Below, one piece after another: positions 1 through 64,000 of a stretch of 64,000 bases of DNA. Numbering within the stretch: position 1 is the stretch's first letter; each line of letters starts with the position of its first letter. This DNA is from an uncultured Pseudomonadales bacterium. GTDB taxonomy: Bacteria; Patescibacteriota; Microgenomatia; UBA1400; UBA12028. The position numbers were made by a program, and so were the translations under genes. The stretch lies in the NCBI GenBank assembly GCA_964635905.1, contig CAZWPK010000004.1:25012-89011 (forward strand), read 5' to 3'. Below the pieces are notes generated by a model. It had not been told where the DNA came from, made no database searches, and saw only the letters and a program-made list of their open reading frames with translations.

Positions 1-65
1 TCTCTACGGCTGTAGCTTTCATTCTCTTCTAGAATACCTTTAAGAAAACGAGGTACAATCCAACC

Positions 66-1295
66 ATGGGGTATTCGCGTGACTTCATCAAAGGTATTGG
101 CTGGATCGGAGGAGTTCGATTTCTCTCGAAGGCAATCTTATTTGCCAAGGTCTTTATTTCCTATCGCTATCTTTCTCCACGTGAAGTAGGACTGTTTGGC
201 TTAGCTGTCCTTGCCCTTGGACTCTTGGAGATGGTCACCGAAACGGGTATCAACATCATCATCGTTCGTGACTCTCGGCCGCTGTCCTATTACATCAATA
301 CCGCCTATTTAGTTGCTGTTGTTCGTGGTGTCCTCATCTCTGCAGTTATTCTCCTTCTCTCTTTCATTCTGCCAACGTTTTTCAGAGATCAAGGCCTATT
401 TGGGTTACTTCTTCTTGTGAGTGTAATTCCCGTTATTCGTGGATTTATTAATCCTTCCATCATTCGGTTTCAAAAGGATCTGCAATATCATAAAGAAGCC
501 CTCCTACGTCTATCGTTACTCTTGGTAGATTCTATTGCCGCAATCGTGCTCGTTTCCAGATTTCATACCGCCCAAAGTTTGATTTGGGGAATGATTTTAG
601 CGGCACTGTGTGAAGTGTTATTCTCATTTGCATTTATTCGACCTTGGCCAAAATTTGAATTTAAAAAGAAAGTCTTTCATGAAATTGTAAATCCAGGGAA
701 GTGGATGAATTTCGCTGGAATTCTGGCGTATGCCGAACAAAACTTTGACAACGTCATTGTCGGTCGTGTGTTGGGTCCCACAAGTCTAGGTTATTATCAG
801 ACTGCCTTCAATCTCACCCGAGCTACCGTTGCAGAAATTGGGACCGCCTTTGCGCAGGTATTACTTCCCATCTATAGTCGAATCTCCGGTGACTCCAAAC
901 GCTTGCAGAAAGCAGTCTTGAGTACCGTTATCCCGGCAGCCCTATTGATGCTCATTCCGGTGATTCTATTAAATGTTCCACAAGTGCAAAATTTCATCAT
1001 TTTTTATCTGAAGGAGAAGTGGCGTCCCATGCTTCCGTTAGTCTTTTACCTCTCGATATCCGCTTGGTTTACCGGAATGAATGGCCTCATCAATCCGCTC
1101 TTTTTGGTACGTGATCAATTAAAGAGTTTGGTTTCCATGTATGCAATTGGGTTAGTCCTGATGCTCATTTCAGTCTGGGCTTTAAGTCATCGACTAGGTT
1201 TAGTCGGGGCAGCACAGGGTGTATTACTAGCAAAAATCTTACTCCAGCCCGTGGTGTTGTATTTAGCCATTACACGGAATGCAAAGAAATCATGA
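66..1295 (+). CDS. Polysaccharide biosynthesis membrane protein, Wzx-like flippase (MOP superfamily)
   Basis: 409 aa, ~12 predicted TM helices throughout; length and hydropathy match O-unit flippases; stop overlaps next start (ATGA). Confidence 0.55.
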   Translation: MGYSRDFIKGIGWIGGVRFLSKAILFAKVFISYRYLSPREVGLFGLAVLALGLLEMVTETGINIIIVRDSRPLSYYINTAYLVAVVRGVLISAVILLLSFILPTFFRDQGLFGLLLLVSVIPVIRGFINPSIIRFQKDLQYHKEALLRLSLLLVDSIAAIVLVSRFHTAQSLIWGMILAALCEVLFSFAFIRPWPKFEFKKKVFHEIVNPGKWMNFAGILAYAEQNFDNVIVGRVLGPTSLGYYQTAFNLTRATVAEIGTAFAQVLLPIYSRISGDSKRLQKAVLSTVIPAALLMLIPVILLNVPQVQNFIIFYLKEKWRPMLPLVFYLSISAWFTGMNGLINPLFLVRDQLKSLVSMYAIGLVLMLISVWALSHRLGLVGAAQGVLLAKILLQPVVLYLAITRNAKKS

Positions 1296-2065
1296 GTACA
1301 CCATTTTCCCTGACTGCCGTTGTCCTATCGAAGAATAGTGAAAAAACCCTATCTGCCTGTTTGGATAGTCTGTCGTTTGCAGACACGATCATTGTGGCCG
1401 ATGATGGATCGAGTGATACCACACTAGATATTGCCAAACGTCACAAGGCAAAAATACTTCCGCTGACTGCAACGTCAAGTTTTTCTACGAAACGGAACCA
1501 GGCATTGGCAGCAGTTACGACGCAATGGACACTCTTTGTCGATTCTGATGAAGTGGTGAGCAGTGCGCTACAAGAATCTATTGAAGCGTTTATCGCAGTC
1601 GCTCCGCCAACGACGGCAGGAGCTTTGCTGCAACGCGACGATATCTTTTTGGGTAGGCATCTGAAGTATGGCGAAACAGGGTCAACTTGGTTGTTGCGAC
1701 TAGCACGAACACATTCGGGGACTTGGAAGCGCAACGTGCATGAGGTATGGAAAGTGGAAGGGAGGGTCGAAAGTCTTTCCGGCATCTTACTGCATCGTTC
1801 GCACACTTCCATTACCTCGTTTTTTGACAAAATCATTGGGTACACCAGAATCGAAGCAGAAAGCCGAACAACGAAGAAGTCTCCATTTCTTTGGCTCAAA
1901 ACGATGATCGAACTAGTGCTCTTTCCACCGCTAAAGTTTGGGTATACCTATGTTGTGAAGGCTGGGTTTCGAGATGGCTTTCCCGGATTTGTCATGAGCT
2001 ATATGATGAGTATGCATTCCTTATGGGTTCGTATTCAGATTCTGGAGATTCTACGAAAGCGGTAA
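1292..2065 (+). CDS. Family 2 glycosyltransferase
   Basis: N-terminal 'LTAVVLSKNSEKTL...IIVADDGSSDTT' (GT-A fold DxD/DDGS motif); translationally coupled to the flippase. Confidence 0.75.
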   Translation: MSTPFSLTAVVLSKNSEKTLSACLDSLSFADTIIVADDGSSDTTLDIAKRHKAKILPLTATSSFSTKRNQALAAVTTQWTLFVDSDEVVSSALQESIEAFIAVAPPTTAGALLQRDDIFLGRHLKYGETGSTWLLRLARTHSGTWKRNVHEVWKVEGRVESLSGILLHRSHTSITSFFDKIIGYTRIEAESRTTKKSPFLWLKTMIELVLFPPLKFGYTYVVKAGFRDGFPGFVMSYMMSMHSLWVRIQILEILRKR

Positions 2066-3267
2066 GTAAACCCATCCACCATTCGTCTCTTTCCTCCTTT
2101 TTTCGCATTGGGGTTTTGTTAAGTATCGGGTTATGGGTATTTGGACAGTTTGAGCGTATCGAGCTTGATCAGGGCAGAGCCTTGTATGGGCATGACTTTG
2201 TACTTTTCGTACTCGTTACGATCACCGCTTGGAAATGGCGCGACGCACTACTAAAAAGTTTTTCAACTACAATTGGTGTGCTGTGGATTTCAAGCGTGAG
2301 TTGGATTGTGCTCAACATCAGTATTCACTTCGGATCTGATCCAACTGGAGCGCTCACGGGAACGTTGTACCTCGGTCGACTTTGTGTTCTGACGGGGTTT
2401 GCGTGGGCGCTAAGCATGTTGATAAAAACCCATCGACTGTCGTTACACTATTTTTCGCGGACGATTTTTGCAGCATTTTTTGCTGTCTCGGTGTTGGGAT
2501 TTGTACAATACTTTCTATTTCCAGACACCCGTTCACTGGTGTTGATGGGGTGGGACGATCATTATTTTCGGTTAATTTCTACCTTATTTGATCCTGGTTT
2601 TACCGGCATCATTTTGGCAATTGCTGCACTGTTGCATTTGCGAACTGCACTCTATAAGAAAATATCGAACGTTGAGATCTGCTTTATCGTGCTGCATGTG
2701 ATGGGATTATTGCTCACGTATTCCCGAGCCTCGTATCTGGCGTTTGCCACGGGAATTTTCTTGTTATTTTTTATTTTCCGACAGTGGAAAATTCTCTTCG
2801 TGCTACCCGTCTTTGTAAGTTTGTTACTCTTCTTGCCACGACCGGGAGGAGAAGGTGTGAAATTGGAACGAACGGCTAGTGTGGTCGCTAGAATTGAGAG
2901 TAACGCAGTGGCGCTGCAATCGAAGTCAGGTTTCAGCTGGCTAATTGGCAATGGTTGGTACGCAAAGAAAGTGGAACAACCAACGCAAGTCAAAGACGGT
3001 ATACAGGTCCCGAACCACTCCTCAGCCCCAGAGAATTCAGTTCTGTTTGTCTACTCGTCGTTAGGACTGATTGGAGTTGTTCTTATCGGACTACTGATTG
3101 GGGCAATGATCTTGCGTGTGGGATTAACGAGTGAGTTTGCAATAGTCATTTCAATGGTGCTTGTTCATTCACTCTTTTCCAATACGCTCTTTCACCCCTT
3201 CATTCTCATTCTGCTTGCCTGGATTATGGCACGAAGCGTACATGCCGCTCCTCAACAGTCTCAATGA
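2023..3267 (+). CDS. O-antigen ligase/polymerase family integral membrane protein (start uncertain)
   Basis: About 10-12 TM helices with a large loop near the C-terminal third, typical of WaaL/Wzy-like proteins; the ORF-track start at 1891 overlaps the GT2 gene, so the first in-frame ATG (2023) was chosen. Confidence 0.45.
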   Translation: MGSYSDSGDSTKAVSKPIHHSSLSSFFRIGVLLSIGLWVFGQFERIELDQGRALYGHDFVLFVLVTITAWKWRDALLKSFSTTIGVLWISSVSWIVLNISIHFGSDPTGALTGTLYLGRLCVLTGFAWALSMLIKTHRLSLHYFSRTIFAAFFAVSVLGFVQYFLFPDTRSLVLMGWDDHYFRLISTLFDPGFTGIILAIAALLHLRTALYKKISNVEICFIVLHVMGLLLTYSRASYLAFATGIFLLFFIFRQWKILFVLPVFVSLLLFLPRPGGEGVKLERTASVVARIESNAVALQSKSGFSWLIGNGWYAKKVEQPTQVKDGIQVPNHSSAPENSVLFVYSSLGLIGVVLIGLLIGAMILRVGLTSEFAIVISMVLVHSLFSNTLFHPFILILLAWIMARSVHAAPQQSQ

Positions 3268-3931
3268 GTGCAGCGTTGATGGCTTTGATGACAATGGTGT
3301 TATCGCCTTCTGATAACTGAACGGCTCCAGAGAATGCGCCATTATTGGCGACAAATAGGATGCGATCATTAATATAGACTTTGTTTCCCGCATCCGTTTT
3401 CCCTTTGACGGTGATGGGATTATCCCGTCGCTTGGTCACATCTTGATTCTCGGTAGGTGATTCAATCTCCAGCTTTGGTGCATCTTTGACAAAGGAAATG
3501 TGGAGTTCTCCGGAAGGGTTGCTTCGAACACTTTGCTCATTTTCAACCACGGCGGTAAAGGTATTGTCACCTGACTCTAACGTGACCGCATCAAAAGTAA
3601 ACGAGCCTGCGTCATCCGAACGAGTCTCTGGTCCTGGTACTCCATTTTGAAGCAAGATGACTTTGGAATTGGGTTGTGCACTTCCTGCTAGAGCTAAGGA
3701 TGCGCTCGAGGTCGCATCAAAGGGCTGCTCTAGAGTCGGACGAGAAGGCAGAATTGTATTCTCACTGGTCGCTGCTTTGTAGCCTAGGTTGCGAAGCGCC
3801 ATCACGCGAATAAATCCAGGCAGAATTAGGAAGAGAAAGGCAACAATCAAGCCTATGCCGCTTCCAAAAAAGATCAGCGTTTGACGAAGCAGTATTTTTT
3901 GTTCATGTGATTGCAGTCTGGAGTGGGGCAT
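3224..3931 (-). CDS. Membrane-anchored hypothetical protein with beta-rich extracellular domain
   Basis: N-terminal TM 'LIFFGSGIGLIVAFLFLILPGF', then a Ser/Thr/Asn-rich beta-strand-like region; convergent with the ligase gene. Confidence 0.4.
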   Translation of the reverse strand: MPHSRLQSHEQKILLRQTLIFFGSGIGLIVAFLFLILPGFIRVMALRNLGYKAATSENTILPSRPTLEQPFDATSSASLALAGSAQPNSKVILLQNGVPGPETRSDDAGSFTFDAVTLESGDNTFTAVVENEQSVRSNPSGELHISFVKDAPKLEIESPTENQDVTKRRDNPITVKGKTDAGNKVYINDRILFVANNGAFSGAVQLSEGDNTIVIKAINAALIETVEERHVRFVP

Positions 3932-3960
3932 GGCTAGTAGTATCGACTAATCTTTCTACT

Positions 3961-4036
3961 CGATCAAGTAGTAGACAACATCTCTTGGAGCCAACGGTCG
4001 GGATCGAACCGACGACCTGCGGTTTACGATACCGCT
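3961..4036 (-). tRNA. tRNA-Thr (anticodon CGT)
   Basis: Reverse complement GCCAACG...CGTTGGC-T-CCA folds as a cloverleaf: 7-bp acceptor, GCTC/GAGC D-stem, anticodon loop AUCGUAA, GTTCGATCC T-loop, CCA encoded. Confidence 0.85.
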
Positions 4037-4074
4037 GCTCTACCAGCTGAGCTACGTTGGCAAGGCTCTTCAAG

Positions 4075-5073
4075 CTAGTATTGTACTAGAGAACTGCTAT
4101 TTTTTTTAGACAGCACTTTTCTAGCCGCCAGCGCAATGTGGCGCGCCGTGATTCCGTAGTGTTCATAGAGTTGCTTTGGGGTTCCCGATTGGCCGAATTG
4201 ATCCTGCACACCGACAAACTCCATGGGAAGTGGTAAATGGCTGGCTAGCGTCTGTGCTACCGTACTTCCTAGTCCTCCAATTACCTGATGATCTTCAATT
4301 GTCACCACACAACCGGTTTTTTGACAGTGGGACAATAAGCCCTGGACATCAAACGGTTTGAGCGTATGCACATTGAGGACCTGCGCCTGAATTCCTTGAT
4401 TTAGCAGGTGCTGTCGGGCAAGCAACACGTCATAGAGAAGGGGACCCGTAGACACCAAAGTTACGTGTTCACCTGTTGCAACTTCTTGGACTTTTCCGAG
4501 CTTAAACGGGGTCGTAGGTGTAGAGAGAATGGGAGTTGGTTCTCGGGCGATGCGAAGGTAGACGGGACCGACATGGGAGGCGGCAGCGTTTACTGCTTCT
4601 TCCGTCTGTAGACTATCCGCAGGGGAGAGAACGGTCATATTGGGGAGGACTTGGGTGATCGCCAAATCTTCCAACGCTTGGTGTGTGGCACCGTCAGGAC
4701 CGACAGAAAGACCCGCATGTCCCCCAACAATTTTCACATTCGCATTGGAGTACGCCACGCTCACGCGTAACTGGTCCCAGTTGCGACCTGGACTAAAGAC
4801 TGCATAGGAGCAGACAAAGGGGACTTTGCCACACAATGCCAGTCCTGCCGCAATTCCTAGCATGTTTTGTTCTGCAACCCCACATTCAATAAATCGACTC
4901 GGAAACTCGGTTGCAAACTCTTGAACACGGAGTGACTCCGAAAGATCCGCGGTGAGCACCACAATGTTTTGCTGTTGCTTGCCTAGCCGCAGAAGGGCTC
5001 GACCAAATCCATCGCGGGTTGCTTCTTTTTTAATGTCTAATGGGTTCTCGATGGTGTTCCAATGCGATGTCAT
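4075..5073 (-). CDS. Transketolase, C-terminal (pyrimidine-binding + C-terminal domain) subunit
   Basis: 'EFPSRFIECGVAEQNMLGIAAGLA', 'GGHAGLSVGPDGATHQ' transketolase Pyr-domain motifs; ATG at 5073-5071 overlaps the N-subunit stop (ATGA). Confidence 0.85.
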   Translation of the reverse strand: MTSHWNTIENPLDIKKEATRDGFGRALLRLGKQQQNIVVLTADLSESLRVQEFATEFPSRFIECGVAEQNMLGIAAGLALCGKVPFVCSYAVFSPGRNWDQLRVSVAYSNANVKIVGGHAGLSVGPDGATHQALEDLAITQVLPNMTVLSPADSLQTEEAVNAAASHVGPVYLRIAREPTPILSTPTTPFKLGKVQEVATGEHVTLVSTGPLLYDVLLARQHLLNQGIQAQVLNVHTLKPFDVQGLLSHCQKTGCVVTIEDHQVIGGLGSTVAQTLASHLPLPMEFVGVQDQFGQSGTPKQLYEHYGITARHIALAARKVLSKKNSSSLVQY

Positions 5074-5924
5074 GCCATTCCTTGAGTTGAAAGTTCTTGT
5101 AACGCTTGCGCTGCTTGTGCGGGATTGGGAGGTTTCCCATGCCAAGTGTAGTCCTGTTCCATAAAGGACACCCCTTTTCCTGGAATGGTGTGGGCGATGA
5201 TGCAGGTTGGTTTTTCATGAATCGCTTTTGCGGCGATACAAGCAGACTCAATCTCCGCAATCGAATGTCCATCCACTTCAATGACATGCCAATTAAAGCT
5301 TTCATACTTTTCACAGAGAGGTTCTAACGGCATGATGGTTTGTGTTGTTCCGCTGATTTGGATGTCATTGCGATCAATAATTACGGTCAAGTTGAAGAGG
5401 TGGTACTTTGAAGCGAAGAGCATTGCTTCAAAAACTTGTCCCTCGTTATGTTCCCCATCACTCAAGATACAGTACACATGGGCTGGGTTGTTCTCTAATC
5501 GCAAGGCTAACGCCATTCCGATTGCCTGAGAAAACCCTTGCCCTAGGGGACCACTGCTTGTTTCAACCCCTGGACAATCTAGTCTACTTGGATGACCCTG
5601 AAGGCGCGAACCAAACTGGCGCTGCGTTTCTAACTCTTTAACAGAAAAGTACCCAGATTCCGCGAGGCTCGCGTAGAGCACAGGACAGATATGCCCACAC
5701 GACAAAATCAGTCGATCTCGTTCATTCCAGGCTGGATTACTGGGGTCATGATTAAGCAGTGAAAAGTAGAGAACGGAAAAGACATCCGCCATCCCAAGGG
5801 CCCCCGCACTGTGACCAGATCCAGCTTTGGCAAGCATGCTGATAATATCTTTGCGGATCGTTGTCGCTTTTGCTTTAAGCTCTTGGTGTGTACAGTTGAA
5901 TGGATTCACTTCTCTATCATACAA
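5070..5924 (-). CDS. Transketolase, N-terminal (TPP-binding) subunit
   Basis: 'GSGHSAGALGMADVFSVLYF', 'GHPSR', 'SDGEHNEGQVFEA' TPP-binding signatures; split two-gene form. Confidence 0.85.
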   Translation of the reverse strand: MYDREVNPFNCTHQELKAKATTIRKDIISMLAKAGSGHSAGALGMADVFSVLYFSLLNHDPSNPAWNERDRLILSCGHICPVLYASLAESGYFSVKELETQRQFGSRLQGHPSRLDCPGVETSSGPLGQGFSQAIGMALALRLENNPAHVYCILSDGEHNEGQVFEAMLFASKYHLFNLTVIIDRNDIQISGTTQTIMPLEPLCEKYESFNWHVIEVDGHSIAEIESACIAAKAIHEKPTCIIAHTIPGKGVSFMEQDYTWHGKPPNPAQAAQALQELSTQGMA

Positions 5925-5994
5925 ACTGAGAAATGGACAGTACAGGGGTAGCGCAAGGGATACGTCCTACTGCGATGCATTGCAGCAAGGAAGA

Positions 5995-7077
5995 TTACGT
6001 GTCCGTTGCGTAGAGAGGTCCGATTTCCTCAAGAAGACTGGGGATGAGTGCTTGTGCTAGCGTATTTCCAATGAGCACATGAGCTCGCTCTTTTGGGACA
6101 TTCCACACTACGAATAGATGTAACCAATACAACATTATGTTTGAAATCTGAATCCTTTTCTCTGCGTCTTTTGAGACCTCAGCAGGTAGAGTTTTGATCA
6201 TTTTTTCACGTTGATAACGAATGCGTGCAATTTGTATGGATGGCAACTGATTCGAATGATAAATAAAGTATCTGGTTTCTTGTTCAAGCAGCTCTGTAAG
6301 CGAAGCAATGGCTTGCGCATTACCCATTTTTGAGACGATTGCTTTCAACTGTTCTTGCTTTTCACTCAAATTATCAGCGCGAATTGAATAGTTCAAATCA
6401 AGACCAATTTCCTTCATCATAAGATGAAAAAGGTCAATACTACGAACCGATCCCATGGTTGAGATTGTTGCACGTTGTCTTTTAGTAATTTCTTGAATCA
6501 CGGGATTGGGAACAAAGGCAACATGGTGGCTGTTGACTCCTGGAAGTCTCATGACTCTGGGGACTATCGTCTCGCCACGATCTTCATTCTTACGTTGTAA
6601 ATTGACAAACTCGACAAGAATGAGGTGTGAGGTGTTTGGAGGGTATTGTCTACTAAGAAATTGCTGTACTTGTGCAACCATCAGGTCTGACGTTGCCCAG
6701 TCTTCCTTGGTTTTGAATTCTGAATCTTTCTTTTTGAGTATTAATTCTTGTAGTGCATGTGTGCGATCGTAATAGACATAATCGATGTGAAGATTAATTC
6801 CATACATGCTCAAGATTTGTCGGGCAGCCACAGCAAGTGCAGTGGTCCAGGTTGTTTTCCCAGAACCTGGTGGTCCAAAAACTGTCACAACAGTTTTTTC
6901 GTTGTGAGCGATATCACGAATTAACTCAATTCCGATTGAATGCCCATTCGAATCTTGAAAGGCTTCCAAATTGGTCGTACTTGCAGCATGACGAACCGAG
7001 GAGTTACTGCTCGTTCGTTCCGCAAACTCTCGGAGAAGTTGCTTACTCTTTGGCAGCTCGAAATCTGGAAAACTCAT
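5995..7077 (-). CDS. P-loop NTPase / small-molecule kinase-like protein (AAA_33/zeta-toxin-like fold)
   Basis: Walker A 'FGPPGSGKTT', Walker B-like 'HLILVEF'; start ATG immediately abuts the stop of the upstream histidine kinase. Confidence 0.5.
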   Translation of the reverse strand: MSFPDFELPKSKQLLREFAERTSSNSSVRHAASTTNLEAFQDSNGHSIGIELIRDIAHNEKTVVTVFGPPGSGKTTWTTALAVAARQILSMYGINLHIDYVYYDRTHALQELILKKKDSEFKTKEDWATSDLMVAQVQQFLSRQYPPNTSHLILVEFVNLQRKNEDRGETIVPRVMRLPGVNSHHVAFVPNPVIQEITKRQRATISTMGSVRSIDLFHLMMKEIGLDLNYSIRADNLSEKQEQLKAIVSKMGNAQAIASLTELLEQETRYFIYHSNQLPSIQIARIRYQREKMIKTLPAEVSKDAEKRIQISNIMLYWLHLFVVWNVPKERAHVLIGNTLAQALIPSLLEEIGPLYATDT

Positions 7078-8238
7078 TTAAAGTTGATGAATTGGCAGAG
7101 TTACCGTTACAGTGGTTCCTACACCGACGGTTGAATCAATGGCGATCGTTCCGTGGTGTGCCTGCACAATTTTGTTGCTAATAAATAATCCTAAACCTAA
7201 ACCTTCTTTTGTATTTTCTTTCCCTTTATAAAATTCCTCAAACAGATGGGTTAAATCAGACGATTCAATTCCCTTGCCCTGATCTATCACATGAAAAACA
7301 ATGGAGTCTTTCCCATCTTCAATTTTCAAGAGCACCGTTTTCTTATCATTTGTAAATTTTGCCGCATTATTGAGTAGATTAATAAAGACTTGAACCAACT
7401 TGTCACGATCTGCAACGAGATGCCGGTTGGGATTTAAGATCAGGTTGCTGACTTCTAGCGTCTGGGTAGGATACGACATCTGGAAATCATTGAGAACTAT
7501 CGTTACTAAATCAGTCACCAGCACATTCTTAAAGGTGTAATTCATTTTCCCAGAACGAATTTGGTTGATGTGCAGTAACTCGTTGATGAGGCGACTCATG
7601 CGCTTTGAAGACAATAACAGCGAATTGATCCAGACTGGGTTTGGGACGGTATTTTTCTCCACACATTTTTTCACGAGTTCCACGTAGGCAAGAATTGCAG
7701 TTAGCGGGGTTTTGAGCTCATGACTTGCCATTGAAACGAATAAGTCACGCGTGGAGACGGCTTCCTTTAAATCTGAAAGCAGTGAGATATTCCGTAACTT
7801 TAAACTTGCTAGTGAGCCGAATAACTGCAATGTTTGCATTCTCTTGGCAGTGATTGGTTTGGAGTACTTTGAATCAAGGGCAATCACACCGATCGCATAA
7901 TTTTCATAGGAGAGGGGAATAAACACAATCCGTTTCGTTTGCGACTTCCCGTACACAGGATGAATCTTTTTCATTTTGGAAACGGGCACGACTACGGCTT
8001 TTTTTGTCTTAAACGACTGGTACGTGTACCCTTCCATTCGAGGAACAATTTGCAATTCCTTTGGAACAGTAGAATAGACACGCACAAGTTTGTCGTGCTT
8101 CATCAGGAAGATACTTCCATACATCGCATCTGCCAGACGTTGGGCCTCTTGTACGATGGCTGAATACGTATCATCAGCCGTCAAGGTTCCCATGAGCCGC
8201 AGGGTGGATTTGTACACTGCTGTTATGGATGTATTCAT
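7078..8238 (-). CDS. Cytoplasmic sensor histidine kinase with N-terminal GAF-like domain
   Basis: H-box 'ASHELKTPLTAILAYVEL', N-box 'FINLLNNAAKFT', G1 'DQGKGI', G2 'GLGLGLFISNKIV'; no TM segments; ~160 aa N-terminal GAF-like region. Confidence 0.8.
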   Translation of the reverse strand: MNTSITAVYKSTLRLMGTLTADDTYSAIVQEAQRLADAMYGSIFLMKHDKLVRVYSTVPKELQIVPRMEGYTYQSFKTKKAVVVPVSKMKKIHPVYGKSQTKRIVFIPLSYENYAIGVIALDSKYSKPITAKRMQTLQLFGSLASLKLRNISLLSDLKEAVSTRDLFVSMASHELKTPLTAILAYVELVKKCVEKNTVPNPVWINSLLLSSKRMSRLINELLHINQIRSGKMNYTFKNVLVTDLVTIVLNDFQMSYPTQTLEVSNLILNPNRHLVADRDKLVQVFINLLNNAAKFTNDKKTVLLKIEDGKDSIVFHVIDQGKGIESSDLTHLFEEFYKGKENTKEGLGLGLFISNKIVQAHHGTIAIDSTVGVGTTVTVTLPIHQL

Positions 8239-8421
8239 TAATGGAGAACTAGTATATTACAACTATTGATTGTATCATTCTTGAGAAGAACCAGATAGCG
8301 TGACTCTCAAAACTGAGACCAATGTAAGAGAATTTTGTCAGCTGAACGGCTCGTTTATTACCACAGAGATTCACAGGCGTTACACTATAGGTCATCACCA
8401 AGTGGTACGGAGAACCTATCT

Positions 8422-8637
8422 ATGGGAAAACCTTTTGAAACATTGGGAAGAATTGCAGAAGAACTTGCAAAGAAACTGGGTGTTGCAACCAAGTCAGATA
8501 CCCTTGCTCCGTTATCCAGAGAAGAATTAGAACGACAAAAGGTGAAGGTGCTGTCGGAGTTTAATGCTGCAGAGAATGCCTATATGTTCATTCACTTTGC
8601 AGATATTGTGAACTTGCGTGGAGGTGCATATGACTGA
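8422..8637 (+). CDS. Small hypothetical protein
   Basis: ORF with a GGAG-type RBS before ATG 8422; no recognisable motif. Confidence 0.2.
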   Translation: MGKPFETLGRIAEELAKKLGVATKSDTLAPLSREELERQKVKVLSEFNAAENAYMFIHFADIVNLRGGAYD

Positions 8638-8670
8638 AACCCTCAGCTTGCAGCGTACGTTAAAGGAGCC

Positions 8671-8859
8671 ATGGCAGAGGATGTATTTAACATGATTCCG
8701 GAAAGTGTAGTAACAATCACTATCAATGGAACTACCTATCATCGATCACGATCGGTTGCAGATCAGCCTACTGCAAAGCTATGGGATAGGGAGGATCTTA
8801 TTACGTACTTCAGGGCTCAATTCGGAAGTAACTGGAGAGAACCGGCGGGGCGAAGGTAA
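8671..8859 (+). CDS. Small hypothetical protein
   Basis: 62 aa ORF with strong RBS (AAAGGAG); no recognisable motif. Confidence 0.2.
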   Translation: MAEDVFNMIPESVVTITINGTTYHRSRSVADQPTAKLWDREDLITYFRAQFGSNWREPAGRR

Positions 8860-9053
8860 CCGTAGCAATAATCATTCGGGAATCAGAGTCAGTTTGCGTC
8901 CTGAGTTGGTAAACGTACTTTGCTCTAACAGAGTAGACTAGAATTTTCCTGAAGATAATTACCCACCCAAAAAGTGGATTGTCTTCGTATGGAATGGTGT
9001 ATCAGTCAGGCTTTAAAAAAAGCAATTCTCACAATGTCTATGAGTACTCTCAA

Positions 9054-9572
9054 CTACTCTCGAACAATCATCAACATGTCCGTATTAACGTTTAAGTCCA
9101 TGCGTCGCATGAATTCTAGATAGATTGAATAGAGTGAAAATTTATTGTCACCACTAAATAGAAATTCGTAAAGCTCTAGAAGTTTCTCTTTTTCTGGTTC
9201 GCTCAAATCGCTGAAAGGTTTGTCAATACTATCGGAATTTTGCAATAGTCTGCCAAATCTTGTCGATGACTCATGGACTTCTCGAGAAATATCTGGACTA
9301 TTAAAAAATGAGGCAGGTTTAAGACCAGTGCTAGGATCTACCACACTGGTATATGTCATGGATATTGAATCAATAATACTTGAAGCCAGTCGGGCGACTC
9401 TGCTTTCGGATTCAACCTTATCTCCAACATTTGTGTCAAAAAGCCATTTTTCACCTGGAGTACGACGATTTTGATCACCACGAGGCACACCTGGAGCAAT
9501 GTCAAGGTTATTTCGCGATCTTTGATTTACTTTTTTTAAATGGGAATGATGCGCTTCGGTATATGATGCCAT
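9054..9572 (-). CDS. Hypothetical protein
   Basis: 172 aa ORF, no TM, no recognisable motif; lies next to tRNA-Gly. Confidence 0.35.
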   Translation of the reverse strand: MASYTEAHHSHLKKVNQRSRNNLDIAPGVPRGDQNRRTPGEKWLFDTNVGDKVESESRVARLASSIIDSISMTYTSVVDPSTGLKPASFFNSPDISREVHESSTRFGRLLQNSDSIDKPFSDLSEPEKEKLLELYEFLFSGDNKFSLYSIYLEFMRRMDLNVNTDMLMIVRE

Positions 9573-9730
9573 AGATACACCTCTTACATGCTACTAGAAA
9601 TACTATACACCTCAAGTCAAGTTATATAGTTTCAAGACAATGTTTCTTGTAATTTCTGAAAATGTCAGTCTTGAACTCGAAGAGAAGTTCGTTCCTGAGG
9701 AAAAAGGAAAAATTTTTGCTCTATGTACTG

Positions 9731-9805
9731 TGGAGCGGGATAGGGGAATCGAACCCCCCTCTCATCCTTGGGAAGGATGCATACTACCGATGTACTAATC
9801 CCGCA
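9731..9805 (-). tRNA. tRNA-Gly (anticodon CCC)
   Basis: Reverse complement GCGGGAT...ATCCCGC-T-CCA; anticodon loop UUCCCAA; GGTTCGATTCC T-arm; CCA encoded. Confidence 0.85.
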
Positions 9806-9886
9806 TGTTGCATTAATTTTATCAAATAAAAGGGGAGTCGCTAGCTGCAACTCCCCTTTCCTCTTTTTCAAACTATATGATTCCAA

Positions 9887-10690
9887 CTATTTCCCTGGCA
9901 TAGTTAGCACTTGTCCGGGGACAATAATTCCTGGATTCTGTCCAATGGTTGACTTGTTTGCGTTATAAATTTCTACCCATTTGTATCCGTCATTGTACTG
10001 AGCTACGGCAATCTTCCAGAGTGAGTCTCCTTTAGCCACGGTATAACTTCCACCAGTGGTTTGTGTAGGTGCGGCAGATGAACTCGGTGTTGCACTCGGG
10101 GCTGGTGATGCCGTAGGAGTAACACTTGGAGTTGGACTGGCAGTTGGCGATGCGGTAGGCGTAGCAGTGGGACTTGCTGTAGCTACACTTGTTGGCGTGG
10201 GACTGGGTGTACCCGTCGGAGTCGAAGAAGCCACCGCAATCGTGGATCCTGTTGGACTAGGTACCGCACTTCCTGACGCAGTAACATCTGGAATGACCAA
10301 TTCTTGTCCTTGGGTGAGTGTGTACGGGGACTCTAAATTGTTTGCTTTTGCAATTTCGGTCCACTTGTATCCATCGCCATAGACTTCTTGCGCAATTGTC
10401 CACAATCCATCATTGGATTGCACGGTATAGGTGCGTGGAGACCCCATCAAGTCTTCTGTACTCGTGGTGTCACCAATTTCACTAATTTGAGGCGCTGTTT
10501 GTGATGACGATCGACGGATAAAGAAAAACAGGGCTGCAGCTAAGGCAATCACGACAAAGACCCCTAGTAGCGTCGAAAGCTCGGATTCATACCGACGAAT
10601 CAAGTCCATGAAGGATTGTTGAGTAGTGATTTCTTCTTGTTCCTCAACAACAGAAGAGGTGCGAACTTTTCGCTTTTTGGGAGCTGCCAT
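9887..10690 (-). CDS. LysM-domain peptidoglycan-binding protein (2 LysM repeats, Pro/Thr/Ser linker, N-terminal TM)
   Basis: Two LysM motifs ('YTVQSNDGLWTIAQ...YKWTEIAKAN', 'YTVAKGDSLWKIAV...YKWVEIYNAN'); TM 'LLGVFVVIALAAALFFFI'; TPTASP-type linker. Confidence 0.8.
   Translation of the reverse strand: MAAPKKRKVRTSSVVEEQEEITTQQSFMDLIRRYESELSTLLGVFVVIALAAALFFFIRRSSSQTAPQISEIGDTTSTEDLMGSPRTYTVQSNDGLWTIAQEVYGDGYKWTEIAKANNLESPYTLTQGQELVIPDVTASGSAVPSPTGSTIAVASSTPTGTPSPTPTSVATASPTATPTASPTASPTPSVTPTASPAPSATPSSSAAPTQTTGGSYTVAKGDSLWKIAVAQYNDGYKWVEIYNANKSTIGQNPGIIVPGQVLTMPGK
10056..10230. repeat. Imperfect tandem repeats encoding the (S/T)PT(A/P)-rich linker of the LysM protein
   Basis: Repeated gcgtagga/gtgggact-type units; protein shows TPSPTPTSVATASPTATPTASPTASPTPSVTPTASP. 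Confidence 0.5.
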
Positions 10691-10892
10691 ATGCCTTCCT
10701 TTTGCCCGACGTAACGGGCTAATCGTCTAAACTATTTGGATAATCTCTGGGGCAGCAGATTGTATTCAAAGTACGAAGTTTCTTAGGAAGTGTCAAGAGG
10801 GAATCGTGTTGATCTGCCTCTTGATACTCGCCACACACTTGAAAAAAAAGGATTCACTACTGATAATACCAACCAATAATGGGGGATTAACT

Positions 10893-11258
10893 ATGGCAGA
10901 ACGAATTAGAGTAATGGTGGTCAAGAGTAATGAATATGCAGCAATGCAAGCTGCACTATTTCAGGCACTTGGGGGCTCTTTGGGAATGGATTTTACGTCT
11001 ACAACTACCGAAGATGCAGCAATTCAAGCTTTCAAAAATGATCAAACTGATTTTATTGTTTCAGGATATCAAGACATCAATTGGCGAAAACTACTTCATG
11101 AAGTAGGTCCAGATAGAATGCTTGTCTACTCCGCCTATTCCGATGTTGAGACGAGATCAGCAGTGGAATCAGCCGGTGTTTCATACGTGGTGTTAAATGG
11201 GACGGAGGGAATGAGCGCCGTAATTTTGAACATTTTAGGCCGATTTCCACGGGAATAA
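10893..11258 (+). CDS. Aspartate-less receiver (pseudo-REC) domain protein, paralog 1
   Basis: ~121 aa; aligns by eye along its length with CheY-like receivers (beta1 'RVMVV', 'DFIVSG', 'MLVYSA', 'VSYVVL'); phospho-acceptor Asp and acidic pair replaced; RBS GGGGGA. Confidence 0.5.
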   Translation: MAERIRVMVVKSNEYAAMQAALFQALGGSLGMDFTSTTTEDAAIQAFKNDQTDFIVSGYQDINWRKLLHEVGPDRMLVYSAYSDVETRSAVESAGVSYVVLNGTEGMSAVILNILGRFPRE

Positions 11259-11295
11259 GTGTTAGGTTAATCGTTCTGGTGCAACGTGTGCGTCA

Positions 11296-11679
11296 TTACT
11301 CTCCACCAATGATCTGAATGTAGTTACCATCAAGATCCGCGAAGGTGGCGAAATACTTCTCAAATGTAAATGCCTTAAACGGAGCTGCAATCACTTCAAC
11401 TTCTTTGCTTTTAAGATACTCGAATGCCTCACTGACTGAAGCGACATTAAGATTAAACATATGCCGTGCAGGATCCATATTCTTTCCGTGAACTTGACTA
11501 TGTTGCCCGATCCACAGCCATGTACCACCCGGTTCAATTTCAAAGAGAACTCCCGTATCTTGAGGATGATCCTGCTCTTCGATCACCTTGAATCCGAACA
11601 CGGATTGATACCAATCCGCAAGTTTGCGGAAGTCCTCGGACCAGATTAAGACCGTAGATAGTTTTTCAAATCGGATCAT
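11296..11679 (-). CDS. VOC family protein (glyoxalase/bleomycin-resistance/FosB-like fold)
   Basis: ~127 aa, beta-alpha-beta-beta-beta pattern 'FEKLSTVLIWSEDFRKLADWYQSVFGFKV...DLDGNYIQI'; start overlaps the GNAT stop (ATGA at 11676-11679). Confidence 0.6.
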   Translation of the reverse strand: MIRFEKLSTVLIWSEDFRKLADWYQSVFGFKVIEEQDHPQDTGVLFEIEPGGTWLWIGQHSQVHGKNMDPARHMFNLNVASVSEAFEYLKSKEVEVIAAPFKAFTFEKYFATFADLDGNYIQIIGGE

Positions 11680-12113
11680 AATAATGAGTCCTCCTTTAAC
11701 TCTTTCCAAAAACACGTGTAGTTGTGCTCACTAGTGACAAATCCGCGTTTGGGATAAAAATGTTGCAACATGGCATTCTCTGCATCCGCAAACAAACATG
11801 TCTCAATTGCACCCTGTTCTCGGGCATGCTGTTCGGCTGTTGCGATCATTTTCGAAGCCAGTCCTTGATTGCGACGTTGTGGTGCCACCGCCAAACGAAA
11901 GTGAAAGACCACTTTTGATCCATAGTTAATGGAGAAAATAGAAGAGACGACAGTTAAACCTTCAACGCCTACTAAGATAGCCGTGGGATTTGCGGCGACC
12001 ATGCTTTCAAGATTTTCTGGTGATTCCCAAGTATCCGCATACAAATGGACCTCTTGTAACAGACGCTTTAGAGAGTCGTAATCGCTGGTTTGATACGGAC
12101 GAATGGTTACCAT
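11676..12113 (-). CDS. GNAT family N-acetyltransferase
   Basis: 'VAPQRRNQGLASKMIATAEQHAREQG' acetyl-CoA-binding motif A; overlaps the upstream LmbE-like gene by 7 nt. Confidence 0.75.
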   Translation of the reverse strand: MVTIRPYQTSDYDSLKRLLQEVHLYADTWESPENLESMVAANPTAILVGVEGLTVVSSIFSINYGSKVVFHFRLAVAPQRRNQGLASKMIATAEQHAREQGAIETCLFADAENAMLQHFYPKRGFVTSEHNYTCFWKELKEDSLL

Positions 12114-12859
12114 TTCAGATGAATGTAATGAAATTTTTCTAAAAAGGTATTTTCAAACTTAAATGAATTCAAGATATCCTCAACGCCATCTGCATCGAAC
12201 TGACTTTTGTGCTCTGCCAAGGCACGCCGTTTTACATCTTGAAGCTGGGTACAATCAAAATCGAAATTACAGTTACGCTCATCTGTAAGGAGAAGATCAT
12301 AGACGCTGTGCTCCGTGACTCCCTGCGTGTAATGATCTGTGAAAAAGGATCGGTCGCGTGAAAAGGGATAGACGGCATCAATTGCAGCTTCTCCTACTTT
12401 GCGATGGTCACGATGTTGTACAAAATATCCTTGCTTGTTATAGGTGGGCAAATATTGAAGTGATGGTTCATGCGTACACACCATATCGACTTTGAATTTG
12501 CGAATGTAAAAAGAAATCTCACCGATTAACGCCAAGTTACTTTCCACCGCACCATCGGCGTGTCCGAGACAAACAATGTGATCGTTCGGAACCCCAACTA
12601 CTCCAAGGGCTGCTTTTTCCTCAGCTAGACGAATGGCAGCAAGCTCCGTTTCAGAAATCGTATTCTCTCTACTTCCGCGTGCCCCGTTGGTGACTAAGAG
12701 GACATAAACGTCTTTTTTGTCGATTACCAACTGATGCATGAGAGATGCAAAAAAGACGATTGAATCATCGGGGTGGGCAGTGACCACCAGAATTTTTTGT
12801 TTGTTTTCAAAGATTTGAGCGTAGGTATACATGAGTGGAGTATAGCAAAGGGATGGTGA
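12107..12859 (-). CDS. LmbE/PIG-L family N-acetylglucosaminyl deacetylase
   Basis: 'KILVVTAHPDDSIVFFASL' (HPDD[ES]) and downstream 'HRDH' zinc-binding motifs; start set at 'MYTYAQIF...' because the longer ORF-track extension overlaps paralog 2. Confidence 0.7.
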   Translation of the reverse strand, partial: SPSLCYTPLMYTYAQIFENKQKILVVTAHPDDSIVFFASLMHQLVIDKKDVYVLLVTNGARGSRENTISETELAAIRLAEEKAALGVVGVPNDHIVCLGHADGAVESNLALIGEISFYIRKFKVDMVCTHEPSLQYLPTYNKQGYFVQHRDHRKVGEAAIDAVYPFSRDRSFFTDHYTQGVTEHSVYDLLLTDERNCNFDFDCTQLQDVKRRALAEHKSQFDADGVEDILNSFKFENTFLEKFHYIHLKW

Positions 12860-13001
12860 TCTTACAAAGTGTTGTGATCGTTGAAATGGGTTCACTGGTT
12901 CGTGTGAAGCTCTGAGCACACGCTCTAGATTAAATGAAATGGTATTGCTTGTTAACAATTGGTTTGCCAGGATCCACCACAGATATATTCTAGGAGACAC
13001 T

Positions 13002-13361
13002 ATGGCAGAAAAAAGACGTATAGGTGTTCTAAAGCGGGGGCGATTGGGGCATGATCTAGCGAGTGCATTAAATGGCGAGGATCCACAGTTGCAATTTATT
13101 GCACTGCCGGATGAACAGTTTGCTGTGGATGCTTTAAACAAGGGGTATGCTTCACTTATTGCCTCGGGAGTTGTTGGTATTGCGTGGGAAGATGTGTACC
13201 GCCAAGTTGGAATAGACCGTTTTATTGCGTACTCGACAGAAGTGACTGACGAAGAACTCGATATCATGAAGAAAGCTGGAATTTCGTTTGTTCCACAAGC
13301 ATTTCGAGAAAGCATAGAAAATCTGCTTGTTGTTATTCGCAGTAAAGTATCAAGAGAGTAG
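13002..13361 (+). CDS. Aspartate-less receiver (pseudo-REC) domain protein, paralog 2
   Basis: ~120 aa; shared motifs with paralogs 1 and 3 ('LIASGVVGIAWEDV', 'DRFIAYS', 'AGISFV', C-terminal '...SRE'); RBS AGGAGA. Confidence 0.5.
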   Translation: MAEKRRIGVLKRGRLGHDLASALNGEDPQLQFIALPDEQFAVDALNKGYASLIASGVVGIAWEDVYRQVGIDRFIAYSTEVTDEELDIMKKAGISFVPQAFRESIENLLVVIRSKVSRE

Positions 13362-13427
13362 TAAAAACTAGAGAGTTATTTTGGCCATTGTGTAAGTAGA
13401 TCGTGAAGTTCATAAAAAGGAGTAAAT

Positions 13428-13796
13428 ATGTCAGAAGTTGTGAACGTGGTAATGTTAAAAAAAGGTGGTATCGCTCAACAGTTAGCAAAAGCTTTCAATG
13501 ATTTTGATCCACAGATTGTATTTTCAGGTACGGACTCTGAAGAGATTGCAGCAAAGACAGTCCTTGATGGCACTGCGCATCTGATTGTTTCCGGACTAGT
13601 CGGAGTTGATTGGGAATACGTACTCAAAACGGTGGGTGACGAGAGACTAATAGTCTATGCTCCAGTCAATTTCCCGCAAGATCGGATTGCACGAAGTCAA
13701 GTCAATAACGCTGGTGCAACTTTTGTAGAAATGCGCATCACCGAAGGAGCAGCGCCATTACTACAGGCTATTATTAAAAAATTTCCACGCGACTAA
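13428..13796 (+). CDS. Aspartate-less receiver (pseudo-REC) domain protein, paralog 3
   Basis: ~122 aa; 'HLIVSGLVGVDWEYVLKTV' aligns with CheY '[21 protein letters not shown]', with G in place of D57; 'LIVYAP' (T87->Y); C-terminal '...FPRD'. Confidence 0.5.
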   Translation: MSEVVNVVMLKKGGIAQQLAKAFNDFDPQIVFSGTDSEEIAAKTVLDGTAHLIVSGLVGVDWEYVLKTVGDERLIVYAPVNFPQDRIARSQVNNAGATFVEMRITEGAAPLLQAIIKKFPRD

Positions 13797-13837
13797 GTCA
13801 CTGGACATATTGTACAACCGCCTATCCTTAAGATGCT

Positions 13838-13870
13838 AAAAAGCACATAGATACTATGTGCTTTTTTATT
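13838..13870 (+). terminator. Rho-independent terminator / IS200 left-end stem-loop
   Basis: Perfect hairpin aagcacatag-atac-tatgtgctt followed by TTTTTTATT. Confidence 0.6.
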
Positions 13871-13972
13871 GCTTTCCATGCAGAAAACCGCGCAGGACAT
13901 TCCATTGGAGCGAAGCGAGGAATGCGCGGATGAATGAGCGAAAGCATGGCGGAGCCATGCTAAGCTGTTGCC

Positions 13973-14404
13973 ATGCGAATTCGGCAGCTCAATCATTCTG
14001 TATATCAGGTGCAATATCACATTGTGTGGGGGACCAAGTACCGACGGAAAATACTCAAGGAGTATGTGAAGACAGCATTGATCAAAAGTCTTCACAAAGT
14101 ACAGAGGAAGTTTCCAACTTGGTATTTCCACCGCATCAATACCGATCAGGACCATGTGCACCTGATCATTGAGATACCTCCCAAAGATAGCCTTGCGTTT
14201 TGTGTGCAACAACTCAAAAGTAGCACCAGTGCTGACCTGCAGAAACAGTTTCCCTTCATTGCACGTATTTTTCCAGATGGAAGTATGTGGTCTGTCGGCT
14301 ACTTTGTCAGCACGATCGGACTCAATGAAGAACAAATTCAAAAATATGTGGACAAGCAAGGCCAAAAAGATAAGAGTATGGATGTAACCGCCGAATATGC
14401 ATGA
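13973..14404 (+). CDS. tnpA: IS200/IS605 family transposase TnpA (HUH Y1 transposase)
   Basis: 'YHIVWGTKYRRKIL', HUH motif 'HVHLIIEIPP', catalytic Tyr region 'SVGYFVSTIG'; ~140 aa. Confidence 0.85.
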   Translation: MRIRQLNHSVYQVQYHIVWGTKYRRKILKEYVKTALIKSLHKVQRKFPTWYFHRINTDQDHVHLIIEIPPKDSLAFCVQQLKSSTSADLQKQFPFIARIFPDGSMWSVGYFVSTIGLNEEQIQKYVDKQGQKDKSMDVTAEYA

Positions 14405-14410
14405 GTAGCG

Positions 14411-14452
14411 GAGCAAAAGAAACCCCGCACTTAGCGTTAGCGTAGTGCGGGG
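14411..14452 (-). terminator. Rho-independent terminator of hsp20 (also plausible IS right-end hairpin)
   Basis: 9-bp perfect stem ccccgcact/agtgcgggg followed on the minus strand by TTTCTTTTGCTC. Confidence 0.6.
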
Positions 14453-14482
14453 AGTACGTCATTACTCCAATAATTCAATCAC

Positions 14483-14896
14483 TTATTTACCAGTGGATTT
14501 AACGGTCAGTTTCTTTGGTTGTGCTTTTGCAGCTTTGGTAAACCTGATATGTACTAACCCGTGAGCCAGCTCTGTTTCGGGCTCAATGGTAATGTCAATG
14601 TCTCCAGGAACTGCAAGTTGGTAGGAGAAGTATTTTTGAGACCGTCGAAAGAACTTTTTTCCTTCTTTTTCTTCCTGTTTTGCTTCGGCTACAATCCTTA
14701 GCATGCCCTTCTCAAAAGTAATATCGATATCTTTGTCTTGAATTCCTGGGACTGCAGCTTCGACGTAGACATGTTTATCATCTTCAGCAACCGATAATCC
14801 ACTTGGAGTGTTGGTCATCATTCCCCAGTCTTCATCATCCATCATGGATGGAAGGGAAGGAAATGAGAAGAAAGAACGTGGTAATAAATAGGACAT
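14483..14896 (-). CDS. Hsp20/alpha-crystallin family small heat-shock protein
   Basis: 'DDKHVYVEAAVPGIQDKDIDITFEKGMLRI...AHGLVHIRFTK' ACD signature; RBS GGAGGA before ATG 14896. Confidence 0.85.
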   Translation of the reverse strand: MSYLLPRSFFSFPSLPSMMDDEDWGMMTNTPSGLSVAEDDKHVYVEAAVPGIQDKDIDITFEKGMLRIVAEAKQEEKEGKKFFRRSQKYFSYQLAVPGDIDITIEPETELAHGLVHIRFTKAAKAQPKKLTVKSTGK

Positions 14897-15262
14897 AGTC
14901 CTCCTTTCCCCAATAGGGAATACTGTATGTAATTTCTGTATGCTAGATACAGAGAGCACAGTTGCGATAAAGGTGGGTAATTAACCCGGTGAGTGTTTAC
15001 CCCAACTGCCTTCTCTATATCTAACGCATCAACTCAATCTGTATTGTGTTTTTACTATCGAATTAGCAATAAAATATCATGACTGCTAAACGGTGTCAAG
15101 CAGTCAAACACGCCGAGTGCCAGCTCTGTTGGAAAGATGTATCCTTGTGCGGGACAAACGCATTGAGTAAACGCACACAATCCAAGCAATTCACGCTTGG
15201 ATAAACGTAAGTACGCATGACTACTGATCAGCAGAGCTTATAGAAGATGCCCTATGGAGAGG

Positions 15263-15772
15263 CTACATTAATGGAGTCGGAGCAGGGGTAGCTAATCCAG
15301 GCCCTGTGGCTGGTGAGGTCGGCAAATCAGCACAGGCGGATTTTTGAACACTTACGGCAAGTGGACCCATGCCCTTAAGCGCAGCCATCGAGACATCGAG
15401 TTGAGTTGCAGAAGTGCCATTACTCAGGGATGTGAGAGGATATTTGACTTCTCCAAGCTTTGTACAACTTCCCATGTAAATATTGGCAGTTTGTGCTGAA
15501 GCTGCTTGCATGTCAGAAAGTGAAATGGTCACCGTTACCCGTCCATTTTGTTCTTCTAAGACTGCAGTTCCCGAAACTCCGGAGTTATTGTTGGGAAGTA
15601 ACGAAATGGTGGTCGTGCCAATCATGGAATCCGTTTCTTGTGTCGGTGAACTTGGGGTGTCTTGAAAACGCAGGGAAGAGTCTGTCGTTTCTGGAACCGA
15701 AGGCGTTGTAGCACGACACGCGGTAAGAAGGATGCTAGTGATTGCCAGCAAGAGGAATCGTTTGGTCATAGT
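15263..15772 (-). CDS. Lipoprotein, hypothetical
   Basis: Signal peptide + lipobox 'LLLAITSILLTAC'; Ser/Thr-rich; no further motif. Confidence 0.45.
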   Translation of the reverse strand, partial: TMTKRFLLLAITSILLTACRATTPSVPETTDSSLRFQDTPSSPTQETDSMIGTTTISLLPNNNSGVSGTAVLEEQNGRVTVTISLSDMQAASAQTANIYMGSCTKLGEVKYPLTSLSNGTSATQLDVSMAALKGMGPLAVSVQKSACADLPTSPATGPGLATPAPTPLM

Positions 15773-15892
15773 ATGTCTCCAAATTAAACGATGTGTTTTG
15801 CTAATCCTAATGGATACATCTGTATTCAGTCTACACGACTTTTTAAAAATGTTTTCGTAAGAATGCACGAAATTGAACTATGATAGGATAGA

Positions 15893-16336
15893 GTGACTAT
15901 GATCAAGGAAAAAATCCAATCCCAACTTAAAGAGGCAATGAAAGCTAGAGACAGTGTGAAGTTAGAAACGCTGCGCTTCCTGCTCTCCGAATTAAAGTAT
16001 GCAGAAATCGCACTACAGCATGAATTGACAGAGGAAGAAGAGCTTCAAGTGCTTTCCAAAGAAGTGAAGAAACGCACCGATGCGGTGCAGCTTTTTAAAG
16101 ATTCTGGACGTGACCAATTAGTCATAGAAGAAGAAGCAAAATTAGTCTTTATTCGTTCGTTCCTTCCTGCCCAACTGTCCGCACAAGAATTAGAGGTAAT
16201 TGTGGATGACGTGATTGCAAATGTTTCTGATCGTTCATTTGGATCCGTGATGAAAGAAGTTGTTTCACACACTAAGGGAAGAGCCGATGGGAAAACAATT
16301 AGTTCACTAGTAAAGACAAAATTAGGAAATGCATGA
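15893..16336 (+). CDS. GatB/YqeY domain protein
   Basis: 'EKIQSQLKEAMKARDSVKLETLRFLLSELKYAEI' typical YqeY N-terminus; ~147 aa. Confidence 0.75.
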   Translation: MTMIKEKIQSQLKEAMKARDSVKLETLRFLLSELKYAEIALQHELTEEEELQVLSKEVKKRTDAVQLFKDSGRDQLVIEEEAKLVFIRSFLPAQLSAQELEVIVDDVIANVSDRSFGSVMKEVVSHTKGRADGKTISSLVKTKLGNA

Positions 16337-17178
16337 ATTTAACGTCTTTTCAAACATCCGATGGCTGGTTTACCATTGCTCCCTTTGATCACCGTGGCTC
16401 GCTGGCAACTTCCTTGAAGTTGGATTTATCCAATCAATTGGATCGCGAAAAATTTCTCCATATTAAGCAGTTGTTTATGCGGATCTTAAGTCCACATGTG
16501 TCTGCCGTCCTCACGGATCCTGAATATGGGATTCGGACTCTGGATGATAAAGCAGCCAACTGCGGTTTGTTTCTGTCGTTAGAAGAATCTGGGTATTCCT
16601 CAGATAAAGATGCAATGACGATCTTGCGCTCCGACTGGGGAGTAGCAGGAGTGAAGAAACATGCAGCGGGTGCCAAACTATTAGTCTATGTGAACCCGAC
16701 ATCTTCAACCGCTGATGCCAAACTCAAATTGATTGAGTCGGTAGCCAATGAGTGTTCACTTGCCCAAGTCCCGTTTTTACTCGAGCCGGTGCTCTATCCG
16801 CTGGAGCAGTCACCGTTGTGGGAAAAAGAAGGGGATGAACAGTGGATTGCCACCCATTTAGAAGTCTGTAAAACCATGGCTCCATTTTGTGACATTTTAA
16901 AAATTCAGTATCCCGGTAGTCAGGATGCGTGTGCGAAGGTTTCATCACTACATCCAAACTGGATACTTCTTTCTAGAGGTGCTGCTTTTGAGACATTTAC
17001 GGACTATTTAACCACTGCCGCACGACAGGGGTGTAAGGGATTTGCCGCAGGGCGTGCCGTCTGGCAAGAAATTGAGGAGTTGGACGCGAGAGAATGGGAA
17101 GGGTTTCTTCGTACCACTGCTGTCCCTAGACTACTAGAATTGAGTCAGATTCTTCGTACTGCGAATACACTTGCATAA
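16333..17178 (+). CDS. Class I aldolase-like TIM-barrel protein (LacD/DeoC-family-like), tentative
   Basis: 'IAPFDHRGSLA' resembles the LacD 'ALAFDQRGAL' N-terminal motif; ATGA-coupled to the YqeY gene. Confidence 0.3.
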   Translation: MNLTSFQTSDGWFTIAPFDHRGSLATSLKLDLSNQLDREKFLHIKQLFMRILSPHVSAVLTDPEYGIRTLDDKAANCGLFLSLEESGYSSDKDAMTILRSDWGVAGVKKHAAGAKLLVYVNPTSSTADAKLKLIESVANECSLAQVPFLLEPVLYPLEQSPLWEKEGDEQWIATHLEVCKTMAPFCDILKIQYPGSQDACAKVSSLHPNWILLSRGAAFETFTDYLTTAARQGCKGFAAGRAVWQEIEELDAREWEGFLRTTAVPRLLELSQILRTANTLA

Positions 17179-17208
17179 CTGCCTGTCGCATAGGATACTC
17201 GAGACTTC

Positions 17209-18174
17209 ATGGCCTCTTTTCCACTACGTTTATTGCAACAACTTTTGTTAGCTTGGTATCAAAAAAATAAGCGACCATTGCCATGGAGAGAATTGGTTCC
17301 GTTGAAGAATCAGGGAGTTGGTTCATCCGTTATCCGTGACCCATATAAAGTGATCGTTTCAGAAATGATGTTGCAACAAACACAAGTGCAAACGGTGCTA
17401 CCCAAATACGCCGCCTTTCTTGAGCGTTTTCCCACTTTGGATGCGTTAGCTGCAACTCCCCTTGCGGAGGTGATCATTTCTTGGAAAGGATTAGGATATA
17501 ACCGTCGGGCAAAGCATCTCTTGGAAACTGCAAAGATAATTTCCACTACCCACAAGGGAAACTTTCCTTCGGAAGAGCAGACACTGCGATCATTACCAGG
17601 GTTTGGTCCGTATATGGTGTCTGCAGTTCAAGTTTTTGCCTTTGGAATGCAAGGCGCTGTAATTGATGTGAATGTTGCACGTGTGTTGACCCGCACCCAG
17701 GTTGGGGTAGACATTCTTCCTGCCAAAGCGCTAACAGCACTTGCAGAGCAATCCGTGCCATTAGGGCATGCTGATGACTGGCATCAGGGCTTAATGGATT
17801 TTGGATCCACCATTTGTACCGCGAAAGCACCGCGTTGTACGGACTGCCCAGTTTCAAGACTTTGTTGCGCCAATCAACAAGCAAAAGCTGCAGGTTTTCT
17901 GTCATATGCGGAGTGGCTGGTTGCGCATCCGGTCAAAAAAAAGACGTCAACAAAAGATCGTGGAAAACGTTTTGAAGAAACCGATCGCTATTTTCGTGGG
18001 CGCATTATTGACTATTTACGTCAAGGGTCATTGCCGATGGTAGAGCTACAGGAAAAAATGCGCGCAGAGCATCAGCTAGATAATCGGGTGCGCTTTGGCT
18101 CTTTAATTGAAGCTCTGATGGTCGATGGTTTAATCCAGATTCAAGGCACAGAGGTGGGATTAAAATTAACTTAA
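17209..18174 (+). CDS. mutY: A/G-specific adenine DNA glycosylase MutY-like (HhH-GPD + 4Fe-4S)
   Basis: 'LLAWYQKNKRPLPWRE', HhH 'LPGFGPYMVSAVQVFAFG', cluster 'CTAKAPRCTDCPVSRLC' (C-x6-C-x2-C-x5-C). Confidence 0.7.
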   Translation: MASFPLRLLQQLLLAWYQKNKRPLPWRELVPLKNQGVGSSVIRDPYKVIVSEMMLQQTQVQTVLPKYAAFLERFPTLDALAATPLAEVIISWKGLGYNRRAKHLLETAKIISTTHKGNFPSEEQTLRSLPGFGPYMVSAVQVFAFGMQGAVIDVNVARVLTRTQVGVDILPAKALTALAEQSVPLGHADDWHQGLMDFGSTICTAKAPRCTDCPVSRLCCANQQAKAAGFLSYAEWLVAHPVKKKTSTKDRGKRFEETDRYFRGRIIDYLRQGSLPMVELQEKMRAEHQLDNRVRFGSLIEALMVDGLIQIQGTEVGLKLT

Positions 18175-19484
18175 AGGATATCCACGCGCAAAATGAGCTC
18201 AACAAGTTGCGCCAGGAAATAGGAACAAAACAGCAATAAGAATCCAACCACCGCATTGGTGATGCGATGTTTTCCAGCTTCCTGACTTTGCGGATTACTA
18301 GCTCCGCCCAACATTTCAAAACCGCCCCAAATAATCATGGTAAACAAAATGAGTCCCGAGAAGGTGAACAGATAGGGAAGTGCGCGCGAAATTATTCCTC
18401 GGGGAGTTGTTAAGTCTGCATTGGGCTGGCCATTGAAAATTGCTTGATTGAGTTGGTCGAATGTATAAGCACTTGCACCAGACTCGCCGATGGCTGGGGC
18501 GGTTGGAAGAACAGTTGGCGGTGGGGTATTGGGACTTGCCGGGGCAGTTGCTGAACAACCAGATAAGCTATTATCTGCCCACCCACAACACAGCGCTCCC
18601 GGTTGCGGTGGAACGAACGGCGTATTAACTGCACAGCCGCAGGTTTCGGTTGCTGGGTTGTATGCCTGTCCACAAGACTTTGCCGGACGTGGAATAGTGG
18701 CAGGATCTTGACGTGCACAGTTATCATTGCCTCCATCCAGGTTTAGTGGATCATTCCAGCCACAGCAAATGCGACCTGACGGAAGTGTCTGCGTTCCATT
18801 GGCACAAATACAGTTTGTTGTAGCTTGTCTGCTAGCAGGGTATGATTCTCCACACACAGCCGGAACCGGAGCAGAAGAAGGTTCATTCTGGAGACAAATA
18901 CCTCGGCTATCTACCCATCCACAACAAAAGTTTTGGGTACCAAAATCATTTACTCCACTGCGACAGGTACACGAGGTGTTAGACATTCTTGGAATGATTG
19001 CCCCACAACTGGCATAGGAGGTTGGGGGAGTGGCAAAACAACTATCATTGGTAACTGTTCCGCAGCAGGTTTTGATAGTGTTGTCGGATTCATCGAGGTA
19101 GGATCCATTCGCAGGACAGCTGGGGTCACAGACGGCATTCGGTCTTTCGTTCGTGTATCCGCTGCCACAAGCAATGACTTCTGCTTCTCCAGCGCCCACA
19201 ATAGGCCGACACACAGCATTGGCTGTGCCTTTGTTTTCGATATACCCACAGCAATATCGATTAGGATCCGACGTTCCTCCAGAGTACTCAGCTTGACAGT
19301 CGGATGGACAGATATTTTGTGGTGCAGTATATTCCTGCCCACAGGTACCTGCGTATTGAGCTTGAGCAGATCCAGGAGAAACTCCAATAAACAAGAATAG
19401 CGAAAGAAGTACAATCCAACAATAACGCATACAGCTTGATCCAGTGTAGCGTATTGCAAAAGTCAGCGAAAGAAGAGCAAACAT
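18171..19484 (-). CDS. Secreted Cys-rich repeat protein with C-terminal two-helix membrane hairpin
   Basis: Signal peptide 'MRYCWIVLLSLFLFIGVSPGSAQA'; five recurrences of '[YFIL]CCG[YTW]' in ~55-aa units; C-terminal hydrophobic-loop-hydrophobic segment. Confidence 0.5.
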   Translation of the reverse strand: MFALLSLTFAIRYTGSSCMRYCWIVLLSLFLFIGVSPGSAQAQYAGTCGQEYTAPQNICPSDCQAEYSGGTSDPNRYCCGYIENKGTANAVCRPIVGAGEAEVIACGSGYTNERPNAVCDPSCPANGSYLDESDNTIKTCCGTVTNDSCFATPPTSYASCGAIIPRMSNTSCTCRSGVNDFGTQNFCCGWVDSRGICLQNEPSSAPVPAVCGESYPASRQATTNCICANGTQTLPSGRICCGWNDPLNLDGGNDNCARQDPATIPRPAKSCGQAYNPATETCGCAVNTPFVPPQPGALCCGWADNSLSGCSATAPASPNTPPPTVLPTAPAIGESGASAYTFDQLNQAIFNGQPNADLTTPRGIISRALPYLFTFSGLILFTMIIWGGFEMLGGASNPQSQEAGKHRITNAVVGFLLLFCSYFLAQLVELILRVDIL

Positions 19485-19570
19485 CAGCGAATGGACTCTT
19501 GATAGTGGAACACATGGTCTCTTGCTATAATGAGGTGTTCTTTTCTTCCACTTAGAGAGTGAGATGTCCT

Positions 19571-20428
19571 ATGGAACAGCTGTTTACGTTGATTATTTAT
19601 CAGCCTTTTTTGAACATTTTAGTGTTCTTCTATTGGTTGCTCGGGGAAATTGGGATGAAGCCCGATATGGGTGTAGCGGTCATTCTGATGACCTTAGTGC
19701 TTCGGGTTGTAATGATTCCGCTCTCCATCGCCTCTGATCGCAGTGAACATGAACGCGAAGAAATAGGGCAACGGGCCCGGGAAATTCAAGAAAAGTATTC
19801 TTCAGACCCGGTGCGGATGAATCATGAGCTCAAGCTCATTATGCGGACCAAACCACGCATTTTGATTGCGGAGATGGTCGAGCTCTTTATCAACATTGTT
19901 ATTTTCTTTTTACTGTTGCGTCTCTTTAGCAGGGGACTGGAAGGAGCAGACCTGCATCTTTTGTATCCGATATTTCCCCACCCTCCTACACCATATAACT
20001 TAGTTTTCTTAGGGCGTTTTGATTTGACCCACCCCAATGTGTTCTTAAACTTGTTGCAGTCCTTTGTCATCTTGCTCGTCGAAGTGGCCGCAGAATACAC
20101 CTCTCCGTTTCGCAATATTTTGTCCTTACAGAAGAAAACAGAGGTTGTCAGTGTCAATCCGATTACTCGGACGGGAACGCGCTATGCCTACGAGACGCGA
20201 TCACGCATTCGGTCTCTACAATTCTTCTTACCCATCGTCTCGTTTCTCATTTTCATGTTTCTGCCTGCCGGCAAGAAACTCTTTATCGTGACGACCTTAC
20301 TTTTTAGTCTGTTTTTGATGCTCTTAAAGGCGATTCGGCGTTACTTTATTCAAGCGTTTCCCGCACCAGCCAGTGAACCAGAGCCCATCCCAACGAGTCC
20401 AGAAGCGCCGAGCTCTTCACATTCCTAA
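19571..20428 (+). CDS. yidC: Membrane protein insertase YidC/Oxa1 family (short form)
   Basis: 'IIYQPFLNILVFFYWLLG...GVAVILMTLVLRVVMIPLSI' matches the conserved YidC TM core; ATG chosen over upstream GTG. Confidence 0.7.
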   Translation: MEQLFTLIIYQPFLNILVFFYWLLGEIGMKPDMGVAVILMTLVLRVVMIPLSIASDRSEHEREEIGQRAREIQEKYSSDPVRMNHELKLIMRTKPRILIAEMVELFINIVIFFLLLRLFSRGLEGADLHLLYPIFPHPPTPYNLVFLGRFDLTHPNVFLNLLQSFVILLVEVAAEYTSPFRNILSLQKKTEVVSVNPITRTGTRYAYETRSRIRSLQFFLPIVSFLIFMFLPAGKKLFIVTTLLFSLFLMLLKAIRRYFIQAFPAPASEPEPIPTSPEAPSSSHS

Positions 20429-20497
20429 TACGGGAAATTTTCAAGAAATATTCCAGATCACACAAAACAGTCAAAGTTCGTAGTACAATAGACGCCT

Positions 20498-21142
20498 ATG
20501 GAATTTGATCGCTTAGTTGTTTCTTTTTTGGTCGACGAGGTGGTCGGCGGATTTTTCATTTCCGTTCCACCGGGTCACGTAGCCTGTGTTTACGATCGGG
20601 GGCGCGGGGTTCTGCCCAAAGTCTGGGGACCAGGACTGCATTTAAAAATTCCATTCTGGCAGGTTGCCAAGATGTTTAACGCCCAAATCCTCGAATACAC
20701 GATTCGACGGGGTGTTACGGTCGATCACACCAATAAGGAAAGCTTAATGGATGAGACCATCATGACCACCAGTAAAGATGGACATGAACTGGAGATTGAA
20801 GCCTCCGTACTGTTTCGCATTGATAAGAAGAATGCTCCGGAACTATGGGAAAACATCGGAGAGAATCTGGTTAGTAAAGTGGTTCGTCCCACTTGCCGAA
20901 GTAGAATGGCAGCTGTTTTTGCCTCCTTAACCACCCAAGAGATCAAGGCAAACCGAACAAGTATTGAAGACGCCCTCAAAGAAGAGATTAATTCCTATTT
21001 TCACGATAAGGGTTTGAACTGCGAAGGTGTACTTTTGTCTCAAGTACGCGTGCGCCACGGTGATGACATTGTCAGACCATTGATTGCTGCCGACGTCAAA
21101 TCCATTTTGGATCCGGAAGTGGTGATCCATCAGGCATCCTAA
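20498..21142 (+). CDS. SPFH/band-7 (prohibitin/stomatin-like) domain protein
   Basis: N-terminal hydrophobic segment then 'IMTTSKDGHELEIEASVLFRID...PELWENIG...VVRPTCRSRMAAVFASLTTQEI' SPFH pattern. Confidence 0.65.
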   Translation: MEFDRLVVSFLVDEVVGGFFISVPPGHVACVYDRGRGVLPKVWGPGLHLKIPFWQVAKMFNAQILEYTIRRGVTVDHTNKESLMDETIMTTSKDGHELEIEASVLFRIDKKNAPELWENIGENLVSKVVRPTCRSRMAAVFASLTTQEIKANRTSIEDALKEEINSYFHDKGLNCEGVLLSQVRVRHGDDIVRPLIAADVKSILDPEVVIHQAS

Positions 21143-21167
21143 TAGGCTTAGCACTCCAAAATTCCTA

Positions 21168-21220
21168 TTGACAATGCGCAAGACTTCGCTAAAAATAGCA
21201 CTTGCATTACGTGAGTGATA
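21168..21220 (+). promoter_or_regulatory. sigma-A-type promoter (TTGACA-16-TAAAAT) with overlapping CIRCE-like HrcA operator upstream of groES
   Basis: -35 TTGACA 21168-21173, -10 TAAAAT 21190-21195; inverted repeat ATAGCACTT-N9-GAGTGATAA (21196-21220) vs CIRCE consensus TTAGCACTC-N9-GAGTGCTAA; additional half-site TTAGCACTC at ~21148. Confidence 0.5.
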
Positions 21221-21377
21221 AAACTTCATTGCTCACAGTTTTAAGGTTAATGTACCAAACTGTAACACGCCACTTCTTAATTTCTAAAGTCGTGGTATTG
21301 TATCGGTTCAGAGTATCGTAACAGTAATAGAAAAGGATGTTGGCTTTTAAAGCACGCATCTTTGTAGGAGGATGACT

Positions 21378-21686
21378 ATGACACTATCCGTGTCTGCAAT
21401 TAAACCCATGCCAGGCTATGTCTTAGTAGAGCCGGCAAAATCCCAAAAGCAAACAGAATCCGGAATCTATCTTCCGGATTCGCATGATGAAAAAGCCCAA
21501 CACGGCACCGTCGTTGCCCTTGGATCCGATACTACGGATGAAAAAGGCAATAAGGTTATTTCCCCAGTCAAGAAGGGTGACATGGTCATCTACAAGCAGT
21601 GGGGCGGAAACGCATTCAAACTGGGTGACACGGAATATCAATTTTTCAAATTTGAAGACGTATTAGCAACAATTTCAACGAAATAA
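21378..21686 (+). CDS. groES: Co-chaperonin GroES
   Basis: 'IKPMPGYVLVEPAKSQKQTESGIYLPDS...GTVVALG' classic GroES; AGGAGG RBS. Confidence 0.9.
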   Translation: MTLSVSAIKPMPGYVLVEPAKSQKQTESGIYLPDSHDEKAQHGTVVALGSDTTDEKGNKVISPVKKGDMVIYKQWGGNAFKLGDTEYQFFKFEDVLATISTK

Positions 21687-21694
21687 GGGGGATT

Positions 21695-23326
21695 ATGGCT
21701 GCAAAACAATTACTTTTTAACGATGACGCTCAGCAAAAAATGCTGGTCGGAATCAAAAAACTCTCCGATGCGGTAGTAACCACACTTGGACCTCGAGGCG
21801 GAAACGTCGCCATCGATAAGTCCTGGGGTGCTCCAACCGTCGTCCACGATGGAGTTTCGGTTGCCAAGGAAATTAGTCTTCCCGATCCATTTGAGAACAT
21901 GGGAGCCCAATTAGTCCGTGAAGCCGCCAGTCGAACCAACGATGCAGCTGGAGACGGAACCACCACCGCAACCTTACTTGCCCATCACATTACGGCTCTT
22001 GGGATGAAGAACATCGCTGCCGGTGCCAATGCAATGTTGCTTAAAAAGGGAATTGATCGTGCGGTAACGGCAGTTGTCGATCAAATTAGTGCCGTTGCCA
22101 AACCCGTCAAACAAGAAGAATGGGTGAAAGTAGCCACCATTAGTGCTCAAAATGAAGTCATCGGTGAAAAAATTGCCGAAGCCCTCAAATTGGTCGGTAA
22201 AGATGGTGTGGTCACGGTAGAAGAAGGAAAGACATCCGATATCGAGATCCTGCATACCGCTGGTATGTCGTTTGATCGTGGATATGCGTCCCACTACTTT
22301 GTGACCAACTCCGATGCCATGGAAGCAGTTTTAGAAGATCCGTATATCTTGATCACTGATCAAAAGATCAGTTCTATTCAAGATCTGTTACCCTTCTTGG
22401 AAAAACTCATGAAGTTGAGTAAAACCCTGGTGATCATCGCCGATGATATCGATGGGGAAGCCTTGGCAACCTTGGTTGTCAACAAAATGCGTGGTGTCTT
22501 TAACGTCTTGGCTATCAAAGCTCCTGGCTTTGGTGACCGACGCAAAGCGATGCTCCAAGATATTGCCGTGTTGACCGGTGGACAATTCATTTCTGCCGAT
22601 ACCGGACGCAAATTGGATTCCGTTTCCCCAGAAGACTGTGGACGTGCGGATTCTGTGTCTGCTACCAAAGATTTGACCACCATTGTGGGTGGCAAAGGCA
22701 AGAAACAAGACATTGATGCTAGAGTCGCTCAAATTCGCAAAGAAGTCGATCGCACCTCCTCGGAATTTGACAAAGAGAAACTCGAAGAACGACTCGCCAA
22801 ACTCACCGGTGGAGTTGCAGTCATCAAAGTGGGTGCTGCATCTGAGATAGAGATGAAGGAGCTCAAAGAGCGCGTCATCGATGCCAAAGAAGCAACTCGA
22901 GCAGCCATTGAGGAAGGTGTTATTCCTGGAGGTGGAGTCACATTCCTCCACGCTTCTAAGGTCCTCGACAAGATGACAGCCGACGATGAAGACGAAGCTA
23001 CTGGAATCAAGATCGTCAAAGAAGCATTGCGTATGCCAATCCGCAAGCTCGCTGAGAACAGTGGATCCGATGGTGGAGAAGTCCTCTATCAACTCCTCGA
23101 GAAAAATGACAAGGAATGGGGATTTAACGCTAGTACACGAAAGTTTGGCAACATGATCAAAGAAGGTGTCATTGATCCCGCTAAAGTCGCCAAACACGCA
23201 CTGCGCAATGCTGCATCCGTGGCAACCATGATCCTGACCACCAAAGTCCTGATTACGGACATCAAGGAGCCCAAAGCTGCTCCAGCTGGTGGACCAGGCG
23301 GAATGGATGGAATGGGAATGATGTAA
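21695..23326 (+). CDS. groEL: Chaperonin GroEL
   Basis: 'AAKQLLFNDDAQQKMLVGIKKLSDAVVTTLGPRGGNV', 'AGDGTTTATLLA', C-terminal GGM-type tail 'GGPGGMDGMGMM'. Confidence 0.95.
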   Translation: MAAKQLLFNDDAQQKMLVGIKKLSDAVVTTLGPRGGNVAIDKSWGAPTVVHDGVSVAKEISLPDPFENMGAQLVREAASRTNDAAGDGTTTATLLAHHITALGMKNIAAGANAMLLKKGIDRAVTAVVDQISAVAKPVKQEEWVKVATISAQNEVIGEKIAEALKLVGKDGVVTVEEGKTSDIEILHTAGMSFDRGYASHYFVTNSDAMEAVLEDPYILITDQKISSIQDLLPFLEKLMKLSKTLVIIADDIDGEALATLVVNKMRGVFNVLAIKAPGFGDRRKAMLQDIAVLTGGQFISADTGRKLDSVSPEDCGRADSVSATKDLTTIVGGKGKKQDIDARVAQIRKEVDRTSSEFDKEKLEERLAKLTGGVAVIKVGAASEIEMKELKERVIDAKEATRAAIEEGVIPGGGVTFLHASKVLDKMTADDEDEATGIKIVKEALRMPIRKLAENSGSDGGEVLYQLLEKNDKEWGFNASTRKFGNMIKEGVIDPAKVAKHALRNAASVATMILTTKVLITDIKEPKAAPAGGPGGMDGMGMM

Positions 23327-23359
23327 TCGGATTCCATAACCAAGAAGATCGAAGTTTAA

Positions 23360-23392
23360 AAAGCCCTCAAGCTAATCCTTGGGGGCTTTTGG
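23360..23392 (+). terminator. Rho-independent terminator after groEL
   Basis: Stem agccctcaag/cttgggggct (one G-U) then TTTT. Confidence 0.6.
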
Positions 23393-23406
23393 TATGATGG
23401 GTAGAT

Positions 23407-23943
23407 ATGGCAACAGATGCAGACACAATGAACAGACTTATACGAGAACGATGGCTAACAGACTTTGAAGGGAGAACGGAACAGCTTGTTCTTGATCTGG
23501 CAGAGGATCGTCCACTTGAGGATTCAACGATCCAAAAATGGATTAAAGACTATCTGTTTTTGCGGAGTGTCGAAGAGGAAATGAACACGGAACCTGCGGA
23601 TACAAGCTCCAGTCTTGAACGAAAAATTGCTCGAGCAAAGACAGATTTTCAAACCAAACTACTGACTGAAGAACTACAGAAAATTGGATTGGCCAGTCCG
23701 GTGATCCTGGACTATCTAAAAAGAGAACATACTGTTGTTGAGTCGAATGGCTTGTATGCAGCTCGAAACATCACTCCCACCACGCTTCAAAAGCAAGCTC
23801 TTTCGGTCGGTGGCACGCTGACTACTGCGGAAGCAATCTATGTCGTGCTCGATGCACTCACAACGAAACTGGAGTCTATCGCTAAACCAGATACCCTTCG
23901 TTCAAGATGGCAAAAACTGCTTGTCCAGGCCACCCGAGTATAA
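23407..23943 (+). CDS. Hypothetical protein
   Basis: 178 aa, acidic N-terminus, no recognisable motif. Confidence 0.35.
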   Translation: MATDADTMNRLIRERWLTDFEGRTEQLVLDLAEDRPLEDSTIQKWIKDYLFLRSVEEEMNTEPADTSSSLERKIARAKTDFQTKLLTEELQKIGLASPVILDYLKREHTVVESNGLYAARNITPTTLQKQALSVGGTLTTAEAIYVVLDALTTKLESIAKPDTLRSRWQKLLVQATRV

Positions 23944-24268
23944 GCTTCACAGTCCAAGCAGTCCGTTGCTTCTTCGACAGTGAAAATGGAACGGTACTCA
24001 ACCTTTGTGGGTTGACCGTTTCGCAGCTCCTTGCTTCTGCGGGAGTTGAGCAGTTATACGGACCCGATGGTGCCGTAGCCGCCTTCCAGGAGCACCACCG
24101 CTTCACGCACATTCAAGAGGGCTGCGTTTATCGCTCGGCGTTTGGTCAGTAATATCAGTTTTCTCGTTTTGTTTTTTGAGCAAGGGGCGGTCAGGAGACC
24201 GCCCCTTAACCTTAGGCCAGCACTGTATAGTTGCGAGCTTAAGATTAAGGTTTGCTATCATTGCTCTC

Positions 24269-24877
24269 ATGAATATTACTTCTATCTATTTCCACTATAA
24301 AATTCCACTCAACCTAGAACGTCATATGCTGCAGGTAACTGCGGTAGGGATGTTTGTATGTGATGCCTGGAATGGTCCGGTTATAAACCGAGATCTTATT
24401 CGTTCTGCCTTACTCCTCCACGACATGGGAAATATCCTCAAATTTAAGCGACCTTTTCTAGGGGAACTTGAGGACAATGCTGCGTATTGGGAACAGGTCC
24501 GAGAGGACTATCAAGCCAAGTATGGAACAGATGTGCAGCAGGCAACGCTAGCTATTGTTCAAGAGTTAGGACTATCCGATGTGTACAATCTTCTTGTGGA
24601 AATGCGATCCGCCTGGGAACAGGAGGCAGTGGTCTCTTGGGAAACTCGGATCTGTGAGTATGCGGACTGTTGCGTCACACCCAATGGCATTGAAGGTTTT
24701 GAAACACGGATTACTGATCTAAAGAACCGCTATGATCTCGAAGAAAGTTCAACAACCATCGTACTTCTTCGAAAAAATGCAGAAATGGTTAAGGAACATG
24801 TTTCAAGTGAAGTATTAACTCTTCAGACTCAGGATTTCTCTACTGAAATGAAACGCTTAAAAGAAGTGGAAGTGTAG
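24269..24877 (+). CDS. HD-domain protein (putative phosphohydrolase), tentative
   Basis: 'ERHMLQV...LLLHDMGNILKF' fits the H...HD metal-binding motif; ATG 24269 chosen because the upstream ORF extension runs through a strong hairpin. Confidence 0.45.
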   Translation: MNITSIYFHYKIPLNLERHMLQVTAVGMFVCDAWNGPVINRDLIRSALLLHDMGNILKFKRPFLGELEDNAAYWEQVREDYQAKYGTDVQQATLAIVQELGLSDVYNLLVEMRSAWEQEAVVSWETRICEYADCCVTPNGIEGFETRITDLKNRYDLEESSTTIVLLRKNAEMVKEHVSSEVLTLQTQDFSTEMKRLKEVEV

Positions 24878-24879
24878 GG

Positions 24880-24953
24880 TGTCAGGGGCGGGCTTCGATC
24901 CCGCGACCGCCACGTTATGAATGTGGTGCTCTACCAGCTGAGCTACCCTGACA
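24880..24953 (-). tRNA. tRNA-Met (anticodon CAT)
   Basis: Reverse complement GTCAGGG-TA-GCTC-AGCTGGTA-GAGC...anticodon loop UUCAUAA...GGATCGAAGCC...CCCTGAC-A; CCA not encoded. Confidence 0.7.
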
Positions 24954-25031
24954 ATGAGTGTTGCCTAGTTTTGCCAGACAAAGTACTATTTTATACCATC
25001 AATCCGCCTTTGCGGCGGATTGAAATCATGT

Positions 25032-25099
25032 TGCGGGGCAAGGAGTCGAACCTTGTCTGCGAGATTATGAGCCTCACGTGCAGCCGTACACTACCCCGC
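25032..25099 (-). tRNA. tRNA-like gene, anticodon CAT (initiator or Ile2/lysidine type?), atypical short D-arm
   Basis: Reverse complement GCGGGGT...anticodon loop CUCAUAA...GGTTCGACTCC...GCCCCGC-A; only ~68 nt with a 3-bp D-stem; CCA not encoded. Confidence 0.45.
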
Positions 25100-25155
25100 G
25101 CGCAAGGGTACTATCGTACCACGAAGATTCTCTCTGGACAACCTGGTGTCATGTG

Positions 25156-25539
25156 TTAGTTTGAGGGGGTAGATGATGGGGAGGCTATCTGAAGAATGGT
25201 CTCTCCAGGAAGCTGCATGCGCAGTTCTTCGCGAATGATTTTCTCCTTGGCATAGGAGGAGTTGGATTCCTCGAGTTCTTGAATCAACTGCATCCCTCGG
25301 GTTTCTTCAGTCGAAAGTTGTTCTTCTGCCTGGGTTTTCCGTTCGACGACTTGGCGTACGCTTAGTCCAGAACGGATCAACCCAATCCCCACAAAGAGGC
25401 AAGCGAGCGTCCAAATGCCAATAATCAAAGGATGAGTAAGAAACCGTTGCCATCCCAATGGTGTTGATTGAAACGAAGAACTACTTGATCTTCTACGGTG
25501 AAGTACTCGTCGATAATCGGCAAAAGAGGAGGTAGCCAT
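25156..25539 (-). CDS. Septum formation initiator family protein (FtsB/DivIC-like)
   Basis: Short cytoplasmic tail, single TM 'LIIGIWTLACLFVGIGLI', coiled coil, then 'KEKIIREELRMQLPGETILQI', the conserved FtsB/DivIC C-terminal motif. Confidence 0.5.
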   Translation of the reverse strand: MATSSFADYRRVLHRRRSSSSSFQSTPLGWQRFLTHPLIIGIWTLACLFVGIGLIRSGLSVRQVVERKTQAEEQLSTEETRGMQLIQELEESNSSYAKEKIIREELRMQLPGETILQIASPSSTPSN

Positions 25540-25645
25540 AGTTACAGACTTGTCATTGACGCTAAACCTTAAAATTGTTATTATAAGACATTGAAAATCT
25601 GATCTTTGGATCAGTATACCGTACAAATCAATTAGAAAGCATTTC

Positions 25646-26521
25646 ATGGACGACTCACGGACGTTACTCGAATTCCATCAGCAATTTTTGCAGGACTTAA
25701 AGGCCAAAGGCCGAGCCAGTGCCACAGTGATTGCCTATGGGAAAGATATCGAACAATTCTTAGAATTCCTCCAGAAACGCGAAGGGAAACAACTTCCTTC
25801 GGATGTTTCCTCAGAGGATATTGAGGAATTTAAGAAGAATCTCTCTGGAGAACGCTATACCGATAAGTCGATCTACCGCAAAATTAACTCTATCAAGTCC
25901 TATTTTCGATTTTTGCGCACTACTGGCGTGATCACGGAAAACCCGGCTAACTCGGTTTCCCATCCTAAATATGAGCTTTCAGAGCCTCGAGTGCTGACCA
26001 AATTAGAATATCGCGCCCTCCGTGATGCCTGTCGAGCGGACAAGCGTATTTCCACGATCGTGGAAGTTTTGCTGCAAACCGGGATGCGGATCAGTGAATT
26101 GGCAAACCTTGAGGTTGAAGATGTTAATCTGGATCAGCGTCAGGTGCATATTAAACCCCAGGAATCCCATCCTGGTCGCATTGTGCCTTTAAACAACGCC
26201 GCAATTACGGCACTTCGAGAATATCTCGAAATTCGACCCAAAACACGTCAAAAAACCCTGTTTGTGACGAAAACCTGTCGACCATTCTTGGTTCGCAACA
26301 TTCGTACGGCTATTGATCGGTATTTCCGCTTGGCTGGAATTAAGGATGCGAAGGTCAACGACCTCCGTCATACCTTCATTGTGCAGCAGCTAGCAGCCGG
26401 AACACCTCTGGTGTACGTCAGTCAGCTCGTAGGACACAAACGCATCACCACCACAGAAAAATACCTAAAACTTCTCCAGACTCCTGATTTTCAGACAGAG
26501 ATCAAAGTCGAAGAACTCTAA
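25646..26521 (+). CDS. Tyrosine recombinase XerC/XerD family
   Basis: N-terminal core-binding region 'FLQDLKAKGRASATVIAYGKDIEQFLEF'; catalytic 'LRHTFIVQQLAAGTPLVYVSQLVGHKRITTTEKY' (R..H..R..Y). Confidence 0.8.
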   Translation: MDDSRTLLEFHQQFLQDLKAKGRASATVIAYGKDIEQFLEFLQKREGKQLPSDVSSEDIEEFKKNLSGERYTDKSIYRKINSIKSYFRFLRTTGVITENPANSVSHPKYELSEPRVLTKLEYRALRDACRADKRISTIVEVLLQTGMRISELANLEVEDVNLDQRQVHIKPQESHPGRIVPLNNAAITALREYLEIRPKTRQKTLFVTKTCRPFLVRNIRTAIDRYFRLAGIKDAKVNDLRHTFIVQQLAAGTPLVYVSQLVGHKRITTTEKYLKLLQTPDFQTEIKVEEL

Positions 26522-26609
26522 CCACGGGCTGTTTTCGTTGCTCCACTCCCTAGTCCTATCGACGAATCTTGGCTATAATGAAAGTTCTAGTGTAGAGTAG
26601 AGGATACTT

Positions 26610-28799
26610 GTGGGACGACGTCGAAAATCTTCACCAATAAAACTACAAATTCGCCAAGACTTGGCATATTCCATTGCAAGCCTAGTGTTTTTTGCGTTTG
26701 CAGGCCTAACAATGTTCGCCTTTCGCGGTGAAGGTCATGTCTTTTCCGTGGTCAATTCACTCCTCCGGGGCTGGTTTGGGGGAACGTCCTTATTAGTTCC
26801 GTTTCTTTTCTTTAGTGCGGGTCTCATGCTCACACGCATTAAATGGGCATTTGCCAAACCGCATGTCTTCTTAGGCGCAATGATTCTGTTTTTGGGAAGT
26901 ACGAGTCTGTTCTCCGAAGGGGCGTTTGGAATTTTAGTCTTTGAATGGCTGGCAGATACCATTTCGGCCACTGGGGCGAGTTTTGTGTCCCTGTTAGTAA
27001 TCATTGCTGGGTTTTTGATCATGACGGATACGGGACTTAACGACATTATTCACTTTATTGGCTCCATCTTTGAAGTGGTACCGAGTAAACCGGTCTTAAA
27101 CGTAAAACCCGTCAAAGGCTTGGAAGAAGAGGAAGAGGAAGGTAAAGACGATGCCAAAGCGGATTTGTTCGCGGATACCAAGATCCAAGTCTTAGATAAT
27201 CCAGTGCCTGCGCACGCAGCACCACTGGTAAAAACAGCATCCCCGGCAATGGACCCAGAAAAGAAAATCGAATTACTTAAAAAAGTAGAAGAAGCAACCG
27301 CGCCAAAAGCGCAACCGGCTAAAAAAGAACCCGATGAACAGAAATTCCAAGTCTGGACATTACCACCCGTTACATTGTTGGATCTCAAATCCGGTGGACA
27401 GGCAAATCGAGGTGATGTGCGTTCCAATGCAGAAGTGATTGAGAAAACCTTAGATTCATTTGGAATTACTGCCCGTATTGTTGAAGTAAACCGCGGTCCT
27501 GCGGTGACGCAATTTGGACTGCAAATTGGAACCGGAACGAAACTGTCAAAGATTACGGGACTGGCCAATGACTTGGCGTTAGCGTTGGCGGCTCCCACGG
27601 GTCAAATCCGTATTGAAGCTCCCATTCCAGGGAAATCCCTCGTCGGTGTGGAAATTCCCAACATCAGTAGTGAATTCGTTACCTTGCGCACCATGCTGTT
27701 ATCCGAGCAAATGAAGAAGGTGCCATCTAAATTGGCAGTTGCCTTAGGCCTAGACGTTTCTGGAAAACCGGTGGTGATTGATATTGGCAAGATGCCACAC
27801 TGTTTGATTGCCGGTGCAACCGGCTCTGGAAAATCTGTCTGTATGAATGCCTTTATCGCCAGTATCTTGTTTCGTGCCACCCCAGAAGAAGTGAAGTTTA
27901 TTATGGTAGATCCCAAGCGAGTGGAACTCACACAGTACAATGACATTCCGCATCTGTTAACCCCAGTGATCACTGATACCCAAAAAGTGTTAGGAACCTT
28001 GCAATGGGCGGTCAATGAAATGAACAATCGCTACAAGCTGTTTGCGGAAGTGGGAGTGCGTAACATTTCTGCGTACAACGAAATGGCAGGATTCCAAGCC
28101 ATGCCGTATATCGTGATCGTCATTGACGAGTTGGCGGACATCATGTTGCTGTCACCAGCCCCAGTCGAAGAAGCCATTACGCGAATCGCGCAAATGGCCC
28201 GTGCCGTCGGGATTCATTTAATCTTGGCTACGCAGCGACCGTCCGTCAACGTCATTACGGGACTGATTAAAGCTAACGTCCCAACCCGTATTGCCTTCAA
28301 TGTGTCATCGATGATTGATTCCCGTGTGATCCTCGATTCGCCAGGTGCCGAAAAATTGCTAGGTCGTGGAGATATGTTATACATCCCACCCGATCAAGCC
28401 AAACCAACCCGTGTCCAAGGAACTTTTGTGGCCGACCATGAAATTTCGCGACTGATTGAATTTATTCGTCAGCAGGGACGACAACCTACCTACGTCCATG
28501 AAATCCAAGAAAAATTCCAAACCGTTGTACCTACTTCTGCAGGAGGATCGAAAGAAGGGGGAACAGCCGATAAGGATGAACAACTGATGGTCGATGCGAT
28601 TCGCGTCATGTTGCAATACAACAAAGCCTCCGTCTCTGTCTTACAGCGACGATTATCGCTTGGATACGGACGTGCCGCACGCATCATGGACATGTTGGCC
28701 GAAGAGGGTGTGGTCGGTGACGATCAAGGCAGCAAAGGGCGTGAGATCAATGTGACCAGGGCACAAGAATTTGTTGCCCAACGTGAAGCAAACGCCTAA
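26610..28799 (+). CDS. ftsK: DNA translocase FtsK/SpoIIIE
   Basis: 4 N-terminal TMs, acidic linker, Walker A 'IAGATGSGKSVCMN', 'VIVIDELADIM', C-terminal gamma winged helix 'DEQLMVDAIRVMLQYNKASVSVLQRRLSLGYGRAARIMDMLAEEGVV'; GTG start. Confidence 0.9.
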   Translation: MGRRRKSSPIKLQIRQDLAYSIASLVFFAFAGLTMFAFRGEGHVFSVVNSLLRGWFGGTSLLVPFLFFSAGLMLTRIKWAFAKPHVFLGAMILFLGSTSLFSEGAFGILVFEWLADTISATGASFVSLLVIIAGFLIMTDTGLNDIIHFIGSIFEVVPSKPVLNVKPVKGLEEEEEEGKDDAKADLFADTKIQVLDNPVPAHAAPLVKTASPAMDPEKKIELLKKVEEATAPKAQPAKKEPDEQKFQVWTLPPVTLLDLKSGGQANRGDVRSNAEVIEKTLDSFGITARIVEVNRGPAVTQFGLQIGTGTKLSKITGLANDLALALAAPTGQIRIEAPIPGKSLVGVEIPNISSEFVTLRTMLLSEQMKKVPSKLAVALGLDVSGKPVVIDIGKMPHCLIAGATGSGKSVCMNAFIASILFRATPEEVKFIMVDPKRVELTQYNDIPHLLTPVITDTQKVLGTLQWAVNEMNNRYKLFAEVGVRNISAYNEMAGFQAMPYIVIVIDELADIMLLSPAPVEEAITRIAQMARAVGIHLILATQRPSVNVITGLIKANVPTRIAFNVSSMIDSRVILDSPGAEKLLGRGDMLYIPPDQAKPTRVQGTFVADHEISRLIEFIRQQGRQPTYVHEIQEKFQTVVPTSAGGSKEGGTADKDEQLMVDAIRVMLQYNKASVSVLQRRLSLGYGRAARIMDMLAEEGVVGDDQGSKGREINVTRAQEFVAQREANA

Positions 28800-28832
28800 C
28801 CAGTTATTTTTCACTGCATCTACAAAAGCACT

Positions 28833-29465
28833 ATGATGAAATCTGTTGGAGAATTATTGCGGTCCAATCGTGAGAAGCAAAAAAAAACGTTAGAATCGAT
28901 TGCTAAAACCACGCAAATTAAACTGGAATATTTGCAAGCTCTAGAAGAGGATGAGTTTCATCGCTTGCCCTCGATTGTTGCCGCAACTGGATTTTTGGTC
29001 ACCTATGCACAAGCCCTAGAGCTAGATCCAACGACTGCCGTTGCTCTCATGCGGCGCGACTTTCCCACGGTGCAAGATGTGTCGTATCCGATTCTAGTGG
29101 TCCGACGACATGCGCGCGAGCAACGAAAACGCATCATTGGGATCGCACTTTCATTATTAGCAGTTTTTCTAGTCTTAGTCTCTGGCTATGGATTTTGGAG
29201 CTATCAGCGCGTCCGACAAGCTCCGCGGGTGACGATTCTTTCCCCAGAAGATGGCGAACAAGTGATCTCTCCAGTGGTGATTCGAGGCAAAACAGCGTCA
29301 GATGCCATCGTCGAAATCGATGGACAATCCATCGGTGTGAATCAAGATGGAGACTTTGTGACCCAACTCGATTTAAATCCGGGCGATCATGTGATCAGTG
29401 TAAATGTGAAAAACCGTTATGGAAACGCTCAGTTAACGCAGGTCATGATCAAGGTAGAAAAGTGA
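28833..29465 (+). CDS. RodZ-like cytoskeleton protein (HTH + TM + C-terminal domain)
   Basis: XRE-type HTH 'SVGELLRSNREKQKKTLESIAKTTQIKLEYLQALEEDEF', TM 'IIGIALSLLAVFLVLVSGYGFW', beta-rich C-terminal domain. Confidence 0.55.
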   Translation: MMKSVGELLRSNREKQKKTLESIAKTTQIKLEYLQALEEDEFHRLPSIVAATGFLVTYAQALELDPTTAVALMRRDFPTVQDVSYPILVVRRHAREQRKRIIGIALSLLAVFLVLVSGYGFWSYQRVRQAPRVTILSPEDGEQVISPVVIRGKTASDAIVEIDGQSIGVNQDGDFVTQLDLNPGDHVISVNVKNRYGNAQLTQVMIKVEK

Positions 29466-29517
29466 TTCAAGACCTGTACAATACGGTGTACGTAGGGAAT
29501 ATATCTGGGAGATACTT

Positions 29518-29811
29518 ATGCAAGATCCAATTGTCATCTTATTAGTGGTTATTGTTGTACTGTTGTCCGTCATCATCGTGTCCTTTTTAGTTGTTCTGAC
29601 GATCGTGCTACTGGCGTTAAAAAAGACATTGATTCAACTGCAAGTTGCCATCGATAACGTGGAAGATACTGCACTGCGATCGTTGTCACCGCTGTTAAAT
29701 CTTCGCTCCATCGTTACCGATTTAGGTGGTTTTATGAGTGCGATTGGTTCGGTTACGTCGTTGTTTGCCAATAAGAAACGCACGAAATCACTCAAAGACC
29801 GTAACGATTAA
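29518..29811 (+). CDS. Small membrane protein (DUF948-like), hypothetical
   Basis: N-terminal TM 'IVILLVVIVVLLSVIIVSFLVVLTIVLL' then helical segment; ~97 aa. Confidence 0.35.
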   Translation: MQDPIVILLVVIVVLLSVIIVSFLVVLTIVLLALKKTLIQLQVAIDNVEDTALRSLSPLLNLRSIVTDLGGFMSAIGSVTSLFANKKRTKSLKDRND

Positions 29812-29849
29812 GCAGATTCTTTTCGTTTCCTTGGTATAATCATTCGGCT

Positions 29850-31733
29850 ATGACGATTTCTTTACTACGCTCTAAGTATCTGGAATTTTTTAAGGCACGT
29901 GGACATGTCATTGTTCCTAGTAGCCCGTTAGTTCCAGAGAATGATCCGACGACCTTGTTCACAGGTTCTGGGATGCAACCCATGATTACCTATCTATTAG
30001 GGGAAACCCATCCGCAAGGAACACGCATTGCAGATTCTCAAAAGTGTTTTCGTTCTCAGGATATCGAAGAAGTCGGTGACAATCGTCATACGACCTTTTT
30101 TGAAATGTTAGGTAACTGGTCCCTTGGAGATTATTTCAAAACCGAACAGATTGAGTGGATTTTTACCTTTCTGACTAGTAAGACCGAGGGATTAGGTTTA
30201 GATCCAAACCGCTTATTTGTCACGGTATTCCGTGGACAAGAAGATATCGGAATTCCCAAAGATACTCAAGCCGTGGACCTTTGGAAAACCCAGTTTAAAT
30301 CGGTGGGAATACTTGCCAAGGATATCGATCATTCGGATAGAGATGGTATGCAGGATGGACGCATTTTCTATTACGAAGCCAAAAAGAATTGGTGGTCACG
30401 TGCTGGGGCTCCGGAGAATATGCCGGTAGGAGAACCGGGAGGACCGGATAGTGAAGTGTTTTATGATTTTGGAGCAGATCGAAAGTTTCATGAGACGTCG
30501 AAATGGAAAGATGAGCCGTGCCATGTGAACTGTGACTGTGGCAGATTTATGGAGATCTGTAACAGTGTGTTCATGACCTACCGGAAAACGGAAGCAGGAT
30601 TTGTGCCCTTAGATCAACAAAATATTGATTTTGGCGGAGGACTGGAACGCATGATTGCAGCGGTGGAGAATACCGTAGACGTCTTTGAAACCGACGCGTT
30701 TTCAACCTTAATTGCAAAAATCGAAGGTCTGTCAGGGAAATCCTATGACAGTAGTGAAACCGTGACGCGATCCATGCGCGTGATTGCAGACCATCTCAAA
30801 GCTGCTGTGATGTTAGCCTCCGATGGAGTCTTTCCATCTAATAAAGGTCAGGGGTATTTTGCCCGTAGACTTTTGCGCCGCTGTATTCGTGTTGCGCATA
30901 CGCTCGGAATTGAAACACAGTTCTTATCAACGTTAGTTCCAGTGGTCATCGATGCCTACAAAGAAGCCTATCCCAATCTCGAGAAGCATTCACAACTAAT
31001 TGTGGAACAAATCGATCAAGAAGAAACCAAGTTTAGAAAAACGCTTGCCAAGGGACTCAAGGAGATTGAAAAAGTCGGAACCTTGGATGGCAATAGTGCT
31101 TTTAAAATGTACGAAACCTATGGCTTCCCACTAGAACTCACGCAAGAAATTGCGATCGAACGCGGACAGCACGTGGATACCGCGCAGTTCCAAGCTGAGT
31201 TTAACAAGCACAAAGAACTGTCTCGTTCTGCTTCCTCAGGAATGTTTAAGGGTGGTCTGGCAGACCAATCCGATATCACCATCAAATACCATACAGCCAC
31301 CCATCTATTGCAAGCAGCACTCCGAAAAATCCTTGGAACCCATGTGCAACAAAAGGGAAGTAACCTCACCGGAGAACGGCTGCGGTTTGATTTCTCTCAT
31401 CCTGCAGCTCTATCCGATGAAGAAAAGAAACAGGTAGAAGATCAGATCAACAGCTGGATAACACAAGATTTGCCGGTTACCAAAGAAATGATGTCAAAGC
31501 AAAAGGCTCTAGATTCTGGAGCTATTGCGTTCTTTATTGAAAAGTATCCCGACGAAGTCTCCGTGTATACGATCGGAAGTGATCCGAAAACAAATTGGAT
31601 TTCGAAGGAACTCTGTGGTGGACCTCATGTCGAACACACCGGAGTAATTGGTCCGATACAAATCTACAAAGAAGAAGCCGTATCTGCAGGGACGAGACGG
31701 ATTTATATTCGACTGAATAGTAAAGTCAACTAA
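29850..31733 (+). CDS. alaS: Alanine--tRNA ligase, short form (catalytic + tRNA-binding + editing domains, no C-Ala domain)
   Basis: 'KYLEFFKARGHVIVPSSPLVPENDPTTLFTGSGMQP', 'FEMLGNWSLGDYFK', editing 'HTATHLLQAALRKILGTH' and 'CGGPHVEHTG'; ends at 627 aa. Confidence 0.9.
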   Translation: MTISLLRSKYLEFFKARGHVIVPSSPLVPENDPTTLFTGSGMQPMITYLLGETHPQGTRIADSQKCFRSQDIEEVGDNRHTTFFEMLGNWSLGDYFKTEQIEWIFTFLTSKTEGLGLDPNRLFVTVFRGQEDIGIPKDTQAVDLWKTQFKSVGILAKDIDHSDRDGMQDGRIFYYEAKKNWWSRAGAPENMPVGEPGGPDSEVFYDFGADRKFHETSKWKDEPCHVNCDCGRFMEICNSVFMTYRKTEAGFVPLDQQNIDFGGGLERMIAAVENTVDVFETDAFSTLIAKIEGLSGKSYDSSETVTRSMRVIADHLKAAVMLASDGVFPSNKGQGYFARRLLRRCIRVAHTLGIETQFLSTLVPVVIDAYKEAYPNLEKHSQLIVEQIDQEETKFRKTLAKGLKEIEKVGTLDGNSAFKMYETYGFPLELTQEIAIERGQHVDTAQFQAEFNKHKELSRSASSGMFKGGLADQSDITIKYHTATHLLQAALRKILGTHVQQKGSNLTGERLRFDFSHPAALSDEEKKQVEDQINSWITQDLPVTKEMMSKQKALDSGAIAFFIEKYPDEVSVYTIGSDPKTNWISKELCGGPHVEHTGVIGPIQIYKEEAVSAGTRRIYIRLNSKVN

Positions 31734-31884
31734 ATTGTTTTTTTCTTACGTACATCTATACTAACTAAATTATGACCGATACTGACAATTCCTACAAAAG
31801 CATGATAAGAGATCTGAATGATCGAAAACGATTGATAGAAAAGATACTTCACCCCAAGGTTCCACTCGAGAAGCTGCGCTTACA

Positions 31885-32172
31885 ATGGAGCTAAATGATG
31901 ATGAAGCAAAACAAAAAGAGGTTGAATTTGTTGATGAACAGGAGAAGAGGAAATCAAACGTTTTTTCAAGAATTGTAGATAGACTACGACATAGGGATGA
32001 AGGCAAAACCAGTGAACCGACAATTCGACAAAAATTAAACTCTGAGCTGGTGGAGCGGTCTGGATCGTCAATATTAAATACGATCCGAAGCAGCAGGGAT
32101 TTTGATGAAATTCGGAGTTTTTCCGCGCTTGATGCAACCTATACTTTGCCTGATCAAATTGTTAAAACTTAA
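31885..32172 (+). CDS. Small hypothetical protein (possibly a gene fragment)
   Basis: 95 aa ORF in an AT-rich stretch; a 40-aa ORF in another frame directly precedes it. Confidence 0.2.
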   Translation: MELNDDEAKQKEVEFVDEQEKRKSNVFSRIVDRLRHRDEGKTSEPTIRQKLNSELVERSGSSILNTIRSSRDFDEIRSFSALDATYTLPDQIVKT

Positions 32173-32634
32173 ATGCGGAACAATTATCACTACTAGAGAG
32201 TAGAATTTATGATTCTTGTGATTCGCGGATTAGGCAACTTCACTTCGAAGTTGCAGGTACTTTTATTGAACAAATAACTGAAGCATCGACTGTACCTGAG
32301 CTGGCTCGAGTCGTTGATATGTATGCAGATCAAATTAACTATGGTGACTCTTACAGCATCATTTTGGATGCAGCAATAAAAAGAAGATTTTCAACAACAA
32401 ACATTGTACATCCAAGCGCGGAAGATATTTATAACACTCGAGACATTGTTGAACGCAAACTCCAGGAAAAAAGACGAGAACTTACATCAAAGACAAAATA
32501 GATAAAGTTGCGAAGTTTTGTGATTTTTATCAATAAACGCATTGTCAAGATTTGTACGTCTGCAGTTGATTTCTTCCCTCATTTCTTCATAATGAGTAGT
32601 ACTCCACTAGCAACTGGAGGGTTCGTTCTACCCT

Positions 32635-34650
32635 ATGAAACTGCCATTTCTTGGCTCCTCTCAACCAGTCCATTCAATCTATTCCATCGCCATCAGTAGT
32701 GGTGTCGTTTGGGCTTCCAGTTGGCATGTAGAGGGAAGTGAGATTAAAGTTGATTCGATTTCTGAACCCATCGAATGGGATAGTAATGATGAAGAAACCT
32801 TGCTAGAAGCAGTAGATACTGCGATAGCAAACTTTCCCGCAGCCGCGGAAATCTTATTTGCTCTTCCTGATGATTGGGTCAATGGTCAGGGAATTGCCCA
32901 AACAAAAAAACCGCTATTACGTACCCTCACGCAAAAGTTAGAACTCCATTCTGTGGGATTTGTCGTGACAGCAGAAGCCGTCATCGCTCGGCTCACGGAA
33001 CAATCCAATACTCCTTTTAGTGCGGTTTGTGTGTTTGTCGAAGAACAATCATTTGTCGTCTCATGTGTGCGTCATGGCCAATCGTCATCACTGATTCGGG
33101 TTGGGAGAAGTGGAGAGAGCGTGAATGATTTGATGGAGGCATTTAGCCGACTCAAAGCAACTGATCTTCCATCCCTCTTAGTTCTCTCAACCTTGTCTGC
33201 TTCCGACGAAGAGTTGCAGGAACTCGCCAATGAGATCACCTCCAATAACTGGAATCCATCGTTATTTCAACAGTTGCCAAAGATCCTCCATATTGAGCCT
33301 AAACAAGTACTCATTGCGGTGTCGCAGACTGGTGGCAAGGAAGTGGCAAAAGTCCTTGGGTTTGCAACTGCCAAACCAGAGGCTGCCCATACACCCCCAA
33401 GCTTCACTCCCGTCGTTGCACCCCAGCAGGAAGAAACTGAAGAGCCAACTCAAGAAGAAGAGCTCGTTCACGACGATGATATGGATGGTCAACGGGCATC
33501 GTTGTTATCCAGACTTCCAAAACCAGTTCTTGTGGGTGGAGTGATTCTTCTTCTCCTGGGTGTAGCCGGAGCACTTGCATCGTTTTTGTTCTTGCCGAAT
33601 CTAACCAAAGCCACGGTGGCAATTACCTCCAAGTCTAATCAGCTTTCCATGAGTCAGACCGTTATTCTAGATCCAAAAGCAGAATCACCTACAGAGTCCA
33701 CACTTCCGGTGAGCCTAAGTTCCACCCAAGTTACCGGTTCCAAAGAAGTCCCGACCACAGGGAAGAAAACCGTGGGAGATAAAGCGAAAGGAACAGTCAC
33801 AATCTATAACAAGACGTCCCAAGCCAAAAGCTTTCCAGCGGGATCCACAGTCAAGTTTGGAAAGTTGTCTTTTGTGACGGATGAAGAAGTGAGTGTTGCT
33901 AGTGCAAGTTCGACGATGAGTGAGACTGTCCATGGGAAAGCCACAGTGAAGGCGACGGCATCCGTACCTGGAGAAGAGAGTAACATTGGATCTAATCAAG
34001 AGCTCATTGTGGGCACCTATGACCAATCGGCGTTCATTGCCAAAAGCGAAACAGCCTTTATAGGTGGTAACAGTAAGAGTGTAACCTCGGTAACGCAAAA
34101 AGATCAGGACGAAGCGGTCAAAGCACTAACAGTCGATTTGAAAGAACAAGCCAAAGAGGCGGTCAAACTTACAGCCAATGAGGTTCAAGAGGTGATTGTT
34201 CTCGATGATCTCGTTGTTACTTCAAAAACCTTTAACCAGCCAGTGGGAGCGGAAGCGAGCTCTGTTTCGGTCACCATGAATGCAAGTGCCTCTGGGTTGC
34301 TGTATACCAAGGGTCAAATGCAATCCTTTGCCAAAGAGAAACTCCAAATCCAAGCTGCGGGGCAGTCCCTTGTGGAACCAAGCGTCACCGTCGAAGTGAC
34401 TGGACAAAAACTACTGGGGAAACAGCAGGTGGAACTTACCCTTGCATTGTCTGCACAAAGTAAGCCAACCGTCGATCCCACCTCGATCGCAAAAATACTG
34501 GCTGGAAAAAATCTAGAAGAAAGTAAAGCCTTTTTGGATTCTCAGGATTCGATTGCATCCTACACCATAACCACATCGCCCTCTTTCTTACGTGTGTTCA
34601 CATCCAAGCTACCTAAGAATGTCGACCATATTACCGTCACCGTTGACTAG
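32635..34650 (+). CDS. Large bitopic membrane protein: cytoplasmic N-domain (possibly actin-like FtsA/PilM-like), TM, Ser/Thr-rich extracellular domain
   Basis: TM 'VLVGGVILLLLGVAGALASFLFL' at ~aa 300; N-terminal 'SIYSIAISSGVVWASSW' resembles the phosphate-1 beta-hairpin of FtsA/PilM; C-terminal 340 aa beta-rich, S/T/K-rich. Confidence 0.45.
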   Translation: MKLPFLGSSQPVHSIYSIAISSGVVWASSWHVEGSEIKVDSISEPIEWDSNDEETLLEAVDTAIANFPAAAEILFALPDDWVNGQGIAQTKKPLLRTLTQKLELHSVGFVVTAEAVIARLTEQSNTPFSAVCVFVEEQSFVVSCVRHGQSSSLIRVGRSGESVNDLMEAFSRLKATDLPSLLVLSTLSASDEELQELANEITSNNWNPSLFQQLPKILHIEPKQVLIAVSQTGGKEVAKVLGFATAKPEAAHTPPSFTPVVAPQQEETEEPTQEEELVHDDDMDGQRASLLSRLPKPVLVGGVILLLLGVAGALASFLFLPNLTKATVAITSKSNQLSMSQTVILDPKAESPTESTLPVSLSSTQVTGSKEVPTTGKKTVGDKAKGTVTIYNKTSQAKSFPAGSTVKFGKLSFVTDEEVSVASASSTMSETVHGKATVKATASVPGEESNIGSNQELIVGTYDQSAFIAKSETAFIGGNSKSVTSVTQKDQDEAVKALTVDLKEQAKEAVKLTANEVQEVIVLDDLVVTSKTFNQPVGAEASSVSVTMNASASGLLYTKGQMQSFAKEKLQIQAAGQSLVEPSVTVEVTGQKLLGKQQVELTLALSAQSKPTVDPTSIAKILAGKNLEESKAFLDSQDSIASYTITTSPSFLRVFTSKLPKNVDHITVTVD

Positions 34651-34665
34651 TCTTCTGCCTGTATT

Positions 34666-35505
34666 TTGAGTACACTGAATGCGTATCCTCCTATGGCAGT
34701 CATTCGTTACACAAAACACCGTCCTGTTTCTCGACCACCAGTACGAACCAAGATCAAACGCGAACGGATGATCAAATTATTTGTGTTGCATCGATTAGCA
34801 CCCTTCTTTCTCATGGCCACCGGTGTATTCTTACTGGTGAGTGTGGTGTTTCCCATTTTAAGCTCGGAATTGAATCGGTCGACGTCGATTCAAGCTGGAG
34901 CAACACAGAATCTCTCTGAATCCGAATTGGCAATGGATTCGATATCTCCGCGAGAATATTTATTACCCACTCCCATTCCGACACCCATCATCGTTTCGGA
35001 CACTCTCGACTTTACCGATCTCTCTAACTGGTTTCCAGATTCGGTTCTTCCTATCGTTGAACCAAAAGAAGAAAAGCGCTATTTGATTTCCATTCCAAAA
35101 GTGAATATTGAAGATGCAGAAGTAGTCGTGGGTGGAAAAGAATTGGATGATCACTTAATCCAATATCCAGGGACATCTTTACCTGGTGATTTTGGAGCTC
35201 CGGTCATCTTTGGTCACTCGGTGTTACGTTCGTTCTATAATCCGGCAAAATCGAATCCACGTCGGTACATTTCCATTTTCTCAAAGATTATGACCTTATC
35301 AAAAGGTGATGAAATTCTCGTAAATGAAGATGGGGTGCACTATCGCTATCAGGTGCTCTCCAAAACCGAAGTTCAACCAACAGATTTATTCATTCTAGAG
35401 CAGCAACGAGATAGCCGACTTCTTAAATTAGTTACCTGTGTTCCGGAAGGGACCTATTTGCGTCGCGGAGTGGTGACGGCAGTCCTTGTAGAATCGAAGC
35501 GATAA
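34666..35505 (+). CDS. Sortase family transpeptidase
   Basis: N-terminal TM; catalytic His 'APVIFGHSVL', Cys 'LKLVTCVPEG', Arg 'LRRGVV' in canonical order. Confidence 0.75.
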   Translation: MSTLNAYPPMAVIRYTKHRPVSRPPVRTKIKRERMIKLFVLHRLAPFFLMATGVFLLVSVVFPILSSELNRSTSIQAGATQNLSESELAMDSISPREYLLPTPIPTPIIVSDTLDFTDLSNWFPDSVLPIVEPKEEKRYLISIPKVNIEDAEVVVGGKELDDHLIQYPGTSLPGDFGAPVIFGHSVLRSFYNPAKSNPRRYISIFSKIMTLSKGDEILVNEDGVHYRYQVLSKTEVQPTDLFILEQQRDSRLLKLVTCVPEGTYLRRGVVTAVLVESKR

Positions 35506-35565
35506 CAAAGCTCTTCGATTTTTCGTGTATACTCACACCATCTTTATACCTGTTCTGATCCGTAT

Positions 35566-35976
35566 ATGAACTATCTTGCCCTCGATTATGGTACTCGTCG
35601 CATTGGCGTGGCTATCGCGACGACACCCTTAGCAGAACCACTCGTCATTGTGCAAAATAAACTGGCAAATGACCAAGCGATTATTACGGACTCCGCACTG
35701 CAATCGATCCTCGACTTAATCAAGCGTCATCAGATTGAAAAAATTGTGGTCGGTGTTTCCGAAGGGAAGACCGCCGAAAAAACACTGCAATTTTGTGAAC
35801 TGTTATCCAAAAAGACAGAGATTGTGATTGAACAAGTGGATGAGACGCTCTCCTCCTTTCATGCCGACGAACTGAGTCAGTTTCAAAAGAAATCGAAACG
35901 CGAAGCCGATAAAGATCACATAGCAGCAGCAAAATTCTTACAAGACTATTTAGATCTCCTACCGCAGACAATCTAA
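35566..35976 (+). CDS. ruvX: Putative pre-16S rRNA nuclease / Holliday-junction-resolvase-like YqgF (RuvX)
   Basis: 'YLALDYGTRRIGVAIATTPLAEPL' RNase H-like N-terminus of YqgF. Confidence 0.8.
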   Translation: MNYLALDYGTRRIGVAIATTPLAEPLVIVQNKLANDQAIITDSALQSILDLIKRHQIEKIVVGVSEGKTAEKTLQFCELLSKKTEIVIEQVDETLSSFHADELSQFQKKSKREADKDHIAAAKFLQDYLDLLPQTI

Positions 35977-36018
35977 GGGTTGTTTGATCGGGAGTTTTTT
36001 TTTACACTGTCACTTCAC

Positions 36019-36990
36019 ATGAAACGAACACCAATCTTGATAGGGGTATTCCTTTTTCTGGGGCTAGTAGTCATTACTGGCGTTGGACTTGTAGCTTTTC
36101 TATTTTTTCCGAAAGCACGAACTGCACCAACCCAAAAAATCGTCATCAAAAAGGGAGACACCCTTTTTAAAGTTGCAGCGCAGTTGGAAGAGGCTGGAAT
36201 TGTTCGCACTGCTTGGGGGATCAAAGTGGCAGCCAAAATAGGAACAGCTCCAACCATTCATCCGGGAACCTATGAACTATCACCGTCCATGAGCCCACAA
36301 CAAATTCTTGATACATTATCGACAGAACCAGAAGAAGCATGGGTGACTTTTTTAGAGGGATTGAGAGTTGAAGAATACGCGCAGGAAATGGAAAAGAATT
36401 TTCCCGACACTTTTAATACGCAGGAATTTTTGACGTTGGCCAAAGCCAAAGAAGGAAGGTTATTTCCGGATACCTATTTATTAGAAAAAAATGTTTCCCC
36501 ACCAATGTTGATTTCATTGCTGTCCAATACGTTTGATAAACGCTATGCCCAAGCAGGTGAGGGTGGAATGGTTGATACAGTACTGACTCAACAGCAATTA
36601 GTTGTATTGGCGTCGTTGCTAGAACGTGAGGCAAGAGGTGAAGACTCAATGAAAATGGTTGCTGGAATTCTGTTAAACCGACTTCGTATTGGGATGCCTC
36701 TGCAAGTGGATGCAACGCTACAGTATGCCAAAGGATATGATCGTAAGGCAGAGACGTGGTGGTCTACACCCAAATCGGAAGACAAAGCCATTGATAGCCC
36801 GTTTAATACCTACAAAAACACAGGCTTACCTCCCAGTCCGATTTGTAATCCTGGGCTACTGGCACTAAAAGCTGCCCTCTCTCCCACAAAGTCCAATTAT
36901 TTGTATTACATTTCCGATACGAAAGGTGCGATGCATTACGCGACGACCTATCCTGAACATCAAAAAAATATTGAAACCTACTTAAAATGA
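36019..36990 (+). CDS. mltG: Endolytic murein transglycosylase MltG (YceG family)
   Basis: N-terminal TM, 'GTYELSPSMSPQQILDTL', 'LQVDATLQYAKG', 'YLYYISDTKGAMHYATTYPEHQKN' YceG signatures. Confidence 0.8.
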   Translation: MKRTPILIGVFLFLGLVVITGVGLVAFLFFPKARTAPTQKIVIKKGDTLFKVAAQLEEAGIVRTAWGIKVAAKIGTAPTIHPGTYELSPSMSPQQILDTLSTEPEEAWVTFLEGLRVEEYAQEMEKNFPDTFNTQEFLTLAKAKEGRLFPDTYLLEKNVSPPMLISLLSNTFDKRYAQAGEGGMVDTVLTQQQLVVLASLLEREARGEDSMKMVAGILLNRLRIGMPLQVDATLQYAKGYDRKAETWWSTPKSEDKAIDSPFNTYKNTGLPPSPICNPGLLALKAALSPTKSNYLYYISDTKGAMHYATTYPEHQKNIETYLK

Positions 36991-37214
36991 GCGACGCTTC
37001 AGAACCAATTTTTATCACTCCTAAAACAGATCTTGTTCTCCTGGAAGATCGCTATGGTCTAGACGCGCTTCGTGGGGCAATGGATGATCCGAAACTCCCT
37101 GCAGAGATTCAATCAATTGTAGCGTTCTACGTACTATCAACTTCGAGTGGAACAGAGTTGAAGCGAGCAGTTGTTTCTGAATATCCAGCTGGATGGAAAC
37201 AGAGACGTCAATAG
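36987..37214 (+). CDS. Small hypothetical protein
   Basis: 75 aa ORF ATGA-coupled to mltG; acidic, no motif. Confidence 0.3.
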   Translation: MSDASEPIFITPKTDLVLLEDRYGLDALRGAMDDPKLPAEIQSIVAFYVLSTSSGTELKRAVVSEYPAGWKQRRQ

Positions 37215-37285
37215 TTCTTAGAGAATGTATCTGTGATGGTAGACACAGGAAATATTCAGCTTCTAAGCGTACAATAGCATACGTG

Positions 37286-38851
37286 ATGATGCTTAAACTC
37301 TTGATTCCCGTATTGGCACTTCTTGGTCTACTTGATGCCGGGTACCTTACCTATGAAAAAATGATGGGAATCGTTCCTCCCTGCAGCCCATCCTTTGACT
37401 GTGAGACGGTATTGCAGAGTTCTTGGTCATCCATCGGACCCATTCCTGTCTCGGTGATGGGGATGCTTTACTATACTGTCATCTTGTTTTTGGGAAGCCT
37501 TCTTGTTCTGGATGTGAAAAACATTCCATTTCGAGGACGTGGTGTCTCCCTATTTCAGATCGTGCGATTCGTCTCTACTGTTGGCTTTTTAAGCTCAATG
37601 GGGTTTGTGTATCTGATGGCGGTTGTGATTCAAGCCTGGTGTCCCTATTGTGTAATCTCCGCTGGAATTAGTACGGTTCTCTTCCTGATTGTGTATCTCT
37701 TGTCGCGCAGTCGCACCCAAAGTACCCAAAGAGTCTCAGAGTATCCCTTAAATCTGGCATTCTTTGCTTTTGTCTATCAGGTTCTCTTAAAACCAATTTT
37801 ATTTCGGTTTAACCCGGAAACGATTCATCATCTCTTTGTTCGGTTTGGAAAAATACTCGGGATGACTCCAGCAACGCGGGCATTAACACGTTGGTGTTTT
37901 TCCTATCCCAATTCTGTCCCCATTGTTCTTGCTGGTATCGATTTCACAAACAAAGTTGGATTATCCGCAGGGTTTGACTATGATGCGGACCTTACGCAGA
38001 TTCTTCCGGACATCGGTTTTGGGTTTGCAACCCTGGGTACAGTGACATTGCACCCATATGAGGGGAACACCCGACCAATGCTCACGCGCTTTCCAGACTC
38101 AAAAGCGCTTTTGGTAAATAAAGGCTTTAAGTCCATCGGAGCCCCTGCGGTGATTGCGAAACTAGAAGGGCAGACCTTTCGAATTCCCATTGGTATTAGT
38201 ATCGGGAGCACCAATAAGATTTTTAACTCCTCCAAGGAACAGATCGATGATGTGGTAAAAACTTTTCGGCTGTTTGAAGCTTCCAGTGTTGCGCACTCCT
38301 ACTATGAATTGAATATCAGTTGTCCCAACACCAAAGGAGGACAACCCTTTACGGATGCGAAGCGCTTAGATGCACTGCTCAAAGCCTTACGAGTGCTCCA
38401 GATTCAAAAGCCCGTGTTCGTCAAACTTCCCATCGATCTTGCGGATGGCTTAAGTCGGGCGACTACCCATACACAGCTACTCTCCCTGGTAGACCGAATG
38501 TCAAAAGAACCCTGGATCGTTGGCCTCATCAGTGGCAATTTAACTAAAGATCATGAAAATACTTCCGTTTCCACTTCCGACCGCACACAATGGAAGCAAC
38601 GCAAAGGAGGAATTAGCGGGAAACCTACCTTTGAACGCTCTAATCTCCTTATTTCCGCACTCCGCAAACGCTTTAGGTCTCGTTTTCTTATTATTGGGAC
38701 AGGAGGGGTTTTTTCCGGCGAGGATGCGCTAACAAAGCTTTCATCGGGAGCGGACCTTGTGCAGTTAATTACAGGAATGATCTATCAAGGCCCGCAGGTA
38801 ATTGGAGATATTAATTGGGTCCTCTCGGGAAAAGACTCTAAAAAAAAGTGA
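37286..38851 (+). CDS. Fusion protein: N-terminal VKOR (vitamin K epoxide reductase/DsbB-like) membrane domain + C-terminal family-2-like dihydroorotate dehydrogenase (FMN TIM barrel)
   Basis: VKOR: loop Cys pair 'PPCSPSFDC', TM CXXC 'AWCPYCVISAG'. DHODH: 'LFRFNPETIHHLFVRF' (quinone-site helices), 'GIDFTNKVGLSAGFD', 'GFGFATLGTVTLHPYEGNTRPMLTRF', 'LVNKGFKSIG', 'ELNISCPNTKG', 'GGISGKP', 'IIGTGGVFSGEDA...LVQLITGMIYQGP' match E. coli PyrD block by block. Confidence 0.75.
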   Translation: MMLKLLIPVLALLGLLDAGYLTYEKMMGIVPPCSPSFDCETVLQSSWSSIGPIPVSVMGMLYYTVILFLGSLLVLDVKNIPFRGRGVSLFQIVRFVSTVGFLSSMGFVYLMAVVIQAWCPYCVISAGISTVLFLIVYLLSRSRTQSTQRVSEYPLNLAFFAFVYQVLLKPILFRFNPETIHHLFVRFGKILGMTPATRALTRWCFSYPNSVPIVLAGIDFTNKVGLSAGFDYDADLTQILPDIGFGFATLGTVTLHPYEGNTRPMLTRFPDSKALLVNKGFKSIGAPAVIAKLEGQTFRIPIGISIGSTNKIFNSSKEQIDDVVKTFRLFEASSVAHSYYELNISCPNTKGGQPFTDAKRLDALLKALRVLQIQKPVFVKLPIDLADGLSRATTHTQLLSLVDRMSKEPWIVGLISGNLTKDHENTSVSTSDRTQWKQRKGGISGKPTFERSNLLISALRKRFRSRFLIIGTGGVFSGEDALTKLSSGADLVQLITGMIYQGPQVIGDINWVLSGKDSKKK

Positions 38852-38889
38852 ACTGAATGGGATTTTTAGAGTCTAACTTGACGTCCCTC

Positions 38890-38918
38890 TTGCAACTTGA
38901 GAAGATCTCACCTATAAT
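38890..38918 (+). promoter_or_regulatory. sigma-A-type promoter (TTGCAA-17-TATAAT)
   Basis: -35 38890-38895, 17-nt spacer, -10 TATAAT 38913-38918. Confidence 0.5.
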
Positions 38919-39039
38919 CATAAGACTTTGGGCTAGAGGTCAGTGGTAAGAAAAACGTAATTTTTCCTAAAGAAACAACTTAACGCAAGAGAGAGACAAT
39001 GTTTTACATTGGGAGCTTCTAACGTACAAGAAAAAATAA

Positions 39040-39073
39040 ACAAGGCATGAACACAAGAGTGCCTTGTTTTTTG
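39040..39073 (+). terminator. Intrinsic terminator/attenuator hairpin 25 nt upstream of the rpoB start
   Basis: 8-bp stem acaaggca/tgccttgt, 12-nt loop, then TTTTTGTG. Confidence 0.55.
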
Positions 39074-39099
39074 TGTTCTCTATAGAGAGGTAACGCCGT

Positions 39100-42000
39100 A
39101 TGCAAACACTACGCCAATATTGGGGAAAACAAGACATCAAACTCCCGAAACTTGACCTTACACGTGTGCAACGTGAATCGTATGAATGGTTCCTCAAGGA
39201 AGGCATTCAAGAAGCCCTCAATGAAATTAATGCCGGTAATGGCATTGAAGACTTCACACGAAAGAACTGGAAGCTGGAATTTGGAGAATTTTCTTTAGGG
39301 AACCCTAAGATTTCTCCCGCAACCGCACGTCGTAAAGCCTTAACTTATGACATGCCGTTACGTGTCATGGCAACCTTGACGAATAAACAAACCGGTCAAC
39401 AAACTCGTCAAGAAGTCTTTTTAGGTGATATTCCTAAAATGACCCAAACGGGAACATTTATTATTAATGGTGTTGAACGTGCCGTCGTAAACCAGCTCGT
39501 TCGTGCTCCTGGAATTTTCTACTCCGCCGATATTGATCCCAACACGGGTCGCAGTCTGTATCATGCAGAACTTCGTCCCCTTCGTGGATCTTGGTTAGAA
39601 TTGTCGGTTGGTCGCGGAGATGTGATCACCGTCAAGATTGATAAACATCGAAAAATCGCAGTCACAACTCTCCTTCGAGCCTTAGGCTATGCCTCCAACG
39701 ATGATATCGTGGGTATGTTCTCCGATACGGATAAAAACCCCGATCATCAATACATTCAAGCAACGCTTGCCAAAGACACCACCGCAACGACTGCGGAAGC
39801 GTTGTTGGAAATCTACGAAAAAATGCGTCCTGGGGAACCAGCCGTCTTAGAGAATGCAACCGAACTGTTAAACGAACTGTTCTTTGATCCTCGTCGCTAT
39901 GACTTGGGCAAAGTTGGTCGGTACAAGATGAACCGACGACTCAAAGTGAATATTCCGAACGAAAAAGAGAACCATGTCTTGACCAAAGACGATATTATTG
40001 CCGCGATTAAATACTTAATTGGACTCCAGAATGGTCAAGGAAAAGTGGATGATATTGATCACCTCTCGAACCGTCGCGTCCGTCGAGTCGGTGAATTAGT
40101 GTTAACCAACGCCTTTAGAATTGGATTACTCCGGTTGGAACGTGCGATTCGTGAAAAAATGTCACTGTCCAAGACCGATGAATTATTGACACCAAGTTCA
40201 CTCGTCAACGCACGACCATTAATAGCGACAATTTCAGAATTCTTCCGACGAAATAGACTCTCTACCATTTTGGATCAAACCAATCCTCTTTCCGAAGTGG
40301 ATAACCTCCGTCGTTTGTCCGTGATGGGATCTGGTGGTGTGACCCGAGAACGTGCCAGTTTCTCCATGCGTGACATTAATGCCTCGCAATATTCTCGTAT
40401 TGACCCGGTCCGGTCTCCAGAAGGACAAAACATCGGATTGGTGACCTACATGTCCTTATATTCACGCGTTAATGACTATGGCTTTTTGGAAGCTCCGTAT
40501 CGTCAAGTGATTAAAGAAGAGAAAAATGGAAAAGTACTCATGCGTGTATCGGATGAGATCGTCTACATCGCTGCTGACGAAGAAGAAGATTACGTGATCA
40601 CCCACGCTGGAATTGATATCGATGCCAAAGGATACATTTCTGATGAATGGGTTCCATTTAGAACGGGAAACGAATTCTTAGAAGGATCTGTCGAACGTGT
40701 CCAACTGATTGACATCGTTCCACGCCAAGTCGTAGGAACCTCTGCCTCGTTGATTCCATTCGTGTCGCATGACGAAGCGATTCGTGCCTTGATGGGTACC
40801 CACATGCAATGTCAGGCTGTTCCACTCTTAAAGCCAAGTAGTCCGGTCGTCGGAACTGGGATGGAAGGCTCTGTTGCCGCAGCCATGGGACGTGTTGTCT
40901 ATGCTCGCCATGAAGGAACCGTTGACTTTGTTGATGGAAATAAAGTGGTCGTCACCTTAAATGACAGTGAAGTTACCGCCTTAAAGACCGAACAACTAGA
41001 AGAAAATGAATACGTGCATGTTGAAGGTAAAAAAGAAATTTATTCTATTGTGAAGTTTTACCGTACCGCTCAGAGTACCTGTTACTCTCAAAAACCAATG
41101 GTAACGGTAGGTCAAAAAGTACAACGTGGAGACATCCTCATTGATGGACCATCGTCACAAGGTGGAGAACTTGCATTAGGACAAAACCTACTGATTGCCT
41201 ATACTTCCTATGAAGGATTAGGTTACGAAGACGCGATCATTATTTCAGATCGATTAGTGAAGCAAGATTTGCTCACATCCATTCATATTAATGAGTATGA
41301 ATGCCAAGTGATGGATACAAAACTTGGGCCTGAAGAGCTGACTGCTGATATTCCCAACGTTTCTGACATCGAGCGACGTAACTTAACCACAGACGGAATT
41401 GTGGCAATTGGAAGTGAAGTCAGTCCAAACGATATTTTGGTGGGAAAGATTGCACCTAAAGGTGAAACTGAATTGACCGCTGAAGAACGATTACTTCGTG
41501 CTATTTTCGGAGAGAAAGCTCGAGAAGTCCGTGATACCTCGCTGCGTATGCCACATGGTGAATCCGGAACGGTGATTGATGTCAAAATCTTGGATCGAGA
41601 AAAAGGTGATGAATTAGATCCAGGGGTCAACAAAGTCGTGACGGTCAAAGTTGCCATTATTCGTAAGGTAACGGTCGGAGACAAGCTTGCGGGACGACAC
41701 GGGAACAAAGGTGTGATCAGTAAGATTGTTCCTCAAGAAGATCTTCCATACTTAGAAGATGGAACACCTGTCGACATTATTATTTCTCCATTGTCCGTGC
41801 TTGCCCGTATGAACTTAGGTCAGCTCTTGGAAGCACATTTGGGCTGGGCAGCAGAAAAGTTGGGTTACAAAGTGGCAGTCCCCGTCTTCGAGGAAGTCTC
41901 TGAAGACAAGATTACCTCCGAGATGACAAAAGCAGGCCTTCCAGTTTCTGGAAAAGTACGCTTGTATGACGGAAAAACTGGAGAATCGTACAGTGAAGAC

Positions 42001-42570
42001 TCCGTGGTCGGTGTCGGATATATCTTGAAACTCATTCACATGGTGGATGACAAGATGCATGCTCGATCAACCGGACCATACTCTTTAGTTACGCAACAAC
42101 CATTAGGAGGAAAAGCTCAAATGGGTGGACAGCGACTAGGAGAAATGGAAGTTTGGGCCTTAGAAGCACATAAGGCAGCCTATACCTTACAAGAAATGTT
42201 GACGATTAAATCGGATGACGTGTTCGGTCGAACCAAAGCTTTCGAGGCAATCGTGACCGATCAAGTGATTCCAGCAAGTTCAATTCCAGAATCATTTAAG
42301 GTCTTGATGCGAGAACTCAATTCGTTGGGACTCGATGTCGTCATGATGGAACCAGAAATCGTTGAAACCAAAGAGGACGTAGGAACCAAGGAAAACTTGA
42401 CCGATGCCAGTGGCCAAACGGTAGTGGCAGATGATCCGAGCATGATCTCAGATGCTCCGAGTGAGGATGCGGGTGGTGTAGTAACGGGAGAAGAAGATAA
42501 CTTTGAACAAGCCCAAGAAGTAGAGGACGACCGAGAACCGTCTGCAGAAGATTTGGCCGAGGAAGTCTAA
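39100..42570 (+). CDS. rpoB: DNA-directed RNA polymerase subunit beta
   Basis: 1156 aa; 'GTFIINGVERAVVNQLVRAPG', 'NRRVRRVGELV', 'GGQRLGEMEVWALEA'; acidic C-terminal tail. Confidence 0.95.
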   Translation: MQTLRQYWGKQDIKLPKLDLTRVQRESYEWFLKEGIQEALNEINAGNGIEDFTRKNWKLEFGEFSLGNPKISPATARRKALTYDMPLRVMATLTNKQTGQQTRQEVFLGDIPKMTQTGTFIINGVERAVVNQLVRAPGIFYSADIDPNTGRSLYHAELRPLRGSWLELSVGRGDVITVKIDKHRKIAVTTLLRALGYASNDDIVGMFSDTDKNPDHQYIQATLAKDTTATTAEALLEIYEKMRPGEPAVLENATELLNELFFDPRRYDLGKVGRYKMNRRLKVNIPNEKENHVLTKDDIIAAIKYLIGLQNGQGKVDDIDHLSNRRVRRVGELVLTNAFRIGLLRLERAIREKMSLSKTDELLTPSSLVNARPLIATISEFFRRNRLSTILDQTNPLSEVDNLRRLSVMGSGGVTRERASFSMRDINASQYSRIDPVRSPEGQNIGLVTYMSLYSRVNDYGFLEAPYRQVIKEEKNGKVLMRVSDEIVYIAADEEEDYVITHAGIDIDAKGYISDEWVPFRTGNEFLEGSVERVQLIDIVPRQVVGTSASLIPFVSHDEAIRALMGTHMQCQAVPLLKPSSPVVGTGMEGSVAAAMGRVVYARHEGTVDFVDGNKVVVTLNDSEVTALKTEQLEENEYVHVEGKKEIYSIVKFYRTAQSTCYSQKPMVTVGQKVQRGDILIDGPSSQGGELALGQNLLIAYTSYEGLGYEDAIIISDRLVKQDLLTSIHINEYECQVMDTKLGPEELTADIPNVSDIERRNLTTDGIVAIGSEVSPNDILVGKIAPKGETELTAEERLLRAIFGEKAREVRDTSLRMPHGESGTVIDVKILDREKGDELDPGVNKVVTVKVAIIRKVTVGDKLAGRHGNKGVISKIVPQEDLPYLEDGTPVDIIISPLSVLARMNLGQLLEAHLGWAAEKLGYKVAVPVFEEVSEDKITSEMTKAGLPVSGKVRLYDGKTGESYSEDSVVGVGYILKLIHMVDDKMHARSTGPYSLVTQQPLGGKAQMGGQRLGEMEVWALEAHKAAYTLQEMLTIKSDDVFGRTKAFEAIVTDQVIPASSIPESFKVLMRELNSLGLDVVMMEPEIVETKEDVGTKENLTDASGQTVVADDPSMISDAPSEDAGGVVTGEEDNFEQAQEVEDDREPSAEDLAEEV

Positions 42571-42579
42571 AGGAGAACT

Positions 42580-45500
42580 ATGAAACAAGTTGTCGATTTT
42601 TCCGCTCTAAAAATACAGCTCGCCTCACCGGATTCGATTCGTTCCTGGTCCCATGGTCACGTGACGAAACCAGAAACGATTAACTATCGAACCTTAAAAC
42701 CAGAGAAAAGTGGGTTGTTTGCCGAAGAAATTTTCGGACCAACCAAAGACTGGGAATGTTACTGTGGAAAGTACAAACGCAGTCGCTATAAGGGAATCAT
42801 CTGTGATAAATGTGGAGTTGAAGTCACGCAAAGTCGTGTTCGACGTGAACGCATGGGTCATATTGATCTTGCAACCCACGTTGCCCACATTTGGTTCTTC
42901 AAAGGTGCTCCGAGTAAGCTCTCTCTGTTATTGGACATTTCTCCTCGTAACCTATCTTCGATCGTGTACTTTAGTCAATACATTGTCTTAGCAGTCGATG
43001 AAGAAGAACGTACCAAAATCTTAGAGCAATTAGATTTGGATTGTGCTCAAGCATTGGAGAAACTCAAAGAAGAGACGTCGGTGAAGATGGAAGAGATCAA
43101 AGAAAAGTTAACCGAACAAAAATCCACGATCAAGGATCGTGTCAAAGGTAAAGAATCCCAGGAACTCAAGAAAGAGGAGCTGGATCTTCGAGCCAAGCAG
43201 CAAATTGCTACCCTCAAAGATGATTTGGATGTTGCCACCGCGCAAACAGAAGAAGTCTATAAGACCATCAAGGAAATGGTAAAACGCTTTAAACCGCGAA
43301 CCATTTTAACGGAAGATGAATATTTAAAGCTCGACGAATACAATGCGGCAAGTCACTTGCGTGTGAGTATGGGTGCCGAGAGCTTGCTCGAAGTCATTCG
43401 ATCCATTGATTTGGAAAAATTGACAGGAGAATTGGTCGAAGAGGTTCGAGTTGCTCAAGGACAGAAGCGCGTAAAGGCGACCAAACGTCTGCGTGTTGTT
43501 GAAGGATTTCGAAAATCTTCCATTAAGCCCGAATGGATGCTCCTGAAAGTATTGCCAGTCATCCCTCCAGATCTGCGTCCAATGGTGCAGCTCTCTGGTG
43601 GTCGATTTGCAACCTCTGACCTAAACGATCTCTATCGTCGTGTCATTAACCGCAACAACCGTCTGAAACACTTAATGGACTTAGGGGCTCCTGAAATTAT
43701 TTTGCGTAACGAAAAACGCATGTTGCAAGAAGCGGTTGACGCTTTAATTGATTCCTCACAGACAAAAGTAACGCGACGTCGAACCATGAAGAAGCCATTG
43801 CGTTCATTGTCTGAAATGCTGCGTGGTAAACAAGGACGTTTCCGACAGAACCTCTTAGGTAAGCGTGTGGACTATTCTGGTCGTTCCGTTATCGTTGTCG
43901 GCCCTGAATTAAACTTAAACCAATGTGGTCTTCCAAAAGACATGGCATTGGAAATGTTTAGACCCCATGTACTGCGTGAGTTAATCAAGCAGGGAATTGC
44001 CCCCAACTTAAAGAGTGCCAAGCATGCCTTAGAGCGACGCTCTCCAGAAGTGTTCGATATTTTGGAACGCATCATTGAAAACTATCCGGTTTTGTTAAAC
44101 CGTGCTCCAACATTACACAAGTTGGGTATCCAATCGTTTTATCCTGTCTTAATCGAAGGAAACGCGATTCGACTCCATCCCTGTGTCTGTGCGGGATACA
44201 ACGCGGACTTTGACGGAGACCAGATGGCTGTTCATGTGCCGTTAACCGAACAAGCCAAAGAAGAAGCTCGAAGTTTGATGATGGCCCACCACAACTTGTT
44301 AAAACCAGCAGATGGATCTCCAATCACGGTTCCAAACAAGGAAATGGCAATGGGAGCCTACTACATGACCTCCATTGATGAGTCTCGACCCATGTCCCCG
44401 ACAATCTTTGCCTCCGCTCTGGAAGCCGAACGAGCATTGCAATCCGGGAAAATTTCTCAACGACAGCATATCAAAGTGCGCTTAACAATTGCAGGGAAAA
44501 CCTCGATTGTTGAAACCACTGTCGGACGAATTCAGTTCAATGCTGTCTTGCCTGAATTCTTGCAATTCATTAATGCGCCAGTAACTGCCAGTGCGATCAA
44601 AGAGCTTACCCGCAAGGCAATTGCAACCCTCTCTTCGGAAGAAGTGATGAAGCTGATTGACTCTATAAAGAATCTTGGCTTTGCTGCTGCTACCTATTCC
44701 GGTCTATCTGTTGCTGTCTCGGACTGTCAGATGATTGCCGAAAAGGATGGGATTATCATTGGGGCGAACAAACGAGCGGAAGAAATTGAAGATTCGTATG
44801 CGCAAGGACTGATTACCTTGGACGAGAAACGACGTCTTACCCAGCAAGTTTGGTTAGAGACCACCGATGAAATTGCTGAAAAGACCTGGGCAGCACTGCG
44901 TGATGACAACGCCGTTAAGATCATGATCAACTCTGGAGGAACACGTGCCAGTAAGGATCAGGTCAAACAGCTGGGAGCAATGCGTGGACTCGTCGTCGAC
45001 CCCTTAGGGAAAATCGTGGACATGCCAACAAAGAGTAACTTTAGAGAAGGTCTATCGATCTTCGAATACGTGACCTCTGCGCGTGGATCACGAAAAGGAT
45101 TAACCGACTCTGCGTTAAAGACCGCAGACGCCGGATACCTTACTCGACGTTTGGTTGACGTAGCCCACGAAGCGATTATTCGCATGGAAGACTGTGCAAC
45201 CACCAACGGAATCGAAATTGAACGCGCAGGAACTCGAGAAAGAGTGTTCAAACTTCGTATTGCCGGACGAATCCTTCTTGCCGATGCCGTTGACTCAAAA
45301 GGGAAGATCATCGTGGCTGCAGGTGAATTGATTGATGAAGAAAAGTCCAATGCCATTGAGGCCTCGGATGTCGCTGTTGTCAGTGTTCGTTCTCCATTAA
45401 CGTGTGCCGCACGAGTGGGAATGTGTTCTAAGTGTTATGGTTGGGATTTCTCAACTAAACAATTAGTTTCACTCGGAACCCCAGTCGGAGTCGTGGCAGC

Positions 45501-46275
45501 CCAAAGTATCGGTGAACCTGGTACACAGCTAACCATGCGGGTGAAGCACACTGGAGGTATCGTCGGACTTGACGTGACCCAAGGTCTCCCACGTGTGGAA
45601 GAGTTGTTTGAAGCACGCGTGCCAAAGAGTGTCTCTCCAATTTCGCAAGTTTCAGGTAAAGTTGCCGTTGAAGAAACAGAAGTCGGACGCTTGGTCAAGA
45701 TTGTCAATCCAAATAACGATGATGATGTGGTGGAATATTCCATTCCAATCACCAGCGTCTTGGCAGTCGAAGCAGGGCAGATGATTGCAGCCGGAACCCA
45801 GCTTGCCCATGGTCCATTGGATATCAAAGAAGTCTTAGATATTCGAGGAATGCGCGCCGCTCAAACCTATTTGATTGAAGAAATTCAAAAGGTCTATGAG
45901 GGACAGGGAATTCCAATTAATGACCGACACTTTGAAGTGATTGTCAAGAAAATGAGTGACAAACTTCGAATTGAAAGTTCTGGAAACACCGCGTTCTTAC
46001 CTGGTGAGATCATTGAGAAGTCACGCTTCTATGAAGAAAATCAATCCGTGTTGGCTCAGGGTGGAGAACCATCTACTGCGCAGGTCATGATCCTAGGAAT
46101 CACACGATCCTCATTGTTTACCGAGTCATGGCTATCTGCTGCCTCTTTCATGGAGACAACGCATATCCTTACGGACTCTGCATCCGAAGGTCGTATCGAT
46201 CAACTGGTCGGATTAAAGGAAAACGTCATTATCGGACGATTGATCCCAACCAGTCCAGATCGAGCCGCAGTGTAA
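42580..46275 (+). CDS. rpoC: DNA-directed RNA polymerase subunit beta'
   Basis: 1231 aa; zinc finger 'CYCGKYKRSRYKGIICDKCGVEV', catalytic 'NADFDGDQMAVHVP', 'GLKENVIIGRLIP'. Confidence 0.95.
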   Translation: MKQVVDFSALKIQLASPDSIRSWSHGHVTKPETINYRTLKPEKSGLFAEEIFGPTKDWECYCGKYKRSRYKGIICDKCGVEVTQSRVRRERMGHIDLATHVAHIWFFKGAPSKLSLLLDISPRNLSSIVYFSQYIVLAVDEEERTKILEQLDLDCAQALEKLKEETSVKMEEIKEKLTEQKSTIKDRVKGKESQELKKEELDLRAKQQIATLKDDLDVATAQTEEVYKTIKEMVKRFKPRTILTEDEYLKLDEYNAASHLRVSMGAESLLEVIRSIDLEKLTGELVEEVRVAQGQKRVKATKRLRVVEGFRKSSIKPEWMLLKVLPVIPPDLRPMVQLSGGRFATSDLNDLYRRVINRNNRLKHLMDLGAPEIILRNEKRMLQEAVDALIDSSQTKVTRRRTMKKPLRSLSEMLRGKQGRFRQNLLGKRVDYSGRSVIVVGPELNLNQCGLPKDMALEMFRPHVLRELIKQGIAPNLKSAKHALERRSPEVFDILERIIENYPVLLNRAPTLHKLGIQSFYPVLIEGNAIRLHPCVCAGYNADFDGDQMAVHVPLTEQAKEEARSLMMAHHNLLKPADGSPITVPNKEMAMGAYYMTSIDESRPMSPTIFASALEAERALQSGKISQRQHIKVRLTIAGKTSIVETTVGRIQFNAVLPEFLQFINAPVTASAIKELTRKAIATLSSEEVMKLIDSIKNLGFAAATYSGLSVAVSDCQMIAEKDGIIIGANKRAEEIEDSYAQGLITLDEKRRLTQQVWLETTDEIAEKTWAALRDDNAVKIMINSGGTRASKDQVKQLGAMRGLVVDPLGKIVDMPTKSNFREGLSIFEYVTSARGSRKGLTDSALKTADAGYLTRRLVDVAHEAIIRMEDCATTNGIEIERAGTRERVFKLRIAGRILLADAVDSKGKIIVAAGELIDEEKSNAIEASDVAVVSVRSPLTCAARVGMCSKCYGWDFSTKQLVSLGTPVGVVAAQSIGEPGTQLTMRVKHTGGIVGLDVTQGLPRVEELFEARVPKSVSPISQVSGKVAVEETEVGRLVKIVNPNNDDDVVEYSIPITSVLAVEAGQMIAAGTQLAHGPLDIKEVLDIRGMRAAQTYLIEEIQKVYEGQGIPINDRHFEVIVKKMSDKLRIESSGNTAFLPGEIIEKSRFYEENQSVLAQGGEPSTAQVMILGITRSSLFTESWLSAASFMETTHILTDSASEGRIDQLVGLKENVIIGRLIPTSPDRAAV

Positions 46276-46295
46276 TACTAGAGTGAACATCAAAA

Positions 46296-46334
46296 AAGGG
46301 ACCCCAACGATAGTAGTTCGAGGGTCCCTTTTGG
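46296..46334 (+). terminator. Rho-independent terminator after rpoC
   Basis: gggaccc...gggtccc stem followed by TTTTGG. Confidence 0.6.
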
Positions 46335-46350
46335 TATTGTAACCAGCCTT

Positions 46351-46953
46351 TTGTTTGGGTATCATTTGGGAATGAAATCACTGACGCTCGATCAAGTTAA
46401 AATCGCCATTACTTTGGGTACGATCGCAATTGCGATTGTTCATATCTGTTTTCCAACCTTAGGTATCGACACCACAACATTGGTTTTGATCGGAATTGCG
46501 ATTTTTCCTTGGATTTTCCCCATCCTTAAATCCATTGAGTTTCCTGGAGGTTTAAAGATTGAAATGGCCGACTTACAAAAATTAGGGATGGAGGCGAAGG
46601 AATCTGGGCTATTGGAACGAAAGAAAAAACCAACCAAAAAATCCTATCCCTTTGAACAAGTGACGCAAGTGGATCCTAATTTAGCTCTCGCGGGACTGCT
46701 AATCGAAATTGAAAAAGTATTACACAAAATAGCTGAGAAGAATTCGATCAAAAATTCATCGTCCTCCGTACTTTTGATTCGTCATATGGTCCGGGATGAT
46801 ATTCTGTCGGTGGAAGAGGGTGTAGTCCTCTCGGACCTTCTCACTTTATTATCCCAAGCTGTCCATGGTGCGGTGGTGGACCCCGAGGCTTCTGCCTGGG
46901 CAATCACGACCGGAATCTTAATTCTAGAAGCCTTAGAAGCGCGATTAAGTTAG
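46351..46953 (+). CDS. Hypothetical membrane protein (2-3 N-terminal TMs + soluble C-terminal domain)
   Basis: 'IAITLGTIAIAIVHICF', 'LVLIGIAIFPWIFPIL' TM segments; no motif; lies between rpoC and rpsL. Confidence 0.4.
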   Translation: MFGYHLGMKSLTLDQVKIAITLGTIAIAIVHICFPTLGIDTTTLVLIGIAIFPWIFPILKSIEFPGGLKIEMADLQKLGMEAKESGLLERKKKPTKKSYPFEQVTQVDPNLALAGLLIEIEKVLHKIAEKNSIKNSSSSVLLIRHMVRDDILSVEEGVVLSDLLTLLSQAVHGAVVDPEASAWAITTGILILEALEARLS

Positions 46954-47074
46954 TTCCCTTGTCTTGAGGAGGTTCTTGTGCTATTATTCAACTCTTCTCT
47001 GAAGCACGGAACGGTTTCTTTCAAATAAAGAAAACGGAGTAAGAGAAGATTCGTATTGATTCATTAATCAGTAA

Positions 47075-47099
47075 GGCAACCCGTGGGTTGTCTTTTTTT
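47075..47099 (+). terminator. Rho-independent terminator
   Basis: caaccc-gtg-gggttg then TCTTTTTTT. Confidence 0.55.
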
Positions 47100-47113
47100 A
47101 TAGAAAGAAGAGT

Positions 47114-47530
47114 ATGCCAACAATCAACCAACTCATTCGCAAAGGCCGTGGCACCAAAGGGAAACGGATTAAAGCCACCGCACTGCGCAAGAGTTACAAC
47201 AGTAAAACACGTGAGATTACAAAGACATCAAGTCCACAAAAGCGTGGTGTTTGTGTCGTTGTGAAGACCATGACTCCAAAGAAACCAAACTCAGCGTTGC
47301 GTAAAGTTGCTCGTGTACGATTAAGTAACAAACAAGAAGTGACTGCCTATATCATGGGTGAAGGCCACAACCTAGCAGAACACAGTATTGTGTTGGTTCG
47401 CGGTGGACGTGTGAAAGATTTACCTGGTGTAAAGTATCACATCGTTCGAGGCAAGTTTGACTGTCAAGGTGTTGCCAAACGAATGACCTCTCGTAGTAAA
47501 TACGGAGTAAAACGACCGAAGAAAGCATAA
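47114..47530 (+). CDS. rpsL: 30S ribosomal protein S12
   Basis: '[13 protein letters not shown]...[16 protein letters not shown]' S12 signature. Confidence 0.95.
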
Positions 47531-47575
47531 TTTCCTATTTAGATATTTAAATTTACAAAAAGGTACTAACAATCT

Positions 47576-48055
47576 ATGTCACGCGCACACTCATCACTAC
47601 GACGACCAGTCATGTCTGACCCTCGCTATGGATCAGTCAAAATTGCAAAGTTAATTAACAGAACCATGAAAGATGGAAAAAAGTCGGCTGCCCGAACTCA
47701 AATCTATCTGGCGTTGGATATTCTTAAAGAAAGACTCAATAAAGAGCCTCTCGAAATCTTTGAAGACGCATTACGAGCCGTAACTCCTCAAATGGAAGTA
47801 CGATCCCGCCGAGTCGGTGGAGCGGCATACCAAGTCCCAATGCCAGTTCGAGGTCCTCGAGGATTCTCATTAGCAGTTCGTTGGCTCATTGAAGAAGCAC
47901 GCAAGCGACCAAGCAGTACCTATCACTCGTTTGGAGAAAAATTTGCGGCTGAAATCATGGATGCCCTCAAAGGTGAAGGTGGAACAATTGCGAAGAAGAC
48001 CAGCATGCATCGTATGGCCGATGCCAACAAAGCCTTTGCTCACTTTAGATGGTAG
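47576..48055 (+). CDS. rpsG: 30S ribosomal protein S7
   Basis: 'MSDPRYGSVKIAKLINRTMKDGKKS...AIMDA' S7 pattern. Confidence 0.9.
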   Translation: MSRAHSSLRRPVMSDPRYGSVKIAKLINRTMKDGKKSAARTQIYLALDILKERLNKEPLEIFEDALRAVTPQMEVRSRRVGGAAYQVPMPVRGPRGFSLAVRWLIEEARKRPSSTYHSFGEKFAAEIMDALKGEGGTIAKKTSMHRMADANKAFAHFRW

Positions 48056-48206
48056 AAGCTTTGGGATTCTGTATCTTTAAATACAGATCATGATCGGAAC
48101 CGTAGACTCTACAACACATTTTTTCGAGTGTAGCAGCTTACAATGCGTAGTCAGTTGTTTTAAACTTATAAAAAGAACTTAGATCTAGAAGTAAATAAAG
48201 GACTTT

Positions 48207-50357
48207 ATGGCTCAACAAACCGTTAAAACGAATCAACGCGATCTCCCTTTGGATCGTATTCGTAACTTTGGAATTATCGCGCACATTGATGCAGGGAAGA
48301 CAACCACCTCCGAACGTATTTTGTATTACACCGGAAAGTCCTACAAAATCGGAGACATTGATGAGGGAAATACCCAGATGGACTGGATGGAACAAGAGAA
48401 AGAGCGAGGAATTACCATCGTATCTGCAGCCACGACCACATTCTGGACGCCTGTGTTGGATACGGCAGTTTCTCATGTTCCCTATCGCTTCAACTTGATT
48501 GATACCCCGGGCCACGTCGACTTTACCGCCGAAGTGGAACGCTCACTCCGTGTTCTTGACGGTGGAGTCACCGTTCTTGACGGAGAAGAAGGTGTGCAAT
48601 CGCAATCCGAAACAGTGTGGCGACAAGCAGACAAATATAACGTGCCTCGTATCTGTTTTGTCAACAAAATGGATAAATTGGGAGCAGATTTCCTTAGAAC
48701 CGTTGAAGATATCCGAACCAAGTTCGGAGTAAAACCTGCAATCATGGCACTCCCAATTGGAGCAGAAAACTTCTTTAAGGGAATTGTTCTGGTATTAGAT
48801 CGCAAAGCCCTAATTTGGGAAGGTGATGAAACCGGAGCCAAATATACACTGACCGATGACATTCCAGAAGAAATGAAGGATCAGGTCGAAGAGTATCGTG
48901 CAAAATTGGTCGAAGAAATCGCAGAGACGGATGATGCCATGCTAGAGAGATTCTTTGCTGGAGAAAACATTCCAGTTAACGAATTAAAACAAACCCTTCG
49001 AAAAGCAGTTATCAGTTACAAGTTAGTTCCCGTGTTCTGTGGAAGTAGTTTGCGCAACAAAGGTGTTCAACCTCTCCTGGATGCAATTGTAGAATACTTA
49101 CCATCCCCACAGGACATTAACCACATCAACGGAACCAACCCTGACACGGATGCGGAAGAAGTGCGAAAGCTTACCCCTGAAGAACCATTCTGTGGACTTG
49201 CGTTTAAAATCCAAACCGATCCTCACGTGGGACGAATCACTTATGTGCGTATCTATTCTGGAAAATTGACCTCTGGTAGTTATACCTATAACTCCACCAA
49301 GGGTGAAAAAGAACGCGTGGGTCGACTGCTTCTTATGCATGCTAACCAACGAGAAGAAATCGCCGAAGCCTGGGCAGGAGAAATCGTCGCCGTCGTCGGA
49401 CTCAAATACACGAAGACTGGTGACACCCTCTGTGATGAAAACCACCCGATTCGTTTGGAAGGAATTTCATTCGCAGATCCCGTTATCTCCATGGCAATTG
49501 AACCAAAAACCAAGAATGACCAAGAAAAGATGGGTTTGGCTTTAGGAAAACTATTAGAAGAAGATCCAACCTTTAAAGTTGCCCATAACGATGAAACTGG
49601 ACAGACCACCATCGCTGGAATGGGAGAACTTCATTTGGAAATTCTCGTAGACCGTATGAAACGTGAATTCAATGTGGAAGCCAATGTCGGTGCCCCACAA
49701 GTTGCCTACCGTGAAACCATTAAGCAAGTTGCTGAAGCAGAAGGAAAGTACATTCGTCAGTCGGGTGGACGTGGACAATACGGTCACTGTTGGCTACGTG
49801 TGGAACCCAAAGATCGTGGAACGGGATACGAATGGGTTAACGGAATTGTCGGTGGTGTCATCCCTCGAGAATTTGTTCCCGCCGTTGAAAAAGGTGTCCG
49901 CGAAGCCTTAGAGAATGGTGTACTTGCGGGATACCCATTAGTCGACGTGAAAGTCACCTGTTTTGATGGAAGTTACCACGAAGTAGACTCGTCAGAAATG
50001 TCCTTTAAGATCGCTGGATCCATGGCATTGCAGTCTGCAGTGAAGCAAGCAGACATCGTCTTACTCGAACCAATCATGCAAGTAGAAGTCACCACCCCCT
50101 CCGAGTTTATGGGTGATGTGATTGGTGATCTTTCGAGTAAGCGTGCTCAAATCCAAGGATCTGATCAACGTGGAACTGCTGTTGTTATCCGAGCATTGGT
50201 ACCACTCTCTGAAATGCAGGGATATGTCACCACGCTTCGATCCATGACACAGGGACGTGCAGCATCCGTGATGATTCCTTCGCACTACGATGAAGTGCCA
50301 CAAAACATTTCTGCAAAGATCGTAGAGAAGAATAAACCAACGGGAAGGGCAGCATAG
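48207..50357 (+). CDS. fusA: Elongation factor G
   Basis: '[22 protein letters not shown]', 'DTPGHVDF', 716 aa. Confidence 0.95.
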
Positions 50358-50361
50358 GTTT

Positions 50362-50796
50362 ATGAATGAGAACACTCATCCGTTGTCTCTCTACTTTCAG
50401 TTACGAAATATCCAGTATGGAAAGGAAAGAAAAGATACTGAGAGGTTAAATGATCGAAAGGGAGAAGTCTCTACCAGAAAGAAACTGGAAGGACATTATT
50501 TGTCAGCGCTACGGTATAAAGTTGAGCATATGCAGAAGTATTTGGATGCATTACTCTCAACCGAGGATGGAAATTCTGATCTAGCATTTCTTGCAATTCG
50601 AGGGTTTAACCTAACCTTACAAGAAACTATTATCGCTGCCGAGCAAGAAGCCGTTGCACTTATTGAAGAATGGAATACAAGTGCGGAACCAAAAGACTGG
50701 GTAAATAAATCGCTAAACAATATTGGGAATGAACTACTGAGTTTGTTTGATATAGAACAGAAAAAAGATAAGTTTATTAGTTCAAGAAGAAACTAG
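50362..50796 (+). CDS. Hypothetical protein inserted between fusA and tuf
   Basis: 144 aa ORF starting 4 nt after the fusA stop; helical, K/E-rich; locally AT-rich. Confidence 0.4.
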   Translation: MNENTHPLSLYFQLRNIQYGKERKDTERLNDRKGEVSTRKKLEGHYLSALRYKVEHMQKYLDALLSTEDGNSDLAFLAIRGFNLTLQETIIAAEQEAVALIEEWNTSAEPKDWVNKSLNNIGNELLSLFDIEQKKDKFISSRRN

Positions 50797-50887
50797 AGTA
50801 TAAACCGCTTTTAAATTATAAATAATCTAGTACAATAAAGGTTCGCAGTATTATAGTAAATAATTATTATCAAAGGAATACAACATT

Positions 50888-52066
<1,179 letters not shown>

Positions 52067-52092
52067 TCTTGGTTATTTTAAACCGAACTTTA

Positions 52093-52125
52093 AAAGCCCT
52101 TCCCGTAAAACGGAAGGGCTTTTTG
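52093..52125 (+). terminator. Rho-independent terminator after tuf
   Basis: aaaagcccttccg-taaaa-cggaagggcttttt. Confidence 0.7.
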
Positions 52126-52325
52126 TATAGTGAAGAAGCCTGTGTAATCCCCGAAGAGTGGTTCTTGTAGGTATTTAAACTTGGTTGTTTGTATCAGTGG
52201 TGGAGTTAATAAGTATAATGCCTAATTACCTCGAGTGAAATGGAGAAATACCAATCAGTACCTGGCAATTTTCATACGAAAGTGTTGTGTTCTGTTTGTG
52301 TAGTGTTTTCCTCTAGATCCTCCTC

Positions 52326-52354
52326 TTGTCACCAGAGAAAGGCTGGTATATAAT
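52326..52354 (+). promoter_or_regulatory. sigma-A-type promoter of the S10 operon (TTGTCA-17-TATAAT)
   Basis: -35 52326-52331, -10 52349-52354; ~45 nt upstream of rpsJ inside a 330-nt leader. Confidence 0.5.
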
Positions 52355-52398
52355 ATTTTTCTTGCTCTTTGACAGTAAGAACTTAGTTAATATTTGGT

Positions 52399-52728
52399 AT
52401 GGCAACTCAAAAACCAACCACCGGCAAACCACGTATTCGCGTTCGATTAAAATCATTTGACCATCGAGTGGTGGATAGTGCAGCCAAGAAGATTTTAGAG
52501 ACAGCTCTTTCTACTGGAGCTCGAGTCGTCGGTCCTGTACCAATGCCTACTCACAAAAAGCAATTCACCGTATTAACCTCTCCTCATACTGATAAAAATG
52601 CTCAAGAGCATTTTGAAGTGCGTACGCACAAACGTATGATCGATATTGAGGAACCAACCAGCAAGACCATTGATGCACTCATGCATTTGGAATTACCGGC
52701 AGGGGTCGGAATTCAAATTAAAATGTAA
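52399..52728 (+). CDS. rpsJ: 30S ribosomal protein S10
   Basis: '[20 protein letters not shown]...VGPVPMPT' S10. Confidence 0.95.
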
Positions 52729-52877
52729 AAGTTAACTTGTTTGACTTTTGCCTTTTGATTTAACAATCAAAACAATGACATGCGTATATCGCACACATCG
52801 AACACCAGTTGGTGAGTGATACGCAAAGGCAAATGAAACCGCCTTTGTGGGGCGGATTTTTTTTGGAAAAAAACAGT

Positions 52878-53657
52878 ATGATCAATCAGATACTTGCGAC
52901 CAAACGACACATGACGCAAGCCTGGACCAAATCCGGGAAGCGTATTCCTGTCACGGTGTTAAAAGCCGATGATTGTATGGTTGTAGGAAAAGCGAACACC
53001 GAAGGTAAAATCCAAATCGGTGGATCTGTCAAAAAACTGAAAAACATGCATAAACCTCAACGTGCCAGCCTCGAAAAAGCTGGCGTTTCTTTAGGTTTTC
53101 GTAAAGTCTGTGAAGTCACTGCTTCCGATGCCGATTTAACCCTCGCTATCGGTACCAAAATCGCTCCACAGCAAGTTCTTTCATTGGGTGACATCGTAAA
53201 AGTGACTGGAACCAGTAAAGGTTCCGGATTTACCGGTGTCGTGAAACGCCACGGATTTAAAGGTGGATCACGAACCCACGGACAAGCAGACCGAGAACGT
53301 GCACCAGGCTCTATCGGTGCTGGAACAACTCCAGGTCGTGTGTACAAAAACAAACGCATGGCTGGTCGAGCTGGAAACGAACGAGTAACCGTAGAAGGAC
53401 TTCAAGTTGTAGCTTTAAATGAGCAAACCGGTGAAGTCTGGTTAAAAGGCTTAGTTCCAGGCGCAATGAATGGGATTGTTTTGATTACCAAAGTAGAGAG
53501 TACCTCCTTTGATGGATTACTTTCTACCGACGCTGTCAAAGCCATGGAAGCTCCAGTAGCAGAGCCTACAACAGAAGAAGCACCAGTAGCCGAGGAAGAT
53601 ACGACCACTGTAGAACCAACCGATGCACCTGTGACAAGTGAAGTACAACCAGAATAA
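52878..53657 (+). CDS. rplC: 50S ribosomal protein L3 (acidic Pro/Thr/Glu-rich C-terminal extension)
   Basis: 'GTSKGSGFTGVVKRHGFKGG', 'RMAGRAGN'; start set at MINQ... (ORF track starts earlier); tail 'EAPVAEPTTEEAPVAEED'. Confidence 0.9.
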   Translation: MINQILATKRHMTQAWTKSGKRIPVTVLKADDCMVVGKANTEGKIQIGGSVKKLKNMHKPQRASLEKAGVSLGFRKVCEVTASDADLTLAIGTKIAPQQVLSLGDIVKVTGTSKGSGFTGVVKRHGFKGGSRTHGQADRERAPGSIGAGTTPGRVYKNKRMAGRAGNERVTVEGLQVVALNEQTGEVWLKGLVPGAMNGIVLITKVESTSFDGLLSTDAVKAMEAPVAEPTTEEAPVAEEDTTTVEPTDAPVTSEVQPE

Positions 53658-53662
53658 CCTTT

Positions 53663-54367
53663 ATGAAATTGGCAACCTATACAATTACCGGAAAAAAGAC
53701 AGCAGATACCGATATCTCCCTGTTTGATAATGCAGCGCATCCAAAAATCGTTGCTCAAGCAGTGCGTGTGTTCTTATCGAACCAACGCTCAGGTTCCGCC
53801 GCAACCAAGACTCGTGGTGAAGTGCTCATGACGAAATCCAAATGGTACAAGCAAAAAGGTACTGGCCGAGCCCGCCATGGTGCTCAATCCGCTCCCTTGT
53901 TCGTTGGAGGTGGAGTCGCACATGGACCTCGTGGTGTTTCGAACTGGAAACTTTCCATGAGTAAGACTATGCGACGCCGTGCGCTAGAGACTGCATTGGC
54001 GATGCAAGCAAATGATGGGAAAGTTGTGATCGTGGATGGACTGGAAAAAGTAAAAGGAAAGACCTCTGAGATCGTCAGTTTCTTGGGTGCAATGGAAATT
54101 GCCTCAAAAGCAGTCTTAATCGTGGTTGGCAAGAGTGAACCACTATTACTTCGAGCTACCAACAACATGCCAAACGTGTTTGTGTGTCCTGCCGATAACT
54201 TAACAACGTATTATGTTGCTCGAGCTCAAAAAGTTTTGTTAACACCAGATGCAGTCGAGAGTTTCCAAGCTCGATTCGCGGTCGCTACCAAAGAAGAAGT
54301 GGCAGCTCCAGCCCCTGAAAAGAAACCAAACGTAAAAAAAACCGTGCGAAAGGTTAAAACAGCCTAA
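53663..54367 (+). CDS. rplD: 50S ribosomal protein L4
   Basis: 'KQKGTGRARHGAQSAPLFVGGGVAHGPR' L4. Confidence 0.9.
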   Translation: MKLATYTITGKKTADTDISLFDNAAHPKIVAQAVRVFLSNQRSGSAATKTRGEVLMTKSKWYKQKGTGRARHGAQSAPLFVGGGVAHGPRGVSNWKLSMSKTMRRRALETALAMQANDGKVVIVDGLEKVKGKTSEIVSFLGAMEIASKAVLIVVGKSEPLLLRATNNMPNVFVCPADNLTTYYVARAQKVLLTPDAVESFQARFAVATKEEVAAPAPEKKPNVKKTVRKVKTA

Positions 54368-54372
54368 TTGCT

Positions 54373-54666
54373 ATGAACCCGTTTATCTTAAAGTCACCAT
54401 TGATTACCGAAAAGACGTACCGACTAGCGCAAACCAATCATGTCTATACGTTTGAAGTTGACCCAGCGGCAACCAAAGGTCAAATTCGTGAAGCAGTGCA
54501 AGAGACATTTGGAGTAAACGTACTCACCGTTACGACCAGTAAAATCGCCGGTCGAGTGAAGCGCACTGGCCGCAAGCGCATGTCGCATGTGATCCCTAAA
54601 GGGAAAAAAGCAATGGTAAAGATCCAAGCGGATCAAACAATTGAGGTATTTGCAATTAACGAATAA
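54373..54666 (+). CDS. rplW: 50S ribosomal protein L23
   Basis: '[38 protein letters not shown]' L23. Confidence 0.9.
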
Positions 54667-54667
54667 T

Positions 54668-55504
54668 ATGGCACTTAAAGTACACAAAGCCACCACCGCA
54701 GGACGCCGCCATCGTAAAGATGTCGATAACACCGTGTTGACGAAAGGACGACCAGAAAAGTCATTACTCGTCAAAGGTGTGTTAAAGCGCCAAGGACGCA
54801 ACAATGAAGGTAGAATTACCGTTCGTCATCGTGGAGGTGGAAACAAACGAAAGTTACGCGTTATTGACTTTCGACGTGACAAAATCGGCGTACCCGCAAA
54901 GGTCATGACGATTGAATACGATCCAATGCGAACCGCTCGAATTGCCTTGTTAAATTACGCAGATGGTGAGAAGCGCTACATTCTAGTTCCTGAAGGACTA
55001 GAAGTTGGACAAACGATCGTGAGTGGTCCAGAAGCAGATATTGTTGTTGGAAACACCATGCCATTATCACGCATCCCAGTTGGAACACCGATTCATGGAA
55101 TCGAAATTACTCCTGGGAAAGGTGCTCAGCTGATTCGCTCCGCAGGATCTAGTGCATCAGTCCAAAGTAAAGAAGGATCCTACGTTACCGTCATGATGCC
55201 TTCCAAAGAGTTGCGCTTGATCAAAGCCGACTGTATGGCAACCATCGGACAAGTTGGAAACGTAGAATGGAAAACAACCAGTTTTGGAAAAGCTGGACGC
55301 CGTCGCTATATGGGATGGAGACCAGCTGTACGTGGAACTGCCCAGCACCCTGGATCGCACCCACACGGAGGCGGAGAAGGTCGAAGTGGAATTGGACTCA
55401 AATATCCAAAGACTCCATGGGGCAAGATCGCACTTGGAAAGAAAACTCGAGATCGTAAGAAATATAGTAAGAAGCTGATCGTTCGCGATCGCAGAGTGAA
55501 ATAA
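54668..55504 (+). CDS. rplB: 50S ribosomal protein L2
   Basis: '[17 protein letters not shown]', '[29 protein letters not shown]' L2. Confidence 0.95.
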
Positions 55505-55508
55505 ACTT

Positions 55509-55790
55509 ATGGCACGATCAAACAAAAAAGGACCATACATTGACGAACGCCTCTTAGGCAAAGTCATGAAGCAAAAGGTAGGACGCAAAGAACCCATTAA
55601 AACGTGGAGTCGTGCGTGTCAAATCCCACCAGAATTCGTGGGACACACATTTTTGGTTCACAATGGGAAAAAGTTTATTGAAGTCTTTGTGAACGAAGCA
55701 ATGGTAGGACACCGCTTAGGAGAATTCTCCTTAACGCGAACCTTCCATGGACACGGCAAGATGGTTAAGCGCACATTAACCAAGACATAA
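55509..55790 (+). CDS. rpsS: 30S ribosomal protein S19
   Basis: '[16 protein letters not shown]...[29 protein letters not shown]' S19. Confidence 0.95.
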
Positions 55791-55804
55791 AAAGAATAAA
55801 GAAT

Positions 55805-56326
55805 ATGGAAATCGTGAGCAAACAAACATACGTTCGTCAGAGTCAACAAAAGCTTCGAGATGTGGCTCGGGTAGTTAAACACTTACCGATTCCTGCTTTA
55901 CGCTTACAGTTAACACAGATGAACCGCGAAGCAGCAAAACGCATTTTGGAAACTGTAAACCAAGCAGTGGCGAATGCGCAACACAATTTTGGTGTGAGCG
56001 AAGATCAATTGACCTTAAAGGAATTATTGATTCTTCGTGGTCCACACTACAAGCGTATGCGACCAGTCAGTCGTGGACAAGGACACGCGATTTTGAAGAG
56101 AACCAGTCATATTGTGGTTCGCTTAGCGACTGCTGAAGCTGTAACAGCTAAACCAGCAGCTCATGACCATGACCACGATCATGCCCATGAAGCAGCAGCA
56201 GCACAGGCAGAAGTAGTAGCAGAAGAGAAAACTGTAAAGTCCGCCCCAAAAACAGAGAAAAAGGCGGCTCCAAAGAAGACATCAACGAGTACCAAAAAAA
56301 AGACAACACAAAAGGATGAGAAATAA
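55805..56326 (+). CDS. rplV: 50S ribosomal protein L22 with His/Asp-repeat and Lys-rich C-terminal extension
   Basis: L22 core to ~aa 115, then 'KPAAHDHDHDHAHEAAAAQ...KKAAPKKTSTSTKKKTTQKDEK'. Confidence 0.9.
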   Translation: MEIVSKQTYVRQSQQKLRDVARVVKHLPIPALRLQLTQMNREAAKRILETVNQAVANAQHNFGVSEDQLTLKELLILRGPHYKRMRPVSRGQGHAILKRTSHIVVRLATAEAVTAKPAAHDHDHDHAHEAAAAQAEVVAEEKTVKSAPKTEKKAAPKKTSTSTKKKTTQKDEK

Positions 56327-56329
56327 CCT

Positions 56330-56986
56330 ATGGGTCAAAAAGTAAATCCGCACGTCTATCGACTTGGAAATCTGTATACTTGGGATTCCCTCTGGTATAC
56401 CAACAAACATGACTACAGCATGACGTTGTTAGAAGATGTGAAGATTCGAAAGTTCTTAAGCGCCAAATTAAAGAATGCTGGACTCGTGAAAATTGAAATT
56501 GAACGATCCGTCAATGCACTCAAGCTTCGATTCTTAGTGAGTCGACCGGGTGTGGTGATTGGACGAGGAGGATCAAACTTAGATCAATTAAAGCAAGAGA
56601 TCGCAAAGTTGTTAAAAATCAATCCGAATGACAAAAAAGCCATGAAGATTGTGATTGACGAAATTGTAGAAGTGAAGCGACCCGATTTGGCAGCAAAGTT
56701 AGTCGCAGAACGTATCGCAGAACAATTGGTTAAGCGTATGCCACAGCGACGTGCAGTAACCCAGGCATTAGAGAAGTCTATGGGTGCTGGAGCCAAAGGA
56801 ATTAAGATTGTTCTCTCTGGTCGTATTAACGGCGCTGAGATCGGACGACGCGAGAAATATGTGCAAGGAACCGTACCTACCCAGACCTTGCGCGCAGACA
56901 TTGATTACGCACACGTACCCGCTTTAACCCGTTCTGGATACGTCGGAATTAAGGTGTGGATTCATAAAGGTGAAAAAACAAACTAA
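56330..56986 (+). CDS. rpsC: 30S ribosomal protein S3
   Basis: 'MGQKVNPHVYRLG', KH domain, 'GRINGAEIGRREKYVQG' S3. Confidence 0.95.
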   Translation: MGQKVNPHVYRLGNLYTWDSLWYTNKHDYSMTLLEDVKIRKFLSAKLKNAGLVKIEIERSVNALKLRFLVSRPGVVIGRGGSNLDQLKQEIAKLLKINPNDKKAMKIVIDEIVEVKRPDLAAKLVAERIAEQLVKRMPQRRAVTQALEKSMGAGAKGIKIVLSGRINGAEIGRREKYVQGTVPTQTLRADIDYAHVPALTRSGYVGIKVWIHKGEKTN

Positions 56987-56995
56987 AAGGGATGT

Positions 56996-57403
56996 ATGTT
57001 ACAGCCGAAGAAAATGAAATACCGAAAGATGTTTAAAGGCCGACGCGCTGGGCTCTCTACACGAGGGGCTGAAGTGTCTTTTGGAGATTTTGGTCTAAAA
57101 GCGGTGGAATGTGGATGGTTCTCTGCTCGACAAATCGAAGCAGCTCGACGCACCATCACCCATCACACCAAACGTTTAGGGAAAATGTGGATCCGAGTAT
57201 TCCCGGATAAGCCAATTACCCAAAAGCCAGGTAACGTGAAAATGGGTGGTGGAAAAGGTGATGTGAAAGAATATGTAGCAGTGGTTAAGCCAGGCAGAGT
57301 GTTATTTGAATTGGGTGGAGTTCGAGAAGATATTGCACGGGAAGCATTGCGAAAAGCAGCGCACAAGATTCCCATGAAGACAGTCTTTATCGTGAAAGAA
57401 TAA
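56996..57403 (+). CDS. rplP: 50S ribosomal protein L16
   Basis: '[16 protein letters not shown]...[12 protein letters not shown]' L16. Confidence 0.95.
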
Positions 57404-57405
57404 GT

Positions 57406-57612
57406 ATGAAACGCAATGATAAAAAAGCACTACAAGAAATGGACGTCCTCGCTTTACAAAAGCGTGGTGAGGAATTACGCAAAGAATTTGCAGTATCCAA
57501 AATGCAGTTTCGCGTAGGGAAACTTAAAAACGTTCGTTTGCTTTCGGTGTTACGCCATAAGTTGGCAGTCGTTGAAACTCTGTTAACACAAAAAGAAAAG
57601 GTAAATGCTTAA
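57406..57612 (+). CDS. rpmC: 50S ribosomal protein L29
   Basis: 68 aa, 'ALQKRGEELRKEFAVSKMQFRVGKLKNV' L29 helical pattern; position after L16. Confidence 0.85.
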   Translation: MKRNDKKALQEMDVLALQKRGEELRKEFAVSKMQFRVGKLKNVRLLSVLRHKLAVVETLLTQKEKVNA

Positions 57613-57613
57613 T

Positions 57614-57850
57614 ATGAAACGTTTTACAGGAATCGTCGTTCGTGCCTCTACTGCTAAGACAGTATTTGTGGAAGTGGCTCAAGAATGGGTACACCCGAAG
57701 TACCAAAAGAAAATGAATTTAAAACGCGTATTTCCAACGCACGATGAAGTAGGAGTAAAGGTTGGAGATCAAGTGGTGATTTCGGAATGCAAACCAATGA
57801 GTGCAACGAAGTTTTTTAAAGTAGAGGAAGTCGTTACTAAGAACGCTTAA
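57614..57850 (+). CDS. rpsQ: 30S ribosomal protein S17
   Basis: 'KRFTGIVVRASTAKTVFVEV...HPKYQK...HDEVGVKVGDQVVISECKPMSATK' S17. Confidence 0.85.
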   Translation: MKRFTGIVVRASTAKTVFVEVAQEWVHPKYQKKMNLKRVFPTHDEVGVKVGDQVVISECKPMSATKFFKVEEVVTKNA

Positions 57851-57856
57851 TATTGT

Positions 57857-58231
57857 ATGGTCCAATTACGATCCGTCTTAACATCAGCTGACAACTCCGG
57901 AGCCCGAAGCTTGCGTGTTCTCCATATTCATGGAGGTTCACGACACGTCAAAGGCACGATCGGAGATATCGTAACTGCATCCGTCATTGACGCCGCCACA
58001 CAAGGACAAGTCAAAAAAGGCGAGATGGTCAAAGCGGTGATTGTTCGCACTCGTAAAGAATTCCGTCGTAAAGATGGAAGCTTTATTCGTTTTGACGATA
58101 ACGCAGCCGTGGTGATCGATACGATCAAAGGGAAACAACCACGAGGAAGTCGTATCTTTGGACCAGTGGCTCGTGAAGTAAAAGAGCTGGGATTTGATAA
58201 AATTGCATCTTTGGCACAGGAAGTGCTCTAA
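57857..58231 (+). CDS. rplN: 50S ribosomal protein L14
   Basis: '[17 protein letters not shown]...[25 protein letters not shown]' L14. Confidence 0.95.
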
Positions 58232-58236
58232 AACCT

Positions 58237-58539
58237 ATGAAATTTAAAGCTGGCGATAATGTACAGGTAACCGCAGGAAAAGACAATGGAAAGCATGGAA
58301 AAGTGCTCAAGGTCTATCCAAAAGAAGAGAAAGTTCTCGTTGAAGGCGTGAACATGTACGTGAAGCATGTTAAACCAATACAAGGACGATCTGGTGAAAA
58401 AATTCGCAGAGAACGACCATTGCACACTGCCAGTGTCGCAATCATGAACCCCGATACCGGAAAAGTGGACCGTATCGGATACAAGATGGAAGGTGGAGAG
58501 AAAGTGCGTATCTTTAAGAAGACTGGGAAGGCAATTTAA
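58237..58539 (+). CDS. rplX: 50S ribosomal protein L24
   Basis: 'MKFKAGDNVQVTAGKDNGKHGKVLKV' KOW motif. Confidence 0.9.
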   Translation: MKFKAGDNVQVTAGKDNGKHGKVLKVYPKEEKVLVEGVNMYVKHVKPIQGRSGEKIRRERPLHTASVAIMNPDTGKVDRIGYKMEGGEKVRIFKKTGKAI

Positions 58540-58543
58540 ACAT

Positions 58544-58834
58544 ATGGGAGAAACTCTAAGTAAAGTCGAACTTTTAGAAGTTTTTCATATGGAGCATGTA
58601 GATCGTTTGTGGGGTACTAACACACCTGGATATATTGTAACTTTGGCAACAGCTGGAAAAAACGGAGAAACATTGTATCTGAATGATTCTGCTTTTGCCA
58701 AACAGAACTTAGCAGGAATTGAGCGTAGCAATAGAGGAGATGTAATTAGGCTTACTGCTATACGTGATGCAGACGGAAAATTACTAGATATTGCAGACTT
58801 TATGGCACTTTATAGAGGCGTAGATAGAGATTAA
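58544..58834 (+). CDS. Hypothetical protein inserted between rplX and rplE
   Basis: 96 aa ORF starting 5 nt after the L24 stop and ending 5 nt before the L5 start; no motif. Confidence 0.4.
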   Translation: MGETLSKVELLEVFHMEHVDRLWGTNTPGYIVTLATAGKNGETLYLNDSAFAKQNLAGIERSNRGDVIRLTAIRDADGKLLDIADFMALYRGVDRD

Positions 58835-58838
58835 GTTT

Positions 58839-59399
58839 ATGAACCGATTACAAGAAAAATACCAAACTACAGTCATTGACCAACTCGAAAAAGAGTTTAA
58901 CAAGACAAATCGTATGGCGGTTGCAAAACCAACCAAGATTGTCGTTAATGTCGGAGTGTCAAAAAAAGAAAACGCAGATACCAGTAAAGCAATTGAAGCT
59001 TGGGTCCAACAATTTACAATTATTGCTGGTCAAAAACCAAAGATCTCTAAAGCCAAGAAATCGATCGCTGGATTTAAGATGCGACAGGGAGATCCAGTGG
59101 GTGTCACTGTTACTTTGCGTGGAGTCCGCATGTGGGAATTCTTGGATAAGTTGATTGCAATCGTTTTGCCCCGTGTCAAAGATTTCCAAGGGGTGAAGAA
59201 AAGTAATATGGATAGTGTCGGAAACTACAACTTAGGGCTTACCGAACAAATCGTGTTCCCTGAAATCAACTACGACATGATTCATAAAGTAGCTGGCTTA
59301 CAGGTCACAATCGTCAACAAAGCGGACAACCGAGCTGAAGCATTAAAGATGCTTGAATTATTAGGGATGCCGTTTGAAAAAGAAGAAGAGAAGAACTAA
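58839..59399 (+). CDS. rplE: 50S ribosomal protein L5
   Basis: 'MNRLQEKYQTTVIDQLEKEFNKTNRMAVAKPTKIVVNVGV' L5. Confidence 0.95.
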   Translation: MNRLQEKYQTTVIDQLEKEFNKTNRMAVAKPTKIVVNVGVSKKENADTSKAIEAWVQQFTIIAGQKPKISKAKKSIAGFKMRQGDPVGVTVTLRGVRMWEFLDKLIAIVLPRVKDFQGVKKSNMDSVGNYNLGLTEQIVFPEINYDMIHKVAGLQVTIVNKADNRAEALKMLELLGMPFEKEEEKN

Positions 59400-59402
59400 T
59401 CT

Positions 59403-59594
59403 ATGGCAAAATTAAGCAAAATCAATAAAACCATTCGACAAAATGCAAAAGGCTTTTCAAGCCGACGCAAGAACCGTTGTAACCTCTGCGGTCGCCCCCG
59501 TGGATTCATGCGTTACTTTGGAATCTGTCGTCTGTGTTTTCGAGAATTAGCAGCAAAAGGTGAACTACCAGGTGTAACAAAGGGAAGTTTCTAA
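59403..59594 (+). CDS. rpsN: 30S ribosomal protein S14 type Z (zinc-binding)
   Basis: 63 aa, '[25 protein letters not shown]' four-Cys zinc ribbon. Confidence 0.9.
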
Positions 59595-59603
59595 AAAAAA
59601 TGT

Positions 59604-59996
59604 ATGATTACTGATCCAATCGCAGACATGCTCACCAGAATCAAGAATGCCTATATGGCTCGCAAAGAATCGGTTATTATGCCGTATTCTAAAGTCAAAG
59701 AGTCCATTGCCAAGGTACTAATTGAACACAAGTACATCAAAGATGCACAGATGCAGGAGATTGAAGGAAAAAAGAATCTCATGGTTACCTTATCCTATAT
59801 GGGTAAAACACCTGCAATGACCGATGTAAAACGGGTGAGTAAACCAGGACTACGAAGATATTCTGGAGTTGATACCATCAAGCGCACATTGGGTGGATAT
59901 GGAATAACCATTGTTTCTACCAGCCAAGGTGTGATGGACGATAAATCAGCCAAAAAGAAAAACATTGGAGGCGAAGTACTTTGCCAAGTGTGGTAA
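59604..59996 (+). CDS. rpsH: 30S ribosomal protein S8
   Basis: 'MITDPIADMLTRIKNAYMARKESV' S8. Confidence 0.95.
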   Translation: MITDPIADMLTRIKNAYMARKESVIMPYSKVKESIAKVLIEHKYIKDAQMQEIEGKKNLMVTLSYMGKTPAMTDVKRVSKPGLRRYSGVDTIKRTLGGYGITIVSTSQGVMDDKSAKKKNIGGEVLCQVW

Positions 59997-60008
59997 AAAG
60001 GAATACCT

Positions 60009-60269
60009 ATGAATAGTTCAGAATTTTCACCCAAAAATGTAGAAGAAAGTCGTGAAACACTTGTTGATTGGGCAGAGGAAGTTGCTACAAGAGAAATTGA
60101 AACGGGAACCGAAATTAGTAGTGGATTGCTTATTCAAAATGAAATCGCGTGGATCATTAACGTGCTAGCTGCGGACGAATACAAGTTTGAAGGGTACTCA
60201 CTCACCAAAGAGGAGCGAGAATCATATGAACAAAGAATAAATCAGTTATATGAGATATGGGGAATGTAA
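60009..60269 (+). CDS. Small acidic hypothetical protein inserted between rpsH and rplF
   Basis: 86 aa, strongly acidic ('EESRETLVDWAEEVATREIETGTE'); in-operon spacing of ~12 nt on both sides. Confidence 0.4.
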   Translation: MNSSEFSPKNVEESRETLVDWAEEVATREIETGTEISSGLLIQNEIAWIINVLAADEYKFEGYSLTKEERESYEQRINQLYEIWGM

Positions 60270-60284
60270 TTAAAGAAATAATGT

Positions 60285-60836
60285 ATGTCAAAAATCGGAC
60301 GTCAAATTATTGAAATACCAGCGGGAGTCACCATTACGGTTGCTTCCAATACCATTACGGTCAAAGGTCCAAAGGGAGAACTGTCAACTCCTACAATGCC
60401 AGGGATTACACTGACGGTTGCAGATGGCAAAGGAACTATCACTCGAAACAGTGATCTACCTCCTATGCGCGCTGCACATGGATTGATCCGTTCCTTGGTT
60501 GCCAACATGGTCAAAGGGGTTACCGAAGGCTTTGAGAAGCGTTTGGAAATGGTTGGAACCGGATATCGTGTTACCGCCAAAGGCCAAGGGATTTCGCTCT
60601 CTGTGGGTTTTTCCCATCCAGTCGATGTGGTTCCCCCAAAGGGCATTACCTTTACAGTAGAGGGTAACAACAAGATCATTGTCAAGGGAATTGATAAAGG
60701 ACTAGTTGGACAAATTGCTTCCAACATTCATGAAGTCCGACCTCCTGAGCCCTATAAAGGCAAAGGAATTAAGTACGAAAACGAGATTATTCGACGTAAA
60801 GCAGGGAAAGCAGCCAAAGCTGCAGGATCTAAGTAA
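60285..60836 (+). CDS. rplF: 50S ribosomal protein L6
   Basis: 'MSKIGRQIIEIPAGVTITV...VKGPKGEL' L6. Confidence 0.95.
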   Translation: MSKIGRQIIEIPAGVTITVASNTITVKGPKGELSTPTMPGITLTVADGKGTITRNSDLPPMRAAHGLIRSLVANMVKGVTEGFEKRLEMVGTGYRVTAKGQGISLSVGFSHPVDVVPPKGITFTVEGNNKIIVKGIDKGLVGQIASNIHEVRPPEPYKGKGIKYENEIIRRKAGKAAKAAGSK

Positions 60837-60844
60837 TAAATTGT

Positions 60845-61201
60845 ATGAAAGTGAACCATAACATCACCACCAAAGAACGCCGTACGATTCGAGTTCGTAG
60901 TAAAGTACGGGGCACAGCCGAGCGCCCGCGCTTGACGGTCTATCGTTCCAACGAAACTACGTATATACAGGCAATCGATGACACGCTCGGAAACACCTTA
61001 AGTGCTGCCAATGCCAAAATGAAAAAGCTTAAAAAAGAATTAACGAAGCTTGAAGAAGCAATTGAACTTGCCAAAGTGTTAGCTTCTGATTTAAAGAAAA
61101 AAGGAATTACTAAATTAGTGTTTGACCGTGGAAGCTACCGCTACCATGGACGCGTAAAAGCCATTGCTGATACCGTTCGTGCGCAAGGTATTGAAATGTA
61201 A
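60845..61201 (+). CDS. rplR: 50S ribosomal protein L18
   Basis: 'RPRLTVYRSNETTYIQAIDD...LVFDRGSYRYHGRVKAIADTVRAQG' L18. Confidence 0.9.
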   Translation: MKVNHNITTKERRTIRVRSKVRGTAERPRLTVYRSNETTYIQAIDDTLGNTLSAANAKMKKLKKELTKLEEAIELAKVLASDLKKKGITKLVFDRGSYRYHGRVKAIADTVRAQGIEM

Positions 61202-61210
61202 GAAAAACCT

Positions 61211-61939
61211 ATGGATAAAAAACGTTTTGAACGCAACCAAGAACCAAAAGAATTTGACGAGAAAGTCGTCCAAGTTAGTCGTGTTTCTAAAAAGACAAAA
61301 GGTGGAAACAAAATGGGATTTTCAGTGCTCATGGTTGTGGGAGACAAAAAAGGTCGTGTCGGAGTGGGACTTGGTAAGGCCAAGGACGTCCTCTCTGCCA
61401 TCCGTAAGGGTGTAAAGAAAGCAAAGCGCAAACTTATTAGTATCCCAATGAATGGAACTACCATTCCGTTCCCCATTGAAGTGAAGTTGGGAGCCGCCAG
61501 TGTCTTGCTTAAACCCGCTCCAAAGGGAAGTGGAATTATTGCTGGTGGTCCTATCCGCAGTGTCGTGAATGCTGCAGGAATTCGCGATATCAGTAGTAAG
61601 ATCAAAGGTTCCAACAACAAAGCCAGTAATGTGTATGCAACTTTTGAAGCCCTAAAGCAAATTACTCGACTTGTTGAACACAAGGGCATTAAATTAAAGT
61701 CTGTTGTTCAAGTGGAGGAAGAAGAGAAACAGAAGTTAAGAGAATTAGATAAGAAGGCAGCCAAACCACAAGTTGAAGAAAAGAAAACAGCGCAGCCAAC
61801 TGCTCATCGACGTCCGGCTCCTGCTCGACGACCCGCCAAAGAGGCAGTCAAAAAAGAAGTAGCCCCAGTAGAAGCAAAAGCGGTAAGAGAGCAGCCAAAA
61901 GAAGAAGTGAAGGTTGAAGAAACTAAGAAGTCAGAATAA
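61211..61939 (+). CDS. rpsE: 30S ribosomal protein S5 with ~80-aa Lys/Glu/Pro-rich C-terminal extension
   Basis: 'VVQVSRVSKKTKGGNKMGFSVLMVVGDKKGRVGVGLGKAKDV' S5 core; tail 'EEEEKQKLRELDKKAAKPQVEEKK...'. Confidence 0.9.
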   Translation: MDKKRFERNQEPKEFDEKVVQVSRVSKKTKGGNKMGFSVLMVVGDKKGRVGVGLGKAKDVLSAIRKGVKKAKRKLISIPMNGTTIPFPIEVKLGAASVLLKPAPKGSGIIAGGPIRSVVNAAGIRDISSKIKGSNNKASNVYATFEALKQITRLVEHKGIKLKSVVQVEEEEKQKLRELDKKAAKPQVEEKKTAQPTAHRRPAPARRPAKEAVKKEVAPVEAKAVREQPKEEVKVEETKKSE

Positions 61940-61952
61940 GACAAAGGAATGT

Positions 61953-62390
61953 ATGTTGCACAACTTATTAAAGATTACCAGTCGAGCTAAAAAACGCCTT
62001 GGTCGTGGAGGCGGATCTGGAAAAGGTTTTCATACCGTCGGTCGTGGAACAAAGGGACATACATCAAGAGAAGGTGGAACGATTCCATTGTGGTTTGAAG
62101 GTGGACAGTTACCCTTAATTAAGCGATTGCCATATCTTCGTGGAAAAGATCATTTTGATTCCGTTAATACCAAACCCGTTGCAATTGATTTATCGCGCAT
62201 TGCTCGATTAACTGGACAAGATATTACCCCAGAAACGTTAGTCGCAGCCGGATTAATCAAATCGGTATATCTTCCCGTGAAGTTAGTGGGATCTGCAAAA
62301 CTGACAAGCGTTGGTGAAGTTCGTGGTGTGGCCGCTTCTGCATCTGCACGTAAAGCCTTAGAAGAGGCAGGAGCCCGATTGTCTATCTAA
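61953..62390 (+). CDS. rplO: 50S ribosomal protein L15 (no L30 gene between S5 and L15)
   Basis: 'LLKITSRAKKRLGRGGGSGKGFHTVGRGTKGH' L15; the S5 stop abuts it with no room for rpmD. Confidence 0.85.
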   Translation: MLHNLLKITSRAKKRLGRGGGSGKGFHTVGRGTKGHTSREGGTIPLWFEGGQLPLIKRLPYLRGKDHFDSVNTKPVAIDLSRIARLTGQDITPETLVAAGLIKSVYLPVKLVGSAKLTSVGEVRGVAASASARKALEEAGARLSI

Positions 62391-62419
62391 ATTAGCAGTA
62401 CAAAAGTCTTTCTGCTACA

Positions 62420-63730
62420 ATGGACCTTCGGTTTTACAAGATTGAAAAAACGATCATGCGCTCTTTTTTCTCACAATTTTTTTCCAATAAAGAACTACTC
62501 CGACGTGTTGGATTTACTTTAGTCATTTTTGCCGTATTTCGATTGTTTGCACACCTACCTGTTCCTGCTGTAGATATTGATCAGCTCAAAAGCTTCTTTG
62601 GTGGAAACCAATTGTTAGGCTTGTTAAACATTTTTTCAGGTGGAACTTTAGCGAATTTCTCAGTAATGGCGATTGGAATCAATCCGTATATTACGGCTTC
62701 GATTGTCATTCAATTGGCAACGATGTTGATTCCAAAGTTAAAGGAACTCTCTAAAGACGGGGAGAGTGGGCGTGAAGTGATTAATCAATACACCCGCTTC
62801 CTTTCCCTCCCGCTAGCAGTACTTCAGAGTATCTCTGTTCTTGTCTTATTAAACAGCCAAGGTTTGATTCTGACCTCTGATCCACTAAAGATCGTGGCGA
62901 TGATCTTTACCTTAGTGGCGGGAACCATGATTTTAATGTGGCTAGGAGAATTGATTACGTTGTACGGAATTGGGAATGGAATCTCCATGGTCATTTTTGC
63001 CGGAATCGTCGGACAATTGCCTCTGACAGCAATTCAAACCGTCTCTATTTCTCAGACGGCACTACTCCAGACAGGGCTCTTTGCTCTGTTAGCAGTCGTG
63101 GTGATTGCCAGCATCGTGGTGATGACAGAAGCTGTGCGGCGGGTACATTTGCAGTCCGCTCGTCGTTCTCGTGGGTCCTCTGACTATGGAGTTACCAGTA
63201 CCTATTTGCCCCTACGCATCAATCAAGCGGGAGTGCTTCCCATCATGTTCGCAGTTTCCTTAGTGTTGATTCCATCTTTTGGAGCCCGATTATTGGTTCA
63301 ACTGCCCAATGAGCAGATCAAACAGGCTGCGACTTGGTTGATCGCTAATTTCATTCCTGGTAGTACTTGGTATGAAATCACCTACTTTTTTATGGTCTTT
63401 GCCTTTACCTATTTTTCGACCGCCGTTTTCTTTGATCCGGAGGATTTGGCAGAGGAACTCAAGAAGAGTGGAGCCTATGTTCCGGGCGTTCGACCAGGAA
63501 AACCAACTGCTGAACTCATCACCCGCATCATTACCCGGATTACCTTAGCAGGTGCAATCTATTTAGGCATCATTGCCATCTTGCCATCGATTGCCAGTAA
63601 ACTGACCGATAATCCAGGACTAACCATTGGAGGAACAGGATTGTTGATCGTCGTTTCTGTCGTGTTGGAAACTGTCAAACAAGTGCAGGCATTACTGGTA
63701 ACACAAAATTACGATAAGTTTGCAGAATAA
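62420..63730 (+). CDS. secY: Protein translocase subunit SecY
   Basis: 10 TM; '[16 protein letters not shown]', '[23 protein letters not shown]' SecY. Confidence 0.95.
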
Positions 63731-63840
63731 GGCGAGCTTCAATATTTAACGGTCTAAATAGGTCATCTATTTAGAGGGTTGAGTGTTGAACTCAAATTAT
63801 TTTTATACAGAGGGGAAGTTTTATTTAACTTACCGTTCTT

Positions 63841-64000
63841 ATGAAACTTATCTTAATTGGTATCCAGGGTGCTGGAAAATCGACGCAAGGAAATTTGTTA
63901 TCCAAAGCGTTAAGTGTTCCGTATCTTTCTAGCGGTCATATTTTCCGTGAGATGACCAAAGAGAAAACCCAACTGGGCAGATTCTTGAAAGAAACGCTCA
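63841..64000 (+). CDS. adk: Adenylate kinase (5' part; runs off the window)
   Basis: 'MKLILIGIQGAGKSTQGNLLSKAL...SSGHIFRE' P-loop and NMP-binding start. Confidence 0.85.
   Translation, partial: MKLILIGIQGAGKSTQGNLLSKALSVPYLSSGHIFREMTKEKTQLGRFLKETL

Follow-up and report, generated by a model that had tools for sequence, protein, structure and literature searches.

The three genes and their surroundings

The window, that is, the whole 64-kb stretch of DNA analysed here, carries three short genes on the forward strand, which we call P1, P2 and P3. P1 (10893..11258) encodes a putative stand-alone pseudo-receiver of 121 residues, of what is described below as the K/SG/W family; P2 (13002..13361) and P3 (13428..13796) encode proteins of 119 and 122 residues, respectively. 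These are the positions and the strand given in the original prediction, which also assigned each gene its own ribosome binding site. A Shine-Dalgarno-like motif does lie 6–13 nt 5' of every one of the ORFs: GGGGGA before P1 (10893), AGGAGA before P2 (13002) and AGGAG before P3 (13428). Intact, syntenic orthologs of P1, P2 and P3 are found in other assemblies, with dN/dS below 1, and the three ORFs can therefore be regarded as real genes.

P3 begins 66 nt 3' of P2, and the two are probably carried on one transcript, closed by a terminator-like hairpin on the same strand (13838..13866; a 13-bp stem and then a T run), which is a pattern match from a consensus scan. The same type of scan gave a promoter-like site on the forward strand 5' of P1 (10839..10867, TTGAAA-17-GATAAT, 10 of 12 matches), which is a candidate only, because the region holds no more of these sites than would be expected of shuffled sequence. 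The intergenic region containing it (10691-10892) is 97.5% identical to that of the related locus L002. No notable repeats or operators were seen in the intergenic regions.

Between P1 and P2, and on the reverse strand, Pfam identifies a VOC/glyoxalase gene (11296-11679), a GNAT gene (11676-12113) and a PIG-L/LmbE gene (12107-12832), from which P2 diverges. The true start of the PIG-L/LmbE gene is at 12832, and not that of a longer ORF of 402 residues which runs antisense through P2. A GAF-HisKA-HATPase histidine kinase is encoded at 7078-8238, with both its HisKA and HATPase domains intact according to Pfam, and an IS200 Y1 transposase (13973-14404) lies beyond P3. An Hsp20 gene and a tRNA-Gly are also present in the neighbourhood. 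All of these neighbours had been listed previously from the letters of the DNA, and all are confirmed here.

It had further been suggested that the region is an accessory island. This is not supported: the GC content is unremarkable, and the block between the tRNA-Gly and the P3 terminator has its syntenic counterpart in L002, and in part also in a Woesebacteria metagenome-assembled genome (MAG). Alignable synteny with L002 stops at 13872, just past the terminator-like hairpin.

Relationship between the three proteins

P1, P2 and P3 are true paralogs. They align with each other over their full length, as originally proposed, with BLASTP E values of 6e-17 (P1/P3), 9e-19 (P2/P3) and 2e-11 (P1/P2), and with pairwise identities of 26–34%. 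The sequence blocks that were said to be common to them are retained in part. AG-x-S/T-aromatic-V and the C-terminal [FV][PS]R[ED] are present in all three, whereas the VG following the SG is found only in P2 and P3, being replaced by QD in P1, and the DR block reads ER in P3. A search of the 64-kb window with a family HMM finds exactly three copies.

Local duplication had been suggested as the origin of these copies. The comparison with relatives speaks against a recent one: the identity between the paralogs (27–34%) is about the same as their identity to family members in other organisms, and each paralog groups with its own relatives. The three copies are thus ancient, non-redundant paralogs. 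Since P2 and P3 are probably co-transcribed, hetero-oligomers of the two are possible.

The family is very rare, and is separate from known Pfam families. An exhaustive HMMER scan of 1.84 billion representative proteins produced only 11 clusters, and all 11 representatives are single-domain, stand-alone proteins of 118–126 residues. Orthologs of P2 include P0004 (92% identity), P0005 (77%), which comes from Candidatus Woesebacteria, and P0006 (61%); Candidatus Woesebacteria is the only named source among the family members. The genome that carries the three genes is itself Woesebacteria-like. The family alignments used below contain 13–14 members and are too divergent to supply search patterns for further loci, for which patterns from the P2 clade were used instead. 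Among GTDB representatives these find only the Woesebacteria contig that was already known, and the one match in JGI metagenomes was a false positive, a 3-hydroxyacyl-CoA dehydrogenase.

Predicted fold

Sequence searches give almost no indication of what these proteins are. Pfam, NCBIfam, PHROGs and PADLOC return nothing meaningful for P1–P3, and neither do Pfam and PHROGs for all 13 family members. In particular, none of the 13 matches the Response_reg family PF00072, even at E<=10, so that in ordinary computational annotation they would not count as receivers; this is the check that the original prediction had put forward. At the same threshold none of the 13 matches PF06490 (FleQ), PF21155, PF21194, PF21695, PF21714 or PF22368. 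HMM profiles built from three and from 13 sequences produce only chance-level matches when searched against the sequences in the PDB.

The structure predictions are more informative. Two AlphaFold2 models were obtained, both of them confident (pLDDT 88.7 and pTM 0.84; pLDDT 93.3 and pTM 0.86), and both show strand and helix alternating five times, corresponding to the (βα)5 fold of CheY. The solved structures nearest to the predicted models are exclusively receiver (REC) domains, and FrzS, HP1043 and the N-terminal domain of KaiA are among the matches. Further down the Foldseek list are non-REC proteins of flavodoxin-like fold, including the B12-binding domain of MMUT and a flavodiiron flavodoxin-like domain.

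A comparison of profiles using hhalign points in the same direction. The 13-member family aligned with a manually assembled profile of eight canonical RECs, with a probability of 88.6% (P = 2.6e-6) and with 112 columns in register; off-register (0.9%), reversed (0.2%) and 20 column-shuffled controls (at most 0.3%) all gave very low values. The homology to REC thus has as its basis this one profile-profile comparison, with a probability range of 84–89%, together with the predicted structures. A full-length alignment of P3 with CheY had been offered as evidence for the relationship. The pairwise alignment is not significant (BLASTP gives none at E<=100), and it overlooked a deletion of five residues; the kinship is nevertheless seen at the level of profiles and of predicted structure, and only there.

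We consider it moderately probable that P1–P3 descend from the REC domain of two-component systems, or at least share its predicted fold. The alternative, that they are unrelated flavodoxin-like (βα)5 proteins, for example cofactor or nucleotide binders, which resemble REC by convergence, could draw on the lack of any HMM-to-sequence match to REC, and on the MMUT and flavodiiron domains lower in the Foldseek list. We think it very unlikely. No profile placed P1–P3 in a non-REC family, and the family has neither the FMN phosphate-binding T/S-x-T-G-x-T loop after β1 nor a flavodoxin as its best structural match.

Conserved and replaced residues

The family alignment and the hhalign alignment to CheY together show that all five catalytic positions of a REC domain are replaced in P1–P3. 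At the site of the acidic pair that follows β1 (D12-D13 in CheY), P3 has K11-K12, P1 has K-S and P2 has K-R, with K11 conserved in 85% of members. The phospho-acceptor position at the end of β3 (D57) is occupied by a glycine that is invariant throughout the family (G56, 100%), following the sequence IVS. Next to it is a gap of five residues, opposite CheY D57–P61, so that the γ-turn loop between β3 and α3 is shorter by five. At the end of β4, CheY T87 corresponds to Y77, a position held by Tyr, Phe or Leu in the various members, and after β5, CheY K109 corresponds to M102, which can also be L or Q and is not conserved. Other pairs in the alignment of P3 and CheY are G59 with G65 (D+8), A78 with A88, and F99 with Y106. 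The 13–14 member alignment has no invariant acidic residue anywhere, and it shows no conserved Asp. The core of the original prediction, stand-alone receiver-fold proteins without the phospho-acceptor, acidic pair, Thr and Lys, is borne out by all the checks that had been put forward with it, and has stood up better than its side claims. Because all the residues needed for phosphorylation are replaced, P1–P3 would be unable to act as phospho-acceptors, and on this basis their functional place would be among the aspartate-less receivers or pseudo-receivers.

The residues that are conserved form a pattern of their own. F32, G56 and G70 are invariant and W62 is nearly so (92%); K11, A41 and L111 are near-invariant, and S78 is present in 77% of members. 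The family can be summarised by the signature K...[ST]G-x-x-G-[IV]-x-W...G...[YF][SA]. By structural element, conservation is highest in β3, followed by β4 and the short link between α4 and β5, with α4 and the β5-α5 loop among the least conserved.

Synonymous divergence

The synonymous sites of P1, P2 and P3 are about 5-fold more conserved than those of the neighbouring genes, at two evolutionary distances. Several possible causes were considered and rejected. The mRNA is not unusually structured (fold z-scores of 0.10, -0.27 and -0.40), and codon adaptation, compared with ribosomal, elongation factor and GroEL genes, is average or low (CAI 0.59–0.66). A conserved antisense gene is not the cause either: the antisense ORF of 402 residues through P2 is broken in L001 and L002, and there is no antisense ORF of at least 60 residues on P1 or P3 in the window. 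Rfam finds no RNA family other than the tRNA-Gly.

Possible functions

On the basis of these observations, the best explanation appears to us to be that P1–P3 are a receiver scaffold stripped of its phosphorylation apparatus, with a phosphorylation-independent binding or regulatory role carried out by ancient, non-redundant paralogs. This is favoured, with moderate confidence, over the alternatives below. Binding or regulation without phosphorylation is the most likely role to be expected from the loss of every catalytic residue, and the proteins would probably act as small binding or regulatory subunits. Their functional surface would probably be the remodelled top face together with the β3-α3-β4 segment (K11, S55-G56, G59, W62, G70 and Y77-S78 in P3 numbering), since this is the best conserved part of the family, the clustering of these residues in space being taken from REC geometry. 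The α4-β5-α5 face, which is the canonical output face and is here the most variable part, may hold the contacts with partners specific to each paralog.

The genomic context provides no functional handle, in that the neighbourhoods of the distant members share only the family itself. When the ORFs within 6 kb were compared all against all by BLASTP across six independent loci, no partner gene recurred. Two readings would nevertheless tie P1–P3 to their neighbours. In one, they would be dedicated regulators or subunits of the PIG-L/LmbE-GNAT-VOC pathway, with P2 perhaps controlling the divergent promoter indirectly or binding the enzymes. The operon does lie beside P2 in L001, L002 and L005, with the divergent arrangement of P2 and PIG-L/LmbE kept in L001 and L002; one of the three genomes in which P2 is divergent from LmbE-GNAT is a Woesebacteria MAG in which the synonymous sites of LmbE are saturated, and the 170-nt intergenic region between LmbE and P2 is unusually conserved (82%; LmbE itself has 76% and GNAT 61%). 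However, P1–P3 have no DNA-binding domain, a gene order shared by fairly close relatives argues only weakly for a functional link, and no LmbE, GNAT or VOC gene is found at the loci of the distant members L003, L004, L011 and L012, which makes this reading improbable. In the other, P1–P3 would be decoys, acting as receiver mimics that cannot be phosphorylated and that modulate the GAF histidine kinase at 7078-8238. This would suit the intact domains of the kinase, the failure of a REC HMM to detect any canonical REC in the 64-kb window, and the existence of pseudo-receivers that bind HisKA, such as that of ShkA (PMC12632262). We regard it as having hardly any likelihood, because in L002 the kinase and the P-loop gene downstream of it have been deleted, leaving remnants of about 80% identity, while all three family genes are intact and 96–97% identical; nor is there a kinase near the loci of other family members. 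The kinase, pointed out originally as the only two-component protein nearby, is thus not a required partner.

The remaining alternatives concern the replaced active site itself. A lysine at the metal site and a glycine where the Asp would be, together with a shorter Gly-rich loop and a tryptophan at the start of α3, might make up a rebuilt pocket, which would bind a small anionic molecule (phosphate, a phosphorylated metabolite or a nucleotide second messenger) and so switch interactions. In support of this idea, the old active-site positions, namely K11, G56, S78 and W62, are among the best conserved and have not decayed, and binding of ligands to pseudo-receivers is documented, for example of c-di-GMP to ShkA (PMC12632262, PMC7010744). 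On the other hand, helical periodicity and the hhalign match to CheY L68 put W62 on the predicted buried face of α3, so that its role may be purely structural, and ligand-related genes do not recur near the family loci. Such a sensor is conceivable, though we think it doubtful. A broader proposal, to which we would give a low probability, is that of a signalling module restricted to Woesebacteria or CPR, whose new site (Lys, Gly, short loop and Trp) would recognise a small anionic ligand or serve as the docking site for a partner specific to CPR, and whose low synonymous divergence would come from gene-specific recombination sweeps across lineages or from an additional function at the nucleotide level.

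Comparison with known receivers

Pseudo-receivers are common, and their mechanism is poorly understood. Those aspartate-less receivers that have been characterised are mostly fused to output domains or are parts of larger proteins, and most of them are recognised by PF00072. In very small reduced genomes, the genes that are retained tend to matter.

With the canonical receivers (PF00072; CheY, Spo0F and DivK), P1–P3 have the predicted fold in common, but the five catalytic residues are replaced, the loop is five residues shorter and the Pfam model is not matched. The α4-β5-α5 face, which is the functional output face in canonical receivers, is the least conserved region here. The flavodoxin and B12-binding flavodoxin-like domains share the general three-layer α/β/α architecture of (βα)5 type, and are few and low in the Foldseek list.

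The closer likeness is to the aspartate-less and pseudo-receivers FrzS, HP1043, ChxR, RitR, KaiA and CikA, which also have a REC fold and no phospho-acceptor Asp, implying that both groups act independently of phosphorylation; an HMM search of PDB sequences detected no sequence kinship to these six. Compared with the published definition of a pseudo-receiver (PMC12632262, PMC4395418), the family has the predicted fold and lacks the five residues, while domain software does not recognise it as a receiver. Pfam also contains minor pseudo-receiver families, which are small, have REC topology and have HMMs without the catalytic residues (PMC12632262), and the P1–P3 family is separate from these, with a signature of its own. 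Pseudo-receivers often work through constitutive dimerisation or ligand binding, and often move their functional weight to the β3-α3 loop and α3 region (PMC12632262); the conservation in the P1–P3 family is shifted in the same way. Glycine at the Asp site occurs in about 11% of aspartate-less receivers (ALRs), and by 2015 no member of this glycine class had been characterised (PMC4395418).

What is gained at present is a well-supported upgrade in annotation, from hypothetical protein to stand-alone aspartate-less receiver-fold protein, rather than a mechanistic discovery. It would extend the catalogue of REC-derived modules by one family, and a ligand or partner, once identified, would show to what use a bare receiver scaffold can be put in Patescibacteria. 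Set beside the known systems, this family, stand-alone, unseen by sequence models and with a glycine at the Asp site, is an extreme case: it has no catalytic residue, a deleted loop, no output domain and no match to a sequence model, and yet it is conserved and present in multiple copies in reduced genomes.

The three genes and their neighbours

The three genes are found on the + strand at 10893–11258 (P1, 121 aa), 13002–13361 (P2, 119 aa) and 13428–13796 (P3, 122 aa), exactly where the original prediction placed them, and a purine-rich ribosome-binding motif is present upstream of each, as had also been claimed. The proteins are indeed mutually alignable: BLASTP aligns them over their full length (P1/P3 E = 6e-17, P2/P3 9e-19, P1/P2 2e-11; identity 26–34%), and the three-way alignment has 21 invariant columns. 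Judged from these sequences, it is beyond reasonable doubt that they are paralogs. The shared motif blocks described earlier are essentially correct, with the minor exceptions that P1 lacks the 'VG' and that P3 has ER where DR was claimed. Within the 64-kb window a family HMM finds just these three copies, which are kept as intact genes across several genomes. A gap of 66 nt separates P2 from P3, and one terminator-like hairpin (13838–13866) follows P3; co-expression of the two is likely, and a putative P2-P3 hetero-complex is plausible.

Pfam and ARAGORN confirm the neighbours. Between P1 and P2, on the minus strand, are VOC/glyoxalase (11296–11679), GNAT (11676–12113) and PIG-L/LmbE (12107–12832, 241 aa) genes, the last having a start at 12832 that is conserved in L001 (a Woesebacteria MAG contig) and L002 (a closely related assembly). 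A 402-aa LmbE ORF (12107–13315, minus strand) was rejected as an artefactual upstream extension, its frame being open antisense through most of P2. Antisense open frames over family genes are also present in L002 (6697–7152) and at the locus of another member, L012 (2333–2773); these are discontinuous with LmbE and unconserved in L001. Upstream of P1 are a minus-strand LysM protein with a long Pro/Thr/Ser/Ala-rich linker (9887–10690), tRNA-Gly (9731–9804), and a minus-strand GAF-HisKA-HATPase_c kinase (7078–8238) abutted by a 360-aa P-loop protein on the same strand (5995–7077) with weak AAA_22 and KTI12 hits. The LysM gene is the fastest-diverging of the block (72% nucleotide identity to L002, versus 91–97% for its neighbours). 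Downstream of P3 are an IS200-type Y1 transposase (13973–14404) and Hsp20 (14483–14899).

The approximately 70 nt directly upstream of P2 (12930–13001) show about 94% identity between the window and the Woesebacteria contig, distant though the latter is, and exceed the coding regions on both sides in conservation. This suggests that a promoter, operator or leader common to P2 and the divergently transcribed LmbE operon has been conserved. The direct repeat TGAAATGG has copies at 12882 and 12935.

Fold and former active site

Pfam at E ≤ 10 gave nothing relevant for P1–P3 or any of 13 family members: neither Response_reg (PF00072) nor any of the six minor pseudo-receiver families that PMC12632262 lists matched a single one of the 13. 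Searches of NCBIfam, PHROGs and PADLOC were empty, and HMM searches of PDB sequences returned only noise. BLASTP of P3 against E. coli CheY produced no alignment at E ≤ 100, so that the alignment originally made by eye between the two was a good guess without statistical support. Structure prediction was decisive for the fold. The model of P3 (from a 5-sequence alignment) has a pLDDT of 88.7 and a pTM of 0.84, and that of P1 (from a 13-sequence alignment) 93.3 and 0.86; both contain five strand-helix units. P1–P3 are predicted to adopt the receiver fold.

The 13-member family alignment was also compared using hhalign with an alignment of eight canonical receivers, whose sequences were entered by hand. 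The resulting match has Prob 88.6% and P 2.6e-6 and spans 112 columns in register. In a repeat, the in-register alignment scored 37.0 (Prob 84%), compared to 15.7 (0.9%) for the best off-register alternative, 11.4 (0.2%) for a reversed profile and at most 12.9 (≤0.3%) for 20 column-shuffled profiles. The in-register score is far above all of these, and the match is therefore more than generic β-α periodicity. We consider it very probable that these are receiver-fold, aspartate-less, phosphorylation-incompetent proteins.

The hhalign mapping and family alignment uphold every catalytic substitution originally proposed (Asp to Gly, no acidic pair, Thr to Tyr, no Lys). The acidic pair D12/D13 of CheY corresponds to K11-K12 (P3 numbering), with K11 present in 85% of members; the phospho-acceptor D57 faces a gap beside the invariant G56; T87 corresponds to Y77 (Tyr, Phe or Leu); and K109 corresponds to an unconserved position (M102 in P3, L in P1, Q in P2). 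No position of the family alignment has an invariant acidic residue. P1–P3 lack every residue for binding Mg2+ and for accepting or stabilising a phosphoryl group. Strand β3 ends in I-V-[SAT]-G, and a 5-residue gap adjoining G56 faces CheY D57–P61, so that the γ-turn loop, which in receivers normally cradles the phosphoryl group, is shortened. This deletion in the β3-α3 loop is an addition to the original account.

The family invariants are F32, G56, W62 and G70. Several receiver landmarks are kept: G59 corresponds to the Gly at D+8, the T+1 position has a small side chain (A78, or Ser), most members have Tyr or Phe as the aromatic 'switch' at K-3 (F99), and α2 contains the motif E-x-A-[IL]. 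The retention of non-catalytic landmarks where the catalytic residues are gone argues for receiver ancestry, followed by complete loss of phosphotransfer chemistry.

Distribution, age and synteny

Members of the family are extremely rare. When 1.84 billion representative proteins were scanned exhaustively with HMMER, 11 clusters matched at E ≤ 1e-3, all of them stand-alone and 118–126 aa long. Word-indexed searches covering 5.8 billion clusters added just two sequences: P0018, a second and highly diverged copy in locus L003, and P0003, in which the P2 ortholog is called as a longer gene of 140 aa. Candidatus Woesebacteria (MBP9700505.1, GCA_018060955.1) is the only named source.

It had been suggested that the three copies arose by local duplication. 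Identity among them is only 27–34%, which points to an old triplication rather than a recent local expansion, and each groups with relatives elsewhere in a neighbour-joining distance tree (without bootstrap) and the accompanying identity matrix: P2 with P0004, P0005 (the Woesebacteria ortholog) and P0006 at 61–92%, P3 loosely with P0007, P0008 and P0009 at 32–37%, and P1 with P0010 at 34%. On this sequence evidence we have moderate confidence that the triplication is old. A distant 175-kb contig (L003, 8001–8762) carries two very diverged tandem members, P0013 and P0018, 24 nt apart and 16% identical, so that a multi-copy tandem arrangement recurs in the family. RecG and a coiled-coil protein of 119 aa lie upstream of this pair; in its second copy, β3 ends in Tyr-Gly and the family Trp is missing.

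L002 (89–97% nucleotide identity) has the same layout as the window: P1, VOC-GNAT-LmbE on the opposite strand, P2 and P3. L001 retains GNAT-LmbE divergent from P2, with a 1214-aa protein with no Pfam hit in the P1 slot, and in place of P3 a GNAT-like gene whose start nearly coincides with the P3 start codon. This gene is truncated by the end of the contig, has at least 199 aa, and is a candidate for a replacement at a fixed boundary (L001 7260–7929 compared with window 13362–13430). The spacer downstream of P2 can be aligned nearly as far as the P3 start codon. Distant family members adjoin unrelated genes (RecG and the coiled-coil protein, NUDIX, LemA, unknowns), and an all-against-all comparison of members' neighbours found no recurring partner. 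The proposed link to the 'detox-like' LmbE-GNAT-VOC operon is therefore local synteny and not a conserved association. Nor is the GAF histidine kinase a required partner, since L002 keeps P1–P3 intact while its kinase and P-loop unit is deleted, leaving remnants of about 80% identity (L002 1993–2365, matching window 7880–8035 and 8227–8439). Searched with a REC HMM, neither the 64-kb window nor any of the retrieved loci yielded a canonical receiver.

The accessory island originally proposed is not supported: the block's GC content of 0.42–0.44 is inside the range of the surrounding sequence, and it is syntenic in relatives. Alignable synteny with L002 stops at 13872, past the hairpin and about 100 nt before the transposase gene. 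Beyond that point L002 has an 82-aa gene, LemA, an M48 peptidase and GatCAB, all of them absent from the window. The break is right before the IS200 element, which thus marks a rearrangement point. A LemA gene follows a family member both in L002 (7850–9036) and in another locus, L004 (1655–2901), with one or two genes of about 80 aa on the minus strand in between. These LemA-linked copies, the P3 ortholog of L002 and the P1-like P0010 of L004, come from two different organisms, and the family may originally have been located at this site.

Low synonymous divergence

Between the window and L002, the synonymous sites of P1–P3 are about 5-fold more conserved than those of neighbouring genes: dS is 0.05–0.08, compared to 0.21–0.37 for the transketolase genes, VOC, GNAT and LmbE and 0.29 for a sixth neighbour, a 172-aa protein (Fisher's test on synonymous differences, p about 7e-20). 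The dN of P1–P3 (0.016–0.037) is like that of most neighbours (0.011–0.042; 0.135 for the 172-aa protein). Against L001, P2 has a dS of 0.34, with neighbours at or near saturation (LysM 1.3, LmbE about 2, GNAT not computable) and amino-acid divergence equal (dN 0.12 for P2, 0.13 for LmbE). The intergenic regions flanking P2 are more conserved than neighbouring coding sequence, and GC3 is 0.33–0.34 in P1–P3 versus 0.41–0.48 in neighbours.

RNA secondary structure and codon adaptation were tested as causes and failed, as did a conserved antisense ORF, the frames being unconserved in L001; an Rfam search for a known RNA family gave no explanation. The reduction is similar at both distances, a pattern that looks more like a constant constraint, or ongoing gene flow specific to these genes, than one recombination event.

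Possible function and relation to known pseudo-receivers

P1–P3 have no output domain, and we infer that they would act independently of phosphorylation, through binding. At the positions of the former active site the residues are conserved and non-acidic (Lys, Ser-Gly, Tyr-Ser) and show no decay, for which reason we favour a top face rebuilt as a surface that would bind either another protein or a small anionic ligand. Conservation is highest in β3, followed by β4 and the short α4-β5 link, with single conserved residues in the β3-α3 loop and along α3, and an invariant Gly just past α3. It is low in α4 and the β5-α5 loop, which form part of the classical receiver output face; the variable α4-β5-α5 face could supply paralog-specific contacts. 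This specific binding-module mechanism is put forward tentatively and may well prove wrong; the combined account, of receiver-fold, aspartate-less, phosphorylation-incompetent proteins that act as binding modules, we place a little on the probable side.

The pattern of conservation is like that of pseudo-receivers in general, in which the β3-α3 loop and α3 gain importance (PMC12632262), and functionally P1–P3 belong with the aspartate-less or pseudo-receiver domains (PMC4395418, PMC12632262). Such domains account for several percent of the roughly 2 million receivers catalogued (PMC12632262), and the family will therefore not surprise specialists. It is of use for annotation, and is a reasonable structural and biochemical target for pseudo-receivers in Patescibacteria. 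It is in effect a new, small family within this known class: by HMM it falls outside PF00072 and all six minor pseudo-receiver Pfam families, and it differs from characterised pseudo-receivers in that its proteins are stand-alone, lack all five catalytic residues, have Gly at the Asp position and have a shortened β3-α3 loop.

What the first reader, a model, noticed from the sequence alone, without database searches (positions are those of the whole stretch)
18171..19484. Secreted Cys-rich 'CCGW/CCGY' repeat protein ending in a two-helix membrane hairpin
After a clean signal peptide, the 437-aa protein has five ~55-aa units, each with a Cys-Cys-Gly-aromatic core (YCCGYIENKG, TCCGTVTND, FCCGWVDSRG, ICCGWNDP, LCCGWADNS) and 4-6 further Cys, about 40 Cys in total. 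This implies a disulfide-knotted ectodomain. The C-terminus is a hydrophobic-loop-hydrophobic hairpin (LPYLFTFSGLILFTMIIWGGF...NAVVGFLLLFCSYFLAQLVELIL) reminiscent of VirB2/TrbC-type pilin anchors. It is not a sortase signal or a single C-terminal TM. It could be an adhesin or a host/partner-interaction surface protein of an epibiotic or small-genome organism. The disulfide-rich fold also ties in functionally with the VKOR disulfide-generating fusion elsewhere in the window.
Basis: seen in the sequence. Interest (0 to 1): 0.55.

Follow-up and report, generated by a model that had tools for sequence, protein, structure and literature searches.

The report
Cysteine-rich modular conjugation-type pilin
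A tiny-genome (Woesebacteria/CPR) bacterium encodes a conjugation-type (VirB2-like) pilin with five copies of a previously undescribed six-cysteine module grafted onto its outward-facing end, which makes it a candidate for the so far unidentified adhesin of these bacteria's type IV secretion pilus.

Summary
ORF 18171-19484(-) encodes a signal peptide, five ~40-aa six-Cys "CG…C…C…CCG[WYF]…C" modules, a Pro/Thr linker and a two-helix C-terminus. Two corrections: there are 33 Cys (30 in the ectodomain, 6 per module), not about 40, and the start is probably M19 (419 aa).

The C-terminus is a real member of Pfam PF18895 T4SS_pilin (34.8 bits; cut-off 26.6). This is the VirB2-like pilin family of Patescibacteria.

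The CCG module matches no Pfam family and no PDB sequence or fold. A profile search of 1.84 billion proteins found it in only 17 genuine proteins. All 17 are signal peptide + modules + pilin hairpin, on at least two distinct pilin sequence types.

Close relatives carry a bare ~107-aa pilin that is 79% identical in the pilin domain. In 28 related species, 22 of 31 such pilins have Cys-containing N-terminal extensions. The gene is under strong purifying selection (dN/dS 0.06 ectodomain, 0.01 pilin).

Best reading: a modular T4SS pilin that displays a disulfide-bonded adhesin array on the pilus or cell surface. This is inferred, not shown. No VirB4, VirB6 or VirD4 gene lies in the window. It is a new variant of a known kind, of moderate interest.

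The parts
18171..19430 (-). Probable coding sequence (419 aa plus stop) of the modular pilin, starting at M19 of the ORF
   Evidence: ORF. The 419-aa form P0001 is 100% identical, and orthologues start at the equivalent Met. dN/dS is 0.01-0.06 against the sister species.
19431..19484 (-). Upstream in-frame extension of 18 codons (MFALLSLTFAIRYTGSSC). Probably 5' leader rather than coding.
   Evidence: The sister orthologue has no Met at this position. One database member is called at 437 aa. Not resolved.
19359..19430 (-). Sec-type signal peptide MRYCWIVLLSLFLFIGVSPGSAQA, with predicted cleavage after AQA
   Evidence: Read from the sequence. Hydropathy peak. Modelled as helix 2-15, with pLDDT below 50 at 19-25. 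No dedicated signal-peptide predictor was available.
19206..19346 (-). CCG module 1 (aa 47-93)
   Evidence: HMM domain hit, iE 4.3e-8. Sequence.
19038..19175 (-). CCG module 2 (aa 104-149), CxxxCPANG subtype
   Evidence: HMM domain hit, iE 4.5e-14. The single-unit AlphaFold2 model has pLDDT 86.3 and is all-beta.
18894..19013 (-). CCG module 3 (aa 158-197), CxC subtype
   Evidence: HMM domain hit, iE 1.7e-9.
18717..18857 (-). CCG module 4 (aa 210-256), CxC subtype
   Evidence: HMM domain hit, iE 8.9e-10.
18552..18677 (-). CCG module 5 (aa 270-311), CxC subtype
   Evidence: HMM domain hit, iE 2.5e-9.
18471..18551 (-). Pro/Thr/Ala-rich flexible linker ATAPASPNTPPPTVLPTAPAIGESGAS
   Evidence: Sequence. 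pLDDT is below 50 at P0001 residues 302-319. This segment is less conserved than its flanks (76.9% identity over P0001 residues 295-322).
18174..18470 (-). VirB2-like T4SS pilin domain (aa 339-437): short amphipathic helix, TM helix 1, basic loop, TM helix 2
   Evidence: PF18895 match, E 1.8e-8, 34.8 bits against a cut-off of 26.6. 99% identical to the sister species, dN/dS 0.011. 79-88% identical to the bare and 1-module paralogues of the lineage.
18306..18404 (-). Helix 1 of the hairpin (aa 361-393, PRGIISRALPYLFTFSGLILFTMIIWGGFEMLG)
   Evidence: AlphaFold2 helix 343-375 in P0001 numbering. Hydropathy.
18189..18293 (-). Basic loop plus helix 2 of the hairpin (aa 398-432). K and R of the GKxR motif are invariant among the 13 closest homologues.
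   Evidence: AlphaFold2 helix 380-414. Invariant K387 and R389 in alignment A1.
37193..38851 (+). VKOR domain (aa 37-167, CSPSFDC and CPYC motifs) fused to a dihydroorotate-dehydrogenase domain. Candidate disulfide-generating enzyme for the ectodomain. The link is inferred only.
   Evidence: Pfam PF07884 at 3.3e-23 and PF01180 at 1.5e-48. Motifs read.

Best explanation
The gene encodes a modular VirB2-like (T4SS-type) pilin of a Woesebacteria-like Patescibacterium.

Shown:
- A Sec-type leader is followed by five tandem copies of a new ~40-aa six-Cys beta module, consensus CG-x2-[YFW]-x(5-12)-C-x(1-3)-C-x(12-20)-CCG-[WYF]-x(4-12)-C.
- Next comes a disordered Pro/Thr linker, then a complete PF18895 pilin domain.
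- Free-standing ~107-aa pilins with the same domain exist in the same lineage.

Inferred mechanism:
1. The precursor is exported by Sec, and the leader is cleaved after AQA.
2. The hairpin inserts with the N-terminus out, the basic loop in the cytoplasm and the C-terminus out.
3. The 30 ectodomain Cys are oxidised to about 15 disulfides outside the cell, three per module, possibly by the VKOR encoded in the window.
4. The T4SS extracts the pilin domain from the membrane and co-polymerises it with the bare paralogue. [quoted passage not shown] The linker and the five-module array would therefore project from the pilus surface, or from its tip if the protein is a minor subunit.
5. The array acts as an adhesin or host-recognition element for the partner cell. 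The target could be a surface glycan, since each module has three conserved aromatic positions.
For: Pilin domain:
- PF18895 is matched above the gathering cut-off. All 21 C-terminal domains of the family match it, and 9 also weakly match PF04956 TrbC/VirB2.
- The hairpin is modelled as two long helices with pLDDT 74-83.

Module:
- Five units are detected with an HMM built from other proteins.
- The six Cys and two Gly are invariant in 26 units, and three positions are aromatic in 17-22 of 26 units.
- The unit model has pLDDT 86.3 and is all-beta.

Exclusive association:
- A profile search of 1.84 billion representatives gave 19 hits. Two are low-complexity junk. The other 17 all have leader + CCG units + pilin hairpin, on at least two distinct pilin sequence types.

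Same domain as bare pilins:
- The 107-aa P0055 is 79% identical and the 1-module paralogue P0008 is 88% identical in the pilin domain. Five-module proteins of other genomes are only 60-72% identical.
- The sister MAG carries both the orthologue and that paralogue.
- In 28 GTDB species loci, 22 of 31 pilins of this type have Cys-containing extensions and 9 are bare.

Selection:
- dN/dS is 0.056 for the ectodomain and 0.011 for the pilin domain.

Geometry and background:
- In the F pilus the N- and C-termini of TraA lie on the outside and the loop lines the lumen (PMC5018250).
- VirB2-like pilin arrays are essential in the one genetically tractable Patescibacterium (PMC10633639). No T4SS adhesin has been found in the phylum (PMC12102498).
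- A VKOR with an intact active site is in the window.
Against: - No T4SS machinery gene (VirB4, VirB6, VirD4) is in the 64-kb window. None was recognised among the large ORFs scanned within 10 kb of the related pilin loci.
- The gene sits among housekeeping genes (mutY-like, yidC, groEL).
- Nobody has shown that Patescibacterial PF18895 proteins form pili at all. The 2025 review still calls it a possibility.
- It is not known whether a 28-kDa N-terminal load is compatible with polymerisation.
- Disulfide connectivity could not be read, because model coordinates are not returned.
- The full-length model has pTM of only 0.30, and modules 1 and 5 have pLDDT 57-72.
- Fold searches gave no significant match to solved conjugative pilins. 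The best, 8dfu, has E 8.4.
- A binding target is pure inference.
Confidence: 0.5

Rival explanations
1. Membrane-anchored surface protein. The pilin-type hairpin serves only as a two-helix membrane anchor. The protein never leaves the cytoplasmic membrane and presents its Cys-rich array at the cell surface as an adhesin or receptor, independently of any T4SS.
For: The gene lies far from any recognisable T4SS gene and among housekeeping genes. Polymerisation of Patescibacterial pilins is unproven. A 27-residue flexible linker plus five modules would suit projection through a thin wall.
Against: The pilin domain is the most constrained part of the protein (99% identity, dN/dS 0.011). It stays 79-88% identical to the bare pilin and the other extended paralogue of the same lineage. 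That is more than a generic anchor needs. The CCG module is never found on any other kind of anchor among 1.84 billion proteins.
Confidence: 0.27
2. Tip or initiator subunit, a functional analogue of VirB5. A single ring of the extended pilin caps or nucleates the pilus built from the bare pilin and small array pilins, placing the adhesin array only at the distal end.
For: No VirB5 or PrgB-type adhesin has been found in Patescibacteria. Loci in relatives pair one bare pilin with one extended pilin. The bulky ectodomain favours low stoichiometry.
Against: Nothing in the sequence separates a tip position from incorporation along the shaft. Some genomes appear to have only extended forms in the fetched loci, although those loci cover only 20 kb.
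Confidence: 0.15
3. Precursor of released Cys-rich peptides, such as a toxin, bacteriocin or protease inhibitor. The modules would be cut from the anchor and act as soluble effectors.
For: Small disulfide-rich modules separated by linkers resemble polyprotein precursors of defence peptides. This comes from general knowledge. No tool result supports it.
Against: There are no conserved dibasic or other processing motifs between units. Inter-unit linkers are short and variable. The modules are always tied to a pilin domain. There is no match to inhibitor or toxin families in Pfam or the PDB.
Confidence: 0.04
4. Spurious or decaying ORF whose Cys pattern is a compositional accident.
For: None beyond the absence of annotation. 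NCBI calls the orthologue a hypothetical protein.
Against: Orthologues are 83-86% identical, with dN/dS 0.01-0.06 and all Cys conserved. There are five significant HMM units and a Pfam domain above cut-off. Synteny with the sister MAG is conserved.
Confidence: 0.01

Closest known systems
Patescibacterial VirB2-like pilins (Pfam PF18895 T4SS_pilin), including the essential pilin array of Ca. Southlakia epibionticum and the 2-11-gene arrays described by Quinonero-Coronel et al. 2025
   Same: The C-terminal 99 aa belong to this family. The two-helix hairpin has a basic loop. The phylum is the same. Relatives carry arrays of 6-10 small pilins a few kb away.
   Different: Described members are small, about 100-160 aa (PMC12102498). 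This one carries a ~270-aa, 30-Cys, five-module ectodomain plus linker between leader and pilin. It lies outside any array or T4SS cluster. No paper in the searched library mentions Cys-rich or extended T4SS pilins.
Conjugative pilins TraA, VirB2 and TrbC of diderm T4SS (PF04956)
   Same: Same hairpin plan. The predicted membrane topology is the same, with both termini outside, so an N-terminal fusion would be surface-displayed (PMC5018250). Weak PF04956 hits occur in 8-9 relatives.
   Different: The target itself does not hit PF04956. There is no significant sequence or fold match to solved pilins. There is no C-terminal tail for TraF-type cyclisation. The host is a monoderm. The N-terminal load is large.
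Modular type IV pilins (T4P), such as Streptococcus sanguinis PilB (PMC8179133)
   Same: Same design principle: a functional adhesion module grafted onto a pilin polymerisation moiety, co-assembling with a plain major pilin.
   Different: Unrelated filament system. There is no class III signal peptide or N-terminal alpha-1 helix. In those pilins the module is C-terminal, whereas here it is N-terminal. This is an analogy only.
Small disulfide-rich binding modules (hevein/CBM18, CBM1, knottins, EGF, and the tetraspanin EC2 'CCG' motif)
   Same: Similar size (~40 aa), six Cys including a CC doublet, conserved aromatic residues, and tandem arrays on surface proteins.

Membership tests
PF18895 T4SS_pilin (Patescibacterial VirB2-like pilin) | Significant match to the family HMM above the curated gathering score | tested here: met
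   E 1.8e-8, 34.8 bits against a cut-off of 26.6, residues 367-427 aligned to profile positions 11-70 of 71. All 21 family C-termini match.
PF18895 T4SS_pilin (Patescibacterial VirB2-like pilin) | Two hydrophobic helices joined by a short polar, basic loop | tested here: met
   Hydropathy peaks at 371-389 and 411-429 with a polar loop between. AlphaFold2 helices 343-375 and 380-414. K and R of the loop are invariant in A1.
PF18895 T4SS_pilin (Patescibacterial VirB2-like pilin) | Small protein (~100-160 aa) consisting of little more than leader plus hairpin | tested here: not met
   The protein is 419-437 aa, with about 320 residues before the pilin domain. The best 120 subfamily hits listed are 101-161 aa. 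It is therefore a variant architecture.
PF18895 T4SS_pilin (Patescibacterial VirB2-like pilin) | Genomic association with T4SS genes (virB4, trsD, virB3, virB6) or with a pilin array | tested here: not met
   None is in the 64-kb window, and there is no second pilin in the window. In relatives the paralogous locus lies 4-6 kb from arrays of 6-10 pilins, but no VirB4 was recognised within 10 kb. The rest of the genome was not available.
PF18895 T4SS_pilin (Patescibacterial VirB2-like pilin) | Assembly into a T4SS-dependent filament | not testable with these tools
   Not shown experimentally for any Patescibacterial pilin. No multimer modelling tool was available.
PF04956 TrbC/VirB2 pilin | Match to the family HMM | tested here: not met
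   The target has no hit at E up to 10. Eight or nine relatives hit weakly, best E 5.9e-4, below the cut-off.
Type IV (T4P) pilins | Class III signal peptide (G|F/M-xxxE) and an N-terminal hydrophobic alpha-1 helix | tested here: not met
   The leader is a type I Sec signal ending AQA|QY, and the hydrophobic helices are C-terminal.
Sortase-anchored (LPxTG) surface proteins | C-terminal LPxTG, then a single hydrophobic segment and a basic tail | tested here: not met
   No LPxT[GAS] motif, and there are two helices. A sortase gene is in the window at 34666-35505, but nothing links it to this protein.
Known Cys-rich domain families (hevein/CBM18, knottin, EGF, granulin, tetraspanin EC2) | HMM or fold match | tested here: not met

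The most novel reading that the evidence does not exclude
These are the first modular VirB2-type pilins. On this reading, CPR T4SS pili are heteropolymers in which a bare pilin forms the shaft. Paralogues with a near-identical polymerisation domain graft interchangeable disulfide-bonded ectodomains onto the filament surface. The CCG module would be a new host-envelope (possibly glycan) binding fold, and these proteins would supply the so far unidentified adhesin that sets host range in Microgenomatia.
Probability: 0.35. Interest if true: 0.72.

Novelty: new variant of a known kind. Interest (0 to 1): 0.55.

Why it matters
Patescibacteria make up a large share of bacterial diversity. They appear to live attached to host cells, and in the one tractable species the T4SS and its VirB2-like pilin array are essential. 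Yet no adhesin has been found for this machine, and it is not even known whether the pilins form a filament.

A pilin that carries its own five-module, disulfide-stabilised ectodomain, together with the finding that such extended pilins are the rule in one conserved locus of this clade, gives a concrete candidate for host recognition. It also defines a new domain family to curate. The ectodomain should be expressible on its own for binding screens, and the pilin domains of the bare and extended paralogues could be tested for co-assembly.

The case would also extend the 'modular pilin' principle, known from type IV pili, to conjugation-type pili.

Tried and rejected
1. NCBIfam gave only a sub-threshold hit to the Mycoplasma ICE pilin-like family NF045849 (E 1.1e-3, 18.6 bits against a cut-off of 40). 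This fits a pilin-like hairpin but is not membership.
2. A PDB sequence-profile search with the repeat unit gave only the tetraspanin CD82 'CCGW' motif at E 1.7. I rejected it as chance.
3. A PDB profile search with the pilin domain gave only non-specific membrane-helix hits (E 0.013 or worse).
5. The afdb50 fold library was unavailable.
6. The word-indexed protein search with the short unit alignment found no candidates, so that search was wasted.
7. I searched the window for a second pilin with a subfamily HMM and found none.
8. Promoter and terminator scans around the gene were no better than shuffled sequence.
9. The large proteins that follow the pilin arrays or pairs in relatives (965-1252 aa) have no Pfam match. 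Most have a hydrophobic N-terminal segment and 8-22 Cys, and they are only weakly related to one another. They are not recognisable as VirB4 or VirB6.
10. The neighbouring yidC as a dedicated insertase: the adjacency is conserved in the sister species. However, the paralogous loci in other genomes are not next to yidC, so I treat it as coincidence.
11. The positive-inside rule alone does not fix the topology, because both flanks of helix 1 are about +1. The topology is inferred from the signal peptide and the Cys-rich ectodomain.
Full report
**1. What is in the sequence**

The minus-strand ORF 18171..19484 exists and encodes 437 aa. The identical protein is in public collections as a 419-aa product that starts at M19. 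The three closest orthologues (83-86% identity) start at the equivalent MRY, MRH or MRF. From M19 the N-terminus is a textbook Sec leader, MRYCWIVLLSLFLFIGVSPGSAQA|QY. I therefore take 18171..19430 as the probable CDS and leave the 18 upstream codons unresolved.

The protein has 33 Cys, not about 40. Two are in the leader and one is in the second membrane helix. The other 30 lie in the ectodomain as five groups of exactly six. Each group follows CG-x2-[YFW]-x(5-12)-C-x(1-3)-C-x(12-20)-CCG-[WYF]-x(4-12)-C.

An HMM built only from units of other proteins finds five units here, at 47-93, 104-149, 158-197, 210-256 and 270-311, with independent E-values from 4e-8 to 5e-14. Five CCG tripeptides were reached once in 200,000 shuffles. 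In an alignment of 26 non-redundant units the six Cys and two Gly are invariant. Three positions are aromatic in 17, 17 and 22 of the 26 units.

After the last unit comes a Pro/Thr/Ala-rich stretch of 27 residues, then a 99-residue C-terminal domain with two hydrophobic segments separated by a polar loop. There is no LPxTG motif.

**2. The C-terminus is a T4SS pilin domain**

Pfam PF18895 (T4SS_pilin) matches residues 367-427 at E 1.8e-8, 34.8 bits against a gathering score of 26.6. It is the only Pfam hit at E up to 10. NCBIfam adds a sub-threshold hit to a Mycoplasma ICE pilin-like family.

All 21 C-terminal domains of the wider family match PF18895, and 9 also weakly match PF04956 TrbC/VirB2. 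A scan of 20 full-length relatives gave the same picture. AlphaFold2, run with a 20-sequence alignment, models a short amphipathic helix followed by two long helices (343-375 and 380-414 in 419-aa numbering) with pLDDT 74-83.

No solved structure matches at the sequence level. Fold search returns only non-significant helical hairpins, including the archaeal conjugative pilin 8dfu at E 8.4. Membership therefore rests on the HMM.

PF18895 is the profile used to define the VirB2-like pilins of Patescibacteria. These occur in arrays of 2-11 genes (PMC12102498) and are essential in Ca. Southlakia epibionticum (PMC10633639). The 2025 review still treats pilus formation as a possibility rather than a fact (PMC12857230).

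**3. The CCG module is new and is tied to pilins**

No Pfam family covers the ectodomain in any of 20 related proteins at E up to 10. A PDB profile search gives only the tetraspanin CD82 'CCGW' motif at E 1.7, which is chance.

A profile search of the unit against 1.84 billion cluster representatives returned only 19 proteins at E of 1e-3 or better. Two are low-complexity junk. The other 17 are all leader + 1-5 CCG units + C-terminal pilin hairpin. The hairpins fall into at least two clearly different sequence types:
- The WGGFEML…QEAGKQRIT type of the target, which I call type B.
- An IWTAVGCIPT…GDPKK…ITSALIGLIFIIFS type, which I call type A.

Further examples of both types turned up in metagenome contigs. 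The module is therefore rare, old enough to sit on different pilin types, and so far never seen without a pilin domain.

**4. Organism and context**

The window is a housekeeping stretch. It contains rpoB and rpoC, fusA, tuf, ribosomal proteins, secY, groEL, ftsK, alaS, yidC and four tRNAs. The target is flanked by a convergent mutY-like gene, whose stop codon overlaps the target's by 4 nt, and by a divergent yidC.

An 86%-identical orthologue lies in a Candidatus Woesebacteria MAG. That contig is collinear with window positions 16.4-23.9 kb. No VirB4, VirB6 or VirD4 gene and no second pilin are in the window.

**5. Relatives reveal the system**

More distant homologues occupy a conserved locus:
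- spoIID on the minus strand;
- a 250-470-aa Cys-containing protein with a weaker PF18895 domain (type A where I checked it, in L041);
- one or two type B pilins;
- uppS on the minus strand;
- an ECF sigma factor on the minus strand;
- an array of 6-10 small pilins;
- a protein of about 1000 aa or more with no Pfam match, usually with a hydrophobic N-terminal segment.

A distant 841-kb contig has spoIID, a type A pilin, a 3xCCG type B pilin and then a 965-aa secreted protein.

Across 28 GTDB species loci there are 31 type B pilins. Twenty-two carry N-terminal extensions of 100-320 residues with 3-31 Cys. Nine are bare, with 0-2 Cys. Only six contain CCG units. Some bare forms, such as the 107-aa P0055, have no signal peptide at all. 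Their acidic ~35-residue N-tail aligns with the segment that follows the linker in the target. The ectodomain plus leader is therefore an N-terminal addition to a complete pilin.

The sister Woesebacteria MAG carries both the target's orthologue (KBD71_03390) and, on another contig, the spoIID-type locus. That locus holds a bare pilin and a 358-aa Cys-rich paralogue with one CCG unit (KBD71_05155). The same paralogue and bare pilin occur in the read set that also contains an exact copy of the target.

Pilin domains group by genome rather than by ectodomain. The target is 88% identical to the 1-unit paralogue and 79% identical to the bare pilin of its lineage. It is only 60-72% identical to five-unit proteins of other genomes.

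**6. Selection**

Against the sister orthologue (dS about 1.2, near saturation), dN/dS is 0.056 for the ectodomain (88.5% identity, all Cys retained). It is 0.011 for the pilin domain (99% identity). The linker and leader are the least conserved parts. Both halves are functional, and the pilin half is exceptionally constrained.

**7. Mechanism**

Shown: the architecture, the family membership of the C-terminus, the novelty and exclusivity of the module, co-occurrence with bare paralogues, and purifying selection.

Inferred:
- (a) Sec export and leader cleavage.
- (b) N-out, loop-in, C-out insertion. This follows from the leader and the Cys-rich exported domain. Charge bias alone is not decisive.
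- (c) Oxidation of the 30 Cys to about 15 disulfides. A VKOR with a loop Cys pair and a CPYC site is encoded at 37193-38851. The link to this protein is circumstantial.
- (d) Extraction and co-polymerisation with the bare pilin by the T4SS. In F-type pili both termini of TraA are on the outside and the inter-helix loop lines the lumen (PMC5018250). The linker and five modules would therefore project outward.
- (e) Adhesion to the partner cell. The phylum-wide survey found no T4SS adhesin.

The design parallels the modular pilins of type IV pili (PMC8179133), but in an unrelated filament family.

**8. Rivals**

- The hairpin may be only a membrane anchor (0.27).
- The protein may be a tip or initiator subunit rather than a shaft decoration (0.15). 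This is a sub-case of the main model.
- The modules may be released peptides (0.04).
- The ORF may be spurious (0.01, effectively refuted).

The main weaknesses of the preferred model are these. No T4SS genes lie near the gene. Polymerisation is unproven for the whole family. No multimer modelling or coordinate-level disulfide check was possible.

**9. Novelty and verdict**

The pilin family and its arrays are known. What I did not find in Pfam, in the PDB or in the searched literature is the Cys-rich CCG module, its exclusive fusion to pilins, or the broader observation that extended, Cys-containing VirB2-like pilins are the norm in a conserved spoIID-adjacent locus of this clade.

I rate it a new variant of a known kind, with interest 0.55.

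Noticed in passing
window 37193-38851 (+): A 552-aa fusion of a VKOR domain (aa 37-167, with the CSPSFDC loop pair and CPYC active site) to a dihydroorotate-dehydrogenase domain (aa 246-541). It is an unusual pairing of two quinone-linked redox modules in an organism expected to lack a respiratory chain. It could be an electron sink for disulfide formation.
   Followed up: partly
L004 4489-7306; L009; L010 8898-11073; L011; L041 7709-14192 and other loci: A conserved cassette in related Patescibacteria: spoIID (minus strand), then a large Cys-containing pilin with a weak PF18895 domain (type A, 'IWTAVGCIPT', where checked in L041), then a bare and/or extended type B pilin. SpoIID is a peptidoglycan-cleaving enzyme. 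It might play the wall-opening role of the VirB1 that most of these genomes lack. Speculative.
   Followed up: partly
L008 16861-19990; L010 14376-18105; L020 9085-14085; L022 14358-18306: Arrays of 6-10 small PF18895-type pilin genes lie immediately downstream of a divergently oriented ECF sigma factor. They are followed by a protein of about 1000 aa or more with no Pfam match, a hydrophobic N-terminal segment and 8-22 Cys.
   Followed up: partly
L004 5861-6184 (P0055) and P0035, P0038, P0073, P0088: Some bare pilins of this subfamily have no signal peptide. They have only an acidic ~30-aa N-tail before the hairpin, whereas others (P0030, P0057, P0063, P0071) have a classical leader. This suggests two insertion routes (N-tail translocation versus Sec) within one pilin family. 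Truncated gene calls were not excluded.
   Followed up: partly
window 18171-18174: The stop codons of the target (minus strand) and of the convergent mutY-like HhH-GPD gene (17209-18174, plus strand) overlap by 4 nt, so there is no room for a terminator between them. The same arrangement is seen in L001.
   Followed up: no
window 19559-20428 (+): A YidC/Oxa1 insertase gene is divergently adjacent to the target. The adjacency is kept in the sister MAG (L006). Paralogous pilin loci in other genomes are not next to yidC, so this is probably coincidence.
   Followed up: yes
window 34666-35505 (+) and 32635-34650 (+): A sortase gene is preceded by a 671-aa ORF that has no convincing Pfam match and no LPxTG motif. 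The sortase substrate was not identified in the window.
   Followed up: partly
window 3224-3931 (-) and 28833-29465 (+): Two proteins carry a C-terminal Glucodextran_B-type domain. The second also has an N-terminal HTH_25 domain.
   Followed up: no
window 24877-24953 and 25030-25100 (-): Two tRNA-Met(CAT) genes lie 77 nt apart, next to a DivIC-like gene and a XerC/D-type recombinase gene.
   Followed up: no
window 46351-46953 (+) and 50362-50796 (+): Two ORFs without Pfam matches are inserted in otherwise canonical operons. One (200 aa, membrane-like N-terminus) lies between rpoC and rpsL. The other (144 aa) lies between fusA and tuf.
   Followed up: no
L007, L010, L011, L014-L016, L018, L022, L024, L027-L029, L031-L033 (record titles): Many contigs that carry this Patescibacteria-type pilin locus are titled 'uncultured Pseudomonadales bacterium' in the public records, and L017 is titled 'Vitreimonas sp.'. 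These are probably placeholder names, mislabelled names or binning errors.
   Followed up: no

Follow-up and report, generated by a model that had tools for sequence, protein, structure and literature searches.

The window, that is, the whole 64,000-nucleotide stretch analysed here, carries a gene for a 671-aa bitopic membrane protein, called X in the following, and a sortase gene between alaS and ruvX-mltG. The features of this region, with their positions in the window, are:

29850-31733, + strand: alaS, a short alanyl-tRNA synthetase of 627 aa (Pfam tRNA-synt_2c, 7.2e-122; tRNA_SAD, 5e-15)
31772-32501, + strand: frameshifted copy, as assembled, of a 243-aa lineage-specific gene, with two 1-bp deletions
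32635-34650, + strand: X, a bitopic membrane protein of 671 aa that belongs to a very large family of Patescibacteria
32674-33357, + strand: cytoplasmic minimal ASKHA domain of X (residues 14-241)
33385-33522, + strand: disordered acidic/proline-rich cytoplasmic linker of X (about residues 251-296), from composition and pLDDT
33523-33594, + strand: single transmembrane helix of X (residues 297-320, N-in/C-out), hydrophobic stretch PVLVGGVILLLLGVAGALASFLFL
33595-34647, + strand: extracellular domain of X (residues 321-671), a baseplate-J/gp47-like beta-barrel region followed by alpha/beta modules
34666-35505, + strand: membrane-anchored sortase, 279-aa ORF (Pfam Sortase, E=6.9e-18), probable start at ATG 34693
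35566-35976, + strand: ruvX (yqgF; Pfam RuvX, 1.1e-22)
35980-36990, + strand: mltG, YceG endolytic transglycosylase (Pfam YceG, 4.4e-74)

The original prediction regarded X and the sortase as inserted into an alaS-ruvX-mltG neighbourhood. Their position between alaS and ruvX-mltG stands, but the insertion does not, as the order is standard in comparable Patescibacteria loci; the idea arose because the comparison was made with Firmicutes instead of the organism's own lineage. The synteny comparison proposed to date the event, when run on 85 related Patescibacteria loci, found the pair to be ordinary core genes, the outcome that the prediction had itself set against an insertion. Among the loci that can be judged, which provide the denominators given here, the sortase follows X in all cases (81/81), and alaS precedes X, with the same orientation, in 66 of 69. 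Downstream of X one finds mltG in 56 of 64 loci and ruvX in 38 of 64, so that the coupling of X with the sortase is tighter than its link to either of these genes. A median of 3 bp separates X from the sortase; the gap is at most 30 bp in 64 of 75 loci, and overlaps of 4 and 8 bp are frequent. The order alaS-X-sortase-ruvX-mltG(-rpoB) is found at protein identities of 55%, 28%, and 24%, and a Saccharimonadales genome has alaS-X-sortase-mltG, with ruvX missing. The 93 homologues of X all come from genomes of CPR bacteria (Patescibacteria); the family comprises 13,309 cluster representatives at E<=1e-3, of which 5,457 remain at E<=1e-30, and all of the best 150 are full length. X and the sortase have the same GC content as their flanks. 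A scan for promoters and terminators gave fewer sites than shuffled controls and is uninformative on operon structure. In conclusion, the window, which comes from a Woesebacteria-like member of Patescibacteria, shows in alaS-X-sortase-ruvX-mltG the normal and ancestral arrangement of this radiation, with X and the sortase as a conserved core pair. X may stand beside alaS, ruvX, and mltG for historical reasons and not for functional ones.

The spacer between alaS and X (31734-32634) is poorer in GC (0.36-0.40) than the flanks (about 0.46), and its three-frame translation gives ORF fragments in three frames, in agreement with the AT-rich, fragmented stretch of about 900 bp reported from the sequence. 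The 243-aa gene whose frameshifted copy lies there is intact in a related locus (L005:5138-5869). The two copies are 95% identical in DNA and their alignment shows two single-base gaps, the deletions being near 31825 and 32167, beside A-runs. This gene matches no Pfam family. No RNA family of Rfam was found between 29000 and 37500, which excludes a riboswitch or another known RNA in the spacer. The alaS-to-X slot differs among close relatives, the variation being confined to the small upstream gene.

The AF2 model of X has a pLDDT of 89.9 over the full length and 96.0 for the ectodomain. It shows a folded N-domain (residues 14-241) and a beta-rich ectodomain (321-671), and residues 258-297 have pLDDT values below 50. 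The linker is longer in homologues of 780-785 aa than in the protein of the window, and it is the variation in linker length that makes the proteins of the family range from 671 to about 820 aa. The hydrophobic stretch PVLVGGVILLLLGVAGALASFLFL is a helix in the model and is preceded on its N-side by R287, R293, and K296. The single transmembrane helix and the Ser/Thr/Lys-rich, beta-rich ectodomain that had been read from the sequence are thus both recovered (residues 297-320 and 321-671). The ectodomain contains 13% S, 12% T, 11% V, and 9% K, and the C-terminus of the protein (..LPKNVDHITVTVD) is a folded beta-strand. A motif conserved in the family, TTGKKxVGDKAKGTVTIYN, was considered as a candidate Lys-Asn isopeptide or pilin-like acceptor lysine.

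The N-domain is formed of two RNase-H-like lobes, each with the succession beta-beta-beta-alpha-beta-alpha-beta-alpha, which places it among ASKHA domains. Its nearest structures are FtsA and PilM, although targets of 333-383 residues align to it over 206-211 residues only. The resemblance to FtsA/PilM noticed in the sequence therefore extends to an actin-like fold, but not to the phosphate-binding hairpin on which it was based. A consensus of 87 family members lacks the phosphate-1 DxG, phosphate-2 DxGG, and adenosine GG motifs: its first hairpin reads Y.L.L.L, the lobe-II hairpin has no DxGG, and no GG precedes the last helix. Residues 1-300 match no Pfam or NCBIfam model at E<=0.1, including those of FtsA (PF14450), PilM_2 (PF11104), and MreB (PF06723). 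PilM and FtsA have 330-420 residues, whereas the N-domain of X has about 230, and its AF2 model contains neither the 1C (SHS2) nor the 2B subdomain insert. PilM keeps its ATP-binding residues and X has lost them. The anchors also differ: FtsA uses an amphipathic helix, PilM a bound PilN peptide, and X a true transmembrane helix. The family consensus has a conserved N-terminal M-x-L-P-F motif, which could be a docking peptide.

A close parallel in design is GspL/EpsL of type II secretion, a scaffold in which a nucleotide-free actin-fold cytoplasmic domain is followed by one transmembrane helix and an extracytoplasmic domain. X has in common with it the actin-fold domain inside, the single helix, and the domain outside. 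However, the ectodomain of GspL/EpsL is a small ferredoxin-like dimerisation domain, whereas that of X has about 350 residues and is baseplate-J-like; a small ferredoxin-like domain after a coiled coil, as in PilN and GspL, is not present in it. Nor are there secretion ATPase or pseudopilin genes near X, the partner gene being a sortase. Hence, the PilN-like part of the original prediction has to be replaced by a module of the baseplate-J/gp47 type.

The ectodomain of X has the wedge-protein fold, with a beta-barrel inserted in a G3P-like domain, plus gp6 domain III. The signature motifs of baseplate J lie at residues 374-480 (nt 33754-34074). A profile of the family matches TRI-2 of diffocin with E=2.9e-4, and both have the G..N and F.GG motifs. 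Some members of the family also pass the threshold for PHROG_6 (1e-8). Among the homologues, two (P0052, 26.6 bits, and P0083, 21.4 bits) exceed the cut-off of the Pfam Baseplate_J model (21.1), over model positions 20-110 of 255 only, 17 of 93 have precomputed PF04865 matches, and NCBI names homologues "baseplate J/gp47 family protein". The X protein of the window itself has no match to Baseplate_J (PF04865); direct searches with it gave a sub-threshold DUF5033 in Pfam, nothing in NCBIfam or PHROGs, and noise in phmmer against PDB. With tblastn, the ectodomain has no match in 50,697 phage records, so that the baseplate link is one of remote homology and not of recent transfer. Partners expected in contractile tails (gp25/gp48-like, tube, sheath, and spike proteins) were found neither in the window nor among the called genes of loci L001-L006. 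The wedges baseplate J/gp47 of Mu, gp6 of T4, TRI-2 of diffocin, and Pvc11-Afp11 consist, like the ectodomain of X, of a beta-barrel with flanking subdomains, but X is membrane-anchored, fused to an actin-fold domain, and encoded in a housekeeping operon. In conclusion, the beta-barrel of the ectodomain is a distant homologue of the wedge proteins of contractile tails (baseplate J, gp6, gp47). Taken as a whole, X is very probably a type-II bitopic protein made of a minimal ASKHA domain, a variable acidic linker, a transmembrane helix, and a baseplate-like ectodomain.

The sortase most likely starts at ATG 34693, because its homologues have about 270 aa. It has a transmembrane segment at residues 44-65 and an intact triad of His184 (GHSV), Cys258 (LVTCVP), and Arg266/267 (LRRG), as had been proposed from the HSV, TCVP, and RRG motifs. 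It reaches no class-specific cut-off of NCBIfam for classes A-F; its best scores are 37.3 (class C) and 30.8 (class E), for cut-offs of 160, and it therefore belongs to a CPR-specific clade. Across CPR it has more than 2,300 homologues, which are 45-65% identical to it, and the closest solved sequence is SrtA of B. anthracis (E=1.6e-4). The Sortase domain, N-terminal membrane anchor, and His-Cys-Arg triad are also those of housekeeping sortases of classes A and E, from which this clade differs by its constant translational coupling to X. When LPXTG-type sorting signals were sought in the ORFs of the window and in 86 loci, all matches were spurious, being antisense or polytopic, and no substrate was found in the window or its flanks. 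X was considered as a substrate and rejected: it has the wrong topology (N-in/C-out), a folded C-terminus, and no LPXTG/LAXTG signal with a C-terminal membrane anchor, consistent with the earlier view that it is not an obvious one.

A split counterpart of X exists in Southlakia epibionticum, where the order is alaS, SEML1_0656 (a "PilM" ASKHA protein), SEML1_0655 ("baseplate J/gp47"), ruvX, mltG (PMC10633639, Tables S1/S2). The two genes (427 aa and 556 aa, respectively) occupy the slot of X, which is a single gene, and encode, according to their annotation, the same two modules. The pairing of an actin fold with baseplate J thus recurs as two adjacent genes. Both are flagged as core and as enriched in Patescibacteria (PMC10633639, Tables S1/S2). 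The Tn-seq calls are NE/ES/ES for SEML1_0655 and NE/NE/GD for SEML1_0656 (PMC10633639), and the baseplate-J gene is essential (PMC10633639; Wang et al. 2023). SEML1_0656, which NCBI names "pilus assembly protein PilM", gives a Pfam FtsA match and X does not; the genome also has a separate FtsA (SEML1_0174) and a type IV pilus PilM (SEML1_0104) (PMC10633639). Its sortases, SEML1_0327 and SEML1_0711, lie elsewhere, neither adjoining the baseplate-J gene (PMC10633639), and hence the partnership of X with a sortase is not obligatory in gene order. In the literature on Patescibacteria and Saccharibacteria no paper was found that discusses the X family; the supplementary tables of PMC10633639 list its counterpart, on which the text of that paper is silent.

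Overall, these data are probably best explained by an ancestral core pair in which X is a non-catalytic envelope scaffold working with the sortase. As to mechanism, gene adjacency and coupling tentatively suggest the following. X would be a non-enzymatic transmembrane scaffold, following the logic of GspL or of PilM-PilN. Its pseudo-ATPase actin-fold domain would dock a cytoplasmic partner, and its ectodomain, possibly oligomeric like its wedge relatives, would form a platform at the interface of membrane and wall. This platform might position or regulate the co-translated housekeeping sortase and thereby control the attachment of surface proteins.

A scaffold of the divisome or elongasome is a less likely role. 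X would then be an FtsA paralogue with a transmembrane tether, linking cytoplasmic machinery to wall remodelling in the manner of FtsQ/DivIB or together with MltG, and the sortase would be a mere co-transcribed neighbour. In its favour, the conserved block around X also holds ftsK and mltG, together with small membrane proteins and a RodZ-like HTH_25 protein, and the split homologue of S. epibionticum is essential though no sortase adjoins it. However, the N-domain, reduced to some 230 residues with every ATP motif missing, lacks the 1C and 2B subdomains that FtsA uses for its partners and FtsZ, and X is more constantly associated with the sortase than with mltG or ruvX.

Fusions of PilM and PilN of the GspL type are known, and the original prediction took X for such a component; a role of this kind in a type IV pilus or competence machine is improbable. 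It would agree with the name given by NCBI to the split homologue and with the wide distribution of type IV pili in CPR (PMC6744442). Yet the ectodomain is baseplate-J-like instead of having the ferredoxin-like fold of PilN/PilO, the N-domain has neither a PilM_2 match nor the ATP-binding residues of PilM, and no pil genes occur in any of the 85 loci. Moreover, CPR genomes encode separate canonical PilM, PilN, and PilO proteins (PMC6744442), and S. epibionticum has its distinct type IV pilus PilM.

A recent or mobile insertion, leaving a prophage or contractile-injection remnant and an accessory sortase that break alaS-ruvX-mltG, could account for the AT-rich spacer with its broken ORFs, the baseplate-J-like features, and the varying alaS-X slot, but is very improbable given that the pair keeps its position at 24-55% protein identity in Microgenomatia-type and Saccharimonadales genomes, matches the GC content of its flanks, adjoins no tail, sheath, or tube genes or integrase, and has no match in the phage records, the small upstream gene alone being variable.

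Within the reading of X and the sortase as an ancestral pair with a scaffold role, a more speculative and rather doubtful extension can be made. A wedge module of a phage baseplate might have been domesticated early in the history of Patescibacteria and linked, across the membrane, with a degenerate actin-fold domain of the FtsA/PilM kind. Fused or split, the two modules would form an essential lineage-specific envelope machine of a kind not previously described. This could be an extracellular platform, ring-like in shape, which together with the sortase builds or positions surface structures that these ultrasmall episymbionts require for division or host attachment.

A large part of bacterial diversity belongs to Patescibacteria, whose lineage-specific core proteins are mostly without known function. 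X is such a protein, with thousands of sequence clusters, an interpretable architecture, and a homologue that is essential in the sole Tn-seq data set at hand. It probably exemplifies the recruitment of a structural fold of phages to a cellular housekeeping role, and its locus provides a testable entry to the Gram-positive-like envelope and the sortase-dependent surface organisation of CPR cells.

The genes around X, the 671-residue bitopic membrane protein, are all read in the same direction:

29850-31733, +, alaS (ORF map; Pfam AlaRS, 7e-122)
32635-34650, +, X, 671-aa ORF (ORF map)
34666-35505, +, sortase, 279-aa ORF (ORF map; Pfam Sortase, 6.9e-18)
35566-35976, +, ruvX (ORF map; Pfam RuvX, 1e-22)
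35980-36990, +, mltG (ORF map; Pfam YceG, 4e-74)

X matches no Pfam family above threshold. The sortase has an N-terminal TM segment and the residues His184, Cys258 (in LVTCVP), and Arg266/267; its homologs are ~270 aa long, which makes the ATG at 34693 its probable true start. Every element of the original sequence-level description is found (ORF map, Pfam, residues, spacer GC).

In Firmicutes and Actinobacteria, alaS, ruvX, and mltG are contiguous, and relative to these clades X and the sortase of Patescibacteria do sit within the block. However, what the original prediction took for an insertion is the standard position of the pair in Patescibacteria, where the synteny data give it as ordinary core genes at this place in the loci that can be compared. 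The 93 homologs of X retrieved by word index are from Patescibacteria without exception, and an exhaustive search with the family profile yields 13,309 cluster representatives at E ≤ 1e-3, of which 5,457 remain at E ≤ 1e-30; the best 150 matches are full length throughout (718–822 aa). The order alaS-X-sortase-ruvX-mltG(-rpoB) is kept in neighborhoods at 55%, 28%, and 24% identity, and a Saccharimonadales genome has the matching order alaS-X-sortase-mltG, without ruvX. A scan of one genome per species gave 80 further loci, and a tblastn-based synteny script counted the neighbors over 85 non-redundant loci, with loci that can be judged as denominators. The sortase is immediately 3′ of X in 81/81 loci (80 in the script total, plus L079, where the two genes overlap by 40 bp), alaS lies 5′ of X on the same strand in 66 of 69, and mltG and ruvX are 3′ of X in 56/64 and 38/64, respectively. 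The named genomes with the locus are Woese-, Pace-, Collier-, Gottesman-, Levy-, Roizman-, and Cerribacteria, and Saccharimonadales. Judged from gene order, the arrangement goes back to the ancestor of much of the radiation. The distance between the X stop and the first sortase ATG (median 3 bp; ≤30 bp in 64/75 loci) and the frequent 4- and 8-bp overlaps point to translational coupling. Among L007–L086, loci with X homologs, the gene order is unmistakably CPR, yet many of the GenBank MAG titles name "uncultured Pseudomonadales," "Gammaproteobacteria," "Methylococcaceae," "Nevskiaceae," "Methylomirabilota," or "Bathyarchaeia archaeon." Such names are apparently placeholders or taxonomic errors, or else the contigs were mis-binned.

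Variability is limited to the small slot between alaS and X, which differs among close relatives. As described originally, the 900-bp spacer is AT-rich (GC 0.36–0.40 vs ~0.46 in the flanks) with fragmented ORFs; three-frame translation gives a single reading frame interrupted twice. In L005, where X is 92% identical, this position holds an intact 243-aa gene (L005:5138-5869) that matches no Pfam family and is 95% identical in DNA. Compared with it, the window gene (31772-32501, +) has two 1-bp deletions beside A-runs, at ~31825 and ~32167; the fragments would then be a small lineage-specific gene that has become a pseudogene or was misassembled. In L006 (91% identity) the slot is occupied by an unrelated 693-aa gene (L006:3851-5932) coding for a helical protein without Pfam family, and in L001 (55% identity) it is empty.

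Several other genes of the window have notable features. AlaRS is short (627 aa in the window, 611–634 aa in related loci), and Pfam finds in it the catalytic domain and the editing-associated tRNA_SAD domain alone; the C-terminal part of the long AlaRS of model bacteria is apparently missing. Upstream, a conserved block (26610-29811, +) of ftsK, a RodZ-like protein, and a 97-aa membrane protein accompanies alaS-X-sortase in many loci, at times inverted. The individual features are:

28833-29465, +, RodZ-like HTH_25 protein with C-terminal Glucodextran_B/Big-type domain
29518-29811, +, 97-aa membrane protein
3224-3931, -, second protein with a Glucodextran_B domain
24877-25100, -, two tRNA-Met (CAT) genes 76 bp apart, just ahead of ftsK and a gene for a XerC/D-type recombinase (25646-26521)
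4075-5924, -, transketolase, split into two overlapping ORFs
5070-5924, -, its N-terminal TPP-binding half
4075-5145, -, its Pyr/C-terminal half
18171-19484, -, 437-aa protein whose last 60 residues match Pfam T4SS_pilin (1.8e-8), adjoining yidC (19559-20428) and an SPFH protein
37193-38851, +, 552-aa protein just 3′ of mltG

The 437-aa protein could be a component of the unusual type IV secretion system of CPR bacteria that is known from Saccharibacteria. In L001 and L005, orthologs of the 552-aa protein combine a VKOR domain (PF07884) with a dihydroorotate-dehydrogenase-like one (PF01180); a membrane quinone reductase is thus fused to a DHOD-type flavoenzyme, which is unusual.

The AlphaFold2 model of X (87-sequence alignment, mean pLDDT 89.9) has four parts:

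residues 14-123 and 130-241, two lobes, each beta-beta-beta-alpha-beta-alpha-beta-alpha, the signature of the actin-like superfamily (ASKHA)
residues 258-297, disordered and acidic (pLDDT <50)
residues 297-320, hydrophobic helix, with preceding Arg/Lys that indicate an N-in/C-out topology
residues 321-671, ectodomain rich in beta

The predicted actin-like N-domain is thus borne out by the lobes of the model, but not its phosphate-binding hairpin: the phosphate-1 DxG, phosphate-2 DxGG, and adenosine GG motifs are all absent from the family consensus. HMMs of FtsA, PilM, and MreB find no match in X, and the domain lacks 1C/SHS2 and 2B subdomains, as it has merely ~230 residues. On the model and the consensus, it is a minimal and probably nucleotide-free actin-fold interaction module, resembling in this the cytoplasmic domain of GspL, which is of the nucleotide-free actin-fold type. 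Beyond its folded domains, the family has two short conserved motifs: an N-terminal M-x-L-P-F-(F)-x-x-x-K peptide (residues 1–10, low pLDDT) ahead of the ASKHA core, and an FGF motif in the disordered linker (~256–259), degenerate (SFTP) in the window protein. By analogy with the PilN N-terminus that binds PilM, both may be docking peptides.

The ectodomain, which the original prediction suggested could be PilN-like, is instead similar to baseplate J/gp47 proteins (PF04865). It matches cyanophage A-1(L) gp31 (12.7), diffocin TRI-2 (12.5), P1 BplA (12.1), Mu gp47 (11.4), phiCD508 Baseplate J (11.3), XM1 gp16 (10.4), Pvc11 (9.4), and Afp11 (6.7), with weaker matches to the G3P pilus-binding domain, aminomethyltransferase/EF-Tu domain-2 barrels, SIMPL/BP26, and FtsA-1C. 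The family profile matches the wedge protein TRI-2 (E = 2.9e-4), sharing iG...Nl and F.GG, two invariant motifs of the family. The homologs P0052 and P0083 exceed the Pfam Baseplate_J gathering score, but just over model positions 20–110 of 255, and match PHROG_6 "baseplate wedge subunit" (~1e-8); X of the window is itself under every threshold (Pfam, PHROG). A precomputed PF04865 hit exists in 17/93 homologs, and in NCBI some homologs bear the name "baseplate J/gp47 family protein." X as part of a prophage was rejected, given that tblastn against phage genomes gives no match and no further tail genes are found nearby. By profile and motif similarity, the ectodomain is a distant, domain-level baseplate-J homolog in a cellular context.

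In Southlakia epibionticum, according to supplementary tables in Wang et al. (2023; PMC10633639), the order is alaS (SEML1_0657), two genes, ruvX (SEML1_0654), and mltG (SEML1_0653). SEML1_0656 is a 427-aa ASKHA protein named as PilM. SEML1_0655 is a 556-aa "baseplate J/gp47 family protein" with DPAM domains aminomethyltransferase barrel, G3P pilus-binding, and gp6 domain III. Both SEML1_0656 and SEML1_0655 are flagged as core and Patescibacteria-enriched, with Tn-seq calls NE/NE/GD and NE/ES/ES, respectively, and no sortase adjoins them. Therefore, the pairing of actin fold and baseplate J recurs in Saccharibacteria as two adjacent genes and matters for growth. The main text of that work does not discuss the two genes, and "baseplate" has 0 occurrences in it. 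According to Méheust et al. (2019; PMC6744442), the sortase family is CPR-enriched and occurs in nearly all Microgenomates; they leave its neighbor X unmentioned, and a full-text literature search found no paper on the X family.

The identity and architecture proposed for X are very likely correct; how it acts is more tentative. Taking as given its architecture, topology, loss of ATP motifs, very wide conservation, and tight coupling to a sortase with its catalytic residues intact, we suggest that X might be a non-enzymatic transmembrane scaffold following GspL or PilM-PilN logic. Its cytoplasmic actin-fold module would dock a partner, and its ectodomain may oligomerize like wedge proteins into a platform at the membrane/wall interface, which would hold the co-translated sortase in position or regulate it. 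A division or elongation scaffold without sortase involvement is less probable, even though it would fit the FtsA-like fold, the neighboring ftsK, RodZ-like, and mltG genes, and the sortase-free arrangement of Saccharibacteria. A type IV pilus component, close to one option of the original prediction, is improbable: the fold of the ectodomain speaks against it, no pil genes lie nearby, and canonical PilM/N/O exist elsewhere; S. epibionticum has a separate T4P PilM (0104), and also a separate FtsA beside FtsZ (0174) (PMC10633639). A recent mobile insertion of X and sortase is contradicted by synteny and very hard to credit.

In conclusion, nothing sets this locus apart within its huge family, which databases name and nobody has characterized. 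We regard the architecture of X, an actin-fold pseudo-ATPase with one TM and a baseplate-J-like ectodomain, coupled to a sortase, as a variant of the PilM/GspL-type bitopic scaffold, and the locus as a testable entry point into the envelope biology of the CPR.
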